In this document: positions 1 through 16,261 of the stretch, piece by piece
Layout of the letters: every line of letters begins with the position of its first letter
Position numbering within the stretch: the stretch's first letter is position 1
IMG/VR virus record: IMGVR_UViG_2529292919_000026
Length of the DNA stretch: 16,261 nt
Source of the DNA: a virus
Lineage: Duplodnaviria; Heunggongvirae; Uroviricota; Caudoviricetes
Strand: one strand, 5' to 3'
Program-made: the position numbers and the translations under genes
Notes under the pieces: generated by a model
Told to the model about the DNA's origin: nothing
What the model saw: the letters and a program-made list of their open reading frames with translations, nothing else
The model's database searches: none

Positions 1-306
1 ATGCTGCGTACTGGTATAGAGGGATGGACAGAAAATGACATTCTTCGCTACTGCCGTCTGTCTTCTGGTCGTAACTATGCAACAGAGTTAGAACGCCAGC
101 TTGGAATCACTCTGGAGCGTATCGACGAAAAGAATCCTGATGGTATCGGAACACACCTTCGCTACCGTTTCTCCTGCCGTGGTGATGTTCTGAAAGTGAT
201 CACTCATGTTAACCATCTTGCGAACATAAATGATCACAACGGACTTTCTCAGCAGGAAATTGCCGACATTCTGAAACTCTACCCGAACGCGTTTAACGCC
301 GCCTAA
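1..306 (+). CDS. hypothetical protein (101 aa)
   Basis: Uninterrupted ORF beginning at the first base of the window (ATG) and ending 12 nt before the next gene. No recognisable motif. The window also ends exactly on a stop codon, which suggests it was cut at gene boundaries and this CDS is complete. Confidence 0.45.
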   Translation: MLRTGIEGWTENDILRYCRLSSGRNYATELERQLGITLERIDEKNPDGIGTHLRYRFSCRGDVLKVITHVNHLANINDHNGLSQQEIADILKLYPNAFNAA

Positions 307-318
307 CGGAGACTGAAA

Positions 319-1152
319 ATGAACATCGAAAAAAGCAGATTAATTTCTGAGGCCGCCCCTCATCTGAACGCCTCTCTGGGCACAATTAACGGTAATGAAT
401 TTGCCGCAATTGTCCCGGTTATTCCTGGTCATATCGGTGGGCGTGAAACCAATATTGTTAGCGCAAAAGCGTTACACAAAGCGTTGGGCGTGGGAAAAGA
501 CTTCTCTACATGGATCACTGATCGCATCTCTGAATATGACTTCACCATTGGGCACGATTACTCAGTCCATAAAACAATTTCCCCAAATTTGGGGAAAAGC
601 CCGAATGGCGCGGCTTACAGCAAGATAAAGCACTCTGGCAGACCCGGCAAAGACTATCTGTTAAGTGTCGGAATGGCGAAAGAACTGGCAATGATCGAAC
701 GCAATGATCAGGGTCGCGCTATCCGCCGTTATTTCATCCAGTGCGAGGAAGAATTACAGCGTACCGTGCCTGAAATCGCCGCCCGCTATCGTCGCCAGCT
801 AAAAGCCCGTATTAGTGCCGCAAACAACTTTAAGCCAATGTGCGATGCGCTGAATATGGCCCGTGCCGAGATGGGGAAAATGACGCAGCAACACCACTAC
901 ACAAACGAGAGCAATATGATTTCTCGTATCGTTCTTGGTGGGCTAACTGCTAAGCAGTGGGCGCGGATAAATGGCTATTCTGGCGAACCTCGCGACCATA
1001 TGAACGCAGAACAGCTTGAGCACCTCTCATATCTCGAAAGCACCAATATCACGTTAATTGATATGGGCATGGAATATGAGCAGCGCAAAGGAGAACTCAC
1101 CCGCCTGTCGCAACGCTGGCTCGCCAAGCGTCTGGAGGCGCTCAATGTCTAA
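319..1152 (+). CDS. phage antirepressor, AntA-like N-terminal domain plus KilAC/ANT-like C-terminal domain
   Basis: 277-aa ORF with GGAGAC Shine-Dalgarno 6-8 nt upstream. C-terminal segment DYLLSVGMAKELAMIERNDQGRAIRRYFIQCEEEL matches the conserved AKELAM...RRYFI.CE signature I associate with phage antirepressor C-terminal domains. N-terminal part (IVPVIPGHIGGRETNIVSAKALHKALGV) resembles AntA-type domains. Family assignment is from memory. Confidence 0.7.
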   Translation: MNIEKSRLISEAAPHLNASLGTINGNEFAAIVPVIPGHIGGRETNIVSAKALHKALGVGKDFSTWITDRISEYDFTIGHDYSVHKTISPNLGKSPNGAAYSKIKHSGRPGKDYLLSVGMAKELAMIERNDQGRAIRRYFIQCEEELQRTVPEIAARYRRQLKARISAANNFKPMCDALNMARAEMGKMTQQHHYTNESNMISRIVLGGLTAKQWARINGYSGEPRDHMNAEQLEHLSYLESTNITLIDMGMEYEQRKGELTRLSQRWLAKRLEALNV

Positions 1153-1324
1153 GCCAACAGGAACACCACAACCACAAAAACGCTACAAAGATGCCCACGG
1201 AGCACTCGTTACTGTCGAAAGCGTGTCTCACAACCGAGTGACGTTTTATCGCGACGGGTATCAATCGCCATGCGTACAACCGCTGGCGCGTTTCATGAAG
1301 GAGTTCGCGGAGGTTAACCAATGA
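1145..1324 (+). CDS. small hypothetical protein (59 aa)
   Basis: ATG at 1145 overlaps the stop codon of the antirepressor (ATGTCTAA), and the stop overlaps the next gene's start (ATGA at 1321-1324), typical translational coupling. The track's longer 1058 start lies inside the upstream gene. Confidence 0.45.
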   Translation: MSKPTGTPQPQKRYKDAHGALVTVESVSHNRVTFYRDGYQSPCVQPLARFMKEFAEVNQ

Positions 1325-2388
1325 TACCCGTCCAGAAGAAGACATTTTCACTGGCTGGTATGTCGCCAAAATCCAGCAATATGACGGCAAAGTCAGGCAT
1401 TAATACAGCAGATACAAGCAAAGTTTATCATTTGCTGGTGGTCGGAACGGATGCCTTAACCATACCAGAAATCTCGGGCGATGATATTAGCATTGAGAAG
1501 GTCAGCGGCTGCGCCAGAAAATTTCTGGTCGTAGATGATGTCTTCCGCTCGCGTAGTGACTCCACAAAAACCTTCATCCGCGCGCGTGACGTTAACGAAA
1601 TGAGCGCGATGTACTGTGCATCTGGTGCTTCCAATAGCGAGTTTTCGGAGTCCATAAAAAAGAGCTTGCCGTTATGCGGCAACACGGTTTATGGTTATAA
1701 GGCACCTCATAAAACGGGTGCCGGGATTGGCGTCCTGGTAAATCGAATGGCGACATATGACGCGCCGAGCGTCTTTTTTTATGTCGTAGGTCTGACTCAC
1801 CCATTTTTTGGGCGTTGGTGTATAATCCAGCGCCTTTGTCAATCAATGGTGGCTCAGGCAGGGGCTTCTTCGGAAGCGCCGGTATCCATTCGAGCCGGTT
1901 ACGCCAACCCTGTCTGGGCTACCACCAGCGAAATTGGCGTTTCCGGTGGTAGCGTTACATGCTATCGAATGGAGGCTGCCACATGCTGGCTACTACCCCT
2001 ACCCAAAAACCGCAATTTATCTGGATTATCGCCGCAGTTCGCCGCGATTGCCCGACAATTACCGCCAGAATTCATCATATTGCTGCCGAGTCTGAACGCG
2101 ATGCTCGCCGTTCTCTGGTGCGCGATCACGTCTGCTTTTTTGCTGGTCGTATCCGCATGGAGGTGGCACATGATTAAAACCTACGATGTGCATATGGATC
2201 CCCTCGAACGCACAAGCCAGATCATCACACTGACAGAAGTGATTAACGACATTCTGGTGAGCAACTCTCCCTCACGAGACGAAAGACTGAAGGCGTTACT
2301 CGCGATATTGGATCTCGCCGTTCGTGACGTTCATTTCCTGCTGGAAGGTGGCGAAATGCCAGTAAAAACGGGGGCAACCAATGAATAA
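1321..2388 (+). CDS. hypothetical protein (355 aa)
   Basis: 355 codons without a stop in ~50% GC DNA is unlikely by chance. Start is coupled to the preceding gene by ATGA overlap. No recognisable domain. Contains a strong internal GGAGG-N5-ATG at 2160-2172 (see findings). Confidence 0.5.
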
Positions 2389-2575
2389 CTCAATTAATAC
2401 CCCTCGCCTTACGTCCGCACTTCAATTAATCGAGCAAGCAGCGGCTGTCCTGGTTGCTGTCAGTCTTTCGGCTGAAGAAATGGACGCTACTGATGTCGTG
2501 GATGCGATTAAAGCGTGCTCATCTTTGGTTAACGATGCCCGTGCAGAGCTGGTAATTCTTGGGGGTGAAAAATGA
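2381..2575 (+). CDS. small hypothetical protein (64 aa)
   Basis: ATG overlaps the stop of the upstream gene (ATGAATAA), and its stop overlaps the next start (ATGA at 2572-2575). Confidence 0.55.
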   Translation: MNNSINTPRLTSALQLIEQAAAVLVAVSLSAEEMDATDVVDAIKACSSLVNDARAELVILGGEK

Positions 2576-2835
2576 ATATCAACTTAATTTATCGTCATCC
2601 GTGTGAGCTGGAAATTGAATCATTGCTGAGCCGTGAAGAACCATATCCAGACACATTCACTCTTGCAGATCGCACGACTGAACGGCTTACCAGAGCGCGC
2701 ACAGGTCTGGTTCATGTGATGAATGAGATTCTTCCATCGGTGGGAGGGGAACAGGCGACAGTAATCACTAGCTGGCTACAAAAAGTTACCTCTCTGATAG
2801 ATATCAGTTTAATCGATGCGGAGAGTGCGAAATGA
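2572..2835 (+). CDS. small hypothetical protein (87 aa)
   Basis: Translationally coupled on both sides by ATGA overlaps (2572-2575 and 2832-2835). Confidence 0.55.
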   Translation: MNINLIYRHPCELEIESLLSREEPYPDTFTLADRTTERLTRARTGLVHVMNEILPSVGGEQATVITSWLQKVTSLIDISLIDAESAK

Positions 2836-3053
2836 CCAACATCCAGCTCATTGAAGCGCAATGTCGCATCGAACAGGTTCAGACTGTTTTAGGGTTCTGG
2901 CTTGAAGGGGCCAGCCCCAGCAACAGAGACAAGTTAATGATTGGCGCGGTTATGTCACTGCTCAATGGCGTACCAGAAGCTATTCAGGAAGCAGACGAAT
3001 TGTTGGGCAAATATGAGTTACAGAATCATTCAGGCGAGGCGAAACATGAATAA
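2832..3053 (+). CDS. small hypothetical protein (73 aa)
   Basis: Coupled to neighbours. Stop overlaps the next start in ATGAATAA at 3047-3053. Confidence 0.55.
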   Translation: MTNIQLIEAQCRIEQVQTVLGFWLEGASPSNRDKLMIGAVMSLLNGVPEAIQEADELLGKYELQNHSGEAKHE

Positions 3054-3648
3054 TTTCTTAACTTTCCAGGCAGAAGCAACGCCTGACGGCGTAAACATCA
3101 TGCACCGCAGCAACGATGGCATGACAGAACGCGTTGAGACCGTCTCATATATTGATGCCGTAAATCGTCTGGATGCCGGGGATTATGACGATAAACCAGA
3201 TGAAGGTATGTCAATACATCTCGCTATTGCCGATGGCGGCAACCAGGGATATTTCGATTACACATCACAGCATAACGTCATTATGTGGAGATGGTTGATC
3301 GCAACAGTATTCATGCTGGAAATGAGAGAGGAAAACGGCACTGTCAGCATCATTGATGATACTGGCAATCCTTCCGAAGTGGCTGTTTATTCCAACGGCA
3401 TCGTCGCCATGCCGCTGTATCCAGTAGCAGAGCGCCTCGCTATGGCAAACAACATTGAGGGCGCGATGATAGAACGTTTTGGCATCGAGTCTGGCACAGA
3501 ACGCTCCATCATTTTCTACAGAGCCATGATGGATGTGGAACAAGGAGCACTGACTCCATTTGGTCGTGAAACGCTTGCTGAACTTCACAACAGCTTTATA
3601 GCTGAACTGAATGAAAACGGCATGCCATCGGAACCAGTGACGCACTGA
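3047..3648 (+). CDS. hypothetical protein (200 aa)
   Basis: ATG at 3047 overlaps the upstream stop. The track ORF extends to 2941, but that start lies inside the upstream gene, so the coupled ATG at 3047 is preferred. Acidic protein with no recognisable motif. Confidence 0.55.
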
Positions 3649-3658
3649 GGATGGAACC

Positions 3659-3742
3659 ATGATTACTAAAAATTTCCGACTGAATGCGCTGGCAAATAAG
3701 TATGCGTCAGCACTGTATAACCACATTACCTCCACCAGCGGC
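3659..3742 (+). pseudogene. N-terminal fragment (28 codons) of a small gene split by IS insertion
   Basis: GAGGA Shine-Dalgarno 7 nt upstream of ATG 3659. Reading frame MITKNFRLNALANKYASALYNHITSTSG runs into the IS left end. After removing the IS and one copy of the duplication the frame continues exactly into 5301-5558. Confidence 0.7.
3734..3742. repeat. left copy of 9-bp target-site duplication ACCAGCGGC
   Basis: Identical to 5292-5300. The last C is shared with the first base of the IS terminal repeat, so the junction is ambiguous by 1 nt. Confidence 0.75.
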
Positions 3743-3760
3743 TGTCTCTTATACACAAAT
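3742..3760 (+). repeat. IS left terminal inverted repeat (outside-end-like)
   Basis: CTGTCTCTTATACACAAAT, 17/19 match to Tn5 OE. Confidence 0.8.
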
Positions 3761-3906
3761 CCCCACCCGGGGATTTGTGATGTCTGTCAGTCTGCTTTAG
3801 GGGGACTCTTTCCATCCGGTAGTTTCCTTCCTCCCCGGCAGCGATTTTTTGAACTTTTTCCTCACCCGTTGATCTTCTCTTATATTTCATTTTCTTCGGG
3901 TCTGTT

Positions 3907-5280
3907 ATGGTACTTTCTGATTGTTATTCATGGGCTAACGAGCAGTTTGGACATGCCCGTCTCGGTGATCCGCGTCGTACACGACGCCTTGTGTCACTGG
4001 CCTCTTCTCTCGCTCAGCATGCAGGTCTTTCTATTGTGAAATCATCCCAGTCCACTGCTCAGGTTGAAGGTGCGTACCGCCTGATACGTAACCCGTCTGT
4101 GTCCCCGCAAGCCATTGCCGAAGCCGGATTTACCGCCACTGTAAGGGCATGTGAGGCTCATCCGCTGCTCCTCGCGCTGGAAGACACCACCACCATTAAC
4201 TTCAGTCACAGTACGGCATCTGATGACCTGGGGAATACCACCACTAACCCGAAGACGCGCGGGCTGCTGGCTCACTCTGTCCTGATGTACGCCCCCGACA
4301 GCGCCCTGCCAGTCGGTCTTATCGAACAGCAGCGCTGGAGTCGTGCCACGGACACCTACGGTGTTAAGCACCAGCGAAAAGAACGTCCCTATGAAGAAAA
4401 AGAAAGTTACCGCTGGCAGCAGGCTTCGGAGCGCATGGCCGAACGGCTGGGGGAGATACAGAAACGGGTAATCACTGTCTGTGACCGGGAAGCGGATATC
4501 TGGCATTACCTGCATTATAAAGTCAGCCACGGGCAGCGCTTCGTGGTGCGTGCAGCACAGAATCGCCGGCTGGAAGAAGCACCCGGCAAGCTCTTCGAAC
4601 TGCCGGAAGTCCTGGCAACCGCGGGAAGCCACACGCTGAATGTGATGCAAAAAGGCGGGCGGGCAGCCCGCCAGGCCCGGATGTTCATCAGTTACAGCGA
4701 AGTCAGCATAAAAAATCCCGACAACAGCGGCCAGGCGCTCCCGCTCACGTATGTCTGTTGCCGGGAGCAGGCAGAGGACGGCGCCTGCTGGCATCTGCTG
4801 ACGTCAGAAAAAGTGGCGAGTGCCGCCGATGCGCGACGTATCGTCAGCCATTACGAGCGACGCTGGCTGATAGAGGAATACCACAAGGCGTGGAAAAGTG
4901 GTGGTACATGTGTGGAATCGCTGCGAATGCAGACCCGGGATAACCTCGAGCGCATGGTGGTTATCAAGGCGTTTATCGCGGTGCGGGTGCTGGGCCTGCG
5001 GCAGGGCGGTATCAGTGAAGAAACACAAAATGACAGCTGTGAGAAAATACTGACGCCGACAGAGTGGAAACTGCTGTGGGTTAAGCTGGAAGGAAAACCG
5101 CTTCCGTCACAGATGCCGACACTGAAATGGGCCTGTCTGAAACTGGCGAAACTGGGGCGATGGCATGACAGCAAACGCACCGGTCGCCCCGGTTGGGTAG
5201 TCATGTGGGATGGCTGGTTCAGACTTCAGGATATGGTTGAGGGTTACCTGGTGATGAAGTCTCTTGATCAGGAGATCTGA
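3907..5280 (+). CDS. tnp: IS4-family DDE transposase, Tn5 Tnp-like (457 aa)
   Basis: Clear collinear similarity to Tn5 transposase: GDPRRT.RLV, EGAYR.IRNP.VS, L(A/L)(I/L)EDTT, VCDREADI, RFVVR, RW.IEE(F/Y)HKAWK(T/S)G and DNLERMV...A(V/I)R.L.LR blocks, including the catalytic D, D, E positions. Stop codon lies inside the right terminal repeat. Confidence 0.85.
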   Translation: MVLSDCYSWANEQFGHARLGDPRRTRRLVSLASSLAQHAGLSIVKSSQSTAQVEGAYRLIRNPSVSPQAIAEAGFTATVRACEAHPLLLALEDTTTINFSHSTASDDLGNTTTNPKTRGLLAHSVLMYAPDSALPVGLIEQQRWSRATDTYGVKHQRKERPYEEKESYRWQQASERMAERLGEIQKRVITVCDREADIWHYLHYKVSHGQRFVVRAAQNRRLEEAPGKLFELPEVLATAGSHTLNVMQKGGRAARQARMFISYSEVSIKNPDNSGQALPLTYVCCREQAEDGACWHLLTSEKVASAADARRIVSHYERRWLIEEYHKAWKSGGTCVESLRMQTRDNLERMVVIKAFIAVRVLGLRQGGISEETQNDSCEKILTPTEWKLLWVKLEGKPLPSQMPTLKWACLKLAKLGRWHDSKRTGRPGWVVMWDGWFRLQDMVEGYLVMKSLDQEI

Positions 5281-5291
5281 TCAAGAGACAG
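5273..5291 (-). repeat. IS right terminal inverted repeat (inside-end-type)
   Basis: Reverse complement is CTGTCTCTTGATCAGATCT, 19/19 with Tn5 IE. Confidence 0.85.
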
Positions 5292-5558
5292 ACCAGCGGC
5301 GGGGACTATTTCATGATTGATGCGGACGGAGAGGCCGTACGTGTGGAAATCGTCAATGGAGTAAAAGGCGTTCGCAGCCTGATCGATAGTTACGCACTGG
5401 CAGCCATGAAAGTGTTCTACCCGCAGTGGGAAACCGTGGGGATCGAGCTTCTTGATCGTTGCGTCACTAAGGACAGATTGACTGACGTCGGGCGTGAGAT
5501 ATGGCAAAGCATGGTTAATGACATGGGCGCAACTGTAGCGGGAGGTTCTCATGCGTGA
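5292..5558 (+). pseudogene. C-terminal fragment of the IS-split gene (the 5313-5558 track ORF is its in-frame tail)
   Basis: Starts with the right copy of the duplication ACCAGCGGC (encoding T-S-G, the same three residues that end the N-terminal fragment). Frame continues G-D-Y-F-MIDADGEAV... to TGA 5556-5558. Reconstructed intact protein would be about 113 aa. Confidence 0.7.
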
Positions 5559-5922
5559 AAATGCAGAAATGGCGCTTAGCTCCGCAATCGGAGAGCAGGT
5601 GGCAAAGATTGCTGGTGCTGTGTGGATTCATAACCTTCATTCTACTGGTGAAGAGAAAATGGCAATTCAGACGCCAGAGGGACGCACTATTACTACATCT
5701 CTGAAGCCGTCAGATGTTTGTGATCTGATTTGCGCATTCATGTACCCAGCAATGAGGACTGTCCACGGCGATAAGTGGAAACTTGCGACAACCGCTGAAT
5801 TTGATATGTGGCTAAACAATGATGGCATGCTGACTGATTACGGAATAACCAAGTGGCAGATGCTGGTTAGCCATATCGCAAACGCTATAGACCACGTGGG
5901 GTACGGTGATGCGAAACATTGA
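5551..5922 (+). CDS. hypothetical protein (123 aa)
   Basis: GGAGG at 5541-5545, five nt before ATG 5551. Start overlaps the stop of the split gene (ATGCGTGA). Its 3' end overlaps the primase start. Confidence 0.55.
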   Translation: MRENAEMALSSAIGEQVAKIAGAVWIHNLHSTGEEKMAIQTPEGRTITTSLKPSDVCDLICAFMYPAMRTVHGDKWKLATTAEFDMWLNNDGMLTDYGITKWQMLVSHIANAIDHVGYGDAKH

Positions 5923-8665
5923 TCTTATCCGTCAGGTTATCAGTGCGTCTGAAAACAACTGGCCTCATGTGCTGGGCTGCCTGAACATAAATGTCCCTGA
6001 CTCTCCGCGCCGTCATGCTCCCTGCCCTGCATGTGGGGGCAAAGATCGATTCCGGTTCGATGACAACGGGCGCGGTAGCTTCATCTGTAATCAGTGCGGC
6101 GCTGGTGATGGGCTGGATTTAATTAAACGCGTAAATAACTGCGACACAACAGAGGCGGCGCTGCTTGCCGCTGATGTTCTGGGTATTGATTACCGGACAA
6201 CGGAAACACCAGAAGCCACCAGCCAGAAACGGGAACAACTGGAAACCGAGCGCCAGCAACGCGAACAGGAGCGCCTGAAAAGGGCGGAGAAGGACGAACA
6301 ACAAAGACGGGATACGTTTTCCCGTCAGTTTGATGACATGCGCAGAAAGGCTGTAAACGGCAAATCTGATTATCTGGTTGCGAAAGGGGTAGGTGATTTT
6401 ACATTCCCCGTGTTGCCCGATGGATCTCTGTTGCTGGCGCTGGTGGATAAATCCGGCGCAGTCACAGCAGCACAGACTATTACCTCACATGGTGAAAAAA
6501 GACTCCTGACAGGTTCAGCAAAGCGGGGGGCATATCACGCCATAAACGCACCAGAAACAACACAGAGCATCTTAATCGCAGAAGGGCTGGCAACGGCATT
6601 ATCTGCCCATTTAATTCGTCCAGAGGCGCTGACAGTGGCGGCGATTGATGCCGGGAACCTGTTATATGTCGCCCAGGTACTGCGGGATAAATTTCCTTCA
6701 GCACAAATCATCATTGCTGCGGATAACGACCACAGCGAAGGAAGACAAAACACGGGGAGAATAGCAGCAGAAAAAGCAGCTTTATCTGTTTCTGGATGGG
6801 TGGCATTACCCCCGACAGGTCACAAAGCAGACTGGAATGATTACCACCAAAAACACGGCATTAAATGCGCCACAGAAGCGTTCAATAAGTCAATGTACCA
6901 ACCACAGGGTAATGGCGTGAAACAGGAGCCACAGACCATTGAGGGAAGCGATTTTAAGGTTATGGATACCGACCCACTGAAACCAAGAATAGAAAGCCGC
7001 GAGGATGGTATTTATTGGGTATCTCCGAGAGCTGACAGCCAGAGTGGAGAAATCATCAATAACGAAAGCTGGTTATGTTCTCCGTTAAGCGTTATCGGTA
7101 CTGGCAGAGACGATAAAGACCAGTATCTCATTCTTCGCTGGCTGTCGTTTGGTTCTGAAACGCCGACAACCGCTGCCATTCCACTGGCTGATATTGGTGA
7201 ACGTGAAGGATGGCGCACACTTAAAGCTGGTGGGGTAAATGTCACGACCAAAAGCAGCCTCAGAGCAATACTGGCAGACTGGCTACAACGCAGTGGCTCT
7301 CGTGAATTGTGGCGTGTTGCTCATGCCACTGGCTGGCAATGCGGAGCGTACATCATGCCTGATGGGGAAATCATCGGAACACCTGAAAATCCTGTGCTGT
7401 TCAGCGGGAGAAGCTCAGCCGCAGCCGGATATACCGTCTCAGGGAGCGCGCAAAGCTGGCGTGATAACGTGGCGCGTCTGGCCTTTGGTAACTATTCAAT
7501 GATGACCGGGATCGGCGCAGCACTGGCAGCACCATTGATTGGGCTGGTGGGCGCTGACGGGTTCGGCATTCATTTCTATGAGCAGTCGAGCGCAGGTAAG
7601 ACCACCACGGCAAACGTGGCGAGCAGCTTATACGGCAACCCTGATTTACTGCGGCTGACGTGGTACGGAACCGCGCTGGGGCTGGCAAATGAGGCCGCCG
7701 CCCACAATGACGGACTAATGCCGCTTGATGAAGTTGGTCAGGGCGCTGATCCTGTCAGCGTTTCACAGTCTGCCTATGCGTTATTTAACGGTGTAGGGAA
7801 ACTGCAAGGCGCTAAAGATGGTGGAAACCGGGATCTAAAACGCTGGCGTACAGTGGCAATCAGCACCGGAGAAATGGATTTAGAAACATTTATCGCTACT
7901 TCCGGGCGAAAAACCAAAGCCGGGCAACTGGTGCGACTGCTGAATATTCCGTTGAGTAAAGCAGTACGCTTTCACGATTACCAGAACGGAAAACAGCACG
8001 CAGACGCACTGAAAGACGCTTACCAGCATCACCATGGCGCAGCCGGGCGTGAGTGGATTAAATGGCTGGCAGACCACCAGCAACAGGCTATTAAAACTGT
8101 TCGTGATTGCGAAAGCAGATGGAGAAGCCTGATCCCACCCGATTATGGTGAGCAGGTTCACCGTGTAGCCGCGCGATTTGCCATTCTGGAGGCCGCATTG
8201 TTGTTAGGCGAGGTTGTAACAGGCTGGGATGCTCAGACATGCCGTGATGCGATACAGCACAGCTATAACGCATGGTTGCGCGAGTTCGGCACAGGTAACA
8301 AAGAGCATCAGCAGATTATTGAACAAACGGAGGCATTTCTTAATGCCTATGGGCTTAGCCGTTTTGCACCATTTCCATACAGCCCGGCAGATTTGCCCAT
8401 CAAAGATTTAGCCGGATACCGTCAGCGTGGAGAACATGACGAAAGCCCAATGATTTTCTACACATTCCCGGCCACATTTGAAAAGGAGATCGCATGTGGT
8501 TTCAACGCAAAACAGTTTGCTGAAGTGTTGAAAAAAGCCGGGATGCTAACCCCACCAAACAGCGGTCGTGGATACCAAAGAAAATCACCACGTATTCAGG
8601 GACGACAAATAAACGTTTATGTACTCAATTACCAGCCAGGAGATTATAACTCATCTGAAGAATGA
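5909..8665 (+). CDS. primase, zinc-ribbon + Toprim + DUF927/P4-alpha-like NTP-binding domain (about 918 aa)
   Basis: N-terminal CPACGGKDRFRF...FICNQCG zinc ribbon; Toprim-like acidic motifs (ILIAEGLATA, IIIAADNDHSEG); P-loop-like EQSSAGKTT near residue 555. Immediately followed by an iteron array. ATG at 5909 is preferred over the GTG at 5906 reported by the track. Confidence 0.8.
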   Translation: MRNIDLIRQVISASENNWPHVLGCLNINVPDSPRRHAPCPACGGKDRFRFDDNGRGSFICNQCGAGDGLDLIKRVNNCDTTEAALLAADVLGIDYRTTETPEATSQKREQLETERQQREQERLKRAEKDEQQRRDTFSRQFDDMRRKAVNGKSDYLVAKGVGDFTFPVLPDGSLLLALVDKSGAVTAAQTITSHGEKRLLTGSAKRGAYHAINAPETTQSILIAEGLATALSAHLIRPEALTVAAIDAGNLLYVAQVLRDKFPSAQIIIAADNDHSEGRQNTGRIAAEKAALSVSGWVALPPTGHKADWNDYHQKHGIKCATEAFNKSMYQPQGNGVKQEPQTIEGSDFKVMDTDPLKPRIESREDGIYWVSPRADSQSGEIINNESWLCSPLSVIGTGRDDKDQYLILRWLSFGSETPTTAAIPLADIGEREGWRTLKAGGVNVTTKSSLRAILADWLQRSGSRELWRVAHATGWQCGAYIMPDGEIIGTPENPVLFSGRSSAAAGYTVSGSAQSWRDNVARLAFGNYSMMTGIGAALAAPLIGLVGADGFGIHFYEQSSAGKTTTANVASSLYGNPDLLRLTWYGTALGLANEAAAHNDGLMPLDEVGQGADPVSVSQSAYALFNGVGKLQGAKDGGNRDLKRWRTVAISTGEMDLETFIATSGRKTKAGQLVRLLNIPLSKAVRFHDYQNGKQHADALKDAYQHHHGAAGREWIKWLADHQQQAIKTVRDCESRWRSLIPPDYGEQVHRVAARFAILEAALLLGEVVTGWDAQTCRDAIQHSYNAWLREFGTGNKEHQQIIEQTEAFLNAYGLSRFAPFPYSPADLPIKDLAGYRQRGEHDESPMIFYTFPATFEKEIACGFNAKQFAEVLKKAGMLTPPNSGRGYQRKSPRIQGRQINVYVLNYQPGDYNSSEE

Positions 8666-8684
8666 GCTTCTTCATGTGCGTAGA

Positions 8685-8730
8685 AAAGGTGTTGGTTCAG
8701 TTGGTTCAGTTGGTTCAATTTGTAAAGAGT
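8685..8730 (+). repeat. 46-bp segment perfectly inverted-repeated at 15899-15944
   Basis: AAAAGGTGTTGGTTCAGTTGGTTCAGTTGGTTCAATTTGTAAAGAG is the exact reverse complement of 15899-15944. Confidence 0.9.
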
Positions 8731-8802
8731 ATTGTTTTATAAGGATTTTATTCTTTTTATTGAACCAACACTGAACCAACAACACGGTATTTTGAACCAA
8801 CA
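8692..8802. promoter_or_regulatory. iteron array, candidate replication origin (copy A)
   Basis: Three tandem GTTGGTTCA 9-mers (8692-8718), an AT-rich ~43-bp spacer, then three spaced inverted copies TGAACCAAC (8762-8770, 8773-8781, 8794-8802). Sits directly 3' of the primase gene. Confidence 0.65.
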
Positions 8803-8862
8803 CAATGTGACTGAATTGATGCGCACAACACCTGGCTGGCATCAGAGAGTGTTTTACGAGAC

Positions 8863-8883
8863 TTTCGTAAAATCCTGTGTACA
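8863..8883. promoter_or_regulatory. palindromic operator-like site TTTTACGA-N5-TCGTAAAA
   Basis: 8-bp perfect inverted arms seen directly in sequence. Confidence 0.4.
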
Positions 8884-8905
8884 AGGGCGTGACGTTTTTG
8901 AAAGT

Positions 8906-8922
8906 GAGCACTACGAAATTTT
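8906..8922. promoter_or_regulatory. palindromic operator-like site CTACGAAA-T-TTTCGTAG
   Basis: 17-bp near-perfect palindrome sharing the TTTCGTA half-site with the site 25 bp upstream. Confidence 0.4.
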
Positions 8923-9122
8923 CGTAGTTCAAAAAACAGCCTCTGAGAAGTTGTTATGCCTGTTCAGCAAACCATCCGCATAGCTGATCGCGAATCAAAT
9001 TACCAATGGAGCCAGAATCAAGGGCAGAACTGAAAAGCGCCTGCCGTGAAGAGTAATGCGATACCATAAATATAGTTTTTAGAGTCCATAAAAAACCTGT
9101 CAAAACCTGACACACAGAACGA

Positions 9123-9154
9123 TGCCACCAGCTACTGAGCGGTGGCATTTTTTT
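9123..9154 (+). terminator. rho-independent terminator (orphan, no upstream + strand CDS)
   Basis: Stem TGCCACC/GGTGGCA with 11-nt loop, followed by seven T residues (9148-9154). Confidence 0.55.
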
Positions 9155-9249
9155 GTGCTATTTGTTTCATATTTTGCAATTACGATGATGAATATTGCGA
9201 TTTGTGAAACTATAATAACTGTTGTTTTATACAGTTCTAAGGGGGCGTT

Positions 9250-9411
9250 ATGGCTATTTCAGTAAATCCGGTATTGATAAGTGAGAAGCAAATGGAAGCG
9301 ATAAAGAAAATTCAGGAAGAGCAGCGTAAAAAATCAGGAATTGGAGTAGCGCCAACTCTGCATGAAATTGCACGAGGGTTAATAGATAAGGCGCTGGCAG
9401 GCTGTATGTGA
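9250..9411 (+). CDS. small hypothetical protein (53 aa), below the track's length cut-off
   Basis: AAGGGGG Shine-Dalgarno 6 nt upstream of ATG 9250; TATAAT hexamer at 9211-9216. Sequence MAISVNPVLISEKQMEAIKKIQEEQRKKSGIGVAPTLHEIARGLIDKALAGCM, possibly a small DNA-binding protein. Confidence 0.45.
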   Translation: MAISVNPVLISEKQMEAIKKIQEEQRKKSGIGVAPTLHEIARGLIDKALAGCM

Positions 9412-9427
9412 AAATGGATGGCATCGC

Positions 9428-9889
9428 ATGGAACTAAAATTTATTGATAACCCTGTGCGATTACAGGCCTTTCTTAACGAGCCAGGCAATACCGAAAATA
9501 TTGTTGAGCCGGGGCACACGTACTACATCAAGCCTGATGCGGTATATCTCGGCATCTACGAAGGATTAGTGCTGGCTGGCGTTCATGAAGTGCGTAACTT
9601 CTGGCATAGCGTTGTTGAATGCCATGCGGTGTACGACCCCGGATTCCGTGGTGAATATGCACTGCAAGGGCATCGATTATTCTGCAAATGGCTTCTCGAA
9701 AACTCACCATTCCTTAACAGCATCACCATGGTTCCTGACACCACCAAATACGGACGGGCAATTATCCGTTTGCTTGGCGCTACCCGTGTTGGTCACCTTG
9801 ATGATGCTTATATCAGATGTGGTAAACCCGTCGGCGTAACGCTTTATCAGTTAACTCGGCAACAATATAAGGAATTCAGCGAATGTTAA
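9428..9889 (+). CDS. protein at the gene-14 position of a P22-like ejection-protein cluster (153 aa)
   Basis: Assigned by position and size only: it directly precedes three coupled ejection-protein-like genes, and its stop overlaps the next start. Confidence 0.35.
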   Translation: MELKFIDNPVRLQAFLNEPGNTENIVEPGHTYYIKPDAVYLGIYEGLVLAGVHEVRNFWHSVVECHAVYDPGFRGEYALQGHRLFCKWLLENSPFLNSITMVPDTTKYGRAIIRLLGATRVGHLDDAYIRCGKPVGVTLYQLTRQQYKEFSEC

Positions 9890-10560
9890 TTACCCATATA
9901 GCTCATAAACATCTCAATCGTGCCGTATACGAAAAAGGCGGTGATGGTGGTGCCTCTAAAGCTCAGGCGAAGGCCCAGCAGCAGGCAATTGATTTGCAGC
10001 GCGAGCAGTGGAATACGGTGATGAATAATCTCAAGCCGTATGCAGAAGTCGGATTGCCTGCTTTACAACAACTGCAAGGACTGATGACTCTGGAAGGGCA
10101 GAATAAAGCCGCGAATGATTTCTTTGGTTCTGGTTTATATAAAACACAGGCAGATCAGGCCCGTTATCAGAACCTTGTCTCAGCAGAAGCTACCGGGGGG
10201 CTTGGCTCAACAGCTACCAGTAACCAGTTATCTTCCATTGCGCCCATGCTTTATAACAATTGGCTCAGTGGGCAAATGCAAAATTATGGAAACCTGCTAA
10301 ATGTCGGGATGAATGCGGCATCAGGGCAGGCAACGGCAGGGCAAAACTACGCCAATAATACCGGACAACTCTTGCAGGGGCTTGGCGCTATTCGTGCAGG
10401 TCAGGCGCAGCAGCCATCCAGTCTTGCGCGTGGTATTGGTGGGGCAGCATCAGGCGCTTTAGCGGGTGCGCAACTTGGTTCCGTTGTTCCTGGAATAGGA
10501 ACTGCGGCCGGCGCTATTGGTGGTGGGCTTATTGGTCTTGTTGGGGGGCTTGGATTCTAA
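9883..10560 (+). CDS. P22 gp7-like DNA ejection (internal virion) protein (225 aa)
   Basis: Size close to P22 gp7 (about 229 aa from memory); EKGGDGG segment near the N terminus; Gln/Ala/Gly-rich low-complexity body; glycine-zipper hydrophobic C terminus GGLIGLVGGLGF. First of three coupled genes in P22 order. Confidence 0.55.
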   Translation: MLITHIAHKHLNRAVYEKGGDGGASKAQAKAQQQAIDLQREQWNTVMNNLKPYAEVGLPALQQLQGLMTLEGQNKAANDFFGSGLYKTQADQARYQNLVSAEATGGLGSTATSNQLSSIAPMLYNNWLSGQMQNYGNLLNVGMNAASGQATAGQNYANNTGQLLQGLGAIRAGQAQQPSSLARGIGGAASGALAGAQLGSVVPGIGTAAGAIGGGLIGLVGGLGF

Positions 10561-11981
10561 TGGCGACATGGCAACTTGGCGGGCTGCCTAGCATGGCACC
10601 GCAAAATGATAATGCTCCTCGTTCTTCCGTTCCTCAGCCTGTGCAGTATCAGCAGCAGCCAAACGTAGGTTTAATGGCGCTACAGGGGCTAAGAGGCGTT
10701 GCTGAGATTAATCAGCAGGCACGTCAACAACAGCGTAAATCAGAGTTTCAGAAAGCATATGCCGGGGCTTTTGAGTCTGGAGACAGAAACAAAATGCGCA
10801 GTCTTATTTCTGAGTATCCAGAAGAATTTGAAAGCGTTCAGAAAGGGATGGGCTTTATTGATGACGACCAGAGAAATTCTATTGGTCATCTTGCGACTAG
10901 TGCTCAAATCGCATCTTCGCTCGGAACTGGGGCATTTGGAAAATTCATAGCAGATAACGAAGATGAAATGCGTCGCTTGGGAATTTCTCCTGAGTCTGTT
11001 GCCGAAATGCATGTTAATGATCCACAGGGATTCCAGCGGCTTGCTGGTAGTATGGCACTGTTTTCTCTCGGTCATGAGAAGTATTTCGATATCAAAGATC
11101 AAATGGAAGGTCGGGATATTGAGCGAGGCAGGCTGGCAGAGACAATCCGCAGCAATCAGGCTGGCGAAGCACTTCAGGCGAGAGGGCAGGATATTAGCCG
11201 AGCAAATGCGTTAACGTCAGCATATGCACCAACAGCAGCAATGCAGAATTACAATCAGTACGCTCAAATGTTAAAGGCGGATCCAGAGGGGGCGGCGGCA
11301 TTTGCGGCAGCGGCTGGAATTAATACAAACGCCAAAAAATTAATGAGTGTTAGAGAAAACGATGATGGCACTGTCACAAAATACTACACAGACGGAAGTG
11401 AAGAGCAGGGAAAACTAAACCAGCCAATATCTGGAGATGGGTTTCGTCCAATAGCTTTGCCAACAGCCCAAAAGATCATGGAAAAGTCGCCAGAAGGGGC
11501 TAAAAAAGCTGCTGGATTTGCATACAGGGTTAGGGATGCTCTTGATTCAATAGATACACTGAAAGACCAGCTTAGCCCACAGCGAGTGGCGATCATTAAT
11601 AATGCTTTGGGTAATGGGACGCTGGCTAACTTAACGCTCAGCCCAACAGAGCAGCAATACGTTGTTAATGCTAATGACGCAATAATGGCAATACTCCGTC
11701 AGGAAACAGGGGCAGCTATCGTACCTGCTGAAATGTCAAAATATTATCAAATGTATTTCCCTCAGCCTGGCGACTCCACAAAAACCATTGATACCAAGCG
11801 CCGGAAGATGGAAAACCAGTTCAATTCGCTGAAAGCTGCTTCTGGTCGAGCTTATGATGCTTTGCGGGTTATTTCAGCAGTTGACAGAGGAACGTCTTCT
11901 TCGTCGCAGACATTGCCGCAATCTGAGCAGGTATCACAGCCAGCAGCCAGCAGTAACTTTTCTTCACTATGGGGTGATTAA
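10560..11981 (+). CDS. P22 gp20-like DNA ejection protein (473 aa)
   Basis: Size close to P22 gp20 (about 471 aa from memory). Start overlaps the upstream stop (TAATGG) and the stop overlaps the next start. Confidence 0.55.
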   Translation: MATWQLGGLPSMAPQNDNAPRSSVPQPVQYQQQPNVGLMALQGLRGVAEINQQARQQQRKSEFQKAYAGAFESGDRNKMRSLISEYPEEFESVQKGMGFIDDDQRNSIGHLATSAQIASSLGTGAFGKFIADNEDEMRRLGISPESVAEMHVNDPQGFQRLAGSMALFSLGHEKYFDIKDQMEGRDIERGRLAETIRSNQAGEALQARGQDISRANALTSAYAPTAAMQNYNQYAQMLKADPEGAAAFAAAAGINTNAKKLMSVRENDDGTVTKYYTDGSEEQGKLNQPISGDGFRPIALPTAQKIMEKSPEGAKKAAGFAYRVRDALDSIDTLKDQLSPQRVAIINNALGNGTLANLTLSPTEQQYVVNANDAIMAILRQETGAAIVPAEMSKYYQMYFPQPGDSTKTIDTKRRKMENQFNSLKAASGRAYDALRVISAVDRGTSSSSQTLPQSEQVSQPAASSNFSSLWGD

Positions 11982-14086
11982 TGGCTAAAGCATGGAAAGA
12001 TGTTATCGCCTCTCCACAGTATCAGGCGTTAGCACCAGAACAAAAAGCGCAGGCTCAGGAGCAATACTTCAATGAAGTCGTTGCCCCGCAAGCCGGAGAA
12101 AGTGTAGAGCAGGCTAAGCAGGCTTTTTATGCTGCCTATCCACTACCATCAACGAATGAAATAGACCGATCCCAATCAGCAACTCAAAATATTCAACATA
12201 CATCATCTGATAATTCTCTTGCGTCAGGGTATGCAAAGTTAGCTACTCAGCAAAGAGAGGGGCTTGAGCGTTCAGCAGAACAGGGAGCCAGTCTTGGGGC
12301 TGCGATGCGCGATGCTATAACAGGCGAAAGCCGAATGACTTCAGAGATGGAGAGACTGCAAAATGTCGCCTCTGCCCCAGAATTGAACTCACTAAGCATG
12401 GATGCCCTAAAGGCTGGATGGTCCCAACTTTTCGGCTCTGACGCGTCTCAGGAAAAGATTCTTCAGGGAATGGGGGCGACATTAAGGCAGGATGAGAAGG
12501 GGAATACTATCGTTTCTCTGCCATCAGGTGATTATGCCCTGAACAAGCCGGGTTTATCACCGCAAGACCTGACTTCGTTTCTTGCTAATGCGTTGGCGTT
12601 TACACCAGCGGGCAGGGCTGGAACGGTGCTTGGTGCCATAGGAAAATCAGCAGCTACAGATTTAGCACTACAGGGAGCCACCAGCCTTGCTGGTGGAGAA
12701 GATATTGATCCGTTACAAACGGTAATTTCTGCTGGCATTGGTGGTATTGGTAAGGGGCTGGAAAATACAGCGAGTGCGGTTTCGAGGGCTGTTCGTGGTG
12801 ATATGTCGCCTGAAGCAAAGGCTGCTGTCGACTTTGCATCGGAAAGAAATCTGCCGTTAATGACCAGTGACATGCTGAAAGATAAAACCTTTATGCAGAG
12901 TCAGGCTCAGACATTAGGCGAAAGAGTTCCTTTTTTTGGAACCGGTAAGAATCGGCTGAATCAACAACAAGCACGAGAAAATTTAGTCAGAACATTTAGC
13001 GATGGTCTGGGTGGCATTTCTGATAAACAGCTTTATGAATCTGCGACTAAAGGGCAACAAAAATTCATTGAGGCAGCAGGAAAGCGATATAACCGCATAA
13101 TTGACGCTATGGGGGATACCCCTGTCGATCTCTCAAACACGGTAAAAGCTATCGACAATCAGATTGCCGTGTTAAGCCGCCCGGGCAAATCTCAGGATAG
13201 AGCCGCGGTAAAAGTCTTGCAGCAATTTAAAGACGATATCACCAGCGGACCAAATGACCTGCGCCTGGCGAGGGAAAACAGAACCGATCTTCGAAAGCGA
13301 TTTATTGCGTCATCTGACACTGTTGATAAAGATACGCTCCAGAAAGCCAGCGATATTATCTACAAGGCATATACGGCGGATATGAAAAAAGCCGTAGCCA
13401 AAAATCTTGGAGCAGACGAAGCCATTAATATGGCAAGGGTTGATCGCTCATGGTCTAAATTCAATGACATGATGGGAAGAACGCGCGTTCAAAAGGCAAT
13501 AGCCAGCGGCAAGGCCACGCCTGAGGATGTAACAAAACTCGTTTTTAGCCAAAGCCCATCAGAACGTTCTCAGCTTTACAGGCTTCTGGATGACAATGGT
13601 AGGCAAAACGCACGAGCAGCCATAGTTCAGAATGCTGTAGATAAGGCGACTGATCCGTCTGGAAATATCAGTGTTGAGAAGTTTATTAATGCGTTACACC
13701 GGAACAGGAAGCAATCAGCAACTTTCTTTAAAGGCGTACATGGGAAGGAACTGGACGGCGTTATTAAATACCTCAACGATACAAGACACGCGGCAAAAGC
13801 GAACGTTCAAAACTTAAATGGTCAGCAGCTTTATGGATTGTTAGTTGGTGGTGGCATCATAAACGCAGCAGTATTAGCGGGGATGCTAAAAACGGCTGCG
13901 TTTGTTGTTCCTGCTGCTGGTGCCGTAGGCGGAGCAGCGAAGGCATACGAAACCCCTGTTATACGAAATGCCTTGTTACGTCTGGCAAATACGCCAAAAG
14001 GTAGCACAGCATATGACAGAGCGATCAGTACGGTCACACAATCGCTCACCAGAGTCGCACAGGCATCACAAAAAGAAGCTCAATAA
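11981..14086 (+). CDS. P22 gp16-like DNA ejection protein (701 aa)
   Basis: Third coupled gene; large Ala/Gln-rich protein with hydrophobic Gly/Ala-rich segment near the C terminus (GGGIINAAVLAGMLKTAAFVVPAAGAVGGAA). Longer than P22 gp16 (about 609 aa from memory). Confidence 0.5.
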   Translation: MAKAWKDVIASPQYQALAPEQKAQAQEQYFNEVVAPQAGESVEQAKQAFYAAYPLPSTNEIDRSQSATQNIQHTSSDNSLASGYAKLATQQREGLERSAEQGASLGAAMRDAITGESRMTSEMERLQNVASAPELNSLSMDALKAGWSQLFGSDASQEKILQGMGATLRQDEKGNTIVSLPSGDYALNKPGLSPQDLTSFLANALAFTPAGRAGTVLGAIGKSAATDLALQGATSLAGGEDIDPLQTVISAGIGGIGKGLENTASAVSRAVRGDMSPEAKAAVDFASERNLPLMTSDMLKDKTFMQSQAQTLGERVPFFGTGKNRLNQQQARENLVRTFSDGLGGISDKQLYESATKGQQKFIEAAGKRYNRIIDAMGDTPVDLSNTVKAIDNQIAVLSRPGKSQDRAAVKVLQQFKDDITSGPNDLRLARENRTDLRKRFIASSDTVDKDTLQKASDIIYKAYTADMKKAVAKNLGADEAINMARVDRSWSKFNDMMGRTRVQKAIASGKATPEDVTKLVFSQSPSERSQLYRLLDDNGRQNARAAIVQNAVDKATDPSGNISVEKFINALHRNRKQSATFFKGVHGKELDGVIKYLNDTRHAAKANVQNLNGQQLYGLLVGGGIINAAVLAGMLKTAAFVVPAAGAVGGAAKAYETPVIRNALLRLANTPKGSTAYDRAISTVTQSLTRVAQASQKEAQ

Positions 14087-14090
14087 CTGG

Positions 14091-14113
14091 TTAGCCATGG
14101 ATGGCTAATTTTT
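14091..14113 (+). terminator. intrinsic terminator between convergent genes
   Basis: Perfect inverted repeat TTAGCCAT-GG-ATGGCTAA followed by TTTTT. The stop codon of the minus-strand membrane-protein gene lies inside the stem. Confidence 0.55.
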
Positions 14114-14524
14114 GTTCTTTGCTCTCATCCATAGGTAAAGAAGGGAAAGAACAAGACAAAAAACAGAGAATAGATAACCTACCTCATATGGTGCGCCAAA
14201 AAAATTAGCCATTGATACGGGCAAAAAAGCTGAAGCGATCAAAATTGAAAGGCAAAAAATAAGCCCAGTAATATAGTTTATTAAATTCTTAAATGAGAAA
14301 CGTTTTGCTTGATTTACGGTCTTAACGAACGATCGCTTAACGACGGATAAAAGCAAATAGATGGCGACAGTTGCTAATGCCCCTTTCCACCAGTCTGGAT
14401 ATAGTTTTGCGACAATCAGACCAAGGAAAACCATGATGACAGCCTGAGCATTCACACCAACCCTCCCTTTAGCTTTGTTTAGAATGGCAATCATCATATA
14501 TCCAAGACATGGCATTTGGTACAT
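14105..14524 (-). CDS. small multi-pass inner-membrane protein at the sieA position (superinfection-exclusion-like)
   Basis: Several hydrophobic helices (VIMVFLGLIVAKL, ALATVAIYLLLSVV, ITGLIFCLSILIASAFL, LFSVFCLVLSLLYLW). Convergent with and immediately after the gp16-like gene, as sieA is in P22-like phages. Start uncertain: a strong AAAGGGAGGG sits 5 nt before an in-frame GTG at 14455. Confidence 0.5.
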   Translation of the reverse strand: MYQMPCLGYMMIAILNKAKGRVGVNAQAVIMVFLGLIVAKLYPDWWKGALATVAIYLLLSVVKRSFVKTVNQAKRFSFKNLINYITGLIFCLSILIASAFLPVSMANFFGAPYEVGYLFSVFCLVLSLLYLWMRAKNKN

Positions 14525-14564
14525 AGCTTGGGTCGGGATTTCAAATCCGATCCCCGTTGATGGG

Positions 14565-14960
14565 GCCGTTACAGTACGCGCATATCCTCTTTATGTGAAA
14601 CAGGAAGATTTTTCTGATATCACTGCCACAGCAAAACACCAATTTCGTGACCAGTACGCGCGCGAGGGGTATCAGTTGCAAAAAATTTTGCAACTGCGTC
14701 CGACCAGTACGCACACGATGGCGGGGAGCACCATAAAACTGTTCTCTACATAAGACAGAGTGGTGGTGATGTGTTGATTATCGGCGTATATGCGCACAGG
14801 ACGCGCTATGACGATGTTTTATGCGGGTACACCAATCACATGTATCTGGTGTGATCAATCGCGTTACATGACATCTCATGTTGTGCTGGTGATTATCACG
14901 ACGTTCTGAATCTGGCCTTTGCCTGATATTTTGCGACAAGTACGCGCGCGTAGCATCGAC
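14565..14960. repeat. cluster of short repeats: AGTACGCGCGCG-type motifs with adjacent TTTTGCGAC-type motifs
   Basis: AGTACGC(G/A)C(G/A)CG at 14572, 14653, 14705 and 14939; TTTTGC(G/A)AC at 14405, 14686 and 14929; perfect 12-bp palindrome TACGCGCGCGTA at 14941-14952. Confidence 0.6.
14673..14696. promoter_or_regulatory. palindromic operator-like site CAGTTGCAAAA-AA-TTTTGCAACTG
   Basis: 11-bp perfect inverted arms seen directly in sequence, in the noncoding region upstream of the minus-strand membrane-protein gene. Confidence 0.45.
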
Positions 14961-14978
14961 AGCATACACATTGGATAT

Positions 14979-15179
14979 TCATTTTGTGACCAATGCGATA
15001 AGTAGCGGGATAAGAATTGATAAAATCAACAGGACGATGATCCACTTTTGATTCTCGTCCATCTTATCTGCTAGGCGACGCTCCATTCCGTGCATATCAC
15101 CGCGAATGGCAATCATCTCATTGCGAACATCCGAGAAGTGGTTGGCTTGATGTTCAATGTGTGGCGTTCTGCCTTTCAT
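14979..15179 (-). CDS. small protein with C-terminal transmembrane helix (66 aa)
   Basis: GGTGAGGA Shine-Dalgarno 7 nt upstream of ATG on the minus strand. C-terminal WIIVLLILSILIPLLIALV hydrophobic segment. Confidence 0.5.
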   Translation of the reverse strand: MKGRTPHIEHQANHFSDVRNEMIAIRGDMHGMERRLADKMDENQKWIIVLLILSILIPLLIALVTK

Positions 15180-15258
15180 GTCTGATCCTCACCTATCGTC
15201 ACCACCTGATGGTGTATAAAGGTATTAGCCCAAGCAGCTTTCCAATGGGCACTCATGT

Positions 15259-15714
15259 TTATACGCTGACCTTACAATCAATCACCGCTTTTAACTTTTC
15301 AGCATTGCTTCCCTGACGCTTCCACGCGCTGTAAATATCTTTATCCCACGCTTTACCAGCTTTTGTTTGATAGCCTGCTTCATTGATCCGTTCAGCTATC
15401 ACACGCCCATTATCAAATCCCTGTTGGATGGTATCGGCAATGATCTTTATAACTGCCGTTTCGTTATATGGTTTTGGTGGGATGTTCGGCTTTCCGGCAA
15501 TAAGCGACGCAGCGGCTTTTTCCATGCGCTCCACCAGCCCAAGCATTCGTGAATCAATAGACTTTTCCGGCTGCCCCAGCTTCATGCGAATCGCATCAAC
15601 AAGCCAAGAGGTTTTATCTCCTCCAGAAGCGAGAACAGACCGATTAAACTCATCCTGCAATTCAGATGGGATGCGGAACGCGATCAGATTAGATTTGCTC
15701 ATTGCAAAGACCAT
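15259..15714 (-). CDS. ribbon-helix-helix (Arc/Mnt/CopG-type) DNA-binding regulator with C-terminal extension
   Basis: N-terminal SNLIAFRIPSELQDEFNRSVLASGGDKTSWLVDAIRMKL fits the beta-strand/helix/helix pattern of RHH repressors (compare the FNLRWP strand of P22 Arc/Mnt). True start may be the second ATG (15702). Confidence 0.5.
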   Translation of the reverse strand: MVFAMSKSNLIAFRIPSELQDEFNRSVLASGGDKTSWLVDAIRMKLGQPEKSIDSRMLGLVERMEKAAASLIAGKPNIPPKPYNETAVIKIIADTIQQGFDNGRVIAERINEAGYQTKAGKAWDKDIYSAWKRQGSNAEKLKAVIDCKVSV

Positions 15715-15816
15715 ATCAGTGAGTAATATCCATACAGTATACCACTGTATAACACTGTTATACGCTCAAATATCAGCCAGAAAATAACAGACCAATCACA
15801 AATCTATCGCTGTGTT

Positions 15817-15937
15817 GTTGGTTCAGAGCTGGGCTGTGTTGGTTCAAAATGAGTTGATGTTGGTTCAATATTTTAGAAAAAACACAATAAAAACAACGCT
15901 CTTTACAAATTGAACCAACTGAACCAACTGAACCAAC
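15817..15937. promoter_or_regulatory. iteron array, candidate replication origin (copy B, inverted relative to copy A)
   Basis: Three spaced GTTGGTTCA 9-mers (15817-15825, 15838-15846, 15859-15867), an AT-rich spacer, then three tandem TGAACCAAC (15911-15937). Confidence 0.6.
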
Positions 15938-15944
15938 ACCTTTT
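15899..15944 (-). repeat. second copy of the 46-bp perfect inverted repeat
   Basis: Exact reverse complement of 8685-8730. Confidence 0.9.
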
Positions 15945-15973
15945 TGCTTATCTATATAATCTGAGAGGCAGAA

Positions 15974-16261
15974 ATGATAAAGGACAGGAAAGCTGAAGAG
16001 CTGGAGTCAAAAGGGCTATACCGGAGAGCTGCCGCACGATGGGCAGAAGTCATGATGCTGGCAGATGGCGATAAAGAACGTGAACATGCAGCAAACAGAC
16101 GCTCTGAATGTATCCGTAAGGCGGCACGCCCACCAGCAACTACAGACAGATTCGGAGATTTAAGACAGGCAGTTAAGCGGACTCATTCGGCTCTTGGTAT
16201 GGATGAGGAAGCGAGAGGGTACTTCAGGCGTTATCGCGATAAAGATTGCCAGAGACAGTAA
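15974..16261 (+). CDS. PerC-like small transcriptional regulator (95 aa)
   Basis: N-terminal KAEELESKGLYRRAAARWAEVM resembles the conserved N-terminal signature I recall for PerC/Pch-family activators found on prophages and P4-like islands. GAGAGG Shine-Dalgarno and TATAAT at 15955-15960 upstream. Recalled from memory, not searched. Confidence 0.45.
   Translation: MIKDRKAEELESKGLYRRAAARWAEVMMLADGDKEREHAANRRSECIRKAARPPATTDRFGDLRQAVKRTHSALGMDEEARGYFRRYRDKDCQRQ

Follow-up and report, generated by a model that had tools for sequence, protein, structure and literature searches.

An ISEc13 insertion at a preferred GC-rich target in a small gene upstream of a primase gene in an Escherichia coli island

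The window (the whole stretch of 16,261 nucleotides analysed here, IMG/VR virus record IMGVR_UViG_2529292919_000026) contains a single insertion sequence that splits a small gene. On sequence identity, this element is an intact copy of ISEc13, a catalogued E. coli IS of the IS4 family and IS50 subgroup, and is thus already known rather than new. The preferred reading, with a probability of roughly 0.93, is that ISEc13 recently inserted into a small island gene, by cut-and-paste transposition of the Tn5 type, at a preferred CCYCB-N8/9-VGRGG site. The DDE transposition mechanism is the one expected by homology, and it would have produced both the 8-bp duplication and the split gene, with the insertion point set by the strong preference of ISEc13 for this motif. 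The finding itself is of small importance, representing one more insertion of a common named E. coli IS into an accessory island gene. The target rule, however, explains the exact position of the IS and, if undocumented, may interest engineers of Tn5-type transposases.

Identity and boundaries of the element

The name ISEc13 is taken from the RefSeq/NCBI annotation of identical copies (Table 1). The copies in EPEC strain E2348/69 (E. coli O127:H6) are 100% identical to the window element, and copies there and in many RefSeq genomes share its 1550-bp length, its ends and its 457-aa transposase; the insertion site alone differs. WP_000244358.1 is the annotated transposase in ISEc13 copies with 99.9-100% DNA identity, and protein cluster P0001, with 1389 member sequences, is identical to the window transposase. 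Under the ISfinder convention, elements with more than ~95% protein or more than ~90% DNA identity are the same IS, and the window element is nearly identical to the named ISEc13 in both DNA and transposase. At least 80% of ISEc13 was found in 874 of 5426 complete E. coli genomes, at up to 32 places per genome. A scan of species-representative genomes for the ISEc13 left end gave no match.

An earlier, sequence-only reading described an intact IS50-like element at 3734-5300. The element is indeed intact and IS50-like, but the IS proper is now confined to 3742-5291. A C precedes TGTCTC in all seven of the copies first compared, whatever their flanks, and CTGTCTC is the start of 20 of 20 full ISEc13 copies. 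Because this C is constant across copies with differing flanks, C3742 is assigned as base 1 of the element.

Table 1. Coordinates of the insertion, its target and the neighboring genes in the window
Feature	Position	Strand	Details
Interrupted gene, 5' part	3659..3741	+	113-codon gene, phrog_37628, function unknown; fusion ORF of 126 aa (3659-4039) runs into IS
Left target arm	3729..3733		CCTCC, C-rich half of dyad-symmetric motif
Target duplication, left copy	3734..3741		8 bp, ACCAGCGG
ISEc13, intact	3742..5291	+	1550 bp; RefSeq copies labelled 'IS4-like element ISEc13 family transposase' are 100% identical across 1549 bp
Left terminal sequence	3742..3760	+	CTGTCTCTTATACACAAAT; 17/19 to Tn5 outside end (versus authentic IS50)
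Perfect hairpin, 11-bp stem	3754..3779	+	Overlaps inner part of left end; -18.6 kcal/mol, z = -4.9
Segment of ~62 nt specific to ISEc13	3780..3841	+	Splits hairpin from T-run (leader alignment); own fold not significant
Conserved leader block, putative transposase promoter	3845..3877	+	T-run; TTGAAC 3849-3854 (-35-like); GATCTT 3871-3876
Transposase gene	3907..5280	+	457 aa; DDE residues D93/D193/E323, YREK signature
Perfect hairpin, 13-bp stem	5259..5289	+	Covers right-end positions 3-15; -21.6 kcal/mol, z = -4.8
Right terminal sequence	5273..5291	-	Reverse complement CTGTCTCTTGATCAGATCT; 19/19 to Tn5 inside end; two GATC Dam sites
Target duplication, right copy	5292..5299		8 bp, ACCAGCGG
Right target arm	5300..5304		CGGGG, G-rich half of target motif
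Interrupted gene, 3' part	5300..5558	+	In-frame ATG at 5313; 81-aa remnant ORF
Next downstream gene	5551..5922	+	123 aa, no family match; 8-nt overlap with interrupted gene
Primase gene	5906..8665	+	Zn-ribbon + Toprim + DUF927; RefSeq homologue start equivalent to window 5909

The IS50 subgroup has been described as comprising elements of 1350-1550 bp with target duplications of 8-9 bp, a terminal consensus of CW------Y---CA-A--W- (5'-CT ends) and a DDE transposase that is encoded without a frameshift and carries the full Y-(2)-R-(3)-E-(6)-K signature (PMC2266710). ISEc13, with 1550 bp and a duplication of 8 bp here, lies within these ranges, its ends, CTGTCTCTTATACACAAATC on the left and CTGTCTCTTGATCAGATCTC on the right, agree with the consensus at every specified position, and in its single 457-aa ORF Y316, R319, E323 and K330 align with Tn5 Y319, R322, E326 and K333. 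Among proteins of solved structure, Tn5 Tnp matches the transposase best (E = 6e-84). The two agree at 184 of 436 aligned positions (42%), a figure consistent with the earlier guess of a diverged protein below 50% identity. It scores 514 bits against the Tn5-type transposase profile NF033590 (cutoff 160) and exceeds the cutoffs for Tnp_DNA_bind (PF14706, 70 bits, cutoff 24) and DDE_Tnp_1 (PF01609, 30.9 bits, cutoff 23); the Tn5 dimerisation domain (PF02281) falls slightly under its cutoff, at 24.1 bits against 26.7. The Tn5 residues D97/D188/E326, Y319/R322/K333, W298 and R26/R27/R30/R62 are all kept, as are R210, K244, R342 and N348.

The ends were compared with authentic IS50 from plasmid pMAK2, and the close matches to the Tn5 outside end (17/19) and inside end (19/19) that had been noted from the sequence are real. 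The Tn5 outside-end and mosaic-end strings are also present in the text of two published papers. The sequence-only reading had, however, treated the pairing of such ends with a diverged transposase as remarkable, and relatives at 77%, 71%, 57% and 52% identity turn out to have essentially the same ends. Conservation of the end-binding and catalytic residues throughout the clade would explain why the ISEc13 transposase recognises ends so close to those of Tn5. The left end contains TTATACACA, a 9-mer with an established role as a DnaA box in the outside end of Tn5. By analogy, the 9-mer may serve as a DnaA box at the ISEc13 left end, and regulation of ISEc13 by Dam and DnaA may be expected.

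The target site and the empty site

The 9-mer ACCAGCGGC occurs exactly twice in the window (at 3734 and 5292), and to this extent the 9-bp duplication originally described is accurate. The true duplication is 8 bp, the ninth base being the C that begins the IS. Among distinct ISEc13 targets with a duplication (n = 14), its length is 8 bp in 11 and 9 bp in three, and in 28 of the 28 half-sites the second and fourth bases beyond the duplication are C. Three further copies have no duplication; judged by eye, their six half-sites fit as well, one with a one-base offset. The motif CCYCB-N8/9-VGRGG fits every ISEc13 site in this sample of 14 distinct sites and three recombinant copies from a handful of genomes, and the site is often a terminator stem. 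In the 14,703-bp pre-insertion sequence the motif is present exactly once, at the insertion point, with a chance expectation of ~0.5 per 16 kb.

Recognition of a hairpin or cruciform was considered as the basis of targeting and rejected. The fold of the window site is weak, at -6.7 kcal/mol (z = -1.0), and its arms are just partly complementary; recognition of two sequence half-sites is the simpler reading. It is possible, though doubtful at this stage, that ISEc13 and its clade combine Tn5-type ends with almost exclusive insertion at CCYCB-N8/9-VGRGG, often in the stems of Rho-independent terminators. Searches of the open-access literature for this target rule found no description of it, and searches on terminator targeting and on the named relatives yielded nothing relevant; ISEc13 itself is named there in eight papers, once in each, and by title and abstract these are genome surveys or typing tools and not studies of the element. 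If the rule is true, it would account for the build-up of these elements at harmless positions between convergent genes. If it is also undocumented, ISEc13 would represent a natural relative of the enzyme used in Tn5 tagmentation, one that is strongly selective for its target sites and has nearly the same end sequences.

Joining 3659-3742 to 5301-5558 produces an uninterrupted 113-codon ORF, which RefSeq annotates as WP_000628964.1 in the empty-site genomes; removal of the IS thus restores an in-frame gene, as had been noted. The empty site, which the sequence-only reading had proposed to look for in related genomes, is present in three complete genomes with 100% identity across 1000 bp, and 252 genomes match 80% or more of this 1-kb query. 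The lack of any uninterrupted allele, which would have spoken against the earlier proposal, can consequently be set aside, and its claim of recent transposition is supported. When the IS is removed, the window is collinear with E. coli strain 755, with no gaps and with identities of 100% on the left and 99.67% on the right, the IS being the only structural difference across the whole window. The island is ~17.5 kb long, integrase-bearing and prophage- or satellite-like, and is located between yicC and dinD. No match to the empty site was found in the phage collection, and the island is therefore not a deposited phage.

Expression effects and competing explanations

As had been proposed, the insertion lies within the operon leading to the primase: the interrupted gene is two upstream of the primase gene, and the orientation of the IS is that of the tightly packed operon. 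Inserted in this direction, the IS probably lowers the expression of both the next gene and the primase gene by polarity. The route would be translational uncoupling, possibly with termination at the left-end hairpin. Two relatives (the Vibrio and Serratia elements) have canonical terminator-like sites, placed as read-in terminators, at the position of this hairpin, and the right-end 13-bp stem is preserved in the Vibrio relative via a compensatory change. Termination at the left-end hairpin of ISEc13 is uncertain because no T-run adjoins it. The leader segment 3788-3856 was rejected as a terminator hairpin, its fold being no better than that of shuffled sequences (z = 0.25), and a scan of 3400-6000 for canonical plus-strand terminators found none. 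The putative transposase promoter is proposed from the conserved leader block, in which the spacer between TTGAAC and GATCTT is 16-17 nt and GATCTT contains a Dam site. In the leader alignment, the TTGAAC block and a downstream TGATCT (with GATC) are conserved in the 77%, 71%, 57% and 52% relatives. A crude sigma-70 consensus scan of both strands of 3400-6000 detected no promoter, neither an outward one nor the putative transposase one, and an outward promoter is unsupported for this reason.

These features bear on whether the insertion was functionally selected, either as read-out from an IS promoter through the right end, driving the remnant ORF, the next gene and the primase, or as host-beneficial silencing of the replication module of the island. 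The IS does share the orientation of the operon, the stretch from the transposase gene to the primase has no canonical plus-strand terminator, and the in-frame ATG at 5313 and the GGAGG preceding the ATG at 5551 could sustain translation. Selection is nevertheless unlikely, given that the allele is rare (none of 5426 complete genomes, versus 252 genomes that match at least 80% of the empty-site query), that no outward promoter was found and that target preference fully explains the site. The rarity of the allele also raises the question of whether an assembler misplaced a repeated IS into the island: the IS was found at this site in none of the 5426 complete E. coli genomes searched, and a scan of species-representative genomes for the IS-target junction gave no match. 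An artefact of this kind is given a slight probability, since it would have to coincide with a clean 8-bp duplication at a site that fits the target motif of the element, and an independent short-read contig from run SRR094164 starts inside the IS, with 29 nt of its right end, and has the same right junction, at 100% over 3451 bp. Looked up as exact proteins, the 126-aa fusion ORF had no match and the 81-aa remnant ORF did have one. The interrupted allele may serve as a strain marker.

The ends invite two further explanations of the element. Their likeness to the outside and inside ends of Tn5, and their match to the engineered mosaic end at 17 of 19 positions, are what a laboratory Tn5 derivative or vector remnant might show, whether a mutagenesis scar or contamination. 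However, ISEc13 is far from the near-identity to Tn5 that the sequence-only reading had reserved as a sign of such a construct, with 42% protein and ~46% whole-element DNA identity to IS50. It has no resistance marker, its duplication is 8 bp, and it is identical to the natural multicopy ISEc13 of wild isolates; this identity and the low transposase and DNA identity to Tn5 rule out a laboratory derivative, the probability of which is negligible. Tn5-like ends alone should not be read by annotators as the sign of a laboratory construct. The earlier and accurate impression that a diverged transposase is paired with conserved ends would fit an uncatalogued IS species with unexpectedly Tn5-like ends, but the probability of such a new species is very slight: the 100% identity to elements already called ISEc13 rules it out, and named (ISPlu9, ISPpr3) and unnamed relatives represent a continuum from ISEc13 to IS50 with common ends.

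Comparison with related elements

The relatives of ISEc13 include ISPlu9 from Photorhabdus, ISPpr3 from Photobacterium and unnamed elements from Serratia, Salmonella and Vibrio, with transposases 51-77% identical to that of ISEc13. ISPpr3 is represented by a protein match alone, and DNA was read for ISPlu9, the Serratia and Vibrio elements and the 77% Enterobacterales element. In the elements with DNA read, the left ends match at 16-19 of 19 positions, the right ends start with CTGTCTCTTGATCA, the TTGAAC...GATCT leader block is held in common, and insertions lie between C-rich and G-rich arms or within terminator hairpins. The relatives are shorter than ISEc13 (1488-1505 bp where measured). 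Unlike ISEc13, the Vibrio and Serratia elements have an intact hairpin and T-run terminator inside the left end, and the apparent duplications of the Vibrio element are 9-11 bp.

ISEc13 and IS50R/Tn5 have the same domain layout (N-terminal DNA-binding, DDE/YREK catalytic and C-terminal dimerisation domains), with catalytic and end-contacting residues conserved in both. They also share the left-end DnaA-box 9-mer, both right-end Dam sites and a transposase stop codon within the right end. In contrast, the leaders do not align and differ in length (165 nt in ISEc13, 92 nt in IS50), and the start codon for Met56 of the Tn5 inhibitor (Inh) has no counterpart at the matching ISEc13 position: in the alignment, Gln52 and Val53 stand opposite Tn5 residues 56 and 57, and the Val53 codon, GTT, is a non-start codon. 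The target duplication is 8 bp and sometimes 9 bp in ISEc13, compared with 9 bp in Tn5, and the strong dyad-symmetric GC-rich target motif of ISEc13 differs from the weak Tn5 consensus. Whereas Tn5 is a composite transposon, with two IS copies around resistance genes, ISEc13 is a lone IS here; the duplication directly flanks the single copy, and an empty-site genome is collinear with the window once the IS is taken out.

Symmetric target consensus sequences are known elsewhere in the IS4 family, GGG-N5-CCC for IS231A and NGCTNAGCN for IS10, and for both a dimeric DDE transposase is known to recognise dyad-symmetric targets. The insertion specificity of IS231 is cited in PMC2266710. ISEc13 has dyad-symmetric recognition in common with IS231A and IS10, but these belong to other subgroups, with other ends and other motifs, and, unlike theirs, the conserved target bases of ISEc13 lie outside the duplicated 8 bp.

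Identity and boundaries of the element

The element is an intact, recently inserted copy of ISEc13, a known and common insertion sequence of the IS50 subgroup of the IS4 family, and is ordinary save for its target rule. A megablast search of 5426 complete E. coli genomes found perfectly matching copies (100% over 1549 bp) that carry the annotation 'IS4-like element ISEc13 family transposase'. In 874 of these genomes the match covers 80% or more of the element, and 2992 contain some part of it, with up to 32 ISEc13 places per genome; EPEC E2348/69 has 30 on its chromosome and further ones on plasmid pMAR2. The element's G+C content is 55.5%, while the remainder of the window has 48.0%.

The transposase is identical to the protein that represents a cluster of 1389 sequences, and scores 514 bits against NCBIfam NF033590 (cutoff 160). 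The Pfam N-terminal DNA-binding and DDE domains are present, with the Tn5 dimerisation domain marginally under threshold. Tn5 transposase is the best solved-structure match (E = 6e-84; residues 6-453 of 457), and 184 of 436 aligned residues (42%) are identical, which bears out the sequence-only estimate of less than 50%; whole-element DNA is ~46% identical to IS50, and the leader gives no alignment at all. The Tn5 catalytic residues D97, D188 and E326, the YREK residues and W298 are conserved, as are all of the end-contacting residues R26, R27, R30, R62, R210, K244, R342 and N348, and by homology transposition would be of the Tn5 cut-and-paste type.

Features of the inserted element and its downstream junction
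Feature	Position	Strand	Details
Left terminal sequence	3742-3760	+	CTGTCTCTTATACACAAAT; read from sequence
Left hairpin	3754-3779		perfect 11-bp stem; -18.6 kcal/mol, z = -4.9
ISEc13 insert, absent from relatives	3780-3841		~62 nt, between left hairpin and T-run/TTGAAC block
Conserved TTGAAC, 16-17 nt, GATCTT	3849-3877		Dam site in -10-like hexamer
Single ORF between both ends	3907-5280	+	457 aa; ORF reading
Right hairpin	5259-5289		perfect 13-bp stem; -21.6 kcal/mol, z = -4.8
Right terminal sequence	5273-5291		reverse complement of CTGTCTCTTGATCAGATCT; read from sequence
In-frame remnant ORF	5313-5558		81 aa

The ends had been described as near the Tn5 outside (17/19) and inside (19/19) ends, and the same figures are obtained against the authentic IS50 of plasmid pMAK2 (1534 bp; outside end CTGACTCTTATACACAAGT, inside end CTGTCTCTTGATCAGATCT), with the left end matching the outside end and the right end the inside end. 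The Tn5 outside-end and mosaic-end strings are found in two published papers too. The perfect 9-bp duplication that had been claimed stands only in part: the 9-mer ACCAGCGGC does occur exactly twice in the window, but in the left copy its ninth base lies within the IS. An initial comparison of seven copies, each with its own flanking DNA, found C before TGTCTC every time, and CTGTCTC starts all 20 full copies examined; because this C is conserved across copies, C3742 is base 1 of the element. The IS spans 3742-5291 (1550 bp), the target duplication is 8 bp, ACCAGCGG, and the ninth matching base is a chance identity with the next target base. Duplications are 8 bp at 11 and 9 bp at 3 of 14 distinct ISEc13 targets that have one, and lengths of 8-9 bp are given for the IS50 subgroup in a review of the IS4 family (PMC2266710).

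The interrupted gene, its island and the primase

Joining the flanks yields a 113-codon ORF whose PHROG hit is family 37628, which has no assigned function; a Pfam search gave no family. The sequence-only reading that removal of the IS restores this gene in frame is confirmed by the empty site of other genomes, where the intact gene is annotated in RefSeq as WP_000628964.1. The uninterrupted allele is present at 100% identity over the joined 1 kb in three complete genomes, and the joined site is at least 80% matched in 252; none of the complete genomes searched has the IS at this site. Compared with E. coli strain 755, the whole window differs in structure only by the IS: the two are identical at 1-3742 (100%) and nearly so at 5292-16261 (99.67%), without gaps. 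A contig of SRR094164 provides an independent sighting of the interrupted allele: its first 29 nt belong to the IS right end and are joined to the same target, and its identity is 100% over 3451 bp.

The integrase-bearing island, ~17.5 kb, lies between yicC and dinD. Its genes include an integrase, an AlpA-type HTH regulator, AntA, Ash, several small genes and a primase with Zn-ribbon, Toprim and DUF927 domains, followed by P22-like gp14 (DUF2824), gp7, gp20 and gp16-like ejection-protein genes and then a PerC regulator gene. The AlpA-type HTH, AntA, Ash and primase genes are a satellite-like module combined with the P22-like ejection-protein genes, and the island stretch examined (the window, the O111:H8 island L001, and L057) showed neither capsid nor tail genes. 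An inverted repeat of ~88 bp (86% identity; 8684-8770 and 15858-15944) flanks the ejection-protein module. This region is mosaic among strains, in that the BLAST alignment to the O111:H8 island stops at window position 10720, past which strain 755 continues to match, as it does throughout.

The IS has the same orientation as the operon, and the split gene now continues into it as a 126-aa fusion ORF. The next gene (5551), which precedes the primase gene, overlaps the remnant ORF and has its own GGAGG ahead of the start codon. A consensus scan of 3400-6000 detected no promoter and no + strand terminator. It is plausible from the sequence that incoming transcription would be blocked, and hence that the insertion would be polar on the primase, as had been proposed; transcriptional read-out from the IS is possible.

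Target sites of ISEc13

Targets were reconstructed from 14 distinct ISEc13 insertions, giving 28 half-sites with positions numbered outward from the edge of the duplication. Positions 2 and 4 are C in 28/28, position 3 is C or T in 28/28 and position 5 is C in 24/28. The consensus, CCYCB-N8/9-VGRGG, is strongly dyad-symmetric, with inverted arms outside the duplication. The window site is CCTCC-ACCAGCGG-CGGGG (3729-3741 and 5292-5304), and a search of the 14,703-bp sequence reconstructed as it stood before insertion returns this motif a single time, at the insertion point, against ~0.5 chance matches in shuffled versions of the window. In three copies without a duplication (L002, L005 and L021), each flank taken separately still fits a half-site of the motif; all six were matched by eye, and one is shifted by a single base. 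This pattern suggests recombination between IS copies, accompanied by deletions or inversions, in E2348/69 and in other strains, and the three copies are probably inter-copy recombinants.

Many ISEc13 sites lie between convergent genes, and terminator stems are frequent targets; in the mog/satP terminator the element lies in opposite orientations in different strains (L018 and L025). The Vibrio element occupies classic terminators, such as AAAAAGCCCAGCG-TT-CGCTGGGCTTTTTTT. Such sites could be recognized as hairpins or as two sequence half-sites read by a transposase dimer, and the latter is favoured because the window site itself folds weakly. Relatives at 52-77% identity likewise occupy either canonical terminators or sites bounded by a C-rich and a G-rich arm, and the apparent duplications of the Vibrio element are 9 to 11 bp, centred on the hairpin loop. 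A published description of the target rule was not found in the open-access literature searched; prior documentation, for example in ISfinder or in the per-element target figure of the IS4 review, is possible.

Relatives, termini and leader

Transposase homologues (1332 proteins at E <1e-20) form a continuum, including relatives at 71-77% identity in Enterobacterales, Salmonella and Serratia, ISPlu9 at 57%, ISPpr3 at 53% and Vibrio relatives at ~51%. Copies with flanks were fetched for the 77%, Vibrio, Serratia and ISPlu9 elements. The left end CTGTCTCTTATACACAAAT is shared by the element at 77% identity and by the Vibrio element (52%), the latter being identical to ISEc13 over its first 23 nt; the Serratia and ISPlu9 left ends are CTGTCTCTTATACACATTT and CTGTCTTTCCTACACAAAT, and all four right ends start CTGTCTCTTGATCA. 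Since four relatives with diverged transposases have nearly the same ends, end conservation is a property of the clade, in agreement with the conserved DNA-contact residues. The surprise implied in pairing Tn5-like ends with a diverged transposase falls away, as relatives at 52-77% identity have essentially the same ends.

Both termini sit inside perfect hairpins, which possibly shield the element from read-in transcription or modulate end use. The right-end stem is preserved in a Vibrio relative by a compensatory change (CAG/CTG to CAC/GTG). In the leader alignment, the clade layout is the end, a hairpin and T-run, TTGAAC, ~17 nt, TGATCT with a Dam site, and ATG. In the Vibrio and Serratia relatives the hairpin directly adjoins the T-run, and together they score as a canonical intrinsic terminator; this was not flagged in the 77% relative. 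The TTGAAC/GATCTT block of ISEc13 was undetected by a consensus promoter scan, and resembles the Dam-sensitive transposase promoter of IS50.

Follow-up and report, generated by a model that had tools for sequence, protein, structure and literature searches.

The window (the whole stretch of DNA that was analysed, 16,261 nucleotides) carries a pri-rep gene at 5906–8665 on the + strand, read either from a GTG at 5906 (919 aa) or from the ATG at 5909 that RefSeq uses as the start (918 aa). Pfam recognizes Zn_Ribbon_Prim (aa 35–70), Toprim_3 (222–319) and DUF927 (366–644) domains in the product, confirming the zinc-ribbon/Toprim/DUF927 primase of the initial annotation, and PHROGs assign it to phrog_1139 (DNA primase). 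The order of domains is a zinc ribbon, a Toprim primase, a DUF927 helicase (MCM-like, of the SaPIbov1-Rep type), a helical bundle and a C-terminal winged-helix-like domain (aa ∼ 849–909). Pfam found no D5_N, Pox_D5, PriCT or P4-family primase C-terminal domain in Pri-Rep. A regular expression for the Walker A motif had no match in the protein; the P-loop is apparently a variant, SSAGKT, near residue 560. An IS50-like insertion lies 617 nt upstream of pri-rep in the window and may affect expression in this copy.

A repeat module directly 3′ of pri-rep

The gene is followed by a repeat module (module A, 8684–8803, + strand) that consists of a conserved core, three tandem iterons, an A+T-rich centre and three inverted iterons. 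The core (AAAAGG...) begins 18 nt past the stop codon of the primase gene; the gap between stop codon and first 9-mer is 25 nt, not the 20 bp given initially. Exact copies of GTTGGTTCA occupy 8691–8699, 8700–8708 and 8709–8717 on the + strand (9-bp tandem), and 8761–8769, 8772–8780 and 8793–8801 on the − strand, with spacings of 11 and 21 bp. All elements that had been described here, three tandem 9-mers, an AT-rich spacer and three inverted copies, are present. The centre (8718–8760, 43 bp, assigned to neither strand) is 83.7% A+T, compared with 51% for the whole window, which ranks it among the 0.02% of 43-bp windows that are richest in A+T; it is the presumed site of DNA unwinding. Matches to GTTGGTTCA with at most one mismatch number 17 in the window against 3.98 ± 2.07 expected, a count reached by none of 200 shuffles. 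There are 12 exact copies, all inside two clusters, the second of which (module B) is described below. Among the records listed, RefSeq has no feature under the module.

Classical iteron plasmid origins have a Rep_3-type WH1–WH2 initiator and direct 17–22-bp iterons at ∼ 22-bp phasing, together with DnaA boxes and a dependence on loading of the host DnaB. Module A does not conform to this RepA/π/TrfA type: a Rep_3 domain is missing, the repeats are 9 bp long and arranged in opposed sets, and a scan for DnaA boxes found none in either module. A scan of the modules for IHF sites gave one weak IHF-like match, at 8740.

The origins of SaPIs, in contrast, comprise 6–12 iterons immediately downstream of rep, the two halves opposed around an A+T-rich region; SaPI Rep binds these short iterons via its C-terminal winged-helix domain, and two hexamers are thought to load (PMC9371898; PMC7581432). 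The iterons themselves are 5–6 nt long (Ubeda et al., 2007, as cited in PMC9371898 and PMC7581432). Module A has the arrangement of a PICI or SaPI origin, lying immediately 3′ of rep with opposed sets of short repeats, three (+) and three (−), around its A+T-rich centre. The 9-bp periodicity, which the initial annotation called unusual, is so only next to plasmid iterons and is normal for this class of origin. Its suggestion that the sites lack helical phasing applies to the outer tandem set only, since the inner set is spaced at 11 and 21 bp.

Pri-Rep and the identity of the island

Sequence matches to Pri-Rep in the PDB include SaPIbov1 Rep (8tch, E 5e-12) and SCCmec Cch (5dgk). An AlphaFold model of aa 689–919 (231 aa) was of moderate confidence (pLDDT 78, pTM 0.49). 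Foldseek with this C-terminal part returned 8tch as the best match (E 2.4e-5), followed by 5dgk and then by a complex of the TcpK wHTH with DNA. TcpK is a winged-helix protein that binds oriT, and the C-terminal b-H-H-b-b domain of Pri-Rep resembles its wHTH in the model and the Foldseek comparison. The TM-score of the modelled part against 8tch is low (0.36) because the relative orientation of domains in the model is uncertain. Pfam, sequence and predicted fold agree on an initiator-helicase of the SaPI-Rep kind with a C-terminal winged helix, and they support a relationship between the helicase and C-terminal part of Pri-Rep and the SaPIbov1 Rep initiator. As in SaPIbov1 and SaPI1, a DUF927-type, MCM-like, putatively self-loading helicase-initiator with a C-terminal winged helix would be encoded immediately 5′ of its ori. 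Unlike in SaPIs, a primase of the zinc-ribbon/Toprim type is fused to Rep, the repeats are of 9 bp rather than 5–6 nt, the host is Gram-negative and a second complete module is found at a distance.

The window is 95.8% identical to EcCIMP1 over 1–3742 and 98.8% over 5292–10720, the replication module included; apart from the IS, its left 10.7 kb are 96–99% identical. Experiments on EcCIMP1, a PICI of E. coli MP1, showed excision, circularization and transduction, with the P22-like phage Kapi1 as the helper (Pick, Stadel & Raivio, 2025, PMC11773190). The same paper mentions neither an origin nor iterons. EcCIMP1 has the same gene order (int, alpA, antA/B, ash, small ORFs, TOPRIM+DUF927 primase, 53-aa ORF, DUF2824, gp7-like, ejection proteins, perC) and the same 12 exact copies of GTTGGTTCA split between a module behind the primase gene and an inverted one next to perC. 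The two elements differ in the IS50-like insertion, which only the window carries, in the gp20 C-terminus, gp16 allele and accessory genes after 10720, and in the inner spacing of module A (11/21 bp in the window versus 21/21 bp in EcCIMP1).

Gram-negative PICIs are recognized by int, an AlpA regulator and pri-rep in the same direction, a size of about 10–20 kb and a specific att site. In L001 (NZ_CP031546), a near-identical E. coli copy, a tyrosine integrase and an AlpA-family HTH protein are encoded upstream of the genes of the window and the island spans ∼ 19 kb between yicC and dinD; EcCIMP1 is located at tRNA-Thr near proA. Megablast of 5800–9200 found no more than a 38-bp match in the phage collection, and the element is therefore not a deposited phage. 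From sequence and from analogy with characterized islands we assign a probability of about 80% to the reading of the window as an EcCIMP1-like phage-inducible chromosomal island with its replication origin at 8684–8803.

In EcCICFT073 the pri-rep-ori segment drives plasmid replication (Fillol-Salom et al., 2018, PMC6092414). Going by the published description, that island is similar in its fused pri-rep, behind which an A+T-rich region lies between two sets of repeats, and in its int-alpA-pri-rep organization with perC. EcCIMP1-like islands are reported to be phylogenetically distant from EcCICFT073-type PICIs (PMC11773190), and have P22-like ejection genes where the latter have capsid-redirection or terS genes.

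In 57 of 62 related loci, the architecture of module A recurs 22–47 nt past the stop codon of the pri-rep homologue; the repeats are of at least 8 different sequences, and the spacers measure 42–55 bp and are 67–90% A+T. The initial proposal that a satellite-like element pairs its primase with an iteron origin is supported by this conservation, by the joint change of repeats and C-terminal wing, by the kinship to EcCIMP1, by the likeness to SaPIbov1 Rep and by the published origin layout. The kind of system is already known, a PICI with the published PICI/SaPI layout of the origin, and current ideas on the replication of these islands are left unchanged. New here are the occurrence of the layout in these 57 loci, the tracking of repeat sequence by predicted wing residues of Rep, and the second inverted module.

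A second, inverted module beside perC

Module B (15815–15944, − strand) is a reverse-complement copy of module A with six exact copies of GTTGGTTCA. It is located 7.1 kb downstream of module A, in inverted orientation, and adjoins perC. The + strand copies start at 15817, 15838 and 15859 (21-bp spacing), the − strand copies at 15911, 15920 and 15929 (tandem, 15911–15937), and the module has an A+T-rich centre of its own (15868–15910, 43 bp, 79% A+T). A 46-bp core, at 15899–15944 in module B, is identical between the modules. The 3+3 origin of the initial annotation covers module A only; this second complete module (repeats at 15817–15937) had been missed.

The two 120-bp inverted copies bracket 7 kb of cargo that includes genes for P22-like ejection proteins. 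These genes (9428–14086, + strand) correspond to P22 genes 14 (DUF2824), 7, 20 and 16, whose products are ejection (DNA-transfer) proteins. Pfam matches in the cargo are DUF2824, P22_gp7 and Inj_translocase, and PHROGs describe a 701-aa cargo protein as a DNA transfer protein/transglycosylase. A first guess of terminase and portal genes downstream of the origin was discarded, Pfam and PHROGs giving homologues of P22 gp14, gp7, gp20 and gp16. ORFs of 151, 139, 66, 64 and 53 aa had no informative family match.

A perC-family regulator gene (15974–16261, + strand; Pfam PerC, E 3e-33) starts 30 nt after module B, which sits between this gene and a divergent 151-aa ORF (− strand, ending at 15714). 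In relatives, perC often follows an iteron module directly (for example at +176 or +352) and a homologue of the 151-aa ORF usually adjoins the distant module B. Such positions would suit arrays that act mainly as transcriptional operators, by which Rep or another island protein autoregulates or controls perC and the divergent ORF, rather than as replication starts. We consider this unlikely: promoter scans found no sigma-70-like promoter in or beside either module, and opposed repeats around a 43-bp centre of 79–84% A+T, just 3′ of rep, are the signature of an origin class with a functionally proven PICI example. Operator and origin roles are not mutually exclusive. On whether the repeats also regulate perC the promoter scans gave no help.

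In about 30 relatives the two modules directly adjoin each other. The split layout occurs in EcCIMP1 and about 15 relatives, where module B lies at 0.3–9 kb and always has an A+T-rich centre; only module A is visible, within the DNA available, in about 15 others, and module B cannot therefore be universally essential. Inverted 120-bp copies with an identical core around variable cargo, 0.3–9 kb of it in the split relatives, could also be the ends of a recombination unit (an invertible segment or an exchanged cassette) instead of origins. This is very improbable given the modules that directly adjoin one another, the constant orientation of the cargo genes in all loci, and family searches that revealed no adjacent invertase or resolvase gene. 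In addition, an inversion-junction query was covered to at least 80% in none of 549 complete E. coli genomes that carry the modules. Passive homologous exchange, with the modules as flanking homology, is possible.

Module B is most likely a second, candidate site of Rep binding and loading, and the most likely history of this lineage is that the two-module origin, normally adjacent in the family, was split apart by the 7 kb of cargo. Satellite phage P4 provides a parallel. P4 α is a multifunctional primase-helicase with a C-terminal origin-binding domain; its short repeats, in both orientations, form two separate clusters kilobases apart, ori and crr, which are both required in cis and pair by looping. 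The island likewise combines a primase-helicase with two separate repeat clusters (here 7.1 kb apart) and shares with P4 a P4/P1-type C4 antisense RNA and an Ash-family ORF. It differs from P4 in its DUF927/MCM-like helicase, which is not of the P4 α type, and in module B, which many relatives have right beside module A and some lack within the DNA available, so that a crr-like requirement for it in cis would be hypothetical. The P4 α protein with ori and crr is said to be the subject of reports by Flensburg and Calendar in 1987 and by Ziegelin et al. in 1993.

More tentatively, and on balance doubtfully, we speculate that here and in EcCIMP1 two inverted Rep-loading modules, pulled kilobases apart by cargo, both bind Rep and then act as two separate origins or come together through a DNA loop like ori and crr of P4. 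They might set copy number or selectively amplify the virion-protein genes between them, and cargo swaps between islands could use them as flanking homology. A split, duplicated origin would be a testable variation on the PICI replicon and would mark the entry point of island cargo genes.

Repeat sequence and the predicted Pri-Rep wing

Of the 919 alignment columns of Pri-Rep, only 6 follow the switch of repeat from GTTGGTTCA to TGTTGTCTC, a column counting as class-diagnostic when its conservation among GTTGGTTCA-class proteins is at least 90% and every TGTTGTCTC-class protein departs from it. Residues 892, 893, 894, 895 and 897, located in strand 204–209 of the model, account for five of these columns; the diagnostic columns cluster at residues 892–897 and 821–904. 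The codons of residues 892–897 (RKSPRI) lie at 8579–8596 on the + strand and encode a predicted wing hairpin, a candidate determinant of iteron specificity. The repeat variant of module B is always that of module A in the same element, L041 and L062 included. The relatives L005 and L007 share 99% identity in the helicase core but 60–66% over the C-terminal coding region and origin, and their repeats differ. Physical linkage could partly explain the covariation of wing residues and repeats, because the 3′ end of the gene adjoins the origin and the two may be exchanged as one recombination tract.

We propose that the fused Pri-Rep reads the 9-bp GTTGGTTCA via its C-terminal winged-helix domain and that wing residues 892–897 contribute to specificity, a model built on sequence and predicted structure. 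Rep would assemble on the two opposed repeat sets, probably as one hexamer on each side, melt the 43-bp A+T-rich centre and, needing neither DnaA nor a dedicated loader, load itself as replicative helicase. It would then prime with its own Toprim domain, and a host polymerase would extend. We infer binding, melting, loading and origin firing from anatomy, homology, conservation and covariation.

The repeats might instead be pac-like signals for the terminase of a helper that packages the island into P22-like capsids. The island must be recognized by helper packaging machinery because it has no terminase gene of its own, and the repeats flank virion-related genes. However, they change together with the C-terminus of the island's Rep and not with any helper gene, the same architecture is found in relatives whose cargo has no detectable homologue of a P22-like gene, and the arrays are of the same kind as proven PICI origins, so that we regard packaging as the least probable of the explanations considered.

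The putative origin in module A and the candidate specificity determinant can be assigned to a PICI family of E. coli; of 5426 complete E. coli genomes, 542 (about 10%) contain an EcCIMP1-like island. Repeats that vary in nature alongside slight differences in the Rep wing offer a ready design for specificity swaps in self-loading helicases. A class of matches to module A at 60–80% identity was considered as a different type of PICI and set aside, the one example inspected being a remnant island at the dinD site, matched through its module B.

Repeats downstream of the primase gene

The primase ORF (5906 with GTG or 5909 with ATG, to 8665) encodes a primase zinc ribbon, a Toprim domain and DUF927; we refer to this fused primase/helicase as Pri-Rep. 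A first repeat cluster, module A (8684–8803), lies 3′ of it. Exact copies of GTTGGTTCA form a head-to-tail 9-bp array on the + strand (8691, 8700 and 8709) and recur on the − strand at 8761, 8772 and 8793 (11- and 21-bp spacing). These six repeats are where the initial annotation had placed them, and the primase gene does end close to the first, at 25 nt from the stop codon rather than the 20 bp it had given. The 43-bp centre of module A (8718–8760) is 83.7% A+T, compared with a window mean of 51%, and such a content is reached by just 0.02% of all 43-bp windows. When up to one mismatch is tolerated, GTTGGTTCA matches 17 times (3.98 ± 2.07 expected), a count reached in 0 of 200 shuffles. Each module keeps the 9-bp tandem spacing in its outer set only; with spacings of 11 and 21 bp, the inner set falls roughly on a single face of the helix.

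The same layout is found in relatives. We fetched 77 loci with primase relatives, mostly from Enterobacterales genera; 62 had usable downstream DNA, and in 57 of these a short word is repeated at least four times, starting 22–47 nt past the stop codon. All 57 share 2–3 tandem copies at 9-bp spacing, a centre and three inverted copies spaced by ∼ 11 and 21 bp; the centre spans 42–55 bp with 67–90% A+T. The word varies by lineage. GTTGGTTCA is the commonest, the others being TGTTGTCTC, ACGGGTTAY, GTCGGTTCA, GGTCGGTT, AGGTCGGGT, GTGGGTTAT and ACTTATCCC, and a Desulfohalobiaceae contig whose primase relative is 31% identical carries GCAGGGGCA. Constant geometry combined with a changing word looks like a protein-read site. 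An Erwinia MAG (L061, +29 to +167) has seven tandem 9-bp repeats, not three, at the outer side of module A, so the tandem array is able to expand. Yersinia pekkanenii (L033) has three complete iteron arrays within 6 kb (−4555 to +1497 from the primase stop), where the C-terminus of the primase also occurs a second time as a partial copy, along with an HNH-domain fusion (P0106); this suggests tandem or rearranged islands.

The 450-bp non-coding stretch from module A to the ejection-gene operon contains two 15-bp palindromes (TACGA-N5-TCGTA), TACGAGACTTTCGTA at 8855–8869 and TACGAAATTTTCGTA at 8912–8926, 57 bp apart. They look like operator sites of a dimeric regulator, possibly controlling the downstream operon.

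Pri-Rep as the predicted reader of the repeats

In sequence searches, residues 403–814 of Pri-Rep match the SaPIbov1 replication initiator-helicase (PDB 8tch, E = 5e-12) and, more weakly, the SCCmec helicase Cch (5dgk). An AlphaFold model of residues 689–919 (40 homologues as input, pLDDT 78) has a helical bundle and, after it, a strand-helix-helix-hairpin domain (∼ 849–909). When the PDB was searched with the modelled C-terminus (Foldseek), 8tch ranked top (E = 2.4e-5), 5dgk second and TcpK, a winged-helix protein whose structure was solved on oriT DNA, third (probability 0.99). This agrees with the SaPI Rep literature: the C-terminal winged-helix domain of SaPI Rep binds 5–6-nt iterons, the origin has 6–12 of these just past rep, split evenly between the two flanks of an A+T-rich region and oppositely oriented, and a pair of hexamers is believed to load itself at this site with neither ATP nor a loader (PMC9371898).

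Protein residues that track the word point to the same domain. The proteins of L005 (word GTTGGTTCA) and L007 (word TGTTGTCTC) are 100% identical over residues 359–697; at the DNA level, identity is 99% in the helicase core but falls to 60–66% across the origin and the final ∼ 250 nt of the gene. In an alignment of 49 full-length proteins, we took a column as diagnostic if its conservation reached 90% within the GTTGGTTCA class and no TGTTGTCTC protein shared the residue. Six of 919 columns qualify (residues 824, 892, 893, 894, 895 and 897), and for the ACGGGTTAY class all 12 such columns fall within 821–904. In the model, the terminal hairpin opens with a strand made of residues 892–897, i.e. 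the wing position. The wing codons and the origin are adjacent on the DNA and could co-travel by linkage; however, residues 898–919 are nearer still to the origin, yet they are not diagnostic of the TGTTGTCTC class. We suggest the wing at 892–897 as a candidate specificity determinant.

We consider it likely (probability ∼ 0.8) that module A serves in recognition, in assembly and melting, and in self-loading and priming by Pri-Rep. Pri-Rep would recognize the repeats via its C-terminal winged-helix domain, assemble at both sides of the A+T-rich centre and melt it, load itself as helicase and prime with its own Toprim domain. A scan of modules A and B found no DnaA box in either, which fits self-loading.

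A second, inverted module

The remaining exact copies of GTTGGTTCA in the window, overlooked by the initial annotation, all lie in one second cluster, at 15817, 15838 and 15859 (+) and 15911, 15920 and 15929 (−). This module B (15815–15944) aligns to module A as its reverse complement, shares with it an identical 46-bp core, AAAAGGTGTTGGTTCAGTTGGTTCAGTTGGTTCAATTTGTAAAGAG, and has its own 43-bp centre (79% A+T). The mutually inverted modules bracket 7 kb, comprising homologues of P22 genes 14 (DUF2824), 7, 20 and 16 for virion-internal ejection proteins (9428–14086, +) as well as three small ORFs read from the − strand. The start of a perC-family gene is 30 nt past module B. In EcCIMP1, the published phage-inducible chromosomal island of E. 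coli MP1, the same genes are named only as hypothetical 'DNA transfer'-like proteins (PMC11773190). A satellite that provides its own ejection proteins to a P22-like helper would be worth study. A 151-aa ORF (15259–15714, −) has only a weak PHROG match and is kept across genera (homologues in L017, L020, L025, L059 and L060); its start adjoins the distant module B in most loci that have one.

Across relatives the second module directly follows the first in ∼ 30 loci (11–12 repeats within ∼ 290 bp) and lies 0.3–9 kb from it in ∼ 15; another ∼ 15 show only module A, several of them on contigs that end early. The word of module B is always that of module A in the same element, including the variant-repeat loci L041 and L062. 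Each distant module B has its own A+T-rich centre (43–52 bp, 69–88% A+T); among adjacent ones, the centre is G+C-rich (34–36 bp) in ten loci and A+T-rich in seven. Thus, the origin of this family is made up of two modules that can be separated by cargo. Judged by their sequence, both modules look like complete origins in the window and in EcCIMP1. Most likely, module B provides Rep with a second site for binding and loading; it may fire itself, pair with module A in the way that ori and crr of P4 pair with each other, or also modulate the adjacent perC.

We also considered whether the cargo is flipped through the two inverted modules. A query for the junction that inversion would make was covered to at least 80% in 0 of 549 module-carrying genomes, and no locus differs from the others in the orientation of its cargo genes, which argues against inversion.

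The island and its published relative

Chromosomal islands that align to at least 80% of the window are present in 163 complete E. coli genomes. A near-identical copy (L001) lies between yicC and dinD and encodes, in order, a tyrosine integrase, an AlpA-family regulator, an AntA/B antirepressor, an Ash-family ORF, small ORFs, the primase, ejection proteins, accessory genes and perC. This is the layout of EcCIMP1, a 19,963-bp island that was shown to be excised, circularized and transduced only when the P22-like phage Kapi1 is present (PMC11773190). EcCIMP1 (L079) shares the gene order of the window, with 95.8% identity over 1–3742 and 98.8% over 5292–10720; after 10720, inside the gp20 homologue, the two diverge into sharply different alleles. 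All 12 exact repeats of the window recur in it, again as two inverted modules, which follow the primase gene and adjoin perC, respectively; the EcCIMP1 paper makes no mention of an origin or iterons (PMC11773190). Of 5426 complete E. coli genomes, 542 have a match to module A, usually at two places per genome, and among the records listed no annotated feature underlies the match. The PICI/SaPI pairing of Pri-Rep with an iteron origin is a known kind of system, and the island type is published; new are the origin assignment for the EcCIMP1-type family, the catalogue of repeat variants, along with a candidate wing for specificity, and the arrangement as two modules, split or duplicated.

The window also carries a 1549-bp IS50/Tn5-like insertion (3743–5291) with terminal inverted repeats CTGTCTCTT...AAGAGACAG, a 9-bp target duplication, ACCAGCGGC, at 3734–3742 and 5292–5300, and a gene for a 457-aa Tn5-type transposase. 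Neither EcCIMP1 nor most matching genomes have it. Lying 617 nt upstream of the primase gene, the insertion interrupts a small conserved ORF and may have a polar effect on that gene. Two Rfam matches above the gathering score, the isrK Hfq-binding RNA (1702–1779, +, 67 bits) and C4 antisense RNA (1842–1929, +, 79.5 bits), fall inside the 355-aa 'Ash family' ORF (1321–2388). They point to a putative antisense-RNA immunity region of P1/P4 type, and part or all of the long ORF may be non-coding. Unrelated to the origin, L001 (strain cq9) has a reverse transcriptase family gene (8378–9337) between slmA and pyrE, ∼ 3 kb from the island integrase, which may be a retron.

What the first reader, a model, noticed from the sequence alone, without database searches (positions are those of the whole stretch)
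8685..15944. Two inverted copies of the iteron origin bracket a 7-kb P22-like cassette
Copy A (8685-8802) and copy B (15817-15944) are inverted relative to each other. Their outer 46 bp are identical, while the inner spacers and iteron spacing have diverged. Everything between them is the P22-like block (ejection-protein genes, sieA-position membrane protein, RHH regulator); everything outside is satellite-like (primase on one side, PerC-like on the other). This could mean (a) cargo captured into a duplicated origin, (b) a segment invertible by recombination between the 46-bp repeats, or (c) a recombination scar joining a P22-like prophage to a primase-based element. I do not recognise this arrangement as a described element type.
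Basis: partly seen in the sequence, partly recalled or inferred. Interest (0 to 1): 0.85.

Follow-up and report, generated by a model that had tools for sequence, protein, structure and literature searches.

The report
Satellite replication origin split by cargo
The two inverted iteron blocks are the two halves of a naturally palindromic replication origin of an E. coli phage-satellite island, pushed 7 kb apart by a block of P22-type DNA-ejection genes; this is a new layout of a known kind of origin, not an invertible switch or a prophage scar.

Summary
TGAACCAAC occurs 12 times in the window, six at 8691-8801 and six at 15817-15937. Each site is a PICI-type origin unit, and the outer 46 bp are identical in inverted orientation. 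The window is a ~17.5-kb integrase/AlpA/Pri-Rep island (yicC-dinD site), and its junctions occur in ~550-590 of 5,426 complete E. coli genomes. In 80 loci with primase relatives, 25 carry both units side by side (~250-300 bp) directly after the primase. Six lineages with switched iteron sequences switch them in both units, together with the primase C-terminal ~100 residues. At least 18 loci have the units 4.6-10.6 kb apart around cargo: P22-type genes 14-7-20-16 here, and tail lysin, baseplate hub and small terminase elsewhere. So the inverted pair is ancestral and the cargo sits at its centre. Inversion was not seen (0 of 552 genomes). A prophage-fusion scar is unlikely, because the cassette has diverged in step with the backbone. 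In site B the iterons are invariant while the spacers vary, but single-unit relatives exist, so the second unit is facultative. Whether both units fire is not tested. This is a new variant of a known kind, of moderate interest.

The parts
5906..8665 (+). Pri-Rep replicase: Zn-ribbon, Toprim primase, DUF927 (MCM-like helicase) and a C-terminal ~100-aa segment that co-varies with iteron sequence
   Evidence: Pfam and PHROGs hits. PDB matches to SaPI protein 8TCH and helicase Cch 5DGK. C-terminal divergence tracks iteron switches.
8691..8717 (-). Site A outer tight array: 3 x TGAACCAAC at 9-bp phasing, 26 bp after the primase stop codon
   Evidence: The same position is occupied in primase relatives of 60-99% identity.
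8718..8760 (.). Site A AT-rich core (putative melting region)
   Evidence: Read directly from the sequence. Same design as described for PICI origins (PMC6092414).
8761..8801 (+). Site A inner spaced iterons (3 x TGAACCAAC, spacing 11 and 21 bp)
8832..8840 (+). CTGGCTGGC motif. It marks the centre of unsplit origins and stays on the A side of the cargo.
   Evidence: Seen next to the A-unit iterons in L020, L026, L037, L036, L065, L040, L053 and also L005.
8848..9249 (+). Conserved non-coding leader of the cargo module, with palindromes at 8853-8873 and 8911-8927 and a terminator-like hairpin at 9131-9146
   Evidence: 93% identical in L005 despite its different replicase. Terminator scan. No Rfam family and no phage similarity.
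9250..14086 (+). Cargo: small ORF (9250-9411), P22 gp14-like DUF2824 (9428-9889), gp7-like (9883-10560), gp20-like (10560-11981), gp16-like (11981-14086)
   Evidence: Pfam and PHROGs. Patches of 86-96% nucleotide identity to P22-like and Sf6-like phages.
14105..15714 (-). Three reverse-strand island genes: a 139-aa protein with ~4 hydrophobic helices, a 66-aa protein, and a 151-aa protein with an RHH-looking N-terminus. They are not P22-derived.
   Evidence: Translations. No phage homologs. No Pfam or PADLOC hits. The 151-aa gene is present in cassette-less relatives.
15817..15867 (-). Site B inner spaced iterons (3 x TGAACCAAC, spacing 21 and 21 bp)
   Evidence: Iterons are invariant while the spacers vary among 9 distinct E. 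coli-type sequences.
15868..15910 (.). Site B AT-rich core with the conserved signature AAAACAACGCTCTTTACAAATT
   Evidence: The signature is found in B units of L026, L046, L040, L053, L071, L002, L003 and L005.
15911..15937 (+). Site B outer tight array (3 x TGAACCAAC), 37 bp upstream of the PerC start codon
15974..16261 (+). PerC-family regulator, the last gene of the island
   Evidence: Pfam PF06069, E = 3e-33. dinD follows ~700 bp later in L001.

Best explanation
The window is most of a PICI-type phage satellite island. Its Pri-Rep protein recognises TGAACCAAC iterons through its C-terminal domain. The native origin of this replicase family is a large imperfect palindrome made of two inverted units. 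The full layout is: outer tight triple array, AT-rich core, inner spaced iterons, central spacer, inner spaced iterons, core, outer tight triple array. In this lineage the satellite's phage-interaction cargo lies in the central spacer. That cargo comprises homologs of P22 genes 14, 7, 20 and 16, plus a small membrane protein and regulators. As a result the two units sit 7.1 kb apart and appear as inverted origin copies bracketing a cassette. Each half is still a complete iteron/AT-rich/iteron unit, so after helper induction and excision Pri-Rep most likely binds both. Either each unit fires as an origin, or unit B acts as an auxiliary Rep-binding site that cooperates with A by looping. What is shown: the anatomy, the family-wide adjacency of the units, the co-variation of iterons in both units with the Rep C-terminus, the recurrence of splitting around different cargo, and selective conservation of the B iterons. 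What is inferred: Rep binding, melting at the AT cores, and firing or looping of both units.
For: Iteron clusters lie directly 3' of the primase in relatives of 60-99% identity. Adjacent A and B units occur ~60 nt apart in L026, with B's signature sequence, and comparable 10-12-iteron double clusters occur in 25 loci. Six switched specificities (TGAACCGA, TGAACCAC, AGACAACA, TAACCCGT, TGAACCCG, GAACCACG) appear in both units of each lineage. The primase C-terminal ~100 residues diverge specifically in those lineages; for example, L036 is 90-100% identical to L014 over residues 330-800 but 57-65% identical at the end. Split A...B pairs, 4.6-10.6 kb apart, bracket unrelated cargo (SSB, ProQ, SLT tail lysin, baseplate hub, Sf6-like terS) in other clades. 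Split, unsplit and single states are interleaved on the primase tree. In site B the three spaced iterons are invariant (0 of 27 positions) while the spacers between them vary. L084 mirrors an unusual TGAGGCAAC variant in both of its units. The B-to-PerC order and direction match those in unsplit relatives. Each unit fits the published PICI origin design of two iteron sets flanking an AT-rich region (PMC6092414).
Against: About a dozen relatives with a full 10 kb of downstream sequence have only the proximal unit, and L064 has a decayed B, so the second unit is not essential. L005 keeps site B although its replicase was swapped for a DUF5906 type with different iterons, so B can persist without a cognate Rep, at least over short times. 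Identity between A and B within a locus is not clearly higher than between loci. In L020-type unsplit origins the right unit has a GC-rich rather than AT-rich core, so it may not always be a firing origin. No binding or replication data exist.
Confidence: 0.65

Rival explanations
1. Site B is not an origin. It is a Rep-binding control element, acting either as an operator for the downstream gene (PerC here, SSB in unsplit relatives) or as a copy-number control locus that titrates or handcuffs Rep, like incA of P1 or incC of F.
For: B's tight array always abuts the start of the next gene: 37 bp before the PerC ATG here, and ~50 bp before SSB in L020, L021, L022, L037 and L036. The second unit is dispensable in some lineages. 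Some right-hand units lack an AT-rich core. Iterons are conserved while spacers vary, which fits any Rep-binding role.
Against: In the window B has a full AT-rich core flanked by iterons in both orientations, the same anatomy as A. No sigma-70-like promoter was detected in or next to B by the consensus scan. Nothing was measured.
Confidence: 0.2
2. Site B is a functionless relic of a rearrangement that moved the cargo (or B-PerC), retained only because the event is recent.
For: L005 keeps B with a non-cognate replicase, and it has lost one iteron there. Single-unit relatives exist and L064 has a decayed B.
Against: Split B units with intact architecture recur in several clades of 67-99% primase identity. 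B iterons are invariant while neighbouring spacers have diverged. Both units switch specificity together in unsplit lineages.
Confidence: 0.1
3. The 46-55-bp inverted repeats make the 7-kb segment invertible, a flip-flop that changes cassette orientation or expression.
For: Perfect 46-bp inverted identity is long enough for occasional RecA-dependent recombination (general knowledge).
Against: 0 of 552 complete E. coli genomes carry the chimeric junction expected after inversion. All IMG/VR relatives have the cassette collinear with the primase. No invertase gene is present.
Confidence: 0.03
4. The arrangement is a scar of fusion between a P22-like prophage remnant and a primase-based element, or site B belongs to a second, neighbouring element.
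For: The cassette has the P22 gene order 14-7-20-16, and patches reach 86-96% nucleotide identity to real P22-like and Sf6-like phages.
Against: Cassette and backbone show equal divergence from L036/L038. The same island occurs at the yicC-dinD and thrW sites. There is one integrase and no other P22 genes. The flanking reverse-strand genes have no phage homologs. B-PerC has the same order and direction as in unsplit relatives. There is no sharp GC boundary.
Confidence: 0.02

Closest known systems
PICI / SaPI replication module (Pri-Rep followed by an ori made of two iteron sets flanking an AT-rich region; Fillol-Salom et al. 2018, PMC6092414)
   Same: The island has an integrase, AlpA, a fused primase and MCM-like Rep, and an ori immediately 3' of the replicase gene. 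Each unit has iterons on both sides of an AT-rich core, and phage-interaction genes lie downstream.
   Different: The origin is a pair of inverted units rather than one, and here the pair is separated by 7.1 kb of cargo. The cargo is a set of P22-type ejection-protein genes, not the capsid-size or terS/Rpp functions described for PICIs. No paper describing either feature turned up in the searchable library.
Satellite phage P4 ori / crr (bipartite origin; the alpha primase-helicase binds the same iterons at two sites about 4.5 kb apart) - recalled from established literature (Flensburg & Calendar 1987; Ziegelin & Lanka 1995, the latter listed in PMC6092414 reference 41)
   Same: A satellite whose primase-helicase has cognate repeats at two separated loci on a small replicon, one of them next to the replicase gene.
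   Different: The replicase family differs: DUF927/MCM-like here, not the P4 alpha D5/DUF5906 type. Here both sites are complete ori-like units in inverted orientation, and they are adjacent in many relatives. In P4 both sites are required, whereas here single-unit relatives exist. L005, a sibling island with a DUF5906 replicase, does have two clusters of its own iterons ~1.1 kb apart.
Iteron plasmids with auxiliary iteron clusters (P1 incC/incA, F incB/incC, R6K gamma with distant alpha/beta origins) - from general knowledge
   Same: Two clusters of the same Rep-binding iterons at a distance on one replicon. The second cluster can control replication by looping or handcuffing, or can serve as an alternative origin.
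   Different: In those plasmids the clusters bracket the rep gene or lie within the replication region, not around a phage-derived cargo module. No control function has been shown here.
Phage P22 / Sf6 genes 14-7-20-16 (ejection or 'pilot' proteins and their assembly factor)
   Same: Same four families in the same order (PF11039, PF25688, PF16928, phrog_770), with patches of high nucleotide identity to real phages.
   Different: They sit in a 17.5-kb satellite island with no coat, portal, terminase, tail or lysis genes.

Membership tests
PICI-type phage satellite (Gram-negative) | Tyrosine integrase at one end and site-specific chromosomal insertion | tested here: met
   L001 has an integrase next to yicC, and the island ends before dinD. 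A sibling island sits at tRNA-Thr. The integrase lies outside the window.
PICI-type phage satellite (Gram-negative) | AlpA-family regulator upstream of the replication module | tested here: met
   The 67-aa HTH protein in L001 hits PF05930 Phage_AlpA, E = 2e-8. It lies just outside the window.
PICI-type phage satellite (Gram-negative) | Primase/Rep replicase followed by its origin | tested here: met
   Zn-ribbon, Toprim and DUF927 domains. SaPI protein 8TCH and Cch 5DGK match the DUF927 half. The iterons start 26 bp after the stop codon.
PICI-type phage satellite (Gram-negative) | [quoted passage not shown] | tested here: met
   Met twice, at 8691-8801 and at 15817-15937. Design as described in PMC6092414.
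PICI-type phage satellite (Gram-negative) | Small size and lack of most phage structural and lysis genes | tested here: met
   About 17.5 kb from integrase to PerC. The only virion-related genes are the gp14, 7, 20 and 16 homologs.
PICI-type phage satellite (Gram-negative) | Packaging hijack function (terS, Rpp or a helper cos/pac site) | tested here: inconclusive
   No terS or Rpp family was found among the ORFs scanned. cos/pac sites were not searched for. Other clades of the same primase family carry an Sf6-like terS.
PICI-type phage satellite (Gram-negative) | Induction, replication and transfer dependent on a helper phage | not testable with these tools
   Needs experiments. A P22-like or Sf6-like podophage helper is inferred from the cassette only.
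P4-type bipartite origin (ori + crr) | Same iteron at two separated sites on the replicon | tested here: met
   Six exact TGAACCAAC copies at each of two sites 7.1 kb apart.
P4-type bipartite origin (ori + crr) | P4 alpha-type (D5 / DUF5906) primase-helicase and P4 genes (sid, delta, psu) | tested here: not met
   The replicase is Toprim + DUF927. No sid, delta or psu appears in the RefSeq annotation or in the Pfam scans.
P4-type bipartite origin (ori + crr) | Both sites required in cis for replication | not testable with these tools
   Comparative data argue against a strict requirement, because single-unit relatives exist.
Invertible DNA segment | Both orientations present in the population | tested here: not met
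   The chimeric junction query found 0 of 552 genomes with the inverted junction.
Invertible DNA segment | Adjacent site-specific invertase | tested here: not met
   No recombinase other than the island integrase and an IS transposase.
P22-like prophage or prophage remnant | Other P22 late or immunity genes (coat, portal, tailspike, sieA, mnt/arc/ant) next to genes 14-16 | tested here: not met
   None annotated. The genes in the sieA/immI position have no homolog in 50,697 phage genomes.

The most novel reading that the evidence does not exclude
The central spacer of the palindromic double origin could be a dedicated cargo bay. The two conserved, Rep-bound origin units would then act as fixed flanks between which satellites exchange helper-specific hijack modules by homologous recombination (P22-type ejection proteins in one clade; tail lysin, baseplate hub and terS in another). 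Placing the module between two firing origins would give it the earliest and highest copy number after induction, which would help satellite-encoded ejection proteins out-compete the helper's for incorporation into virions.
Probability: 0.2. Interest if true: 0.75.

Novelty: new variant of a known kind. Interest (0 to 1): 0.5.

Why it matters
The result turns an odd-looking repeat pair into a general rule for a large satellite family: a Pri-Rep origin built as two inverted units that can be adjacent or kilobases apart with cargo between them. The window's own island type has its junctions in roughly one in ten complete E. coli genomes. This matters in three ways. First, annotation tools that expect a single ori after pri-rep will mis-place island modules or mistake split origins for two elements. 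Second, it gives a clean natural experiment on iteron-Rep specificity, with seven iteron variants paired with a ~100-residue C-terminal segment. Third, it highlights satellites that carry their own P22-type ejection proteins. I found no description of such a hijacking strategy in the literature I could search, and it could affect which cells satellite-loaded particles can inject.

Tried and rejected
1. A Q-antiterminated late-promoter leader (PR'/qut-like) between site A and the cassette: a distant blastn of 8805-9430 against all phages gave only three short irrelevant hits, so I dropped it.
2. A known RNA in the leader or origin: Rfam at E <= 1 returned only spurious plant miRNA matches caused by the palindromic origin.
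3. Concerted evolution of the split A and B arms: identity of A to rc(B) within a locus (40-53 of 57) is not consistently higher than between loci, so I make no claim beyond L084's mirrored variant.
4. A compositional boundary inside versus outside: GC is 0.41-0.53 inside and 0.46-0.60 outside, with the highest values over the IS, and there is no sharp step.
5. att direct repeats at the island ends in L001: none was convincing.
6. Defence-system assignment for the reverse-strand genes and PerC: no PADLOC hits.
7. Structure-based identification of the 151-aa protein: no significant PDB sequence match. The RHH call rests only on the sequence pattern.
8. Literature on satellites with P22 ejection genes or split PICI origins: six searches found nothing relevant. 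One search failed on term length, and an open-access P4 ori/crr description was not found.
9. A sigma-70 promoter for PerC inside site B: none was found by the consensus scan.


Full report
1. OBSERVATION.
The repeat finder reports an inverted pair at 8684-8738 / 15890-15944 (55 nt, 96% complementary) plus inner matches. The exactly identical stretch is 46 bp, 8684-8729 against 15899-15944. The iteron TGAACCAAC occurs 12 times in the window, six at each site and nowhere else. With one mismatch allowed there are 17 matches against 3.8 expected, and 0 of 200 shuffles reach that count.

Each site has the same anatomy:
- three contiguous iterons at 9-bp phasing on the outside;
- a ~40-bp AT-rich core;
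- three spaced iterons in the opposite orientation on the inside, with spacing 11/21 bp in A and 21/21 bp in B.

2. WHAT THE WINDOW IS.
The window matches E. coli chromosomes over its whole length: 163 genomes have at least 80% coverage. In strain 755 it is a ~17.5-kb island between yicC and dinD. Its gene order is integrase, AlpA-type HTH, AntA/B, DUF4222, Ash, several small genes, primase, site A, cargo, site B, PerC. A sibling island sits at tRNA-Thr. The A and B junctions are each found in ~550-590 of 5,426 complete genomes.

The primase (5906-8665) has Zn-ribbon, Toprim and DUF927 domains. Its DUF927 half matches a SaPI "pathogenicity island protein" (8TCH) and the MCM-like helicase Cch (5DGK). 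It is therefore a fused Pri-Rep of the PICI/SaPI kind. [quoted passage not shown]

Between the sites lie homologs of P22 genes 14 (DUF2824), 7, 20 and 16. Three reverse-strand genes follow.
- The 139-aa product has about four hydrophobic helices.
- The 151-aa product has an RHH-like N-terminal pattern.
- Neither has any homolog in 50,697 phage genomes.
- The 151-aa gene occurs in relatives without the cassette.
So these three genes are island genes, not P22 genes.

3. THE DECISIVE COMPARISON.
I fetched 80 IMG/VR loci encoding primase relatives of 52-99% identity, with 10-kb flanks. For each locus I derived the iteron from the DNA after the primase.

(i) In relatives of 60-99% identity an iteron cluster lies directly 3' of the gene.

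(ii) In 25 loci the cluster is double, with 8-12 iterons over ~160-310 bp. In L026 it is plainly an A-like unit followed ~60 nt later by a B-like unit that includes B's signature AAAACAACGATCTTTACAAATT and an outward-facing tight array. The two tight arrays are always the outermost elements and are always inverted.

(iii) Six lineages have switched iteron sequence (TGAACCGA, TGAACCAC, AGACAACA, TAACCCGT, TGAACCCG, GAACCACG). In each of them both units carry the new sequence. The primase diverges specifically in its last ~100 residues in these lineages. For example, L036 is 90-100% identical to L014 over residues ~330-800 but only 57-65% identical at the C-terminus. Both units are therefore matched to the Rep C-terminal domain.

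(iv) At least 18 loci, counting the window, have the units split by 4.6-10.6 kb. Outside the window's clade the cargo is different: SSB, ProQ/FinO, an SLT lytic tail protein, a baseplate hub and an Sf6-type small terminase.

(v) Split, unsplit and single-unit states are interleaved on a primase tree.

(vi) In unsplit islands B is followed by SSB and then PerC. In split islands B sits at the right end of the island. B-PerC in the window keeps the ancestral order and direction.

Inversion. A chimeric query mimicking the recombinant junction found no place covering at least 80% of the query in any of 552 matching genomes. All relatives have the cassette collinear with the primase.

Prophage scar. 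Between the window and L036/L038 the backbone is ~74% identical and the cassette ~68-72% identical, which points to long co-descent. In those two loci the cassette lies downstream of an unsplit origin, SSB and PerC, so the cassette does not need the bracket. Patches of 86-96% identity to real P22-like and Sf6-like phages indicate continuing exchange with phages rather than a single capture. GC shows no sharp boundary.

Cargo in a duplicated origin. This reading is supported, with one amendment: the duplication is the family's native origin design.

5. IS SITE B FUNCTIONAL?
For function:
- Among nine distinct E. coli-type B sequences, the three spaced iterons are invariant (0 of 27 positions) while the spacers between them vary heavily. 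The only change in an iteron is the loss of one whole unit in L005. Overall 10 of 54 iteron positions and 56 of 131 other positions vary (Fisher p = 0.002).
- L084 mirrors an unusual TGAGGCAAC repeat in both of its units.

Against necessity:
- About a dozen relatives with a full 10 kb downstream have no B, and L064 has a decayed one.
- L005, a sibling island whose replicase was replaced by a DUF5906 type with its own GGTACAGG-type repeats, still carries B upstream of PerC.

I conclude that B is a selected but facultative Rep-binding unit. Whether it fires, loops to A, or regulates the adjacent gene is not resolved.

6. MECHANISM (INFERRED).
After helper induction and excision, Pri-Rep binds the iterons of both units through its C-terminal domain, melts an AT-rich core, loads its MCM-like helicase and primes. 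With two complete units the circle has two potential start sites in mirror orientation, with the cargo on the shorter arc between them.

The main rival is that B serves as a Rep-responsive operator or copy-control locus. Its tight array is 37 bp from the PerC ATG, and in unsplit relatives it sits ~50 bp from SSB.

7. COMPARISON WITH KNOWN SYSTEMS.
The island passes the sequence-testable PICI criteria. The exceptions are an identified packaging function, which is inconclusive, and helper dependence, which cannot be tested here.

The two-site iteron layout works like P4 ori/crr, or like auxiliary iteron loci of P1, F and R6K (recalled from the literature). It is not a member of those systems, because the replicase family differs and both sites are full ori-like units that are adjacent in many relatives.

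I found no paper describing a split or palindromic PICI origin, or satellites carrying P22-type ejection genes.

8. VERDICT.
The feature is real and the repeat is homologous. It is best explained as a cargo-split, natively two-unit satellite origin, a new variant of a known kind. Interest is moderate. The architecture and the ejection-gene cargo would interest satellite specialists, but the replication logic is an extension of known iteron origins.

Noticed in passing
window 1702-1779 and 1842-1929 (+): Rfam gathering-level hits to isrK sRNA (67 bits) and C4 antisense RNA (79.5 bits). Both lie inside the long ORF annotated as 'ash family protein' and just upstream of an Icd-like ORF (1959-2177). 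This is a P1 immI-like c4-icd module inside the satellite, next to an AntA/B gene.
   Followed up: partly
window 3659-5280: This segment is absent from the closest genome (strain 755). It encodes a 457-aa Tn5/IS4-type transposase (PF14706, PF01609, PF02281), so it is an IS insertion into the island backbone.
   Followed up: yes
L005 10666-10800 and 11800-11910 (E. coli SEC470): A sibling island in which the DUF927 Pri-Rep and site A are replaced by a DUF5906 (P4 alpha-like) replicase. That replicase has its own GGTACAGG / CCTGTACCACC repeats in two clusters ~1.1 kb apart, bracketing two small genes. The TGAACCAAC site B upstream of PerC is retained. This indicates a replication-module swap, and it is a second replicase type with a bipartite repeat layout.
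   Followed up: partly
window 9428-14086, and the family as a whole: A chromosomal satellite family carrying its own P22-type gp14, gp7, gp20 and gp16 genes, with patches of 86-96% nucleotide identity to phages such as Sf6 and vB_EcoP-720R6. I found no description of satellites encoding ejection proteins in the searchable literature.
   Followed up: partly
L046 9555-16905 (also L045, L055, L060, L062): Another clade of the same primase family carries, between its split origin units, SSB, a ProQ/FinO protein, an SLT-domain lytic tail protein, a baseplate-hub protein and an Sf6-like small terminase. This is a different helper-hijack module in the same position.
   Followed up: partly
window 8853-8873, 8911-8927, 9064-9092, 9131-9146: The ~400-bp non-coding leader of the cassette is conserved even in islands with a different replicase. 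It contains two perfect palindromes (TTTTACGA-GACTT-TCGTAAAA and CTACGAAA-T-TTTCGTAG) and a terminator-like hairpin. It also contains a 22-29-nt repeat (AGTTTTTAGAGTCCATAAAAAA) shared with the region just upstream of isrK at 1630-1658. This may be a common regulator site or a small RNA.
   Followed up: partly
window 8832-8840; L020, L026, L036, L037, L065, L040, L053, L005: A CTGGCTGGC / CTGGCAGGC motif lies just inside the A-unit iterons in nearly all lineages. It occurs even after the unrelated DUF5906-type repeats in L005. Its function is unknown; it could be a host-factor site.
   Followed up: no
L084 14511-15626: The B unit is followed immediately by a tyrosine-integrase-like ORF. This suggests a second island integrated in tandem right after the first.
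   Followed up: no
window 14105-14524 (-) and the equivalent position in other genomes: The slot after the gp16 homolog is variable between islands: a small 4-helix membrane protein here, an Abi-family protein or other genes elsewhere. It looks like an accessory or defence hotspot, though there were no PADLOC hits for the window's genes.
   Followed up: partly
L009 and L013 versus the window: Islands with 99%-identical primases carry variant cargo: there is no detectable gp14 or gp7 homolog, and gp20 is only ~81% identical. The cargo between the two origin units therefore appears to be exchanged independently of the replicase.
   Followed up: no

Follow-up and report, generated by a model that had tools for sequence, protein, structure and literature searches.

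Phage satellites are known to exploit their helpers by capsid resizing, by terminase redirection or with capsids of their own. Some virion components are encoded by cf-PICIs themselves, and SaPIbov5 copies the packaging signal of its helper. In P22, gp20 is the periplasmic-conduit protein and gp16 the membrane-associated conduit protein; to our knowledge, no satellite has been shown to supply proteins that move DNA across the envelope of the recipient cell. The closest described system is the phage-inducible chromosomal island EcCIMP1 (E. coli MP1; Pick, Stadel & Raivio, ISME J 2025; PMC11773190), whose excision, circularisation and transduction occur only in the presence of its P22-like helper Kapi1 (PMC11773190). 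Kapi1 transfers the island at a low level of about 5e3 particles per ml, the Kapi1 titre from induced lysogens is unchanged, and the island genes named 'DNA transfer/DUF2824' were proposed to have a packaging role (PMC11773190).

The window analysed here, i.e. the whole stretch of 16,261 nucleotides of virus record IMGVR_UViG_2529292919_000026 (Caudoviricetes), represents most of an integrative phage satellite of about 18 kb. It is a further member of the EcCIMP1 family, for which P22-type ejection genes in a satellite are already published. Its closest relative is an element of E. coli strain 755 (99.7-100% identical), which extends from the integrase to PerC, is inserted between yicC and dinD and is flanked by imperfect direct repeats of about 24 bp lying about 17.95 kb apart. 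The integrase, AlpA and the att repeats are located outside the window and are present in the strain 755 element, which falls into the 15-20 kb range of PICIs; the replicase with its adjacent origin lies within the window.

No terminase, portal, coat, tail or lysis genes were found among the window ORFs by Pfam and PHROG scans, and the complete strain 755 element is annotated without terminase, portal, coat and tail genes. The absence of head and tail genes reported in the first-pass annotation thus applies to the complete strain 755 element as well, and the ejection proteins are the sole virion-related genes of the element (Pfam/PHROG scans of the window ORFs and whole-element annotation). 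Of the three explanations offered there without a preference, the satellite with ejection proteins of its own agrees with this bounded int-to-PerC island from the family of the transducible EcCIMP1. A heavily deleted prophage was rejected because of the att repeats, the P4-like replication and immunity backbone and the intact, selected ejection genes; the same architecture occurs at at least two integration sites and in at least three genera, which likewise excludes it.

EcCIMP1 shares with this element, in the same order, alpA, hyp, AntA, DUF4222, Ash/Icd, hypothetical genes, the DUF927 primase, the 53-aa ORF, DUF2824, gp7, gp20 and gp16, with PerC further on. The nucleotide identity amounts to 95.6-98.8% over window positions 1-3742 and 5292-10720, the AntA/AntB-type antirepressor is conserved, and the same pac-like terS fragment is carried. 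In contrast, EcCIMP1 is located at a tRNA-Thr site by proA and has another integrase, whereas the closest relative of the window is found at yicC/dinD. Furthermore, the window segment 10721-14529 (remainder of gp20, gp16 and the downstream gene) is swapped: the two gp20 proteins share 48% identity over the first 187 aa only, and the EcCIMP1 gp16, a protein of 906 aa with a lytic transglycosylase domain, gave no BLASTP match to that of the window. The window copy also differs by an IS50-like insertion with IS50-type ends and a 9-bp duplication ACCAGCGGC, whose transposase contains the Pfam domains Tnp_DNA_bind, DDE_Tnp_1 and Dimer_Tnp_Tn5. This insertion is absent from the strain 755 element and from EcCIMP1 and does not belong to the satellite itself.

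Table 1. Features identified in the 16,261-nt window
Feature	Position	Strand	Characteristics
AntA/AntB-type antirepressor, backbone gene	319..1152	+	Pfam AntA 2.7e-21; PHROG anti-repressor 2.9e-37
107-bp terS fragment, P22-type, starting exactly at pac site	1469..1575	-	sequence identity
P4-type immunity RNA region	1702..1929	+	Rfam isrK + C4
IS50-like insertion sequence	3743..5291	+	IS4/Tn5-family transposase at 3907-5280
P4-alpha-type primase/helicase (satellite replicase)	5906..8665	+	919 aa; Pfam Zn_Ribbon_Prim, Toprim_3, DUF927
Origin-like iteron cluster	8691..8801	.	six GTTGGTTCA copies, AT-rich spacer
Conserved 53-aa ORF, first in ejection module	9250..9411	+	homologues across satellites
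gp14 homologue (DUF2824)	9428..9889	+	153 aa; Pfam DUF2824 1.5e-61
gp7 ejection-protein homologue	9883..10560	+	225 aa; Pfam P22_gp7 6.6e-73
gp20 ejection-protein homologue	10560..11981	+	473 aa; Pfam Inj_translocase 3.1e-58 at aa 34-213
gp16 ejection-protein homologue	11981..14086	+	701 aa; PHROG 770 2.1e-161
Small membrane protein at P22 sieA position	14105..14524	-	139 aa; ~3-4 hydrophobic segments
Weak second pac-like sequence GAAGATTTTTCTGATATCACTG	14604..14625	+	6 mismatches to P22 pac
Second iteron cluster, like P4 crr region	15817..15937	.	3 direct + 3 inverted repeats
PerC/ANR-family regulator, satellite right end	15974..16261	+	Pfam PerC 3.1e-33

The four overlapping plus-strand genes of the first-pass annotation were recovered with their coordinates and lengths (Table 1), and their order 14-7-20-16 was borne out by the ORF table and the Pfam and PHROG families. 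The overlaps between successive ORFs (7, 1 and 1 nt) are consistent with translational coupling. The match to PHROG 770 ('DNA transfer protein') spans residues 19-700 of the gp16 homologue, for which no Pfam match was obtained in the Pfam copy scanned, and the gp20 homologue matches PHROG 917 over its full length (1.7e-112). BLASTP comparison with the P22 proteins resulted in identities of 56% for gp7, 23% for gp14 (annotated as 'head morphogenesis' in P22), 38% over 239 aa for gp20 and 30% over 482 aa for gp16; taken with the profiles, the family matches are far above chance. The gp7 and gp20 homologues agree in size with their P22 counterparts, as had been claimed (P22 gp7 229 aa, gp20 471 aa and gp16 609 aa; PMC8954989), and the expected Gly-rich C terminus was found in the gp7 homologue.

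Families, order and overlaps correspond to the operon 14-7-20-16(-sieA) of Lederbergvirus (P22, Sf6, HK620, CUS-3, Kapi1). The convergent small membrane gene after gene 16 and the mosaic exchange at the same junctions are shared as well, the gene 20/16 junction being 86-96% identical to P22, ST64T and Sf6. In these phages, however, the portal, scaffold, coat, gp4, gp10 and gp26 genes lie upstream, whereas the ejection genes of the satellite follow, as noted before, the primase and the origin, with the 53-aa ORF in between. In a species-representative scan, canonical head genes were located upstream of gp7 in 28 of 29 enterobacterial loci, the exception being an Escherichia satellite.

Homologues of the 53-aa ORF precede the ejection genes in the E. 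coli, Citrobacter and Serratia satellites in all variants, with a dN/dS of 0.03-0.05. Its structural model (pLDDT 77.6) consists of an extended N terminus and two helices and had no fold match in structure comparison; the ORF possibly encodes a small regulator.

The remaining backbone resembles that of P4, with which the element shares the alpha-type primase (PHROG DNA primase 5.6e-178), Ash and Icd-like genes, isrK, a C4/CI-type antisense RNA and a pair of separate iteron clusters similar to ori and crr. Both RNAs scored above the Rfam gathering score (isrK at 1702-1779, 67.1 bits; C4/CI-type RNA at 1842-1929, 79.5 bits) and fall within an ORF annotated as 'Ash' (1321-2388), in which Pfam Phage_ASH covers aa 124-232. 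In the origin cluster, three direct and three inverted repeats of GTTGGTTCA surround the AT-rich spacer, and the second cluster cross-matches it; in total, 12 copies of GTTGGTTCA were observed in the window versus 0.12 expected. Unlike P4, which depends on a P2-like helper, the satellite belongs to a P22-like helper type, and no sid, psu or delta homologues were found among the scanned window ORFs. The Gram-negative PICIs EcCICFT073 and EcCIEDL933 are alike in the integrase, AlpA, the primase with adjacent origin, a PerC-family gene, the size of 15-20 kb and helper-dependent induction (shown for EcCIMP1). They differ in that their helper is a cos lambdoid phage, here a pac-type P22-like podovirus, and in that the satellite is without Rpp, capsid-morphogenesis and terminase genes and instead carries virion-internal proteins and a pac copy. 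In contrast to cf-PICIs, the internal ejection proteins are the only virion components, without capsid, portal or terminase. The regulator at the right end also matches NCBIfam ANR_neg_reg (5e-6, under the cutoff of that model), and the PerC homologue of EcCIMP1 represses LEE1 (PMC11773190).

Of 5426 complete E. coli genomes, 240 contain the primase-gp14 junction and 299 the gp20-gp16 cassette at a coverage of at least 80%; homologous satellites with the same ejection module occur in Citrobacter and Serratia. Between E. coli and Citrobacter, gp14, gp7, gp20 and gp16 show a dN/dS of 0.07-0.09 at a dS of 1.2-2.0 by the simple Nei-Gojobori method, for which a dS above 1 is near saturation. In the E. 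coli, Citrobacter and Serratia satellites compared, the ejection ORFs are intact and free of frameshifts, and the cross-genus identity is 80-85% for the ejection proteins versus 68% for the primase. These values strongly indicate that the ejection module is under strong purifying selection in related satellites. Some satellite variants possess only gp20 and gp16, without gp14 and gp7, and gp16 is truncated in one relative, from which it follows that the module is not needed for maintenance. Abi genes are located nearby in related satellites.

The individual ejection genes have different closest relatives. The gp14 homologue shares 98% of its residues with the EcCIMP1 copy and 84% with that of Kapi1, and the gp7 homologue is 99% identical to the EcCIMP1 copy. 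For gp20, 84% identity to the satellite copies in CUWW11 and LR14 was found, with 52% to the best isolated-phage match, and the EcCIMP1 gp16 is 83% identical to a Citrobacter satellite copy and at most 52% to any isolated phage. Judged by these identities, the ejection alleles appear to form a satellite lineage, in which the EcCIMP1 gp16 and the window gp20 are nearer to satellite than to phage copies. The gp16 homologue of the window shows 67% identity to phages N7 and HZ41 and 90% to its counterparts in complete P22-like E. coli prophages; together with the downstream ORF, its gene reaches 93% nucleotide identity to such prophages, which points to recent exchange. At least two gp20-gp16 cassette types and three architectures could be distinguished, all of them intact. 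The variants with only gp20 and gp16 and the segment swapped relative to EcCIMP1 show that these two genes travel as a pair, in agreement with the published requirement that the two be cognate (PMC10461980).

In addition to the ejection genes, the window carries a candidate packaging signal. The terS fragment aligns with nt 268-374 of the terS gene (489 bp) of P22-like coliphages at 91% identity and with P22 nt 4-110 at 87%; P22 pac is annotated at nt 4-25, corresponding to gene 3 nt 268-289. Within the fragment, a 28-nt pac-like motif (1548-1575) similar to the P22-type pac site was identified, in which 16 of 22 positions match P22 pac (6/22 differ) and 5/22 differ from the nearest coliphage terS. 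All five E. coli-type satellites examined carry the fragment, the motif had no matches in shuffled sequence, and it occurs eight times in the Citrobacter and four times in the Serratia satellite, in non-coding DNA. The second pac-like sequence, GAAGATTTTTCTGATATCACTG, is alone not significant, as about 0.2 such matches are expected per window (binomial estimate); its conservation extends to all of the E. coli satellites examined, and it lies where the Citrobacter and Serratia satellites carry pac-like arrays. The terS of Kapi1 is of a different type and shows no similarity to the satellite pac copy. For this reason, the pac-copy model predicts another, better helper, and efficient helpers would be phages with a P22-type TerS.

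The small membrane ORF downstream of gp16 is 88% identical to 109-aa ORFs located 3' of gene 16 in two complete P22-like prophages; the corresponding membrane protein occupies the sieA position in genuine prophages of this type. SieA proteins are of types A, B and C and have the C-terminal motif FnRYPnEAnnFNK (PMC10461980), which is absent from the 139-aa ORF. BLASTP gave an E value of 0.74 against P22 SieA and no match against HS1 SieA, and no match was found in the phage collection, PHROGs or PADLOC. The earlier designation 'sieA-like' was therefore dropped and the ORF rejected as a SieA homologue, since it shares with SieA only position and membrane character. The sister satellite CUWW11 has a true SieA homologue (34% identity to type-B SieA, E 2e-9, NRYPGEA motif).

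Taken together, the satellite probably supplies its own ejection proteins and a pac copy to exploit a P22-like helper. Instead of genes that alter capsid size or redirect terminase, its helper-exploitation module would comprise the pac-site copy or copies and the ejection operon (53-aa ORF, gp14, gp7, gp20, gp16), with the small membrane protein next to it at the sieA position. Lytic growth of a P22-like (Lederbergvirus) helper would lead to excision and replication of the satellite, as shown for EcCIMP1. The helper terminase would then recognise the satellite pac copy and fill helper procapsids by the headful from satellite concatemers, while satellite gp7, gp20 and gp16 would be co-assembled in trans into these procapsids. 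Such loading is feasible, as each P22 ejection protein can enter procapsids on its own via its N-terminal part and whole foreign sets work in P22 (PMC8402733, PMC10461980); in gp7 and gp20, the procapsid-binding N-terminal regions are the best-conserved parts. With satellite ejection proteins in the procapsid, the trans-envelope DNA conduit would be set by the satellite and not by the helper alone. The payoff is likely a more reliable or broadened DNA delivery, which could extend to cells in which a resident P22-like prophage stops injection at the level of gp16/gp20. As a possible cost, non-cognate gp16 and gp20 mixed in one capsid could harm rather than help.

A more specific version, which we put forward tentatively and hold to be possible at best, is that satellites re-arm the helper capsid with a cognate gp20-gp16 pair differing from that of the helper, gp7 and gp14 being optional, and thereby pass blocks like SieA, which act on the C-terminal parts of gp16 and gp20. 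The satellite might in this way enter lysogens of potential helpers, and the rapid swapping of the gp20-gp16(-sieA-position) cassette among satellites and phages could, speculatively, be the footprint of an arms race.

Alternatively, the ejection homologues and the membrane protein could be exclusion or defence cargo that is not packaged and blocks the injection of P22-like phages in the resident cell, which we consider rather unlikely; they might conceivably serve as decoys or occupy envelope sites. EcCIMP1 adds superinfection immunity against Kapi1 in lysogens (PMC11773190), although P22 SieA is sufficient on its own (PMC10461980) and the conserved procapsid-binding regions of gp7 and gp20 disagree with an unpackaged role. 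A membrane protein gene follows gp16 at the sieA position, which in CUWW11 is occupied by the true SieA homologue, but this gene is on the opposite strand, like in the phages, and the ejection genes are co-oriented with and 3' of the helper-induced replication genes. The sieA-like protein as the premise of this explanation is weak. Defence genes are frequent in satellites, with Abi genes near in relatives, yet ejection proteins are part of no known defence and PADLOC gave no matches.

Interference with the helper is a common and generally known trait of satellites (SaPIs, P4, PLEs), and satellite ejection proteins competing for procapsid sites could lower helper infectivity. As gp16 and gp20 must be cognate, a mixture of satellite and helper proteins would poison helper virions: no infectious yield is obtained when gp16 and gp20 of P22 and Sf6 are combined in a non-cognate manner (PMC10461980), and the identity to the Kapi1 copies is only 26% for EcCIMP1 gp20 and 24% for EcCIMP1 gp16. 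We judge this to be improbable, since Kapi1 titres are unaffected by EcCIMP1 (PMC11773190) and satellite-carrying particles would be poisoned equally, the ejection proteins being loaded before the DNA.

A functionless remnant of a decaying P22-like prophage, or neutral passenger DNA from helper recombination, is extremely unlikely despite the 93% identity to complete prophages, the truncated gp16 of one relative and the IS in the window copy, given an att-bounded island without other virion genes, a module kept in three genera at a dN/dS of about 0.08 without frameshifts, at least two cassette types and three architectures that are all intact, and EcCIMP1 as an active relative.

Given the strong selection on it, the full ejection module very probably serves the satellite in some way. 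The satellite family is common: among 5426 complete E. coli genomes, at least 240-299 are carriers, and relatives occur in Citrobacter and Serratia. Compared to the EcCIMP1 paper, the gp20-gp16 swap, the cross-genus selection, the pac-site copies and the SieA status are new. The pac-site copy gives a concrete, testable answer to the question of how EcCIMP1 is packaged, and EcCIMP1/Kapi1 is a ready system for testing. If the supply of ejection proteins changes which cells are entered, not only the phage but also the satellite would determine the host range of transduction, and this would matter because regulators of virulence loci (PerC/ANR) and defence genes are among the cargo of these islands.

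The four ejection ORFs reported in the first-pass annotation could be verified in position and size by the ORF table and by Pfam, PHROG and BLASTP searches, as could their location downstream of a primase and origin (see table). Consecutive ejection ORFs overlap by 7, 1 and 1 nt. The comparison with the P22 proteins revealed similarity to all four, with BLASTP identities of 56% for gp7, 38% for gp20 (239 aa), 30% for gp16 (482 aa) and 23% for gp14. The nearest gp16 of an isolated phage is that of the coliphages N7 and HZ41 (67% identity over 90% of the protein). No NCBIfam entry matched the ejection proteins of the window, and a PDB sequence search gave a solved structure for none of the four.

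The whole window was found at a coverage of at least 80% in 163 of 5426 complete E. coli genomes (megablast); of the hundreds of genomes with a match, a handful were inspected for genomic context. In E. coli strain 755, an element 99.7-100% identical to the window is located between yicC and dinD, two core genes, with imperfect 24-bp direct repeats (CGTGTACATAnnGGTGTACATAAT) at its ends, about 17.95 kb apart. Its gene order begins with integrase, a hypothetical gene, an AlpA-like HTH gene, a further hypothetical gene, AntA, DUF4222, Ash, an Icd-like gene and six small genes, and continues with primase, a 53-aa ORF, gp14, gp7, gp20, gp16, three reverse-strand ORFs and PerC. This complete order includes no gene for a terminase, portal, scaffold, coat or tail protein or for lysis, in agreement with the earlier observation that the ejection genes occur without head or tail genes. 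An ordinary or deleted P22-like prophage is rejected on the basis of the element boundaries and the gene content. Furthermore, true prophages with the same gp16 have a full head cluster upstream: in two complete prophages of the P22-like type, from E. coli BEN5202 and from a fox isolate, the canonical portal, scaffold, coat, gp4, gp10, gp26, gp14 and gp7 genes precede it. The heavily deleted prophage initially considered is thus contradicted, and the satellite proposed beside it is the right reading, as the element is bounded, lacks structural genes and has the backbone of EcCIMP1.

Elements of this kind, ejection-type genes included, were already published in 2025. EcCIMP1 is a 19,963-bp island at tRNA-Thr of E. 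coli MP1 (Pick, Stadel & Raivio, ISME J 2025; PMC11773190), which is excised, circularised and transduced only with the P22-like (Lederbergvirus) prophage Kapi1 present or induced; its mobilisation also needs its own integrase and alpA (PMC11773190). The authors likened EcCIMP1_017-019 to proteins for DNA transfer and to DUF2824 and suggested a possible packaging role (PMC11773190); this paper alone was found in a literature search for ejection proteins in satellites. The MP1 region has the gene order of the window, including DUF2824, gp7, gp20 and gp16 downstream of the primase, and is 95.6% identical to it over 1-3742 and 98.8% over 5292-10720. The alignment breaks off at 10720 and restarts at 14530: whereas gp14 and gp7 are 98-99% identical, the identity of gp20 is 48% and confined to the first 187 aa, and the EcCIMP1 gp16 (906 aa, with a transglycosylase domain) gave no BLASTP match to that of the window. 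The window differs in its integration site and in a swapped gp20-gp16 cassette. New here are the cross-genus conservation, the pac-site copies and a sibling satellite bearing SieA.

Features of the window and of related satellites (positions refer to the window unless another satellite is named)
Feature	Position	Strand	Description
terS fragment with pac copy	1469-1575	-	107 bp
isrK RNA	1702-1779		Rfam; inside ORF annotated 'Ash family protein'
C4/CI-type antisense RNA	1842-1929		Rfam; inside ORF annotated 'Ash family protein'
IS50-like insertion	about 3743-5291		Tn5-type transposase, 457 aa; not in strain 755
Primase	5906-8665		919 aa; Zn-ribbon/Toprim/DUF927
Iteron cluster 1	8691-8801		six GTTGGTTCA copies, three direct and three inverted
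53-aa ORF	9250-9411		head of the ejection module
gp14 homologue	9428-9889	+	153 aa; Pfam DUF2824 (P22 gp14 family), 1.5e-61
gp7 homologue	9883-10560	+	225 aa; Pfam P22_gp7, 6.6e-73
gp20 homologue	10560-11981	+	473 aa; Pfam Inj_translocase (gp20 N-terminal domain), 3.1e-58
pac-like stretch	11768-11789	-	within gp20
gp16 homologue	11981-14086	+	701 aa; PHROG 770 'DNA transfer protein', 2.1e-161, nearly full length
139-aa ORF	14105-14524	-	about 3-4 hydrophobic segments; sits where P22 has sieA
Weaker pac-like copy	14604-14625		position equivalent to the Citrobacter and Serratia arrays
151-aa ORF	15259-15714	-	weak PHROG match only
Iteron cluster 2	15817-15937		six GTTGGTTCA copies, three direct and three inverted
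PerC-family gene	15974-16261		
SieA homologue, CUWW11 satellite (L040)	15179-15793	-	directly after gp16
28-nt motif, window			one copy
28-nt motif, Citrobacter satellite (L043)	15346-15850		8 same-strand copies within 500 bp downstream of gp16
28-nt motif, Serratia satellite (L047)	13961-14196		4 same-strand copies downstream of gp16
Other cargo, K. michiganensis satellite (L050)	9001-11649		headed by a 53-aa ORF homologue

Because isrK, a C4/CI-type RNA and a second iteron cluster were found, the immunity and replication backbone is P4-like. The two iteron clusters, similar to ori and crr of P4, are about 7 kb apart, one on each side of the ejection module. The RNA matches suggest that an element which was published as a PICI has RNA immunity of the P4 type, and the 'Ash family protein' annotation over this stretch may be partly spurious. 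Homologues of Sid, Psu and Delta could not be detected among the window ORFs by Pfam and PHROG scans. The IS50-like insertion, with the ends CTGTCTCTTATACACA and CTGTCTCTTGATCAGATCT and a 9-bp target duplication (ACCAGCGGC), interrupts a small backbone gene (phrog_37628 family), of which strain 755 and EcCIMP1 have intact copies. The PerC-family gene, which is located beside the 151-aa ORF, also has a weak match to the ANR family of negative regulators, in agreement with the LEE repression reported for its EcCIMP1 homologue.

The ejection module is mosaic. The gp16 gene and the next ORF of the window have 93% nucleotide identity to the BEN5202 and fox-isolate prophages, whose gp16 is 90% identical at the amino acid level. 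From the ejection set, the satellite of E. coli LR14 (yicC/dinD) carries gp20 and a truncated gp16 only, and that of CUWW11 (tRNA-Thr) gp20 and an intact gp16 (701 aa) only, with a DUF5906 primase instead. Homologous satellites elsewhere were found with the conserved 53-aa ORF as a probe: in Citrobacter, the order is primase, SSB, ProQ, a 329-aa gene, the 53-aa ORF, DUF2824, gp7, gp20 and gp16, and in Serratia, primase, the 53-aa ORF, gp20 and gp16, with every ejection ORF intact in both. This ORF is a better probe for satellites than the gp7 profile, as a gp7-profile scan of species-representative genomes gave one satellite-type locus, a single hit explained by the use of one genome per species and narrow peptide patterns.

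Between the E. coli and Citrobacter satellites, simple Nei-Gojobori estimates gave a dN/dS of 0.07-0.08 for gp14 (dS 1.3), 0.07 for gp7 (dS 2.0), 0.07-0.09 for gp20 (dS 1.2) and 0.08 for gp16 (dS 1.2), with dS near saturation in these cross-genus pairs; within E. coli, the satellite-satellite values are 0.12-0.30. The cross-genus identity is 80-85% for the ejection proteins versus 68% for the primase. These values indicate that the module, though mosaic, is kept under selection, and they speak against the rival explanation of a neutral remnant. The EcCIMP1-type gp16 shares 83% identity with the copy of the Citrobacter satellite but no more than 52% with any entry among 50,697 phage records; the gp20 of the window is 84% identical to other satellite copies and at most 52% to any phage record (best match APSE). 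Since both are closer to satellite copies than to phages, long-lived satellite lineages with occasional cassette exchange with phages are indicated. Among the satellites compared, gp20 and gp16 always move as a pair, which fits the published requirement that gp16 and gp20 be a cognate pair, with gp7 exchangeable alone (PMC10461980).

The 'sieA-like' label of the 139-aa ORF was the only wrong part of the original observation. SieA could be ruled out, as the ORF has no significant similarity to SieA of P22 (type A) or HS1 (type B), lacks the conserved C-terminal SieA motif and has no match in the 50,697 phage records, PHROGs or PADLOC. The 109-aa ORFs at the same position in two complete P22-like prophages share 88% identity with it; it therefore arrived with the gp16 cassette. 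A true SieA homologue was found in the CUWW11 satellite (34% identity to type-B SieA, E 2e-9, NRYPGEA motif present); Leavitt et al. had, in the cases that they studied, found sieA in P22-like prophages alone (PMC10461980). A second rival explanation regards the ejection module itself as exclusion cargo; PADLOC defence-system models gave no match for the four ejection proteins.

The 53-aa ORF is the constant head of the module and shows very strong purifying selection (dN/dS 0.03-0.05). Its predicted structure (moderate confidence) consists of two helices and an N terminus in extended conformation, similar to ribbon-helix-helix proteins, an idea unconfirmed by the fold search, with no Foldseek match in the PDB and no family match. 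Upstream of the module (8806-9427), a similarity search of the phage collection gave nothing relevant and a strong sigma-70 consensus promoter was not found; a candidate promoter region of the ejection operon is 9160-9250. In the Klebsiella michiganensis satellite, the homologue heads other cargo, namely a phrog_7694 protein of 605 aa, similar at its C terminus to injection transglycosylase or tape-measure proteins, and then a protein of 168 aa that has a TerS-like N terminus; the arrangement could represent an analogous module directed at another helper type.

The terS-derived stretch has 91% identity to nt 268-374 of the 489-bp terS of the P22-like coliphages CurroJimenez_Bas106, Dewey, Louie, IME10, HZ41 and E212, and 87% to nt 4-110 of P22. 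As the P22 record places the pac site at nt 4-25, corresponding to gene 3 nt 268-289, the homology starts exactly at the pac site, of which 16 of 22 positions are matched. The fragment is located about 125 bp upstream of isrK and runs antisense to the 'Ash' ORF, within an N-terminal extension that is poorly conserved. All five E. coli-type satellites examined carry it, and together with satellite-specific flanks it was found in 484 of 5426 genomes. Without the flanks, the 107 bp further match the terS genes of prophages elsewhere among the genomes; these prophages are potential helpers. In E. coli NCTC9040 (NZ_LR134247.1), a RefSeq 'DNA-packaging protein' overlaps ash in the satellite, an annotation that appears to derive from this fragment.

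A 28-nt motif (GAAGRTTTWTNNGNNRTCRYTAYGCGAG; P22 pac and the six following bases) occurs at 1548-1575 in the window, is repeated in the Citrobacter and Serratia satellites and had no match in shuffled sequences in any case; it is partly derived from the same sequences, and the array counts mainly show repetition in non-coding DNA. A gene of 109 aa that was annotated over the Citrobacter array is probably an artefact. Within gp20 of the window, a stretch with 4 mismatches to the 22-bp pac-like core of the satellite (about 0.001 expected by a binomial estimate) is common to satellites with this gp20 allele. The terS of Kapi1 was rejected as the origin of the pac copy, being a different terS without similarity to the satellite; this mismatch may be why the reported transfer of EcCIMP1 is low.

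From these comparisons, a role of the satellite ejection proteins in virions is proposed. The P22-type terminase of the helper would start headful packaging at the pac copy, the ejection operon would be expressed in the lytic cycle, and its products would be loaded in trans into helper procapsids, giving transducing particles a satellite-specified conduit. Such loading is plausible because, in P22, each ejection protein enters procapsids without the help of the others or of the portal, via N-terminal regions and the scaffolding protein, capsids form without them, and complete foreign sets are functional in P22 (PMC8402733, PMC10461980). In the satellite gp7 and gp20, conservation is highest in the N-terminal regions used for this entry in P22. 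A remaining rival is that the module serves in helper poisoning. The gp7, gp20 and gp16 proteins of EcCIMP1 and Kapi1 share only 24-57% identity. Since SieA escape has been mapped to C-terminal regions of gp16 and gp20 (PMC10461980) and the EcCIMP1 proteins are only 26% (gp20) and 24% (gp16) identical to those of Kapi1, it is an attractive idea that the satellite set might bypass injection blocks in recipient lysogens. With the cross-genus conservation, the pac copies and the SieA-bearing sibling, the function of ejection proteins in satellites is now directly testable.

Follow-up and report, generated by a model that had tools for sequence, protein, structure and literature searches.

Introduction

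SieA, a multi-pass exclusion protein of the inner membrane, is the only characterised protein of the slot that follows gene 16 in P22-like phages (Leavitt et al. 2024, PMC10883804). Three types of SieA, A, B and C, have been described, the Pfam entry is PF26849, and the C-terminal cytoplasmic motif FxRYPxEAxxFNK is common to all three types; the mutations that allow phages to escape SieA map to gp16 and gp20 (PMC10883804). A second system that is relevant here is EcCIMP1, a phage-inducible chromosomal island (PICI) that Kapi1, a P22-like phage, mobilises (Pick, Stadel, Raivio 2025, PMC11773190). EcCIMP1 makes Kapi1 lysogens more immune to superinfection, and none of the known defence systems was detected in the island; helper-induced excision and transfer have been demonstrated for EcCIMP1 only (PMC11773190).

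The DNA analysed here is a stretch of 16,261 nucleotides, called the window below, and the subject of this work is a small ORF on its minus strand, beside a gene-16-type ejection gene.

Organisation of the island

We found an allele identical to that of the window in strain 755, where it belongs to an 18-kb island located between yicC and dinD. This island encodes an integrase, regulators of the AlpA type and of the AntA/B antirepressor type, Ash, an Icd-like protein and a DUF927 primase-helicase; it also encodes gp14, gp7, gp20, gp16, the ORF, a 66-aa membrane protein, an RHH protein and PerC. In the annotation of the strain 755 island, the genes follow the order integrase, AlpA-type HTH protein, antirepressor, Ash, primase and PerC that is looked for in a PICI, and capsid, tail and lysis genes are absent. 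Judged from its sequence, the window is thus an EcCIMP1-like satellite island. The 66-aa neighbour showed no similarity to P22 Orf59a.

The window was then mapped by BLASTN against the loci that we had fetched, and proved to be a mosaic. Positions 1-3742 (95.6% identity), 5292-10720 (98.8%), 14530-14959 (95.8%) and 15816-16057 (88%) match the EcCIMP1 satellite of E. coli MP1, whereas positions 10721-14529 have no match in EcCIMP1. A module spanning 10695-14476, which comprises the greater part of gene 20 together with gene 16, the ORF and the Shine-Dalgarno (SD) sequence of the latter, is 93% identical to the P22-like prophage L005. Homology to P22-like prophages stops at 14462-14485 and homology to EcCIMP1 restarts at 14530. 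These alignments show that the gp20-gp16-ORF block came into an EcCIMP1-type backbone from a P22-like prophage as one unit, in agreement with the initial annotation, which had described the gene as being carried by a cassette.

The window island resembles EcCIMP1 in its backbone, with 88-99% DNA identity (antirepressor, ash, icd-like, DUF927 primase, gp14, gp7 and PerC genes), and in the presence of ejection-protein genes downstream of the primase. The two islands differ in integrase and attachment site, the window island being of the yicC-dinD type and EcCIMP1 being inserted at tRNA-Thr. Unlike the window, EcCIMP1 carries another gp20/gp16 pair, with a gp16 of 906 aa, and its slot contains a 232-aa lipoprotein (LLAGC lipobox) encoded on the same strand, the ORF being absent. 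Because EcCIMP1, the sole experimentally studied relative of the island, is without the gene, its immunity phenotype is not creditable to the ORF.

Coordinates and start codon of the gene

In the open-reading-frame listing, the ORF is counted from its first ATG and encodes 139 aa (14105..14524, minus strand). The revised CDS (14105..14455, minus strand) begins with the GTG at 14455-14453, which is in frame and corresponds to codon 24 of the 139-aa ORF, ends with the TAG stop at 14107-14105, and encodes a membrane protein of 116 aa with four predicted helices; this revision is based on the start common to the homologs, the alignment of distant homologs, dN/dS, hydropathy and AlphaFold2. Reading of the sequence confirmed that the SD sequence AAAGGGAGGG (14461..14470, minus strand) lies 5 nt before this GTG, with the spacer TTGGT, as the initial annotation had stated; the SD sequence was assigned from conservation and from the strength of its anti-SD duplex. 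Indeed, the duplex with the 3' end of the 16S rRNA was calculated at -11.8 kcal/mol for GTG 14455, which is the minimum on the minus strand of the window, where just 0.46% of positions give a duplex of -9 kcal/mol or lower. The values for the upstream ATGs (14524, 14515, 14497 and 14494) range from +0.4 to -3.1 kcal/mol and that for the downstream ATG 14434 (M31) is -2.5 kcal/mol; that the ATG starts have no ribosome-binding site had also been stated in the initial annotation.

We looked at the conservation of this arrangement. A GTG or ATG behind an SD sequence is present at the equivalent codon in 29 related loci (10 independent loci and 19 from IMG/VR). When the in-frame starts of six loci were listed, the equivalent of GTG 14455 was the sole candidate common to all six, and in the Yersinia locus no start codon exists upstream of it. 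In a DNA alignment of four loci, similarity begins abruptly at GGAGG-TTGNN-GTG and the sequences further upstream are unrelated; GGAGG and the spacer are kept in the Yersinia, Edwardsiella and E. coli loci. For the ORF family, conservation of the DNA and that of the protein both start exactly at the GTG/SD position. Conservation of the amino-acid sequence extends to residues 2-7 (N-x-Q-x-[VI]), which are therefore translated. The in-frame upstream extension (14456..14524, minus strand) and its ATGs were conserved in none of the other loci compared; this segment lies outside the gene and is largely made of the recombination joint. All four upstream ATGs fall within this joint (about 14477-14529), which has created the 139-aa frame by accident. 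The M31 ATG (14434) was also considered as a start and was rejected: this codon is ATA in L005 and absent in the distant homologs, it has no SD sequence, and residues 2-7 of the longer form are conserved.

The database entries do not agree on the start. RefSeq places it at M11 (129 aa) for the strain 755 allele, identical to that of the window, and at M31 (109 aa) in APEC O1, and the annotated lengths of the relatives include 109, 116, 129, 130 and 151 aa. Altogether, the sequence comparison makes a solid case for GTG 14455 as the true start of the ORF, with a product of 116 aa; the alternative GTG start put forward in the initial annotation is the only one common to all homologs.

A standard scan of the region upstream of the ORF, on the ORF strand, detected no promoter. 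With a relaxed scan the only candidate was GTACCA-18-TATGAT at 14522-14493, which is too weak to use, so that neither scan revealed a convincing sigma-70 promoter upstream of the ORF. GTACCA-18-TATGAT would set the transcript start downstream of all the upstream ATGs.

A small enterobacterial family under purifying selection

A word-indexed search of 5.8 billion proteins returned just 22 relatives, from E. coli, Salmonella, Edwardsiella and Yersinia, and a profile search of all 1.84 billion representative proteins added only four more, with 36-38% identity. Each of these four distant homologs aligned its own residue 1 to profile position 1, and in their DNA the equivalent codon is an ATG with an SD sequence in front. 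A scan of IMG/VR gave 19 further loci with the same layout of SD sequence and start. The 116-aa protein is a member of a small, unnamed enterobacterial family. ORF searches against Pfam, PHROGs, NCBIfam and PADLOC gave nothing significant; the Pfam and PADLOC results are uninformative as regards SieA, P22 SieA itself being unmatched in the copies used (the Pfam copy is without PF26849). The family profile had no match among PDB sequences.

Pairwise dN/dS over the 116 codons ranged from 0.13 to 0.47, with dS up to 1.3, and the 116-aa ORF is under purifying selection. These ratios, taken with the conserved translated start region, mean that the gene is real and that its product is the 116-aa form. 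The gene is carried by 229 of 5,426 complete E. coli genomes (about 4%), is intact in 227 of these 229 carriers, and has an island-type downstream context in approximately 146 of them.

The slot beside gene 16

The convergent partner of the ORF, separated from it by an 18-nt gap, encodes a gene-16-type ejection protein of 701 aa (11981..14086, plus strand; phrog_770 'DNA transfer protein', E 2e-161), and next to it lies the gene for a gene-20-type ejection protein of 473 aa (10560..11981, plus strand; Pfam PF16928 Inj_translocase, E 3e-58). In a terminator scan, a hairpin (14089..14110, plus strand) was identified in the stretch that separates the gene 16 stop codon from that of the ORF. It is terminator-like for the gene-16 strand, and its T-run overlaps the C-terminal KNKN codons of the ORF; the stem is retained in other loci, and in L017 it has changed on both of its sides.

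All 27 full-length homologs found outside the window (a count of full-length loci, the stretch available for L009 being too short to show position) are convergent to a gene-16 homolog and lie 18-30 nt after its stop, and nowhere else. Intact P22-like prophages with a homolog are present in E. coli (L005-L008), APEC O1 (L020) and Yersinia (L003), and their gene order is portal, scaffold, coat, gp4, gp10, needle, gp14, gp7, gp20, gp16, ORF; the mnt/arc/ant and tailspike genes come after the ORF where the fetched stretch extends that far (L008 and L020). P22 sieA and the type-B sieA of E. coli HS (HS1) are convergent to gene 16 as well, 22 and 21 nt after it, respectively. It is thus confirmed that the homologs in intact P22-like prophages occupy the sieA slot, between gene 16 and mnt/arc/ant/tailspike, which is where the initial annotation had placed the ORF. 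In the window island itself the match is on the gene-16 side of the slot only, because the island has no tailspike gene. The ORF has the orientation of mnt in L008 and L020, and in the window it is co-oriented with the gene of a 151-aa protein whose N-terminus resembles the ribbon-helix-helix domain of Mnt.

The gp16 of the window is only 30% identical to P22 gp16, and is 60-99.6% identical to the gp16 beside every full-length ORF homolog. The ORF-linked gp16 proteins form one clade, with only 30% identity to the gp16 of the sieA carriers P22 and HS1. We then considered what else is found in this position. In Escherichia phage N7, whose gp16 is 67% identical to that of the window, the ORF is absent and the slot is filled by a single-pass membrane protein (ORF14). 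ORF14 is similar to the window ORF in slot, orientation, strong SD sequence and membrane anchor; it differs by having one N-terminal helix followed by an 84-aa soluble domain and by the absence of sequence similarity. The island variant of strain Ec1120 has a different gp16 type (705 aa) and, 19-20 nt past its stop, a convergent gene for a 118-aa protein. The SD sequence and first 42 residues of the latter are homologous to the ORF family (hhalign 97.7%), and its second half, although of unrelated sequence, likewise contains two hydrophobic helices. The partial relative (L039) thus lies in the same position, next to another gp16 type. The region from gene 16 to the tailspike gene also holds genes for a ClpP-like protein, a DUF805 protein, the YafO toxin and other cargo. 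Taken together, these results identify the gene-16-adjacent position as a recurrent home of small envelope proteins, which are exchanged along with gp20/gp16.

Predicted membrane topology

The hydropathy profile of the product contains four hydrophobic stretches, the first of which begins at the N-terminus of the 116-aa form. The layout that we predict is helix 1, a KLYPDWW turn, helix 2, a 12-residue loop with four Lys/Arg, helix 3, a GAPYE turn and helix 4, followed by a basic tail; the protein terminates in LWMRAKNKN, a few residues past helix 4. AlphaFold2, with nine sequences as input, placed helices at residues 4-18, 22-46, 55-85 and 90-115, in a model of modest confidence (pLDDT 64.5) on which we relied for helix positions only. 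The ORF product is thus predicted to be an inner-membrane protein with four transmembrane helices in two hairpins. When the positive-inside rule is applied, the N- and C-termini and the Lys/Arg-rich central loop are predicted to be cytoplasmic, and the conserved KLYP(D)WW and GAPYE turns to be periplasmic. These predictions agree with the earlier description of a small multi-pass membrane protein that, in its 116-aa form, opens directly with the first transmembrane helix.

In an alignment that includes the distant members, the invariant residues are L11, V15, K17, L18, Y19, P20, L27, F53, Y61, G64, L65, F67, P79, L108 and R111, most of which are in helices 1 and 3 and in the first turn. The cytoplasmic loop of the family varies in both sequence and length. 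When the AlphaFold2 model was compared with BFVD and PDB by Foldseek, the only matches were to membrane bundles of a generic four-helix kind, with E>1. We rejected the possibility of a holin: the best Foldseek viral matches are holins, but with E values of 1.4-1.8 and a probability of ~0.1, and there are no lysis genes near the ORF or in the island.

Comparison with SieA

The slot and orientation are the first points that the ORF shares with sieA, both being convergent to gene 16 and about 20 nt after its stop. Both products are small multi-pass inner-membrane proteins with the three or four transmembrane helices looked for here (by prediction in the case of the ORF), type-B SieA has the same succession of hairpin, basic loop and hairpin, and both genes are linked to gp16/gp20, the genetic targets of SieA. 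The two proteins differ in size, the ORF product having 116 aa and SieA 164-226 aa. SieA possesses a cytoplasmic loop of 48-58 aa and a cytoplasmic tail, and the ORF product has neither; its conserved residues are assigned to the membrane or the periplasmic turns, not to the cytoplasm.

We compared the sequences directly, as the initial annotation had suggested, and no similarity was obtained. BLASTP of the ORF product against P22 SieA gave an insignificant E value of 0.77, and hhalign of the ORF family against 20 SieA sequences of types A and B only gave a probability of 0.14% and E 0.41. In the alignment of these 20 sequences the motif is invariant (F145, R147, Y148, P149, E151, A152, F155, N156 and K157), and FxRYPxEAxxFNK is absent from the ORF product. 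A tblastn search of 50,697 phage genomes with the ORF product found no match at E<=10, and no SieA was among the matches of the ORF model in the viral structure library searched with Foldseek. BLASTP and hhalign did converge on one juxtamembrane stretch, ORF residues 51-68 against P22 SieA residues 67-87, a match that is not statistically supported; in it S54 and G64 of the ORF are paired with the invariant S70 and G83 of SieA, G64 being invariant and S54 nearly so in the ORF family. On the evidence of these comparisons, the ORF product is not a member of the SieA family. The absence of similarity to SieA makes up one half of the refutation that the initial annotation had set for its own proposal.

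A possible role in DNA-entry exclusion

Its position and predicted topology suggest that the ORF product may act in superinfection exclusion at the level of DNA entry, a tentative reading to which we give somewhat less than an even chance. It is plausible that the protein is a functional analog of SieA, that is a non-homologous counterpart. The resident prophage or satellite would probably express the gene, which reads in the direction of the mnt-like repressor gene. The protein would probably be in the inner membrane, as SieA is, and would act, again as SieA does (PMC10883804), on the gp20/gp16 conduit of an incoming P22-like phage, which could then not assemble or open, and DNA entry would be blocked. 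Any contact would take place within the inner membrane or at its outer face, and the contact surface may differ from that of SieA because the conserved parts are predicted to be membrane or periplasmic and not cytoplasmic. Small inner-membrane proteins that block DNA entry by related phages exist in other phage groups: HK97 gp15, the product of a moron among the virion genes, is made by the prophage in residence, and Imm is produced by T4 in the course of infection. Neither is known to be related in sequence to the ORF product, and both have fewer predicted helices.

Several observations were counted in favour of exclusion: the sieA slot, the movement of gp20-gp16-ORF as a block, the location of SieA escape mutations in gp16 and gp20 (PMC10883804), the other envelope proteins of the slot (N7, EcCIMP1 and Ec1120) and the superinfection immunity due to EcCIMP1 (PMC11773190). 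The lack of SieA homology and of its motif, the lack of a convincing promoter and the modest AlphaFold2 model were counted against it. We also looked for co-variation between the ORF and the hydrophobic segment of gp16 in which G532 and P546, the P22 escape sites, are located, and found none: this gp16 clade has two variants of the segment and ORF homologs accompany both, therefore no clean co-variation exists. Phage N7, which is without the ORF, has one of these two variants. Genetic hitch-hiking by itself could explain why the ORF is so tightly linked to gene 16.

The protein might have nothing to do with the entry of phage DNA and be a membrane moron of the resident element, involved in envelope physiology, membrane regulation or a toxin/immunity function, the joint beside gene 16 being a tolerated insertion point; we regard this as rather unlikely. 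Such a view would fit with the unrelated genes that fill the slot in different elements, with the ClpP-like, DUF805, YafO and other cargo genes of the gene 16-tailspike region, and with the fact that the ORF matches no defence model or known exclusion protein. However, the fixed distance of 18-30 nt from gene 16 in all 27 full-length loci besides the window is not what would be expected of it, nor is the identical position of the partial relative L039 beside another gp16 type; moreover SieA, the only characterised occupant of the slot, is an exclusion protein with a similar hairpin topology (PMC10883804).

If the ORF product were a true SieA homolog, it would have to be highly diverged and stripped down, with both the cytoplasmic loop and the tail lost. 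Although the slot, the orientation, the type-B-like order of hairpin, basic loop and hairpin and the choice of one stretch by both BLASTP and hhalign (S54/G64 with S70/G83) could be explained in this way, the match is insignificant with either method (hhalign 0.14%, E 0.41; BLASTP E 0.77), the sole motif common to the three SieA types is missing and no SieA is found among the Foldseek viral matches, which makes this explanation improbable.

We hold it to be just as improbable that the protein is an accessory factor for the ejection proteins of its own element, for example by protecting the membrane of the producer from gp16/gp20 or by aiding their handling. This would account for the strict linkage to gp20-gp16 and the co-transfer with them, but the ORF and the late/ejection operon are transcribed towards each other and a terminator-like hairpin separates them, so that co-expression with gp16 is not built in, and phage N7 does without the gene in spite of a 67% identical gp16. 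In addition, P22 without sieA grows normally. Finally, that the ORF is non-functional, as a chance frame or an annotation artefact, is hardly credible: no family model is matched and the annotated starts disagree, but the loci, whose dS reaches 1.3, give dN/dS ratios of 0.13-0.47, length, start and SD sequence are kept in homologs down to 36% identity, and the gene is intact in 227 of the 229 E. coli genomes that have it.

To return to exclusion at DNA entry, a broader proposal can be made, which we consider unlikely, though less so than the last three alternatives: gp20-gp16 and the adjacent envelope gene might constitute an exchangeable 'delivery and exclusion' cassette of P22-like phages and EcCIMP1-like satellites, in which the slot proteins would be conduit blockers matched to the linked gp16/gp20. 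The slot occupants known so far are SieA of types A to C, the four-helix family, the single-pass protein of N7 and the EcCIMP1 lipoprotein; within the four-helix family, the first hairpin is the conserved part and the second a replaceable one. If this proposal were true, satellites would use such cassettes to fit helper virions with ejection proteins of satellite origin as well as to exclude superinfecting helpers, and this would account for the superinfection immunity associated with EcCIMP1.

Significance

About 4% of complete E. coli genomes carry this gene, for which at least three wrong or inconsistent starts have been annotated, and the comparison of loci fixes its start at the GTG. Only a third of the sequenced P22-like phages carry SieA, and a second, unrelated family locked to the sieA slot is a concrete candidate for exclusion by other P22-like phages; the ORF family is thus a candidate for a new, non-homologous class of sieA-slot protein. 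The gene also sits in a satellite whose close relative EcCIMP1 shows superinfection immunity. If the role in exclusion is true, this protein, made essentially of membrane helices only, would be a minimal probe of the way in which the gp20/gp16 conduit enters the inner membrane.

The ejection-protein block and the gene that follows it

All three EcCIMP1-like satellites compared carry P22-type ejection-protein genes 3' of the primase gene, at positions 9428-14476 of the window, 12632-18649 of the EcCIMP1 locus (L019) and 11963-15823 of the locus from strain Ec1120 (L040). Among these islands, the block made of gp20, gp16 and the slot gene, the gene just past gene 16, has at least three alternative forms: a gp16 of 906 aa with a lipoprotein in EcCIMP1, a gp16 of 701 aa with the four-helix ORF in the window, and a gp16 of 705 aa with a 118-aa variant of this ORF in Ec1120. 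Full-length ejection proteins are retained by a satellite that has neither capsid nor tail genes.

The gene for the 118-aa variant lies at positions 12002-12358 of L040, which correspond to positions 4001-4357 of L039. Its SD and start, AAAGGGAGGGTTGGT-GTG, are identical to those of the window ORF, and its residues 1-42 match the ORF (hhalign 97.7%). The C-terminal half differs from that of the ORF, yet it likewise forms two helices, and the adjoining gp16 is of another type than that of the window. The comparison of these sequences suggests that the protein is modular and that the gene contains a mosaic joint. Here again, PGAP placed the start upstream, giving 131 aa.

Gene 16 and the ORF converge with 18 nt between their stop codons, and this gap is filled by a hairpin with a 9-bp stem (positions 14089-14110, + strand), which probably terminates the operon of ejection genes. 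The T-run of the hairpin is complementary to the last ORF codons (KNKN), and the hairpin may constrain the C-terminus of the ORF. Other loci retain the stem; in locus L017 it has changed on both sides (AGCCA/TGGCT into TGCCA/TGGCA).

The region beyond the ORF

Positions 14530-14959 (430 nt) hold no convincing ORF and are 95.8% identical to an unannotated EcCIMP1 stretch (L019, positions 12099-12530), which marks them, by sequence, as conserved backbone. A promoter or a small RNA is possible within this stretch; no Rfam match to it was found. Next comes a protein of 66 aa (positions 14979-15179, − strand) that has a single hydrophobic helix, at its C-terminal end, matches phrog_6324 (E 3e-15) and shows no similarity to P22 Orf59a. 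It is followed by a 151-aa protein with an RHH-like N-terminus (positions 15259-15714, − strand), in which residues 13-49 resemble P22 Mnt over its ribbon-helix-helix domain (pairwise E 0.001). Given this Mnt-like N-terminus, the succession of gene 16, slot gene, small ORF and RHH protein in the window parallels that of 16, sieA, orf59a and mnt in P22.

Other features of the island

Two Rfam matches above the gathering score, isrK (positions 1702-1779, + strand, 67 bits) and the C4 antisense RNA (positions 1842-1929, + strand, 79.5 bits), lie within or beside an ash-family gene, 5' of an icd-like gene, a layout that resembles the c4-icd-ant immunity region of P1/P7. A 1.55-kb insertion sequence (positions 3743-5291), with a Tn5/IS4-type transposase at positions 3907-5280, is missing in EcCIMP1 and in the island of strain 755. 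When placed on EcCIMP1, its flanks have 9 bp in common, which is consistent with a 9-bp target duplication.

Other slot genes

PF26849 (SieA) and PF26808 (P22 gp16) are present in precomputed annotations and missing from the Pfam-A copy searched, in which P22 SieA and the 701-aa gp16 were both without a match; Pfam nulls for the SieA and gp16 families are therefore uninformative. The slot gene of phage N7, ORF14 (L018, positions 5902-6222, − strand), has a strong SD and encodes a 106-aa protein with a single N-terminal transmembrane helix, unrelated to SieA and likewise to the window ORF. Directly after gp16, EcCIMP1 encodes a predicted lipoprotein of 232 aa beginning with MIKNLLLILSLSLLAGC (L019, positions 12632-13330, − strand). 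Because known exclusion factors include a class of envelope lipoproteins, this protein is a candidate source of EcCIMP1 superinfection immunity.

Follow-up and report, generated by a model that had tools for sequence, protein, structure and literature searches.

A ribbon-helix-helix backbone gene with a predicted operator in its own promoter, and phage-derived membrane cargo, in an EcCIMP1-like satellite

EcCIMP1 is a PICI of Escherichia coli for which induction and transduction by the P22-like phage Kapi1 have been shown experimentally (Pick et al. 2025, PMC11773190). Its alpA_1 gene supports excision of the helper prophage and not excision of the island, while the island as such is reported to increase superinfection immunity by an unknown mechanism (PMC11773190). 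PICI origins are described as iterons around an AT-rich core, and whether a global repressor exists in Gram-negative PICIs was stated to be unclear (PMC6092414).

The second system of relevance is the immI region of phage P22. On its map, mnt, orf59a, a terminator and sieA follow each other in this order and converge on gene 16; phage N7 carries mnt plus three small ORFs at this place. Mnt itself, about 83 aa long, belongs to the ribbon-helix-helix (RHH) proteins and has a tetramerisation helix at its C-terminus.

Here we analysed a stretch of viral DNA of 16,261 nucleotides (IMG/VR record IMGVR_UViG_2529292919_000026), which is called the window throughout. The sequence-only reading of this window had proposed a minus-strand pair of genes, encoding an RHH protein of 151 aa and a 66-aa protein, that is situated between a repeat region (14530-14960) and a second copy of the origin. 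Both ORFs are indeed present and have homologues in many genomes, and their location was confirmed as well, with the second iteron cluster at 15813-15937. The relevant features are:

319-1152: AntA gene (Pfam AntA, E = 2.7e-21)
14105-14524, minus strand: 139-aa protein gene (four TM segments predicted) that converges on the gp16-like gene and occupies the place of sieA in P22
14530-14959, no strand: non-coding repeat region with five copies of CAGTACGCGC in a longer motif and a palindrome with 11-bp arms at 14673-14696; in other genera this motif recurs near the RHH gene
14979-15179, minus strand: gene of the 66-aa tail-anchored membrane protein, with the TM helix at residues 42-66
15180-15258, minus strand: spacer of 79 nt between the RHH gene and the 66-aa gene, with the Shine-Dalgarno sequence GAGGA for the latter
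15259-15702, minus strand: RHH gene, 147 aa, comprising an RHH domain, a long helix and an HTH-like C-terminal domain (extending to 15714 with the upstream ATG)
15736-15744, minus strand: extended -10 element TGgTATACT, predicted for the RHH promoter by reading the sequence and located two bases downstream from the operator
15746-15764, no strand: predicted operator, TGTATAAC-ACT-GTTATACg, with the core GTATAAC-N3-GTTATAC at 15747-15763
15813-15937, no strand: second iteron cluster, located between perC and the RHH promoter, with an AT-rich core flanked by 3 + 3 GTTGGTTCA/TGAACCAAC repeats
15974-16261, plus strand: perC-family gene (Pfam PerC, E = 3e-33), divergent from the RHH gene

The element and its relation to EcCIMP1

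A match of 100% to the window was found in an island between yicC and dinD of E. coli strain 755. In order, this island carries genes for an integrase, an AlpA-type HTH protein, AntA, DUF4222, ash, an Icd-like protein and a DUF927 primase. These are followed by the genes of a 53-aa protein, of DUF2824 and of three ejection-type proteins, by three hypothetical genes on the minus strand and by PerC. As full-element reference we used an annotated locus of 42 kb that holds the whole island (L001). The element has the features by which a PICI is recognised, namely an integrase, an AlpA regulator, a primase-type replication protein together with an iteron origin, a small size and a specific integration site, while capsid and lysis genes are lacking. 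Its two iteron clusters (8690-8810 and 15813-15937) are of the same structure and fit the PICI origins described in the literature (PMC6092414).

Positions 1-3742 and 5292-10720 of the window are 96-99% identical to EcCIMP1. The backbone common to both elements comprises AntA, DUF4222, ash, Icd, the DUF927 primase and the first origin, and in addition the 53-aa protein, DUF2824 and a gp7-like protein. Further identity was found in the repeat region at 14530-14959 (96%) and in the second origin together with the start of perC (88%). However, EcCIMP1 has tRNA-Thr as att site and an integrase of its own, while the window element resides between yicC and dinD and encodes another integrase, and the gp20/gp16-type cargo of EcCIMP1 differs from that of the window. 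Furthermore, EcCIMP1 possesses neither the RHH gene nor the 66-aa gene and carries alpA_1 between the repeat region and the second origin. Judged by its gene content, the window is an EcCIMP1-like PICI satellite with a P22-like phage as putative helper, and the satellite family that carries the RHH gene is a recently described one.

Some side observations concern what EcCIMP1 does in the absence of the two genes. It excises and is transduced without the RHH gene (PMC11773190), a point against the reading preferred below; its GTACGC repeat region is kept (96% identity) without the RHH gene as well; and its effect on superinfection immunity is that of an island which itself has no 66-aa gene.

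The window element contains the P22-type ejection genes gp14/DUF2824, gp7, gp20 and gp16. In sister elements, gp20/gp16-type genes have other neighbours, while Klebsiella relatives carry a tape-measure gene in place of the ejection-protein genes. Because the backbone is that of EcCIMP1, the ejection-protein genes belong to the usual cargo of this satellite family and do not represent an isolated capture event. The conserved 53-aa protein (9250-9411) was considered as a second RHH protein and rejected, as the hhalign comparison with Arc and Mnt was unsupportive.

The RHH gene, its fold and its predicted operator

As first given, the RHH ORF spans 15259-15714 on the minus strand and encodes 151 aa. 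The RefSeq start of an identical chromosomal copy is the fifth codon, and nearly all homologues begin with MSKS. Consequently, we adopted the 147-aa form, for which M5 at 15702 is the most likely start. The protein has 354 homologues of about 143 aa across the Enterobacterales, conserved over their full length. Of 5426 complete E. coli genomes, 361 (about 7%) carry the RHH gene and 176 the 66-aa gene. Given this large set of homologues and the many genomes that carry the two genes, both are real genes and not chance ORFs. In a profile search of 1.84 billion representatives the family proved narrow: 82 representatives were obtained, of which many are fragments, and none showed a new architecture pointing to a function. 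DNA and protein searches of a phage collection gave no match to the RHH gene, and a literature search for RHH proteins in PICIs gave no paper. The family is unannotated, with neither a Pfam nor an NCBIfam model, while its presumed kind, the autoregulated RHH repressor, is well known.

The notion that this repressor had been captured in a cassette did not hold. In satellites of more than 40 species, with unrelated cargo, the RHH gene is kept at the int-distal end. Its homologues in Erwinia, Klebsiella and 49 further loci of other species always lie at the satellite end far from the integrase and are convergent with the primase, AlpA and integrase genes; the cargo beside them comprises a tape measure, E217_GP41, Imm_superinfect, or an S8 peptidase plus AAA. 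Among E. coli elements, a homology break at 15292-15304 falls within the 3' end of the RHH gene, and past this break Abi, ImmA/IrrE plus a hypothetical gene, or the 66-aa gene is found. The distal position and the homology break identify the RHH gene as a backbone gene of the satellite which borders on a cargo hotspot. Since the gene downstream of it is convergent in most relatives, cargo expression is not the general role of the RHH protein.

According to structure prediction, the 147-aa protein has an RHH fold with an N-terminal β-α-α unit. A first AF2 model, based on a shallow alignment, was confident for residues 75-147 only. For a second model, six distant full-length relatives from an exhaustive profile search were added, which led to a mean pLDDT of 82. 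In this model, residues 1-12 are extended and followed by helices at 13-26 and 30-41 (pLDDT 77-93), a long helix at 49-68 and a four-helix C-terminal domain (pLDDT about 90). Thus the RHH topology claimed by the sequence-only reading was recovered by modelling, while the HMM searches it had proposed gave a mixed result. For the window protein itself, no Pfam match was obtained at E <= 0.1, and no single sequence-based RHH-family match reached threshold. In contrast, one distant relative matched the RHH family TacA1 above its cut-off (25.8 versus 21 bits), CopG_antitoxin matched distant relatives weakly, RHH_1 was sub-threshold in 6 of 20 family members, and phrog_30270 gave a weak match on the RHH region. 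In a profile search of the PDB, 5 of the top 11 matches were RHH proteins, namely CopG-type proteins (E = 0.08-0.9), MazE6, VapB26 and Mnt (1mnt, E = 0.92), all in register on residues 3-47 and each individually sub-threshold. When the RHH protein, the 66-aa protein and the 139-aa protein were compared against Pfam, PHROGs, NCBIfam and PADLOC, nothing usable was found except phrog_6324 and phrog_30270.

No part of the protein is better conserved or better predicted than the C-terminal domain, in which the motif GYQTKAGKAWDKDIYSAWKRQ hardly varies from E. coli to Erwinia and Serratia. The resemblance of this domain to Pfam Recombinase (best 17.3 bits, cut-off 21.1) and HTH_62 (best E = 0.018, below the cut-off of 27 bits) is only a lead, because all scores fall below the curated cut-offs. 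Structural matches of the domain to recombinase/HTH_62 proteins were no better than those to generic HTH domains and, unlike large serine recombinases, the RHH protein lacks a catalytic domain.

Upstream of the RHH gene, a predicted operator is conserved in 44 of 44 loci. It comprises two 7-bp subsites that are 3 bp apart (17 bp in total), and its end lies 40-46 bp from the start codon, or 53 bp in one of these loci. An extended -10 of the form TGnTAnAnT was found at the same place in all aligned upstream regions; a simple consensus promoter scan missed it because there is no good -35. Two types of operator exist: type A, the inverted GTATAAC-N3-GTTATAC, in 23 loci including the window, and type B, the direct GTCTTAC-N3-GTCTTAC, in 21 loci. 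The β-strand reads N/T-L-[IV]-A-F-R always with type A and [LI]-S-V-T-F-R always with type B. Residue sets are disjoint between the operator classes at 4 of 147 positions (5, 6, 8 and 16), and 5, 6 and 8 are situated in the predicted β-strand. The chance that at least three of four class-specific positions fall in this 8-residue strand is about 5e-4 by a hypergeometric estimate, while the covariation may reflect one evolutionary event, since the two classes are two clades.

With a threshold of up to 3 mismatches in 16 positions, the operator scan revealed one site each in the window and the 42-kb reference locus, and in both it is situated in the RHH gene's own promoter. No site was found near AntA in either sequence, nor in the repeat region at 14530-14959. 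P22, N7, three P22-like prophages and EcCIMP1 gave only chance-level matches with 3 mismatches, and the scan of IMG/VR delivered satellite copies besides unrelated palindromes, none of which pointed to a helper phage.

Because the operator is found in the gene's own promoter only, autorepression by promoter occlusion is the best-supported mechanism. We infer that the RHH protein binds this operator and represses its own promoter, probably as a dimer of dimers on the two 7-bp subsites, which are 10 bp apart (15747-15763) and directly upstream of the extended -10, so that a bound protein would occlude the promoter. The RHH gene is a backbone gene of EcCIMP1-like PICIs, integrase-distal, transcribed inward against the AlpA-driven operon and adjoining the second iteron cluster. 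Its transcript probably continues into the 66-aa membrane protein gene, which sits in the cargo hotspot that starts at the RHH 3' end and is filled with Abi or ImmA/IrrE in sister elements. We give a probability of roughly 0.6 to this reading, an autoregulated RHH backbone gene plus phage-derived membrane cargo; the likeness of the locus to mnt-orf59a-sieA of P22 is positional only.

The 66-aa membrane protein gene and P22 immI

In agreement with the sequence-only reading, the 66-aa protein has a C-terminal TM helix: a single hydrophobic segment was predicted, at residues 42-66. The protein matches phrog_6324 (E = 3e-15), which is without assigned function, and its family is narrow. It shares 63% identity with the last 70 aa of a 111-aa protein that has the same C-terminal TM segment and is encoded by three P22-like prophages of E. 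coli (L007-L009) within their mnt operon. In these prophages the operon, with the order mnt - 121 aa - 111 aa - 107 aa, converges on gene 16 and adjoins arc, ant and the tailspike gene. By this homology, the 66-aa gene is cargo derived from the mnt operon of P22-like, helper-type phages, and its position suggests that the protein may act in exclusion of such phages or in a defence-type role.

With regard to expression, the spacer at 15180-15258 contains no terminator-like site and folds no better than shuffled sequence (z = 0.62). RNA folding between and after the RHH and 66-aa genes revealed neither a terminator nor a structured element, and an Rfam scan of 13900-16261 gave nothing real. Read-through from the RHH promoter into the 66-aa gene is plausible, because there is no terminator or stable structure and the Shine-Dalgarno sequence is good; the two genes are probably co-transcribed.

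An RHH gene followed at 79 nt by a small membrane protein gene of the same strand, with no terminator in between, is also the arrangement expected if the RHH protein were an antitoxin and the membrane protein a toxin, so that both would form a toxin-antitoxin or abortive-infection pair. Weak matches of distant relatives to the antitoxin families TacA1 and CopG_antitoxin point in the same direction. However, the two genes are no fixed pair. In E. coli, the 66-aa gene adjoins the RHH gene in 168 of about 360 carriers, i.e., in about half of them, and it was found beside the RHH gene in none of the other genera examined (49 loci of other species). Conversely, the 66-aa homologue of the P22-like prophages occurs without the RHH protein. 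PADLOC delivered no matches, and the C-terminal domain of the RHH protein is invariant whatever the neighbour gene. Since the RHH and 66-aa genes are not paired, the toxin-antitoxin reading fails and we consider it extremely unlikely; the same distribution does not support the earlier view of the two genes as one unit.

The sequence-only reading had further described the locus as an immI-like control unit. What stands of this is the arrangement of genes: between 11981 and 15714, the window holds gp16 on the plus strand, followed by the 139-aa membrane protein, the 66-aa protein and the RHH protein on the minus strand, in positions as in P22, N7 and the prophages L007-L009. As in P22 immI, a multi-TM protein, a small protein and an RHH regulator at the head are found in the same orientation relative to the gp16 gene. 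The window order mirrors the lysogen-expressed leftward arm of immI, and at least the 66-aa gene derives from immI. The RHH fold and the mnt-operon homologues of the 66-aa protein are in line with this likeness. However, neither an Mnt orthologue nor a sign of an Ant circuit was found. BLASTP of the RHH protein against Mnt and Arc of P22, N7 and the prophages gave no match. We rejected the RHH protein as an Mnt orthologue on this basis together with the E-value of 0.92 for 1mnt and its 147 aa with an extra folded domain. The 139-aa protein shows no sequence similarity to P22 SieA or to any library family; this comparison refers to the P22 type of SieA, beside which two further types are described (PMC10883804).

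The sequence-only reading had also suggested a split Mnt/Ant circuit: the RHH protein would act as repressor of the antirepressor gene for AntA, which is located at the far left of the window. The positional correspondence to gp16, sieA, orf59a and mnt of P22 and the homologues of the 66-aa protein in mnt operons of P22-like prophages speak for such a circuit, as does the N-terminal domain, which is in register with Arc/Mnt, albeit weakly (hhalign E = 0.002, probability 13%). However, neither the window nor the 42-kb reference locus contains an operator-like site beyond the RHH promoter, and the operator overlaps the RHH gene's own promoter and no divergent ant promoter. AntA starts 12 nt past the preceding ORF in a tightly packed AlpA-led operon, which leaves no room for a promoter of its own. 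Moreover, the AntA of the window belongs to Pfam AntA, while Ant of P22 is of the P22_AR_N/C type, and EcCIMP1 keeps AntA (96% identity) without an RHH gene. A split circuit is thus very unlikely, and an attractive reading, that of a phage immI switch split between a satellite and a captured cassette, is removed.

Output of the RHH protein and comparison with known repressors

Since self-regulation alone would have no evident purpose, the autoregulatory reading leaves out the real output of the RHH protein, which is presumably exerted via the C-terminal domain. The invariant C-terminus, the iterons, a GACCAGTACGCGCGCGAGG-type motif and the alpA_1 slot of EcCIMP1 suggest an output in trans. In that case, the main role of the protein would be played by its HTH-like C-terminal domain, directed at the helper phage or at satellite replication or packaging at the second iteron cluster, while autoregulation would merely set the dose. 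Several lines of evidence fit. The domain is near-invariant, including its motif GYQTKAGKAWDKDIYSAWKRQ, and predicted with a pLDDT of about 90. In 17 further loci an iteron cluster lies beside the RHH promoter, at 75-570 bp upstream of the start of the RHH gene, and in one locus (L022) the unit of iterons and RHH gene is tandemly duplicated. The GACCAGTACGCGCGCGAGG-type conserved motif is about 3-fold enriched around the RHH gene across genera. Finally, the corresponding slot of EcCIMP1 holds the Xis-like alpA_1, which acts on helper prophage excision (PMC11773190). However, no partner and no second DNA target emerged, the Pfam Recombinase and HTH_62 matches are all sub-threshold, the P22-like loci examined contain no operator-like site, and the GTACGC repeats are retained in EcCIMP1 without the RHH gene. 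We therefore treat a main role in trans as a tentative possibility. Somewhat more doubtful is the idea that the int-distal slot as such is a position for helper manipulation, where the C-terminal domain couples satellite quiescence, replication or packaging to the helper. If true, an RHH-HTH protein acting on the helper or on the second origin would supply a repressor- or sensor-type regulator of Gram-negative PICIs.

One might also speculate that the RHH protein is the master repressor of this Gram-negative PICI lineage, an analogue of Stl/Rpr that is relieved by a helper protein binding to the C-terminal domain. Stl-type repressors combine a DNA-binding N-terminus with a conserved C-terminal domain, an architecture the RHH protein resembles, and the RHH gene is transcribed opposite to the AlpA-driven operon. 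This would meet the question of a global repressor in Gram-negative PICIs that was stated to be unclear (PMC6092414). However, no operator is found near int or alpA, neither in the 42-kb reference locus nor in the loci that include int and alpA, and the RHH gene and the regulatory region are located at opposite ends. In addition, EcCIMP1 is helper-inducible and AlpA-regulated without the RHH gene (PMC11773190). Given the lack of sites at alpA and int and a functional EcCIMP1 without the gene, the master-repressor reading fails and is improbable.

Besides the regulatory question, an unannotated protein family of about 7% of the complete E. coli genomes and of many other Enterobacterales is now described in testable form, with a defined predicted operator, a predicted promoter and three candidate specificity residues that could be swapped. 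The RHH gene furthermore marks the border of a cargo hotspot in EcCIMP1-like satellites, which holds Abi, ImmA/IrrE or phage-derived membrane proteins, and this border is useful for mining satellites for exclusion or defence genes.

Compared with P22 immI, the regulator of the window is Mnt-like in that an RHH domain is followed by a long helix, but about 70 aa at its C-terminus form an additional domain. The predicted operator is situated 2 nt upstream of the -10 in the promoter of the regulator gene itself, and not within a divergent Pant. An arc-ant operon next to it is lacking; AntA is located 14 kb away in another operon, while the divergent neighbour is perC, 260 bp off across the iteron cluster. 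In the position of sieA, the 139-aa protein differs from SieA in sequence.

Compared with autoregulated RHH repressors in general (Arc, Mnt, CopG, omega, the N-domain of NikR and RHH antitoxins), the predicted β-α-α fold is in common. In these repressors the specificity residues are located on the β-strand, and the covariation with operator type points to the same pattern here. Two short subsites, one helical turn apart and overlapping the regulator's own promoter, are found in the known systems and are predicted in the window, and the heptads of omega likewise form subsites in inverted or direct orientation. However, the window protein differs from its known counterparts by the lack of threshold-level Pfam RHH membership, by the fusion of its RHH domain to a recombinase-like HTH domain, and by the fixed position that its family occupies in phage satellites.

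Origin-type iteron clusters on either side of the cargo

Two structures of origin type were found in the window, and both are complete:

8690-8810, origin-type structure with 3 + 3 GTTGGTTCA/TGAACCAAC iterons flanking an AT-rich core
15813-15937, origin-type structure with 3 + 3 GTTGGTTCA/TGAACCAAC iterons flanking an AT-rich core, inverted relative to 8690-8810

Between them they enclose the entire cargo region together with the gene of the predicted autoregulated ribbon-helix-helix (RHH) protein. The same two-cluster layout, which is reminiscent of the ori/crr arrangement of P4, was also found in EcCIMP1, an E. coli satellite mobilised by the P22-like phage Kapi1, and in elements of many genera. 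The two iteron clusters could also provide conserved flanks for cargo exchange. In a Pantoea coffeiphila element (L022), the unit of iteron cluster, RHH promoter and RHH gene is duplicated in tandem (9712-11674).

Repeat region and palindromes near the RHH gene

Three non-coding features lie close to the RHH gene:

14530-14959, repeat region with five CAGTACGCGC copies, at 14572, 14652, 14705, 14797 and 14938
14673-14696, perfect palindrome CAGTTGCAAAA-TT-TTTTGCAACTG within the repeat region, its 11-bp arms separated by a 2-bp centre
15732-15750, second palindrome, ATACAGT-N5-ACTGTAT, at the RHH promoter and overlapping its -10

The CAGTACGCGC copies are embedded in a longer motif, TTTYGYGACMAGTACGCGCGCGAGG, and the region as a whole shows 96% conservation in EcCIMP1. 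In elements of Serratia, Tatumella, Photorhabdus, Xenorhabdus, Morganella and Providencia the motif and the RHH gene lie 0.1-1.5 kb apart, and around this gene the motif is enriched about 3-fold. The perfect palindrome looks like a protein-binding site, because its loop leaves too little room for an RNA terminator. The second palindrome, which is kept in E. coli, Klebsiella and Pluralibacter elements and not in Providencia-type promoters, may represent a second operator.

Variable slots and a transposase insertion

The slot taken in the window by the gene of the 66-aa tail-anchored membrane protein is filled otherwise in two sister E. coli elements:

L011 11100-11963 and L012 10964-11941, slot equivalent to that of the 66-aa gene

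Here, the slot encodes either ImmA/IrrE together with a hypothetical protein or a member of the Abi family. This indicates a defence/cargo hotspot whose border is the RHH gene's 3' end. In EcCIMP1 (L062, reverse-complement 17903-19145), alpA_1 exactly replaces both the RHH and the 66-aa gene of the window, and in the Klebsiella satellites L004-L006 the slot equivalent to alpA_1 holds the RHH gene preceded by a gene of AlpA-like type.

A further difference concerns the ash/Icd region:

3743-5291, insertion interrupting the ash/Icd region, with a transposase ORF at 3907-5280 (457 aa)

The transposase, which we take to be putatively IS4-like, lies in an insertion that is absent from the otherwise identical island of E. 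coli strain 755 and from the EcCIMP1 alignment.

Cargo operon and a candidate exclusion protein

The cargo and its neighbour comprise:

9250-9411 (+), gene of a 53-aa protein, first of the cargo operon
9428-14086 (+) in the window and 12511-15222 in L004-L006, genes of the helpers' DNA-delivery proteins, carried as satellite cargo
14105-14524 (-), gene whose 139-aa product has four predicted TM segments

Satellites from many genera keep the 53-aa protein at this location (44-77% identity), and in EcCIMP1 it differs by one substitution (98% identity). The guess that it is a second RHH protein was unsupported by profile comparison. The delivery-protein cargo consists of P22-type gp14/gp7/gp20/gp16 in E. 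coli satellites and of a tape-measure protein (TMP_3) in those of Klebsiella. Of these proteins, gp20 and gp16 are exactly the targets of SieA (PMC10883804).

The 139-aa gene and the gp16-type gene have a common bidirectional hairpin (14089-14110). No sequence similarity was found between the 139-aa protein and SieA of P22. Its gene is convergent on gp16 and lies exactly where P22 has sieA. The protein is a candidate for a satellite-borne exclusion protein adjoining the satellite's own ejection-protein genes.

Follow-up and report, generated by a model that had tools for sequence, protein, structure and literature searches.

Two iteron modules in inverted orientation, 7.0 kb apart, were found in the window (the whole 16,261-nt stretch of DNA analyzed here), which covers part of an E. 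coli phage-inducible chromosomal island (PICI) resembling EcCIMP1. Module A lies behind the gene of a replication initiator, here called Pri-Rep, and module B ends 36 nt before the ATG of perC (Table 1). All 12 exact copies of TGAACCAAC in the window are confined to these two clusters, six in each. We propose that Pri-Rep would bind both modules via its C-terminal domain, as SaPI Reps do, and that modules A and B would act jointly as a two-part origin, like ori and crr of P4. Rep occupancy on induction would most likely occlude the perC promoter, stimulation being less likely, and perC expression would be tied to the replication state of the satellite. Taken as a whole statement, this explanation commands slightly more of our belief than of our doubt. 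We are highly confident of the identity of the parts (perC gene, Rep-binding modules, and Pri-Rep) and evenly divided on the two-part-origin role of the modules. Rep control of perC is put forward tentatively, and it is mechanistically reasonable by analogy with the initiator-repressed promoters of iteron plasmids.

Table 1. Features of the window and their positions
Feature	Position	Strand	Description
Pri-Rep gene	5906..8665	+	Fused primase-helicase replication initiator, 919 aa: Zn-ribbon primase, Toprim, DUF927 helicase
Origin module A	8691..8801		Three tandem GTTGGTTCA at 8691-8717, then TGAACCAAC at 8761, 8772, and 8793
Inter-module segment	8802..15816		53-aa ORF, DUF2824, P22-like ejection genes (+), then variable minus-strand genes
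151-aa ORF	15259-15714	-	Divergent from perC
Module B	15817..15937		Six TGAACCAAC-type iterons, probable inverted copy of the A-type module
Candidate perC promoter/leader	15938..15973	+	36 nt: T-rich stretch, TATA-rich box TATCTATATAAT at 15949-15960, Shine-Dalgarno sequence (SD) GAGAGG at 15963-15968
perC	15974..16261	+	95 aa; final gene of the element on its attR side

An EcCIMP1-like island

In the published description of PICIs, the origin comes directly after the pri-rep gene and has an AT-rich region flanked by two sets of iterons; PerC alleles are among the genes of some E. coli PICIs (PMC6092414). EcCIMP1 is a PICI of E. coli MP1 that is mobilized by the P22-like phage Kapi1; its helper-dependent excision, replication, and transfer were demonstrated with this phage (Pick, Stadel and Raivio 2025, PMC11773190). 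The window shares with EcCIMP1 the gene order, near-identical antA, ash, DUF2824, and ejection-protein genes, and a terminal PerC-family gene. The 919-aa TOPRIM/DUF927 primase of the MP1 locus (L016) is 99% identical to that of the window, and the same 12 TGAACCAAC iterons are arranged there in two modules. The two elements differ in the gene beside module B (the 151-aa ORF in the window, alpA_1 in EcCIMP1), in their integration site (yicC/dinD for L001, the close match of the window, and tRNA-Thr near proA for EcCIMP1), and in an ISEc13 insertion, which is present in the window copy, unlike in EcCIMP1.

When the 1-kb region around module B and perC was searched, it matched the chromosomes of 553 of the 5,426 complete E. 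coli genomes. No match was obtained among phage records and only two among records labeled as plasmids, indicating that the element is chromosomal. Locus L001, which is 99.9% identical to the window, is an island of approximately 16.5 kb between yicC and dinD with the gene order integrase, small HTH gene, antA, ash, primase, ejection-protein genes, and perC. The counterparts of its integrase (5117-6376 in L001 coordinates) and of its HTH gene (7457-7675) lie outside the window. Through L001, the following structural traits of a PICI were found: an integrase at one end, an AlpA-type HTH gene, mostly rightward genes, a size of about 15 kb, and a specific chromosomal att site. Loci L002, L003, L016, and L017 are integrated at tRNA-Thr/proA.

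The ISEc13 copy (IS4 family) occupies positions 3742-5291, is 99.9% identical to plasmid copies, and disrupts a conserved small gene of PICIs. Of the ORF at 3659-4039, no more than the first 28 aa match the intact EcCIMP1 homologue, and the island copy in the window may be impaired by the insertion. Rfam matches above the gathering score were obtained for isrK (1702-1779, plus strand, 67 bits) and C4 antisense RNA (1842-1929, plus strand, 79.5 bits), both inside an "ash family" ORF (1321-2388) downstream of antA. The arrangement resembles that of a P1/P7-type c4-icd-ant immunity cassette, here within a PICI. The same Rfam search returned nothing in or near module B and perC.

Two inverted iteron modules and their candidate reader

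Module B consists of three opposite-strand iterons (GTTGGTTCA) that start at 15817, 15838, and 15859 with a spacing of 21 bp, a 43-nt spacer with 21% G+C (15868-15910), and a head-to-tail triplet of TGAACCAAC (15911-15919, 15920-15928, and 15929-15937). Module A starts 26 nt past the Pri-Rep stop codon (8665), and its three minus-strand and three plus-strand iterons are likewise separated by 43 nt, with 16% G+C. When one mismatch was allowed, 17 matches to TGAACCAAC were counted in the window against 3.8 expected, and none of 200 shuffled sequences reached 17. The original prediction had correctly placed three tandem iterons ending at 15937, and all its coordinates for the array were accurate; it saw only half of the array, however, and missed the three opposite-strand copies, the second module at 8691-8801, and the null outcome of the promoter scan described below.

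With two opposed iteron sets around an AT-rich region behind a pri-rep gene, module A has the composition of a PICI origin and, judged from the sequence, is in the canonical position just 3' of rep. Its geometry recurs in L002, L003, and L016 and also in the undivided origins of L010, L011, and L012, where it makes up the left half. These undivided origins contain 11 to 12 iterons with the geometry ---+++++-+++ between the primase gene and the next gene. L012 uses the same iteron as the window, and its perC begins 57 nt past the last iteron; in L010 and L011, the undivided origin is followed by ssb-perC. Sakai Sp7 and L004 also show an origin followed by perC or ssb-perC, with other iterons. 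A genome-wide scan with a PerC alignment returned only 10 loci, and the comparative sample is thus small. The order of origin and perC or ssb-perC in the undivided relatives means that the adjacency of the two is inherited synteny, family-wide in PICIs.

The exact stretch of 46 nt common to modules A and B comprises the tandem triplet and flanking bases. We considered that module B might be the mere right half of a split undivided origin, which proved only partly right: module B aligned with a score of 138 as the reverse complement of an A-type module and with a score of 78 to the right half of the L012 origin. The alignment thus favors an inverted A-type module, and module B may be such a module joined to the perC-side flank.

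The iterons of module B were identical between the window and L002 at 54 of 54 positions, whereas the spacers were identical at 39 of 67 (58%; Fisher 4e-9). A comparison of modules A and B within the same element gave a similar picture, with 54 of 54 identical positions in the iterons and 32 of 67 (48%) in the spacers. Since the spacers have diverged and the iterons are intact, selection on binding sites is the likely cause, not recent duplication or gene conversion; the latter is an improbable source of the iteron identity because it would have homogenized the spacers too. This indicates that module B is a Rep-binding module under selection and that the iterons are selected in both modules.

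Pri-Rep matches Pfam families PF08273, PF13362, and PF06048 (DUF927, E = 6e-47). Its residues 403-814 match the SaPIbov1 replication initiator/helicase (PDB 8tch; phmmer E = 5.2e-12), and it thus possesses, by homology, a helicase core of the SaPI Rep type. The C-terminal winged-helix domain of SaPI Rep reads iterons placed just after rep (PMC9371898). Across the loci compared, five variants of the Pri-Rep tail correspond to five iteron types. The tail YQRKSPRIQGRQ goes with iteron TGAACCAAC in the window and in L012 (Enterobacter adelaidei; primase 81% identical), and the tail YQGRV-REGGRQ goes with GAGACAACA in L010 and L011 (primase 80% identical). Different tails accompany TGCGGGTTA in Sakai Sp7 (L005), CGGGATAT in L004, and GGGACAAG in L007. 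A comparison of four close primases showed 40 substitutions that distinguish the two iteron types, 19 of them in aa 801-919 of 919. Since the iterons covary with the Pri-Rep tail and not with PerC or the 151-aa protein, we infer that the iterons are read by the C-terminal region of Pri-Rep, namely, its variable tail (approximately aa 845-919).

Two AlphaFold models of the tail had low confidence (pLDDT 53 and 57); in these models, secondary-structure elements in the order strand, helix, helix, hairpin would fit a winged helix. Searches with Foldseek and PDB profiles gave no significant match for the tail fold, and the best superposition, to 8tch, was nonsignificant (TM 0.45). Two other proteins were considered as binders of the repeats and were rejected. 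The gene of the divergent 151-aa protein, which belongs to no Pfam family and has only a weak PHROG match, is absent from L002, L003, and L016, where the iterons are identical. PerC alleles do not track the iterons across loci: the EcCIMP1/L003 PerC is 94% identical to that of L010, whose element uses GAGACAACA, and only 49% identical to that of the window, although both elements use TGAACCAAC.

The gene content beside module B differs between L001 and the window on the one hand and L002, L003, and L016 on the other. In the segment between the modules, four plus-strand genes (9428-14086) match DUF2824/phrog_651 and P22-type ejection proteins (phrog_598, phrog_917, and phrog_770; Pfam Inj_translocase). 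Ejection proteins of its own that match those of a P22-like helper are an unusual cargo for a satellite, and they lie exactly between the origin modules. The plus-strand ORF for 53 aa (9250-9411) has no family match, shows 50 to 98% identity among relatives, and is the next gene behind the origin or perC in L001 to L004, L006, L012, L015, and L016. Upstream of this ORF, a conserved noncoding stretch of approximately 450 nt ends in a terminator-like hairpin near 9122-9155. Inversion of the 7-kb segment between the modules was also considered and rejected, as a synthetic query for the inverted junction was covered to at least 80% in 0 of 549 matching genomes. Just upstream of the 151-aa minus-strand ORF, at 15735-15765, overlapping palindromes were noted (ACAGTATACCACTGT and GTATAACA/TGTTATAC); they look like operators of the 151-aa gene and unrelated to the iterons.

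The junction of module B and perC

The product of perC matched the Pfam profile PerC (PF06069) with E = 3.1e-33 and 114.3 bits (cut-off, 22.6). Its residues 1-89 cover positions 1-89 of the 90-position profile, which is the full length, and the family assignment of the original prediction thus held from end to end. In RefSeq, the product is labeled as a PerC family regulator, with 500+ genomes. Its identity to PchE of O157 Sakai is 56%, and its YRRAAARW core is invariant and common to four other alleles. PerC of the EPEC plasmid pEAF and PchA to PchE of EHEC belong to the same Pfam family over the full length and have the same core. PchE is also encoded on a PICI-type island (Sp7/OI-51), directly downstream of the iteron origin of that island. 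The perC gene appears mosaic: module B and approximately the first 28 codons (15974-16057) are about 88 to 98% identical between the window and L003 and L016, and beyond this point the identity is only about 50%. This suggests a recombination joint within the conserved YRRAAARW region.

The effect on LEE1 differs between alleles, and PerC itself activates. EcCIMP1_025, the only tested PerC allele from the EcCIMP1 PICI type, silences LEE1-lux in Citrobacter rodentium, and the PerC-like genes of EcCIEDL933 and EcCICFT073 are reported to have no effect on LEE1 fusions (PMC11773190). The window PerC is approximately 49% identical to EcCIMP1_025. The proposal that it activates host virulence loci is therefore unsafe.

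TATAAT at 15955-15960, whose position the original prediction had right, begins 17 nt past the last iteron, and perC starts with its ATG at 15974. It had further been suggested that the -35 region overlaps the last iteron. The geometry of this suggestion stood, since 16 to 18 nt upstream corresponds to 15931-15938 and thus to the last iteron, but the promoter itself is doubtful, as no usable -35 is present: the best candidate, CCAACA, matches at three of six positions with a 16-nt spacer. Scanning of 15100-16261 for a consensus sigma-70 promoter detected none. In a crude position-weight scan, the TATAAT candidate scored 5.1, with a perfect -10 and a bad -35, and other candidates within the array scored equally well or better. 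Locus L002 has TATAGT in place of TATAAT. Transcription starting approximately 7 nt after TATAAT would begin inside the SD GAGAGG; an overlapping -10, for instance TATCTA (15949-15954), would be a better fit. Altogether, the evidence for TATAAT as the perC promoter is weak.

The location of a promoter is nevertheless constrained. Because opposite-strand genes precede perC in the lineage of the window, its promoter must be located within module B or immediately behind it. The gap between the last iteron and the perC ATG measures only 36 nt, and the -35 for any -10 in this gap sits inside the tandem iterons. Sakai Sp7 shows a closely similar TATA-rich box, SD, and ATG after its last iteron, and there both the iteron and the first downstream gene differ.

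The iteron-perC junction was found in 508 of the 5,426 complete E. coli genomes (approximately 9%), and the 3' end of the cognate primase gene together with module A in 364. In L017 (E. coli EC5502), an island that is EcCIMP1-like in other respects, the replication gene is replaced by that of a DUF5906 primase with different iterons, and module A is missing, but intact module B and perC are kept with 99% identity. L017 and the 508 versus 364 genomes imply that module B and perC can persist without the cognate Rep, at least in the short term. The recombinants without the cognate Rep look recent, and they are not proof that module B is unconstrained. The region at 6679-10270 of L017 has its own repeats, CCTGTACCA, clustered at 9060-9150 and again at 10170-10270, about 1 kb away, with two genes enclosed between the clusters. 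Its layout is thus that of a second, independent two-cluster origin, with an orphan TGAACCAAC module B before perC.

Alternative readings and known systems

Module B could be purely replicative, either as the second half of the origin or as a titration or handcuffing site like P1 incA, with perC indifferent to Rep. We take this seriously while doubting it somewhat. It would account for the order of origin and perC or ssb-perC in L004, L005, L010, L011, and L012 regardless of the iteron, and for the total of 12 iterons in undivided (L010, L012) as well as divided (window) origins. The weakness of the promoter evidence and the retention of perC and module B in L017 without the cognate Rep also speak for it. 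It is harder to reconcile with the opposite-strand genes, which force the perC promoter into or right next to module B, where, with a gap of only 36 nt, Rep bound as a multimer would scarcely leave the polymerase footprint free. Conservation of the box past the last iteron across different iteron types is a further point against it. If Rep does not gate perC, the finding is an ordinary one, with rep, origin, and perC in the order usual for PICIs. If Rep does gate perC, a helper phage that induces the satellite would thereby reset a host virulence regulator. In an extended version of this proposal, the split origin brackets helper-derived ejection cargo and the distal module is a Rep-controlled perC operator that switches the level of a LEE-silencing or host-regulating PerC on helper induction. 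This version, which would wire satellite replication directly to the control of host virulence genes, seems unlikely to us.

Two further readings are very improbable. The repeats might be operators of an ordinary transcription factor, either the 151-aa protein, which has an RHH-like N terminus, or PerC acting on its own gene. The array does sit between divergent genes, and operator arrays of RHH repressors resemble tandem 9-bp repeats. This reading is, however, largely refuted by the locus comparisons: an identical 9-mer array directly follows the primase gene, the iterons are identical in L002, L003, and L016, which have no 151-aa gene, and they track the primase tail, whereas PerC alleles do not track them. 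Alternatively, module B might be a nonfunctional relic, left by a rearrangement in which part of the origin was duplicated and inverted, as its better alignment to an inverted A-type module (138 versus 78) and the orphan copy in L017 could suggest. Decay of this kind is hardly compatible with six perfect iterons next to spacers that are down to 58% identity between lineages and 48% between modules A and B, and we give it very little credence. The preferred reading remains that of two Rep-binding modules, the second of which may also govern perC.

PICIs with a pri-rep gene, an iteron origin, and PerC alleles next to the replication module were already known, and an origin in two modules 7 kb apart appears to be undescribed. 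The EcCIMP1 paper (PMC11773190) does not contain the word "iteron" and mentions neither a two-module origin nor the junction of iterons and start codon. The origins of SaPIs and Gram-negative PICIs resemble the present one in the helicase homologous to SaPIbov1 Rep, in the Rep-specific iterons immediately 3' of rep, and in the AT-rich region flanked by two iteron sets of opposite orientation (Fillol-Salom 2018, PMC6092414; Qiao 2022, PMC9371898). They differ in that the iterons of SaPIs are penta- or hexanucleotides (PMC9371898) and those described here are 9-mers. Moreover, the SaPI and PICI origins are contiguous, whereas here two complete modules are 7 kb apart, the second of them directly beside a regulator gene, at the island's far end.

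Satellite P4 has, like this element, two clusters of one initiator-binding repeat that are kilobases apart, one of them right after the gene of a primase-helicase. In the P4 record, crr (4291-4590) follows alpha, and ori (9310-9413) is found 4.7 kb from it, in the divergent regulatory region between ORF88 and sid. P4 replication requires both ori and crr. The P4 alpha protein is a primase-helicase of a different type, whereas the initiator here is of the DUF927/SaPI-Rep type, and Pfam and PDB searches with Pri-Rep found no P4 alpha structure or family match. Furthermore, crr consists of two direct 120-bp repeats, and the modules here are inverted and single copy. Two separated repeat clusters with one after the initiator gene are thus shared with P4, and the alpha-type initiator is not; by this analogy, the element may work like P4 but is not a P4-type member. 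A two-module origin would represent a second, independent design of the P4 ori/crr type, built on a SaPI-type Rep.

Iteron plasmids offer a parallel to the junction with perC. Promoters inside iterons are found in P1 (repA/incC, with the separate incA iterons), pSC101, R6K, and F. In these plasmids, the initiator binds repeats that overlap the promoter and represses it, and extra, distant iteron clusters modulate replication. The gene controlled in this way is that of the initiator (autoregulation), whereas here it would be that of a separate regulator, PerC.
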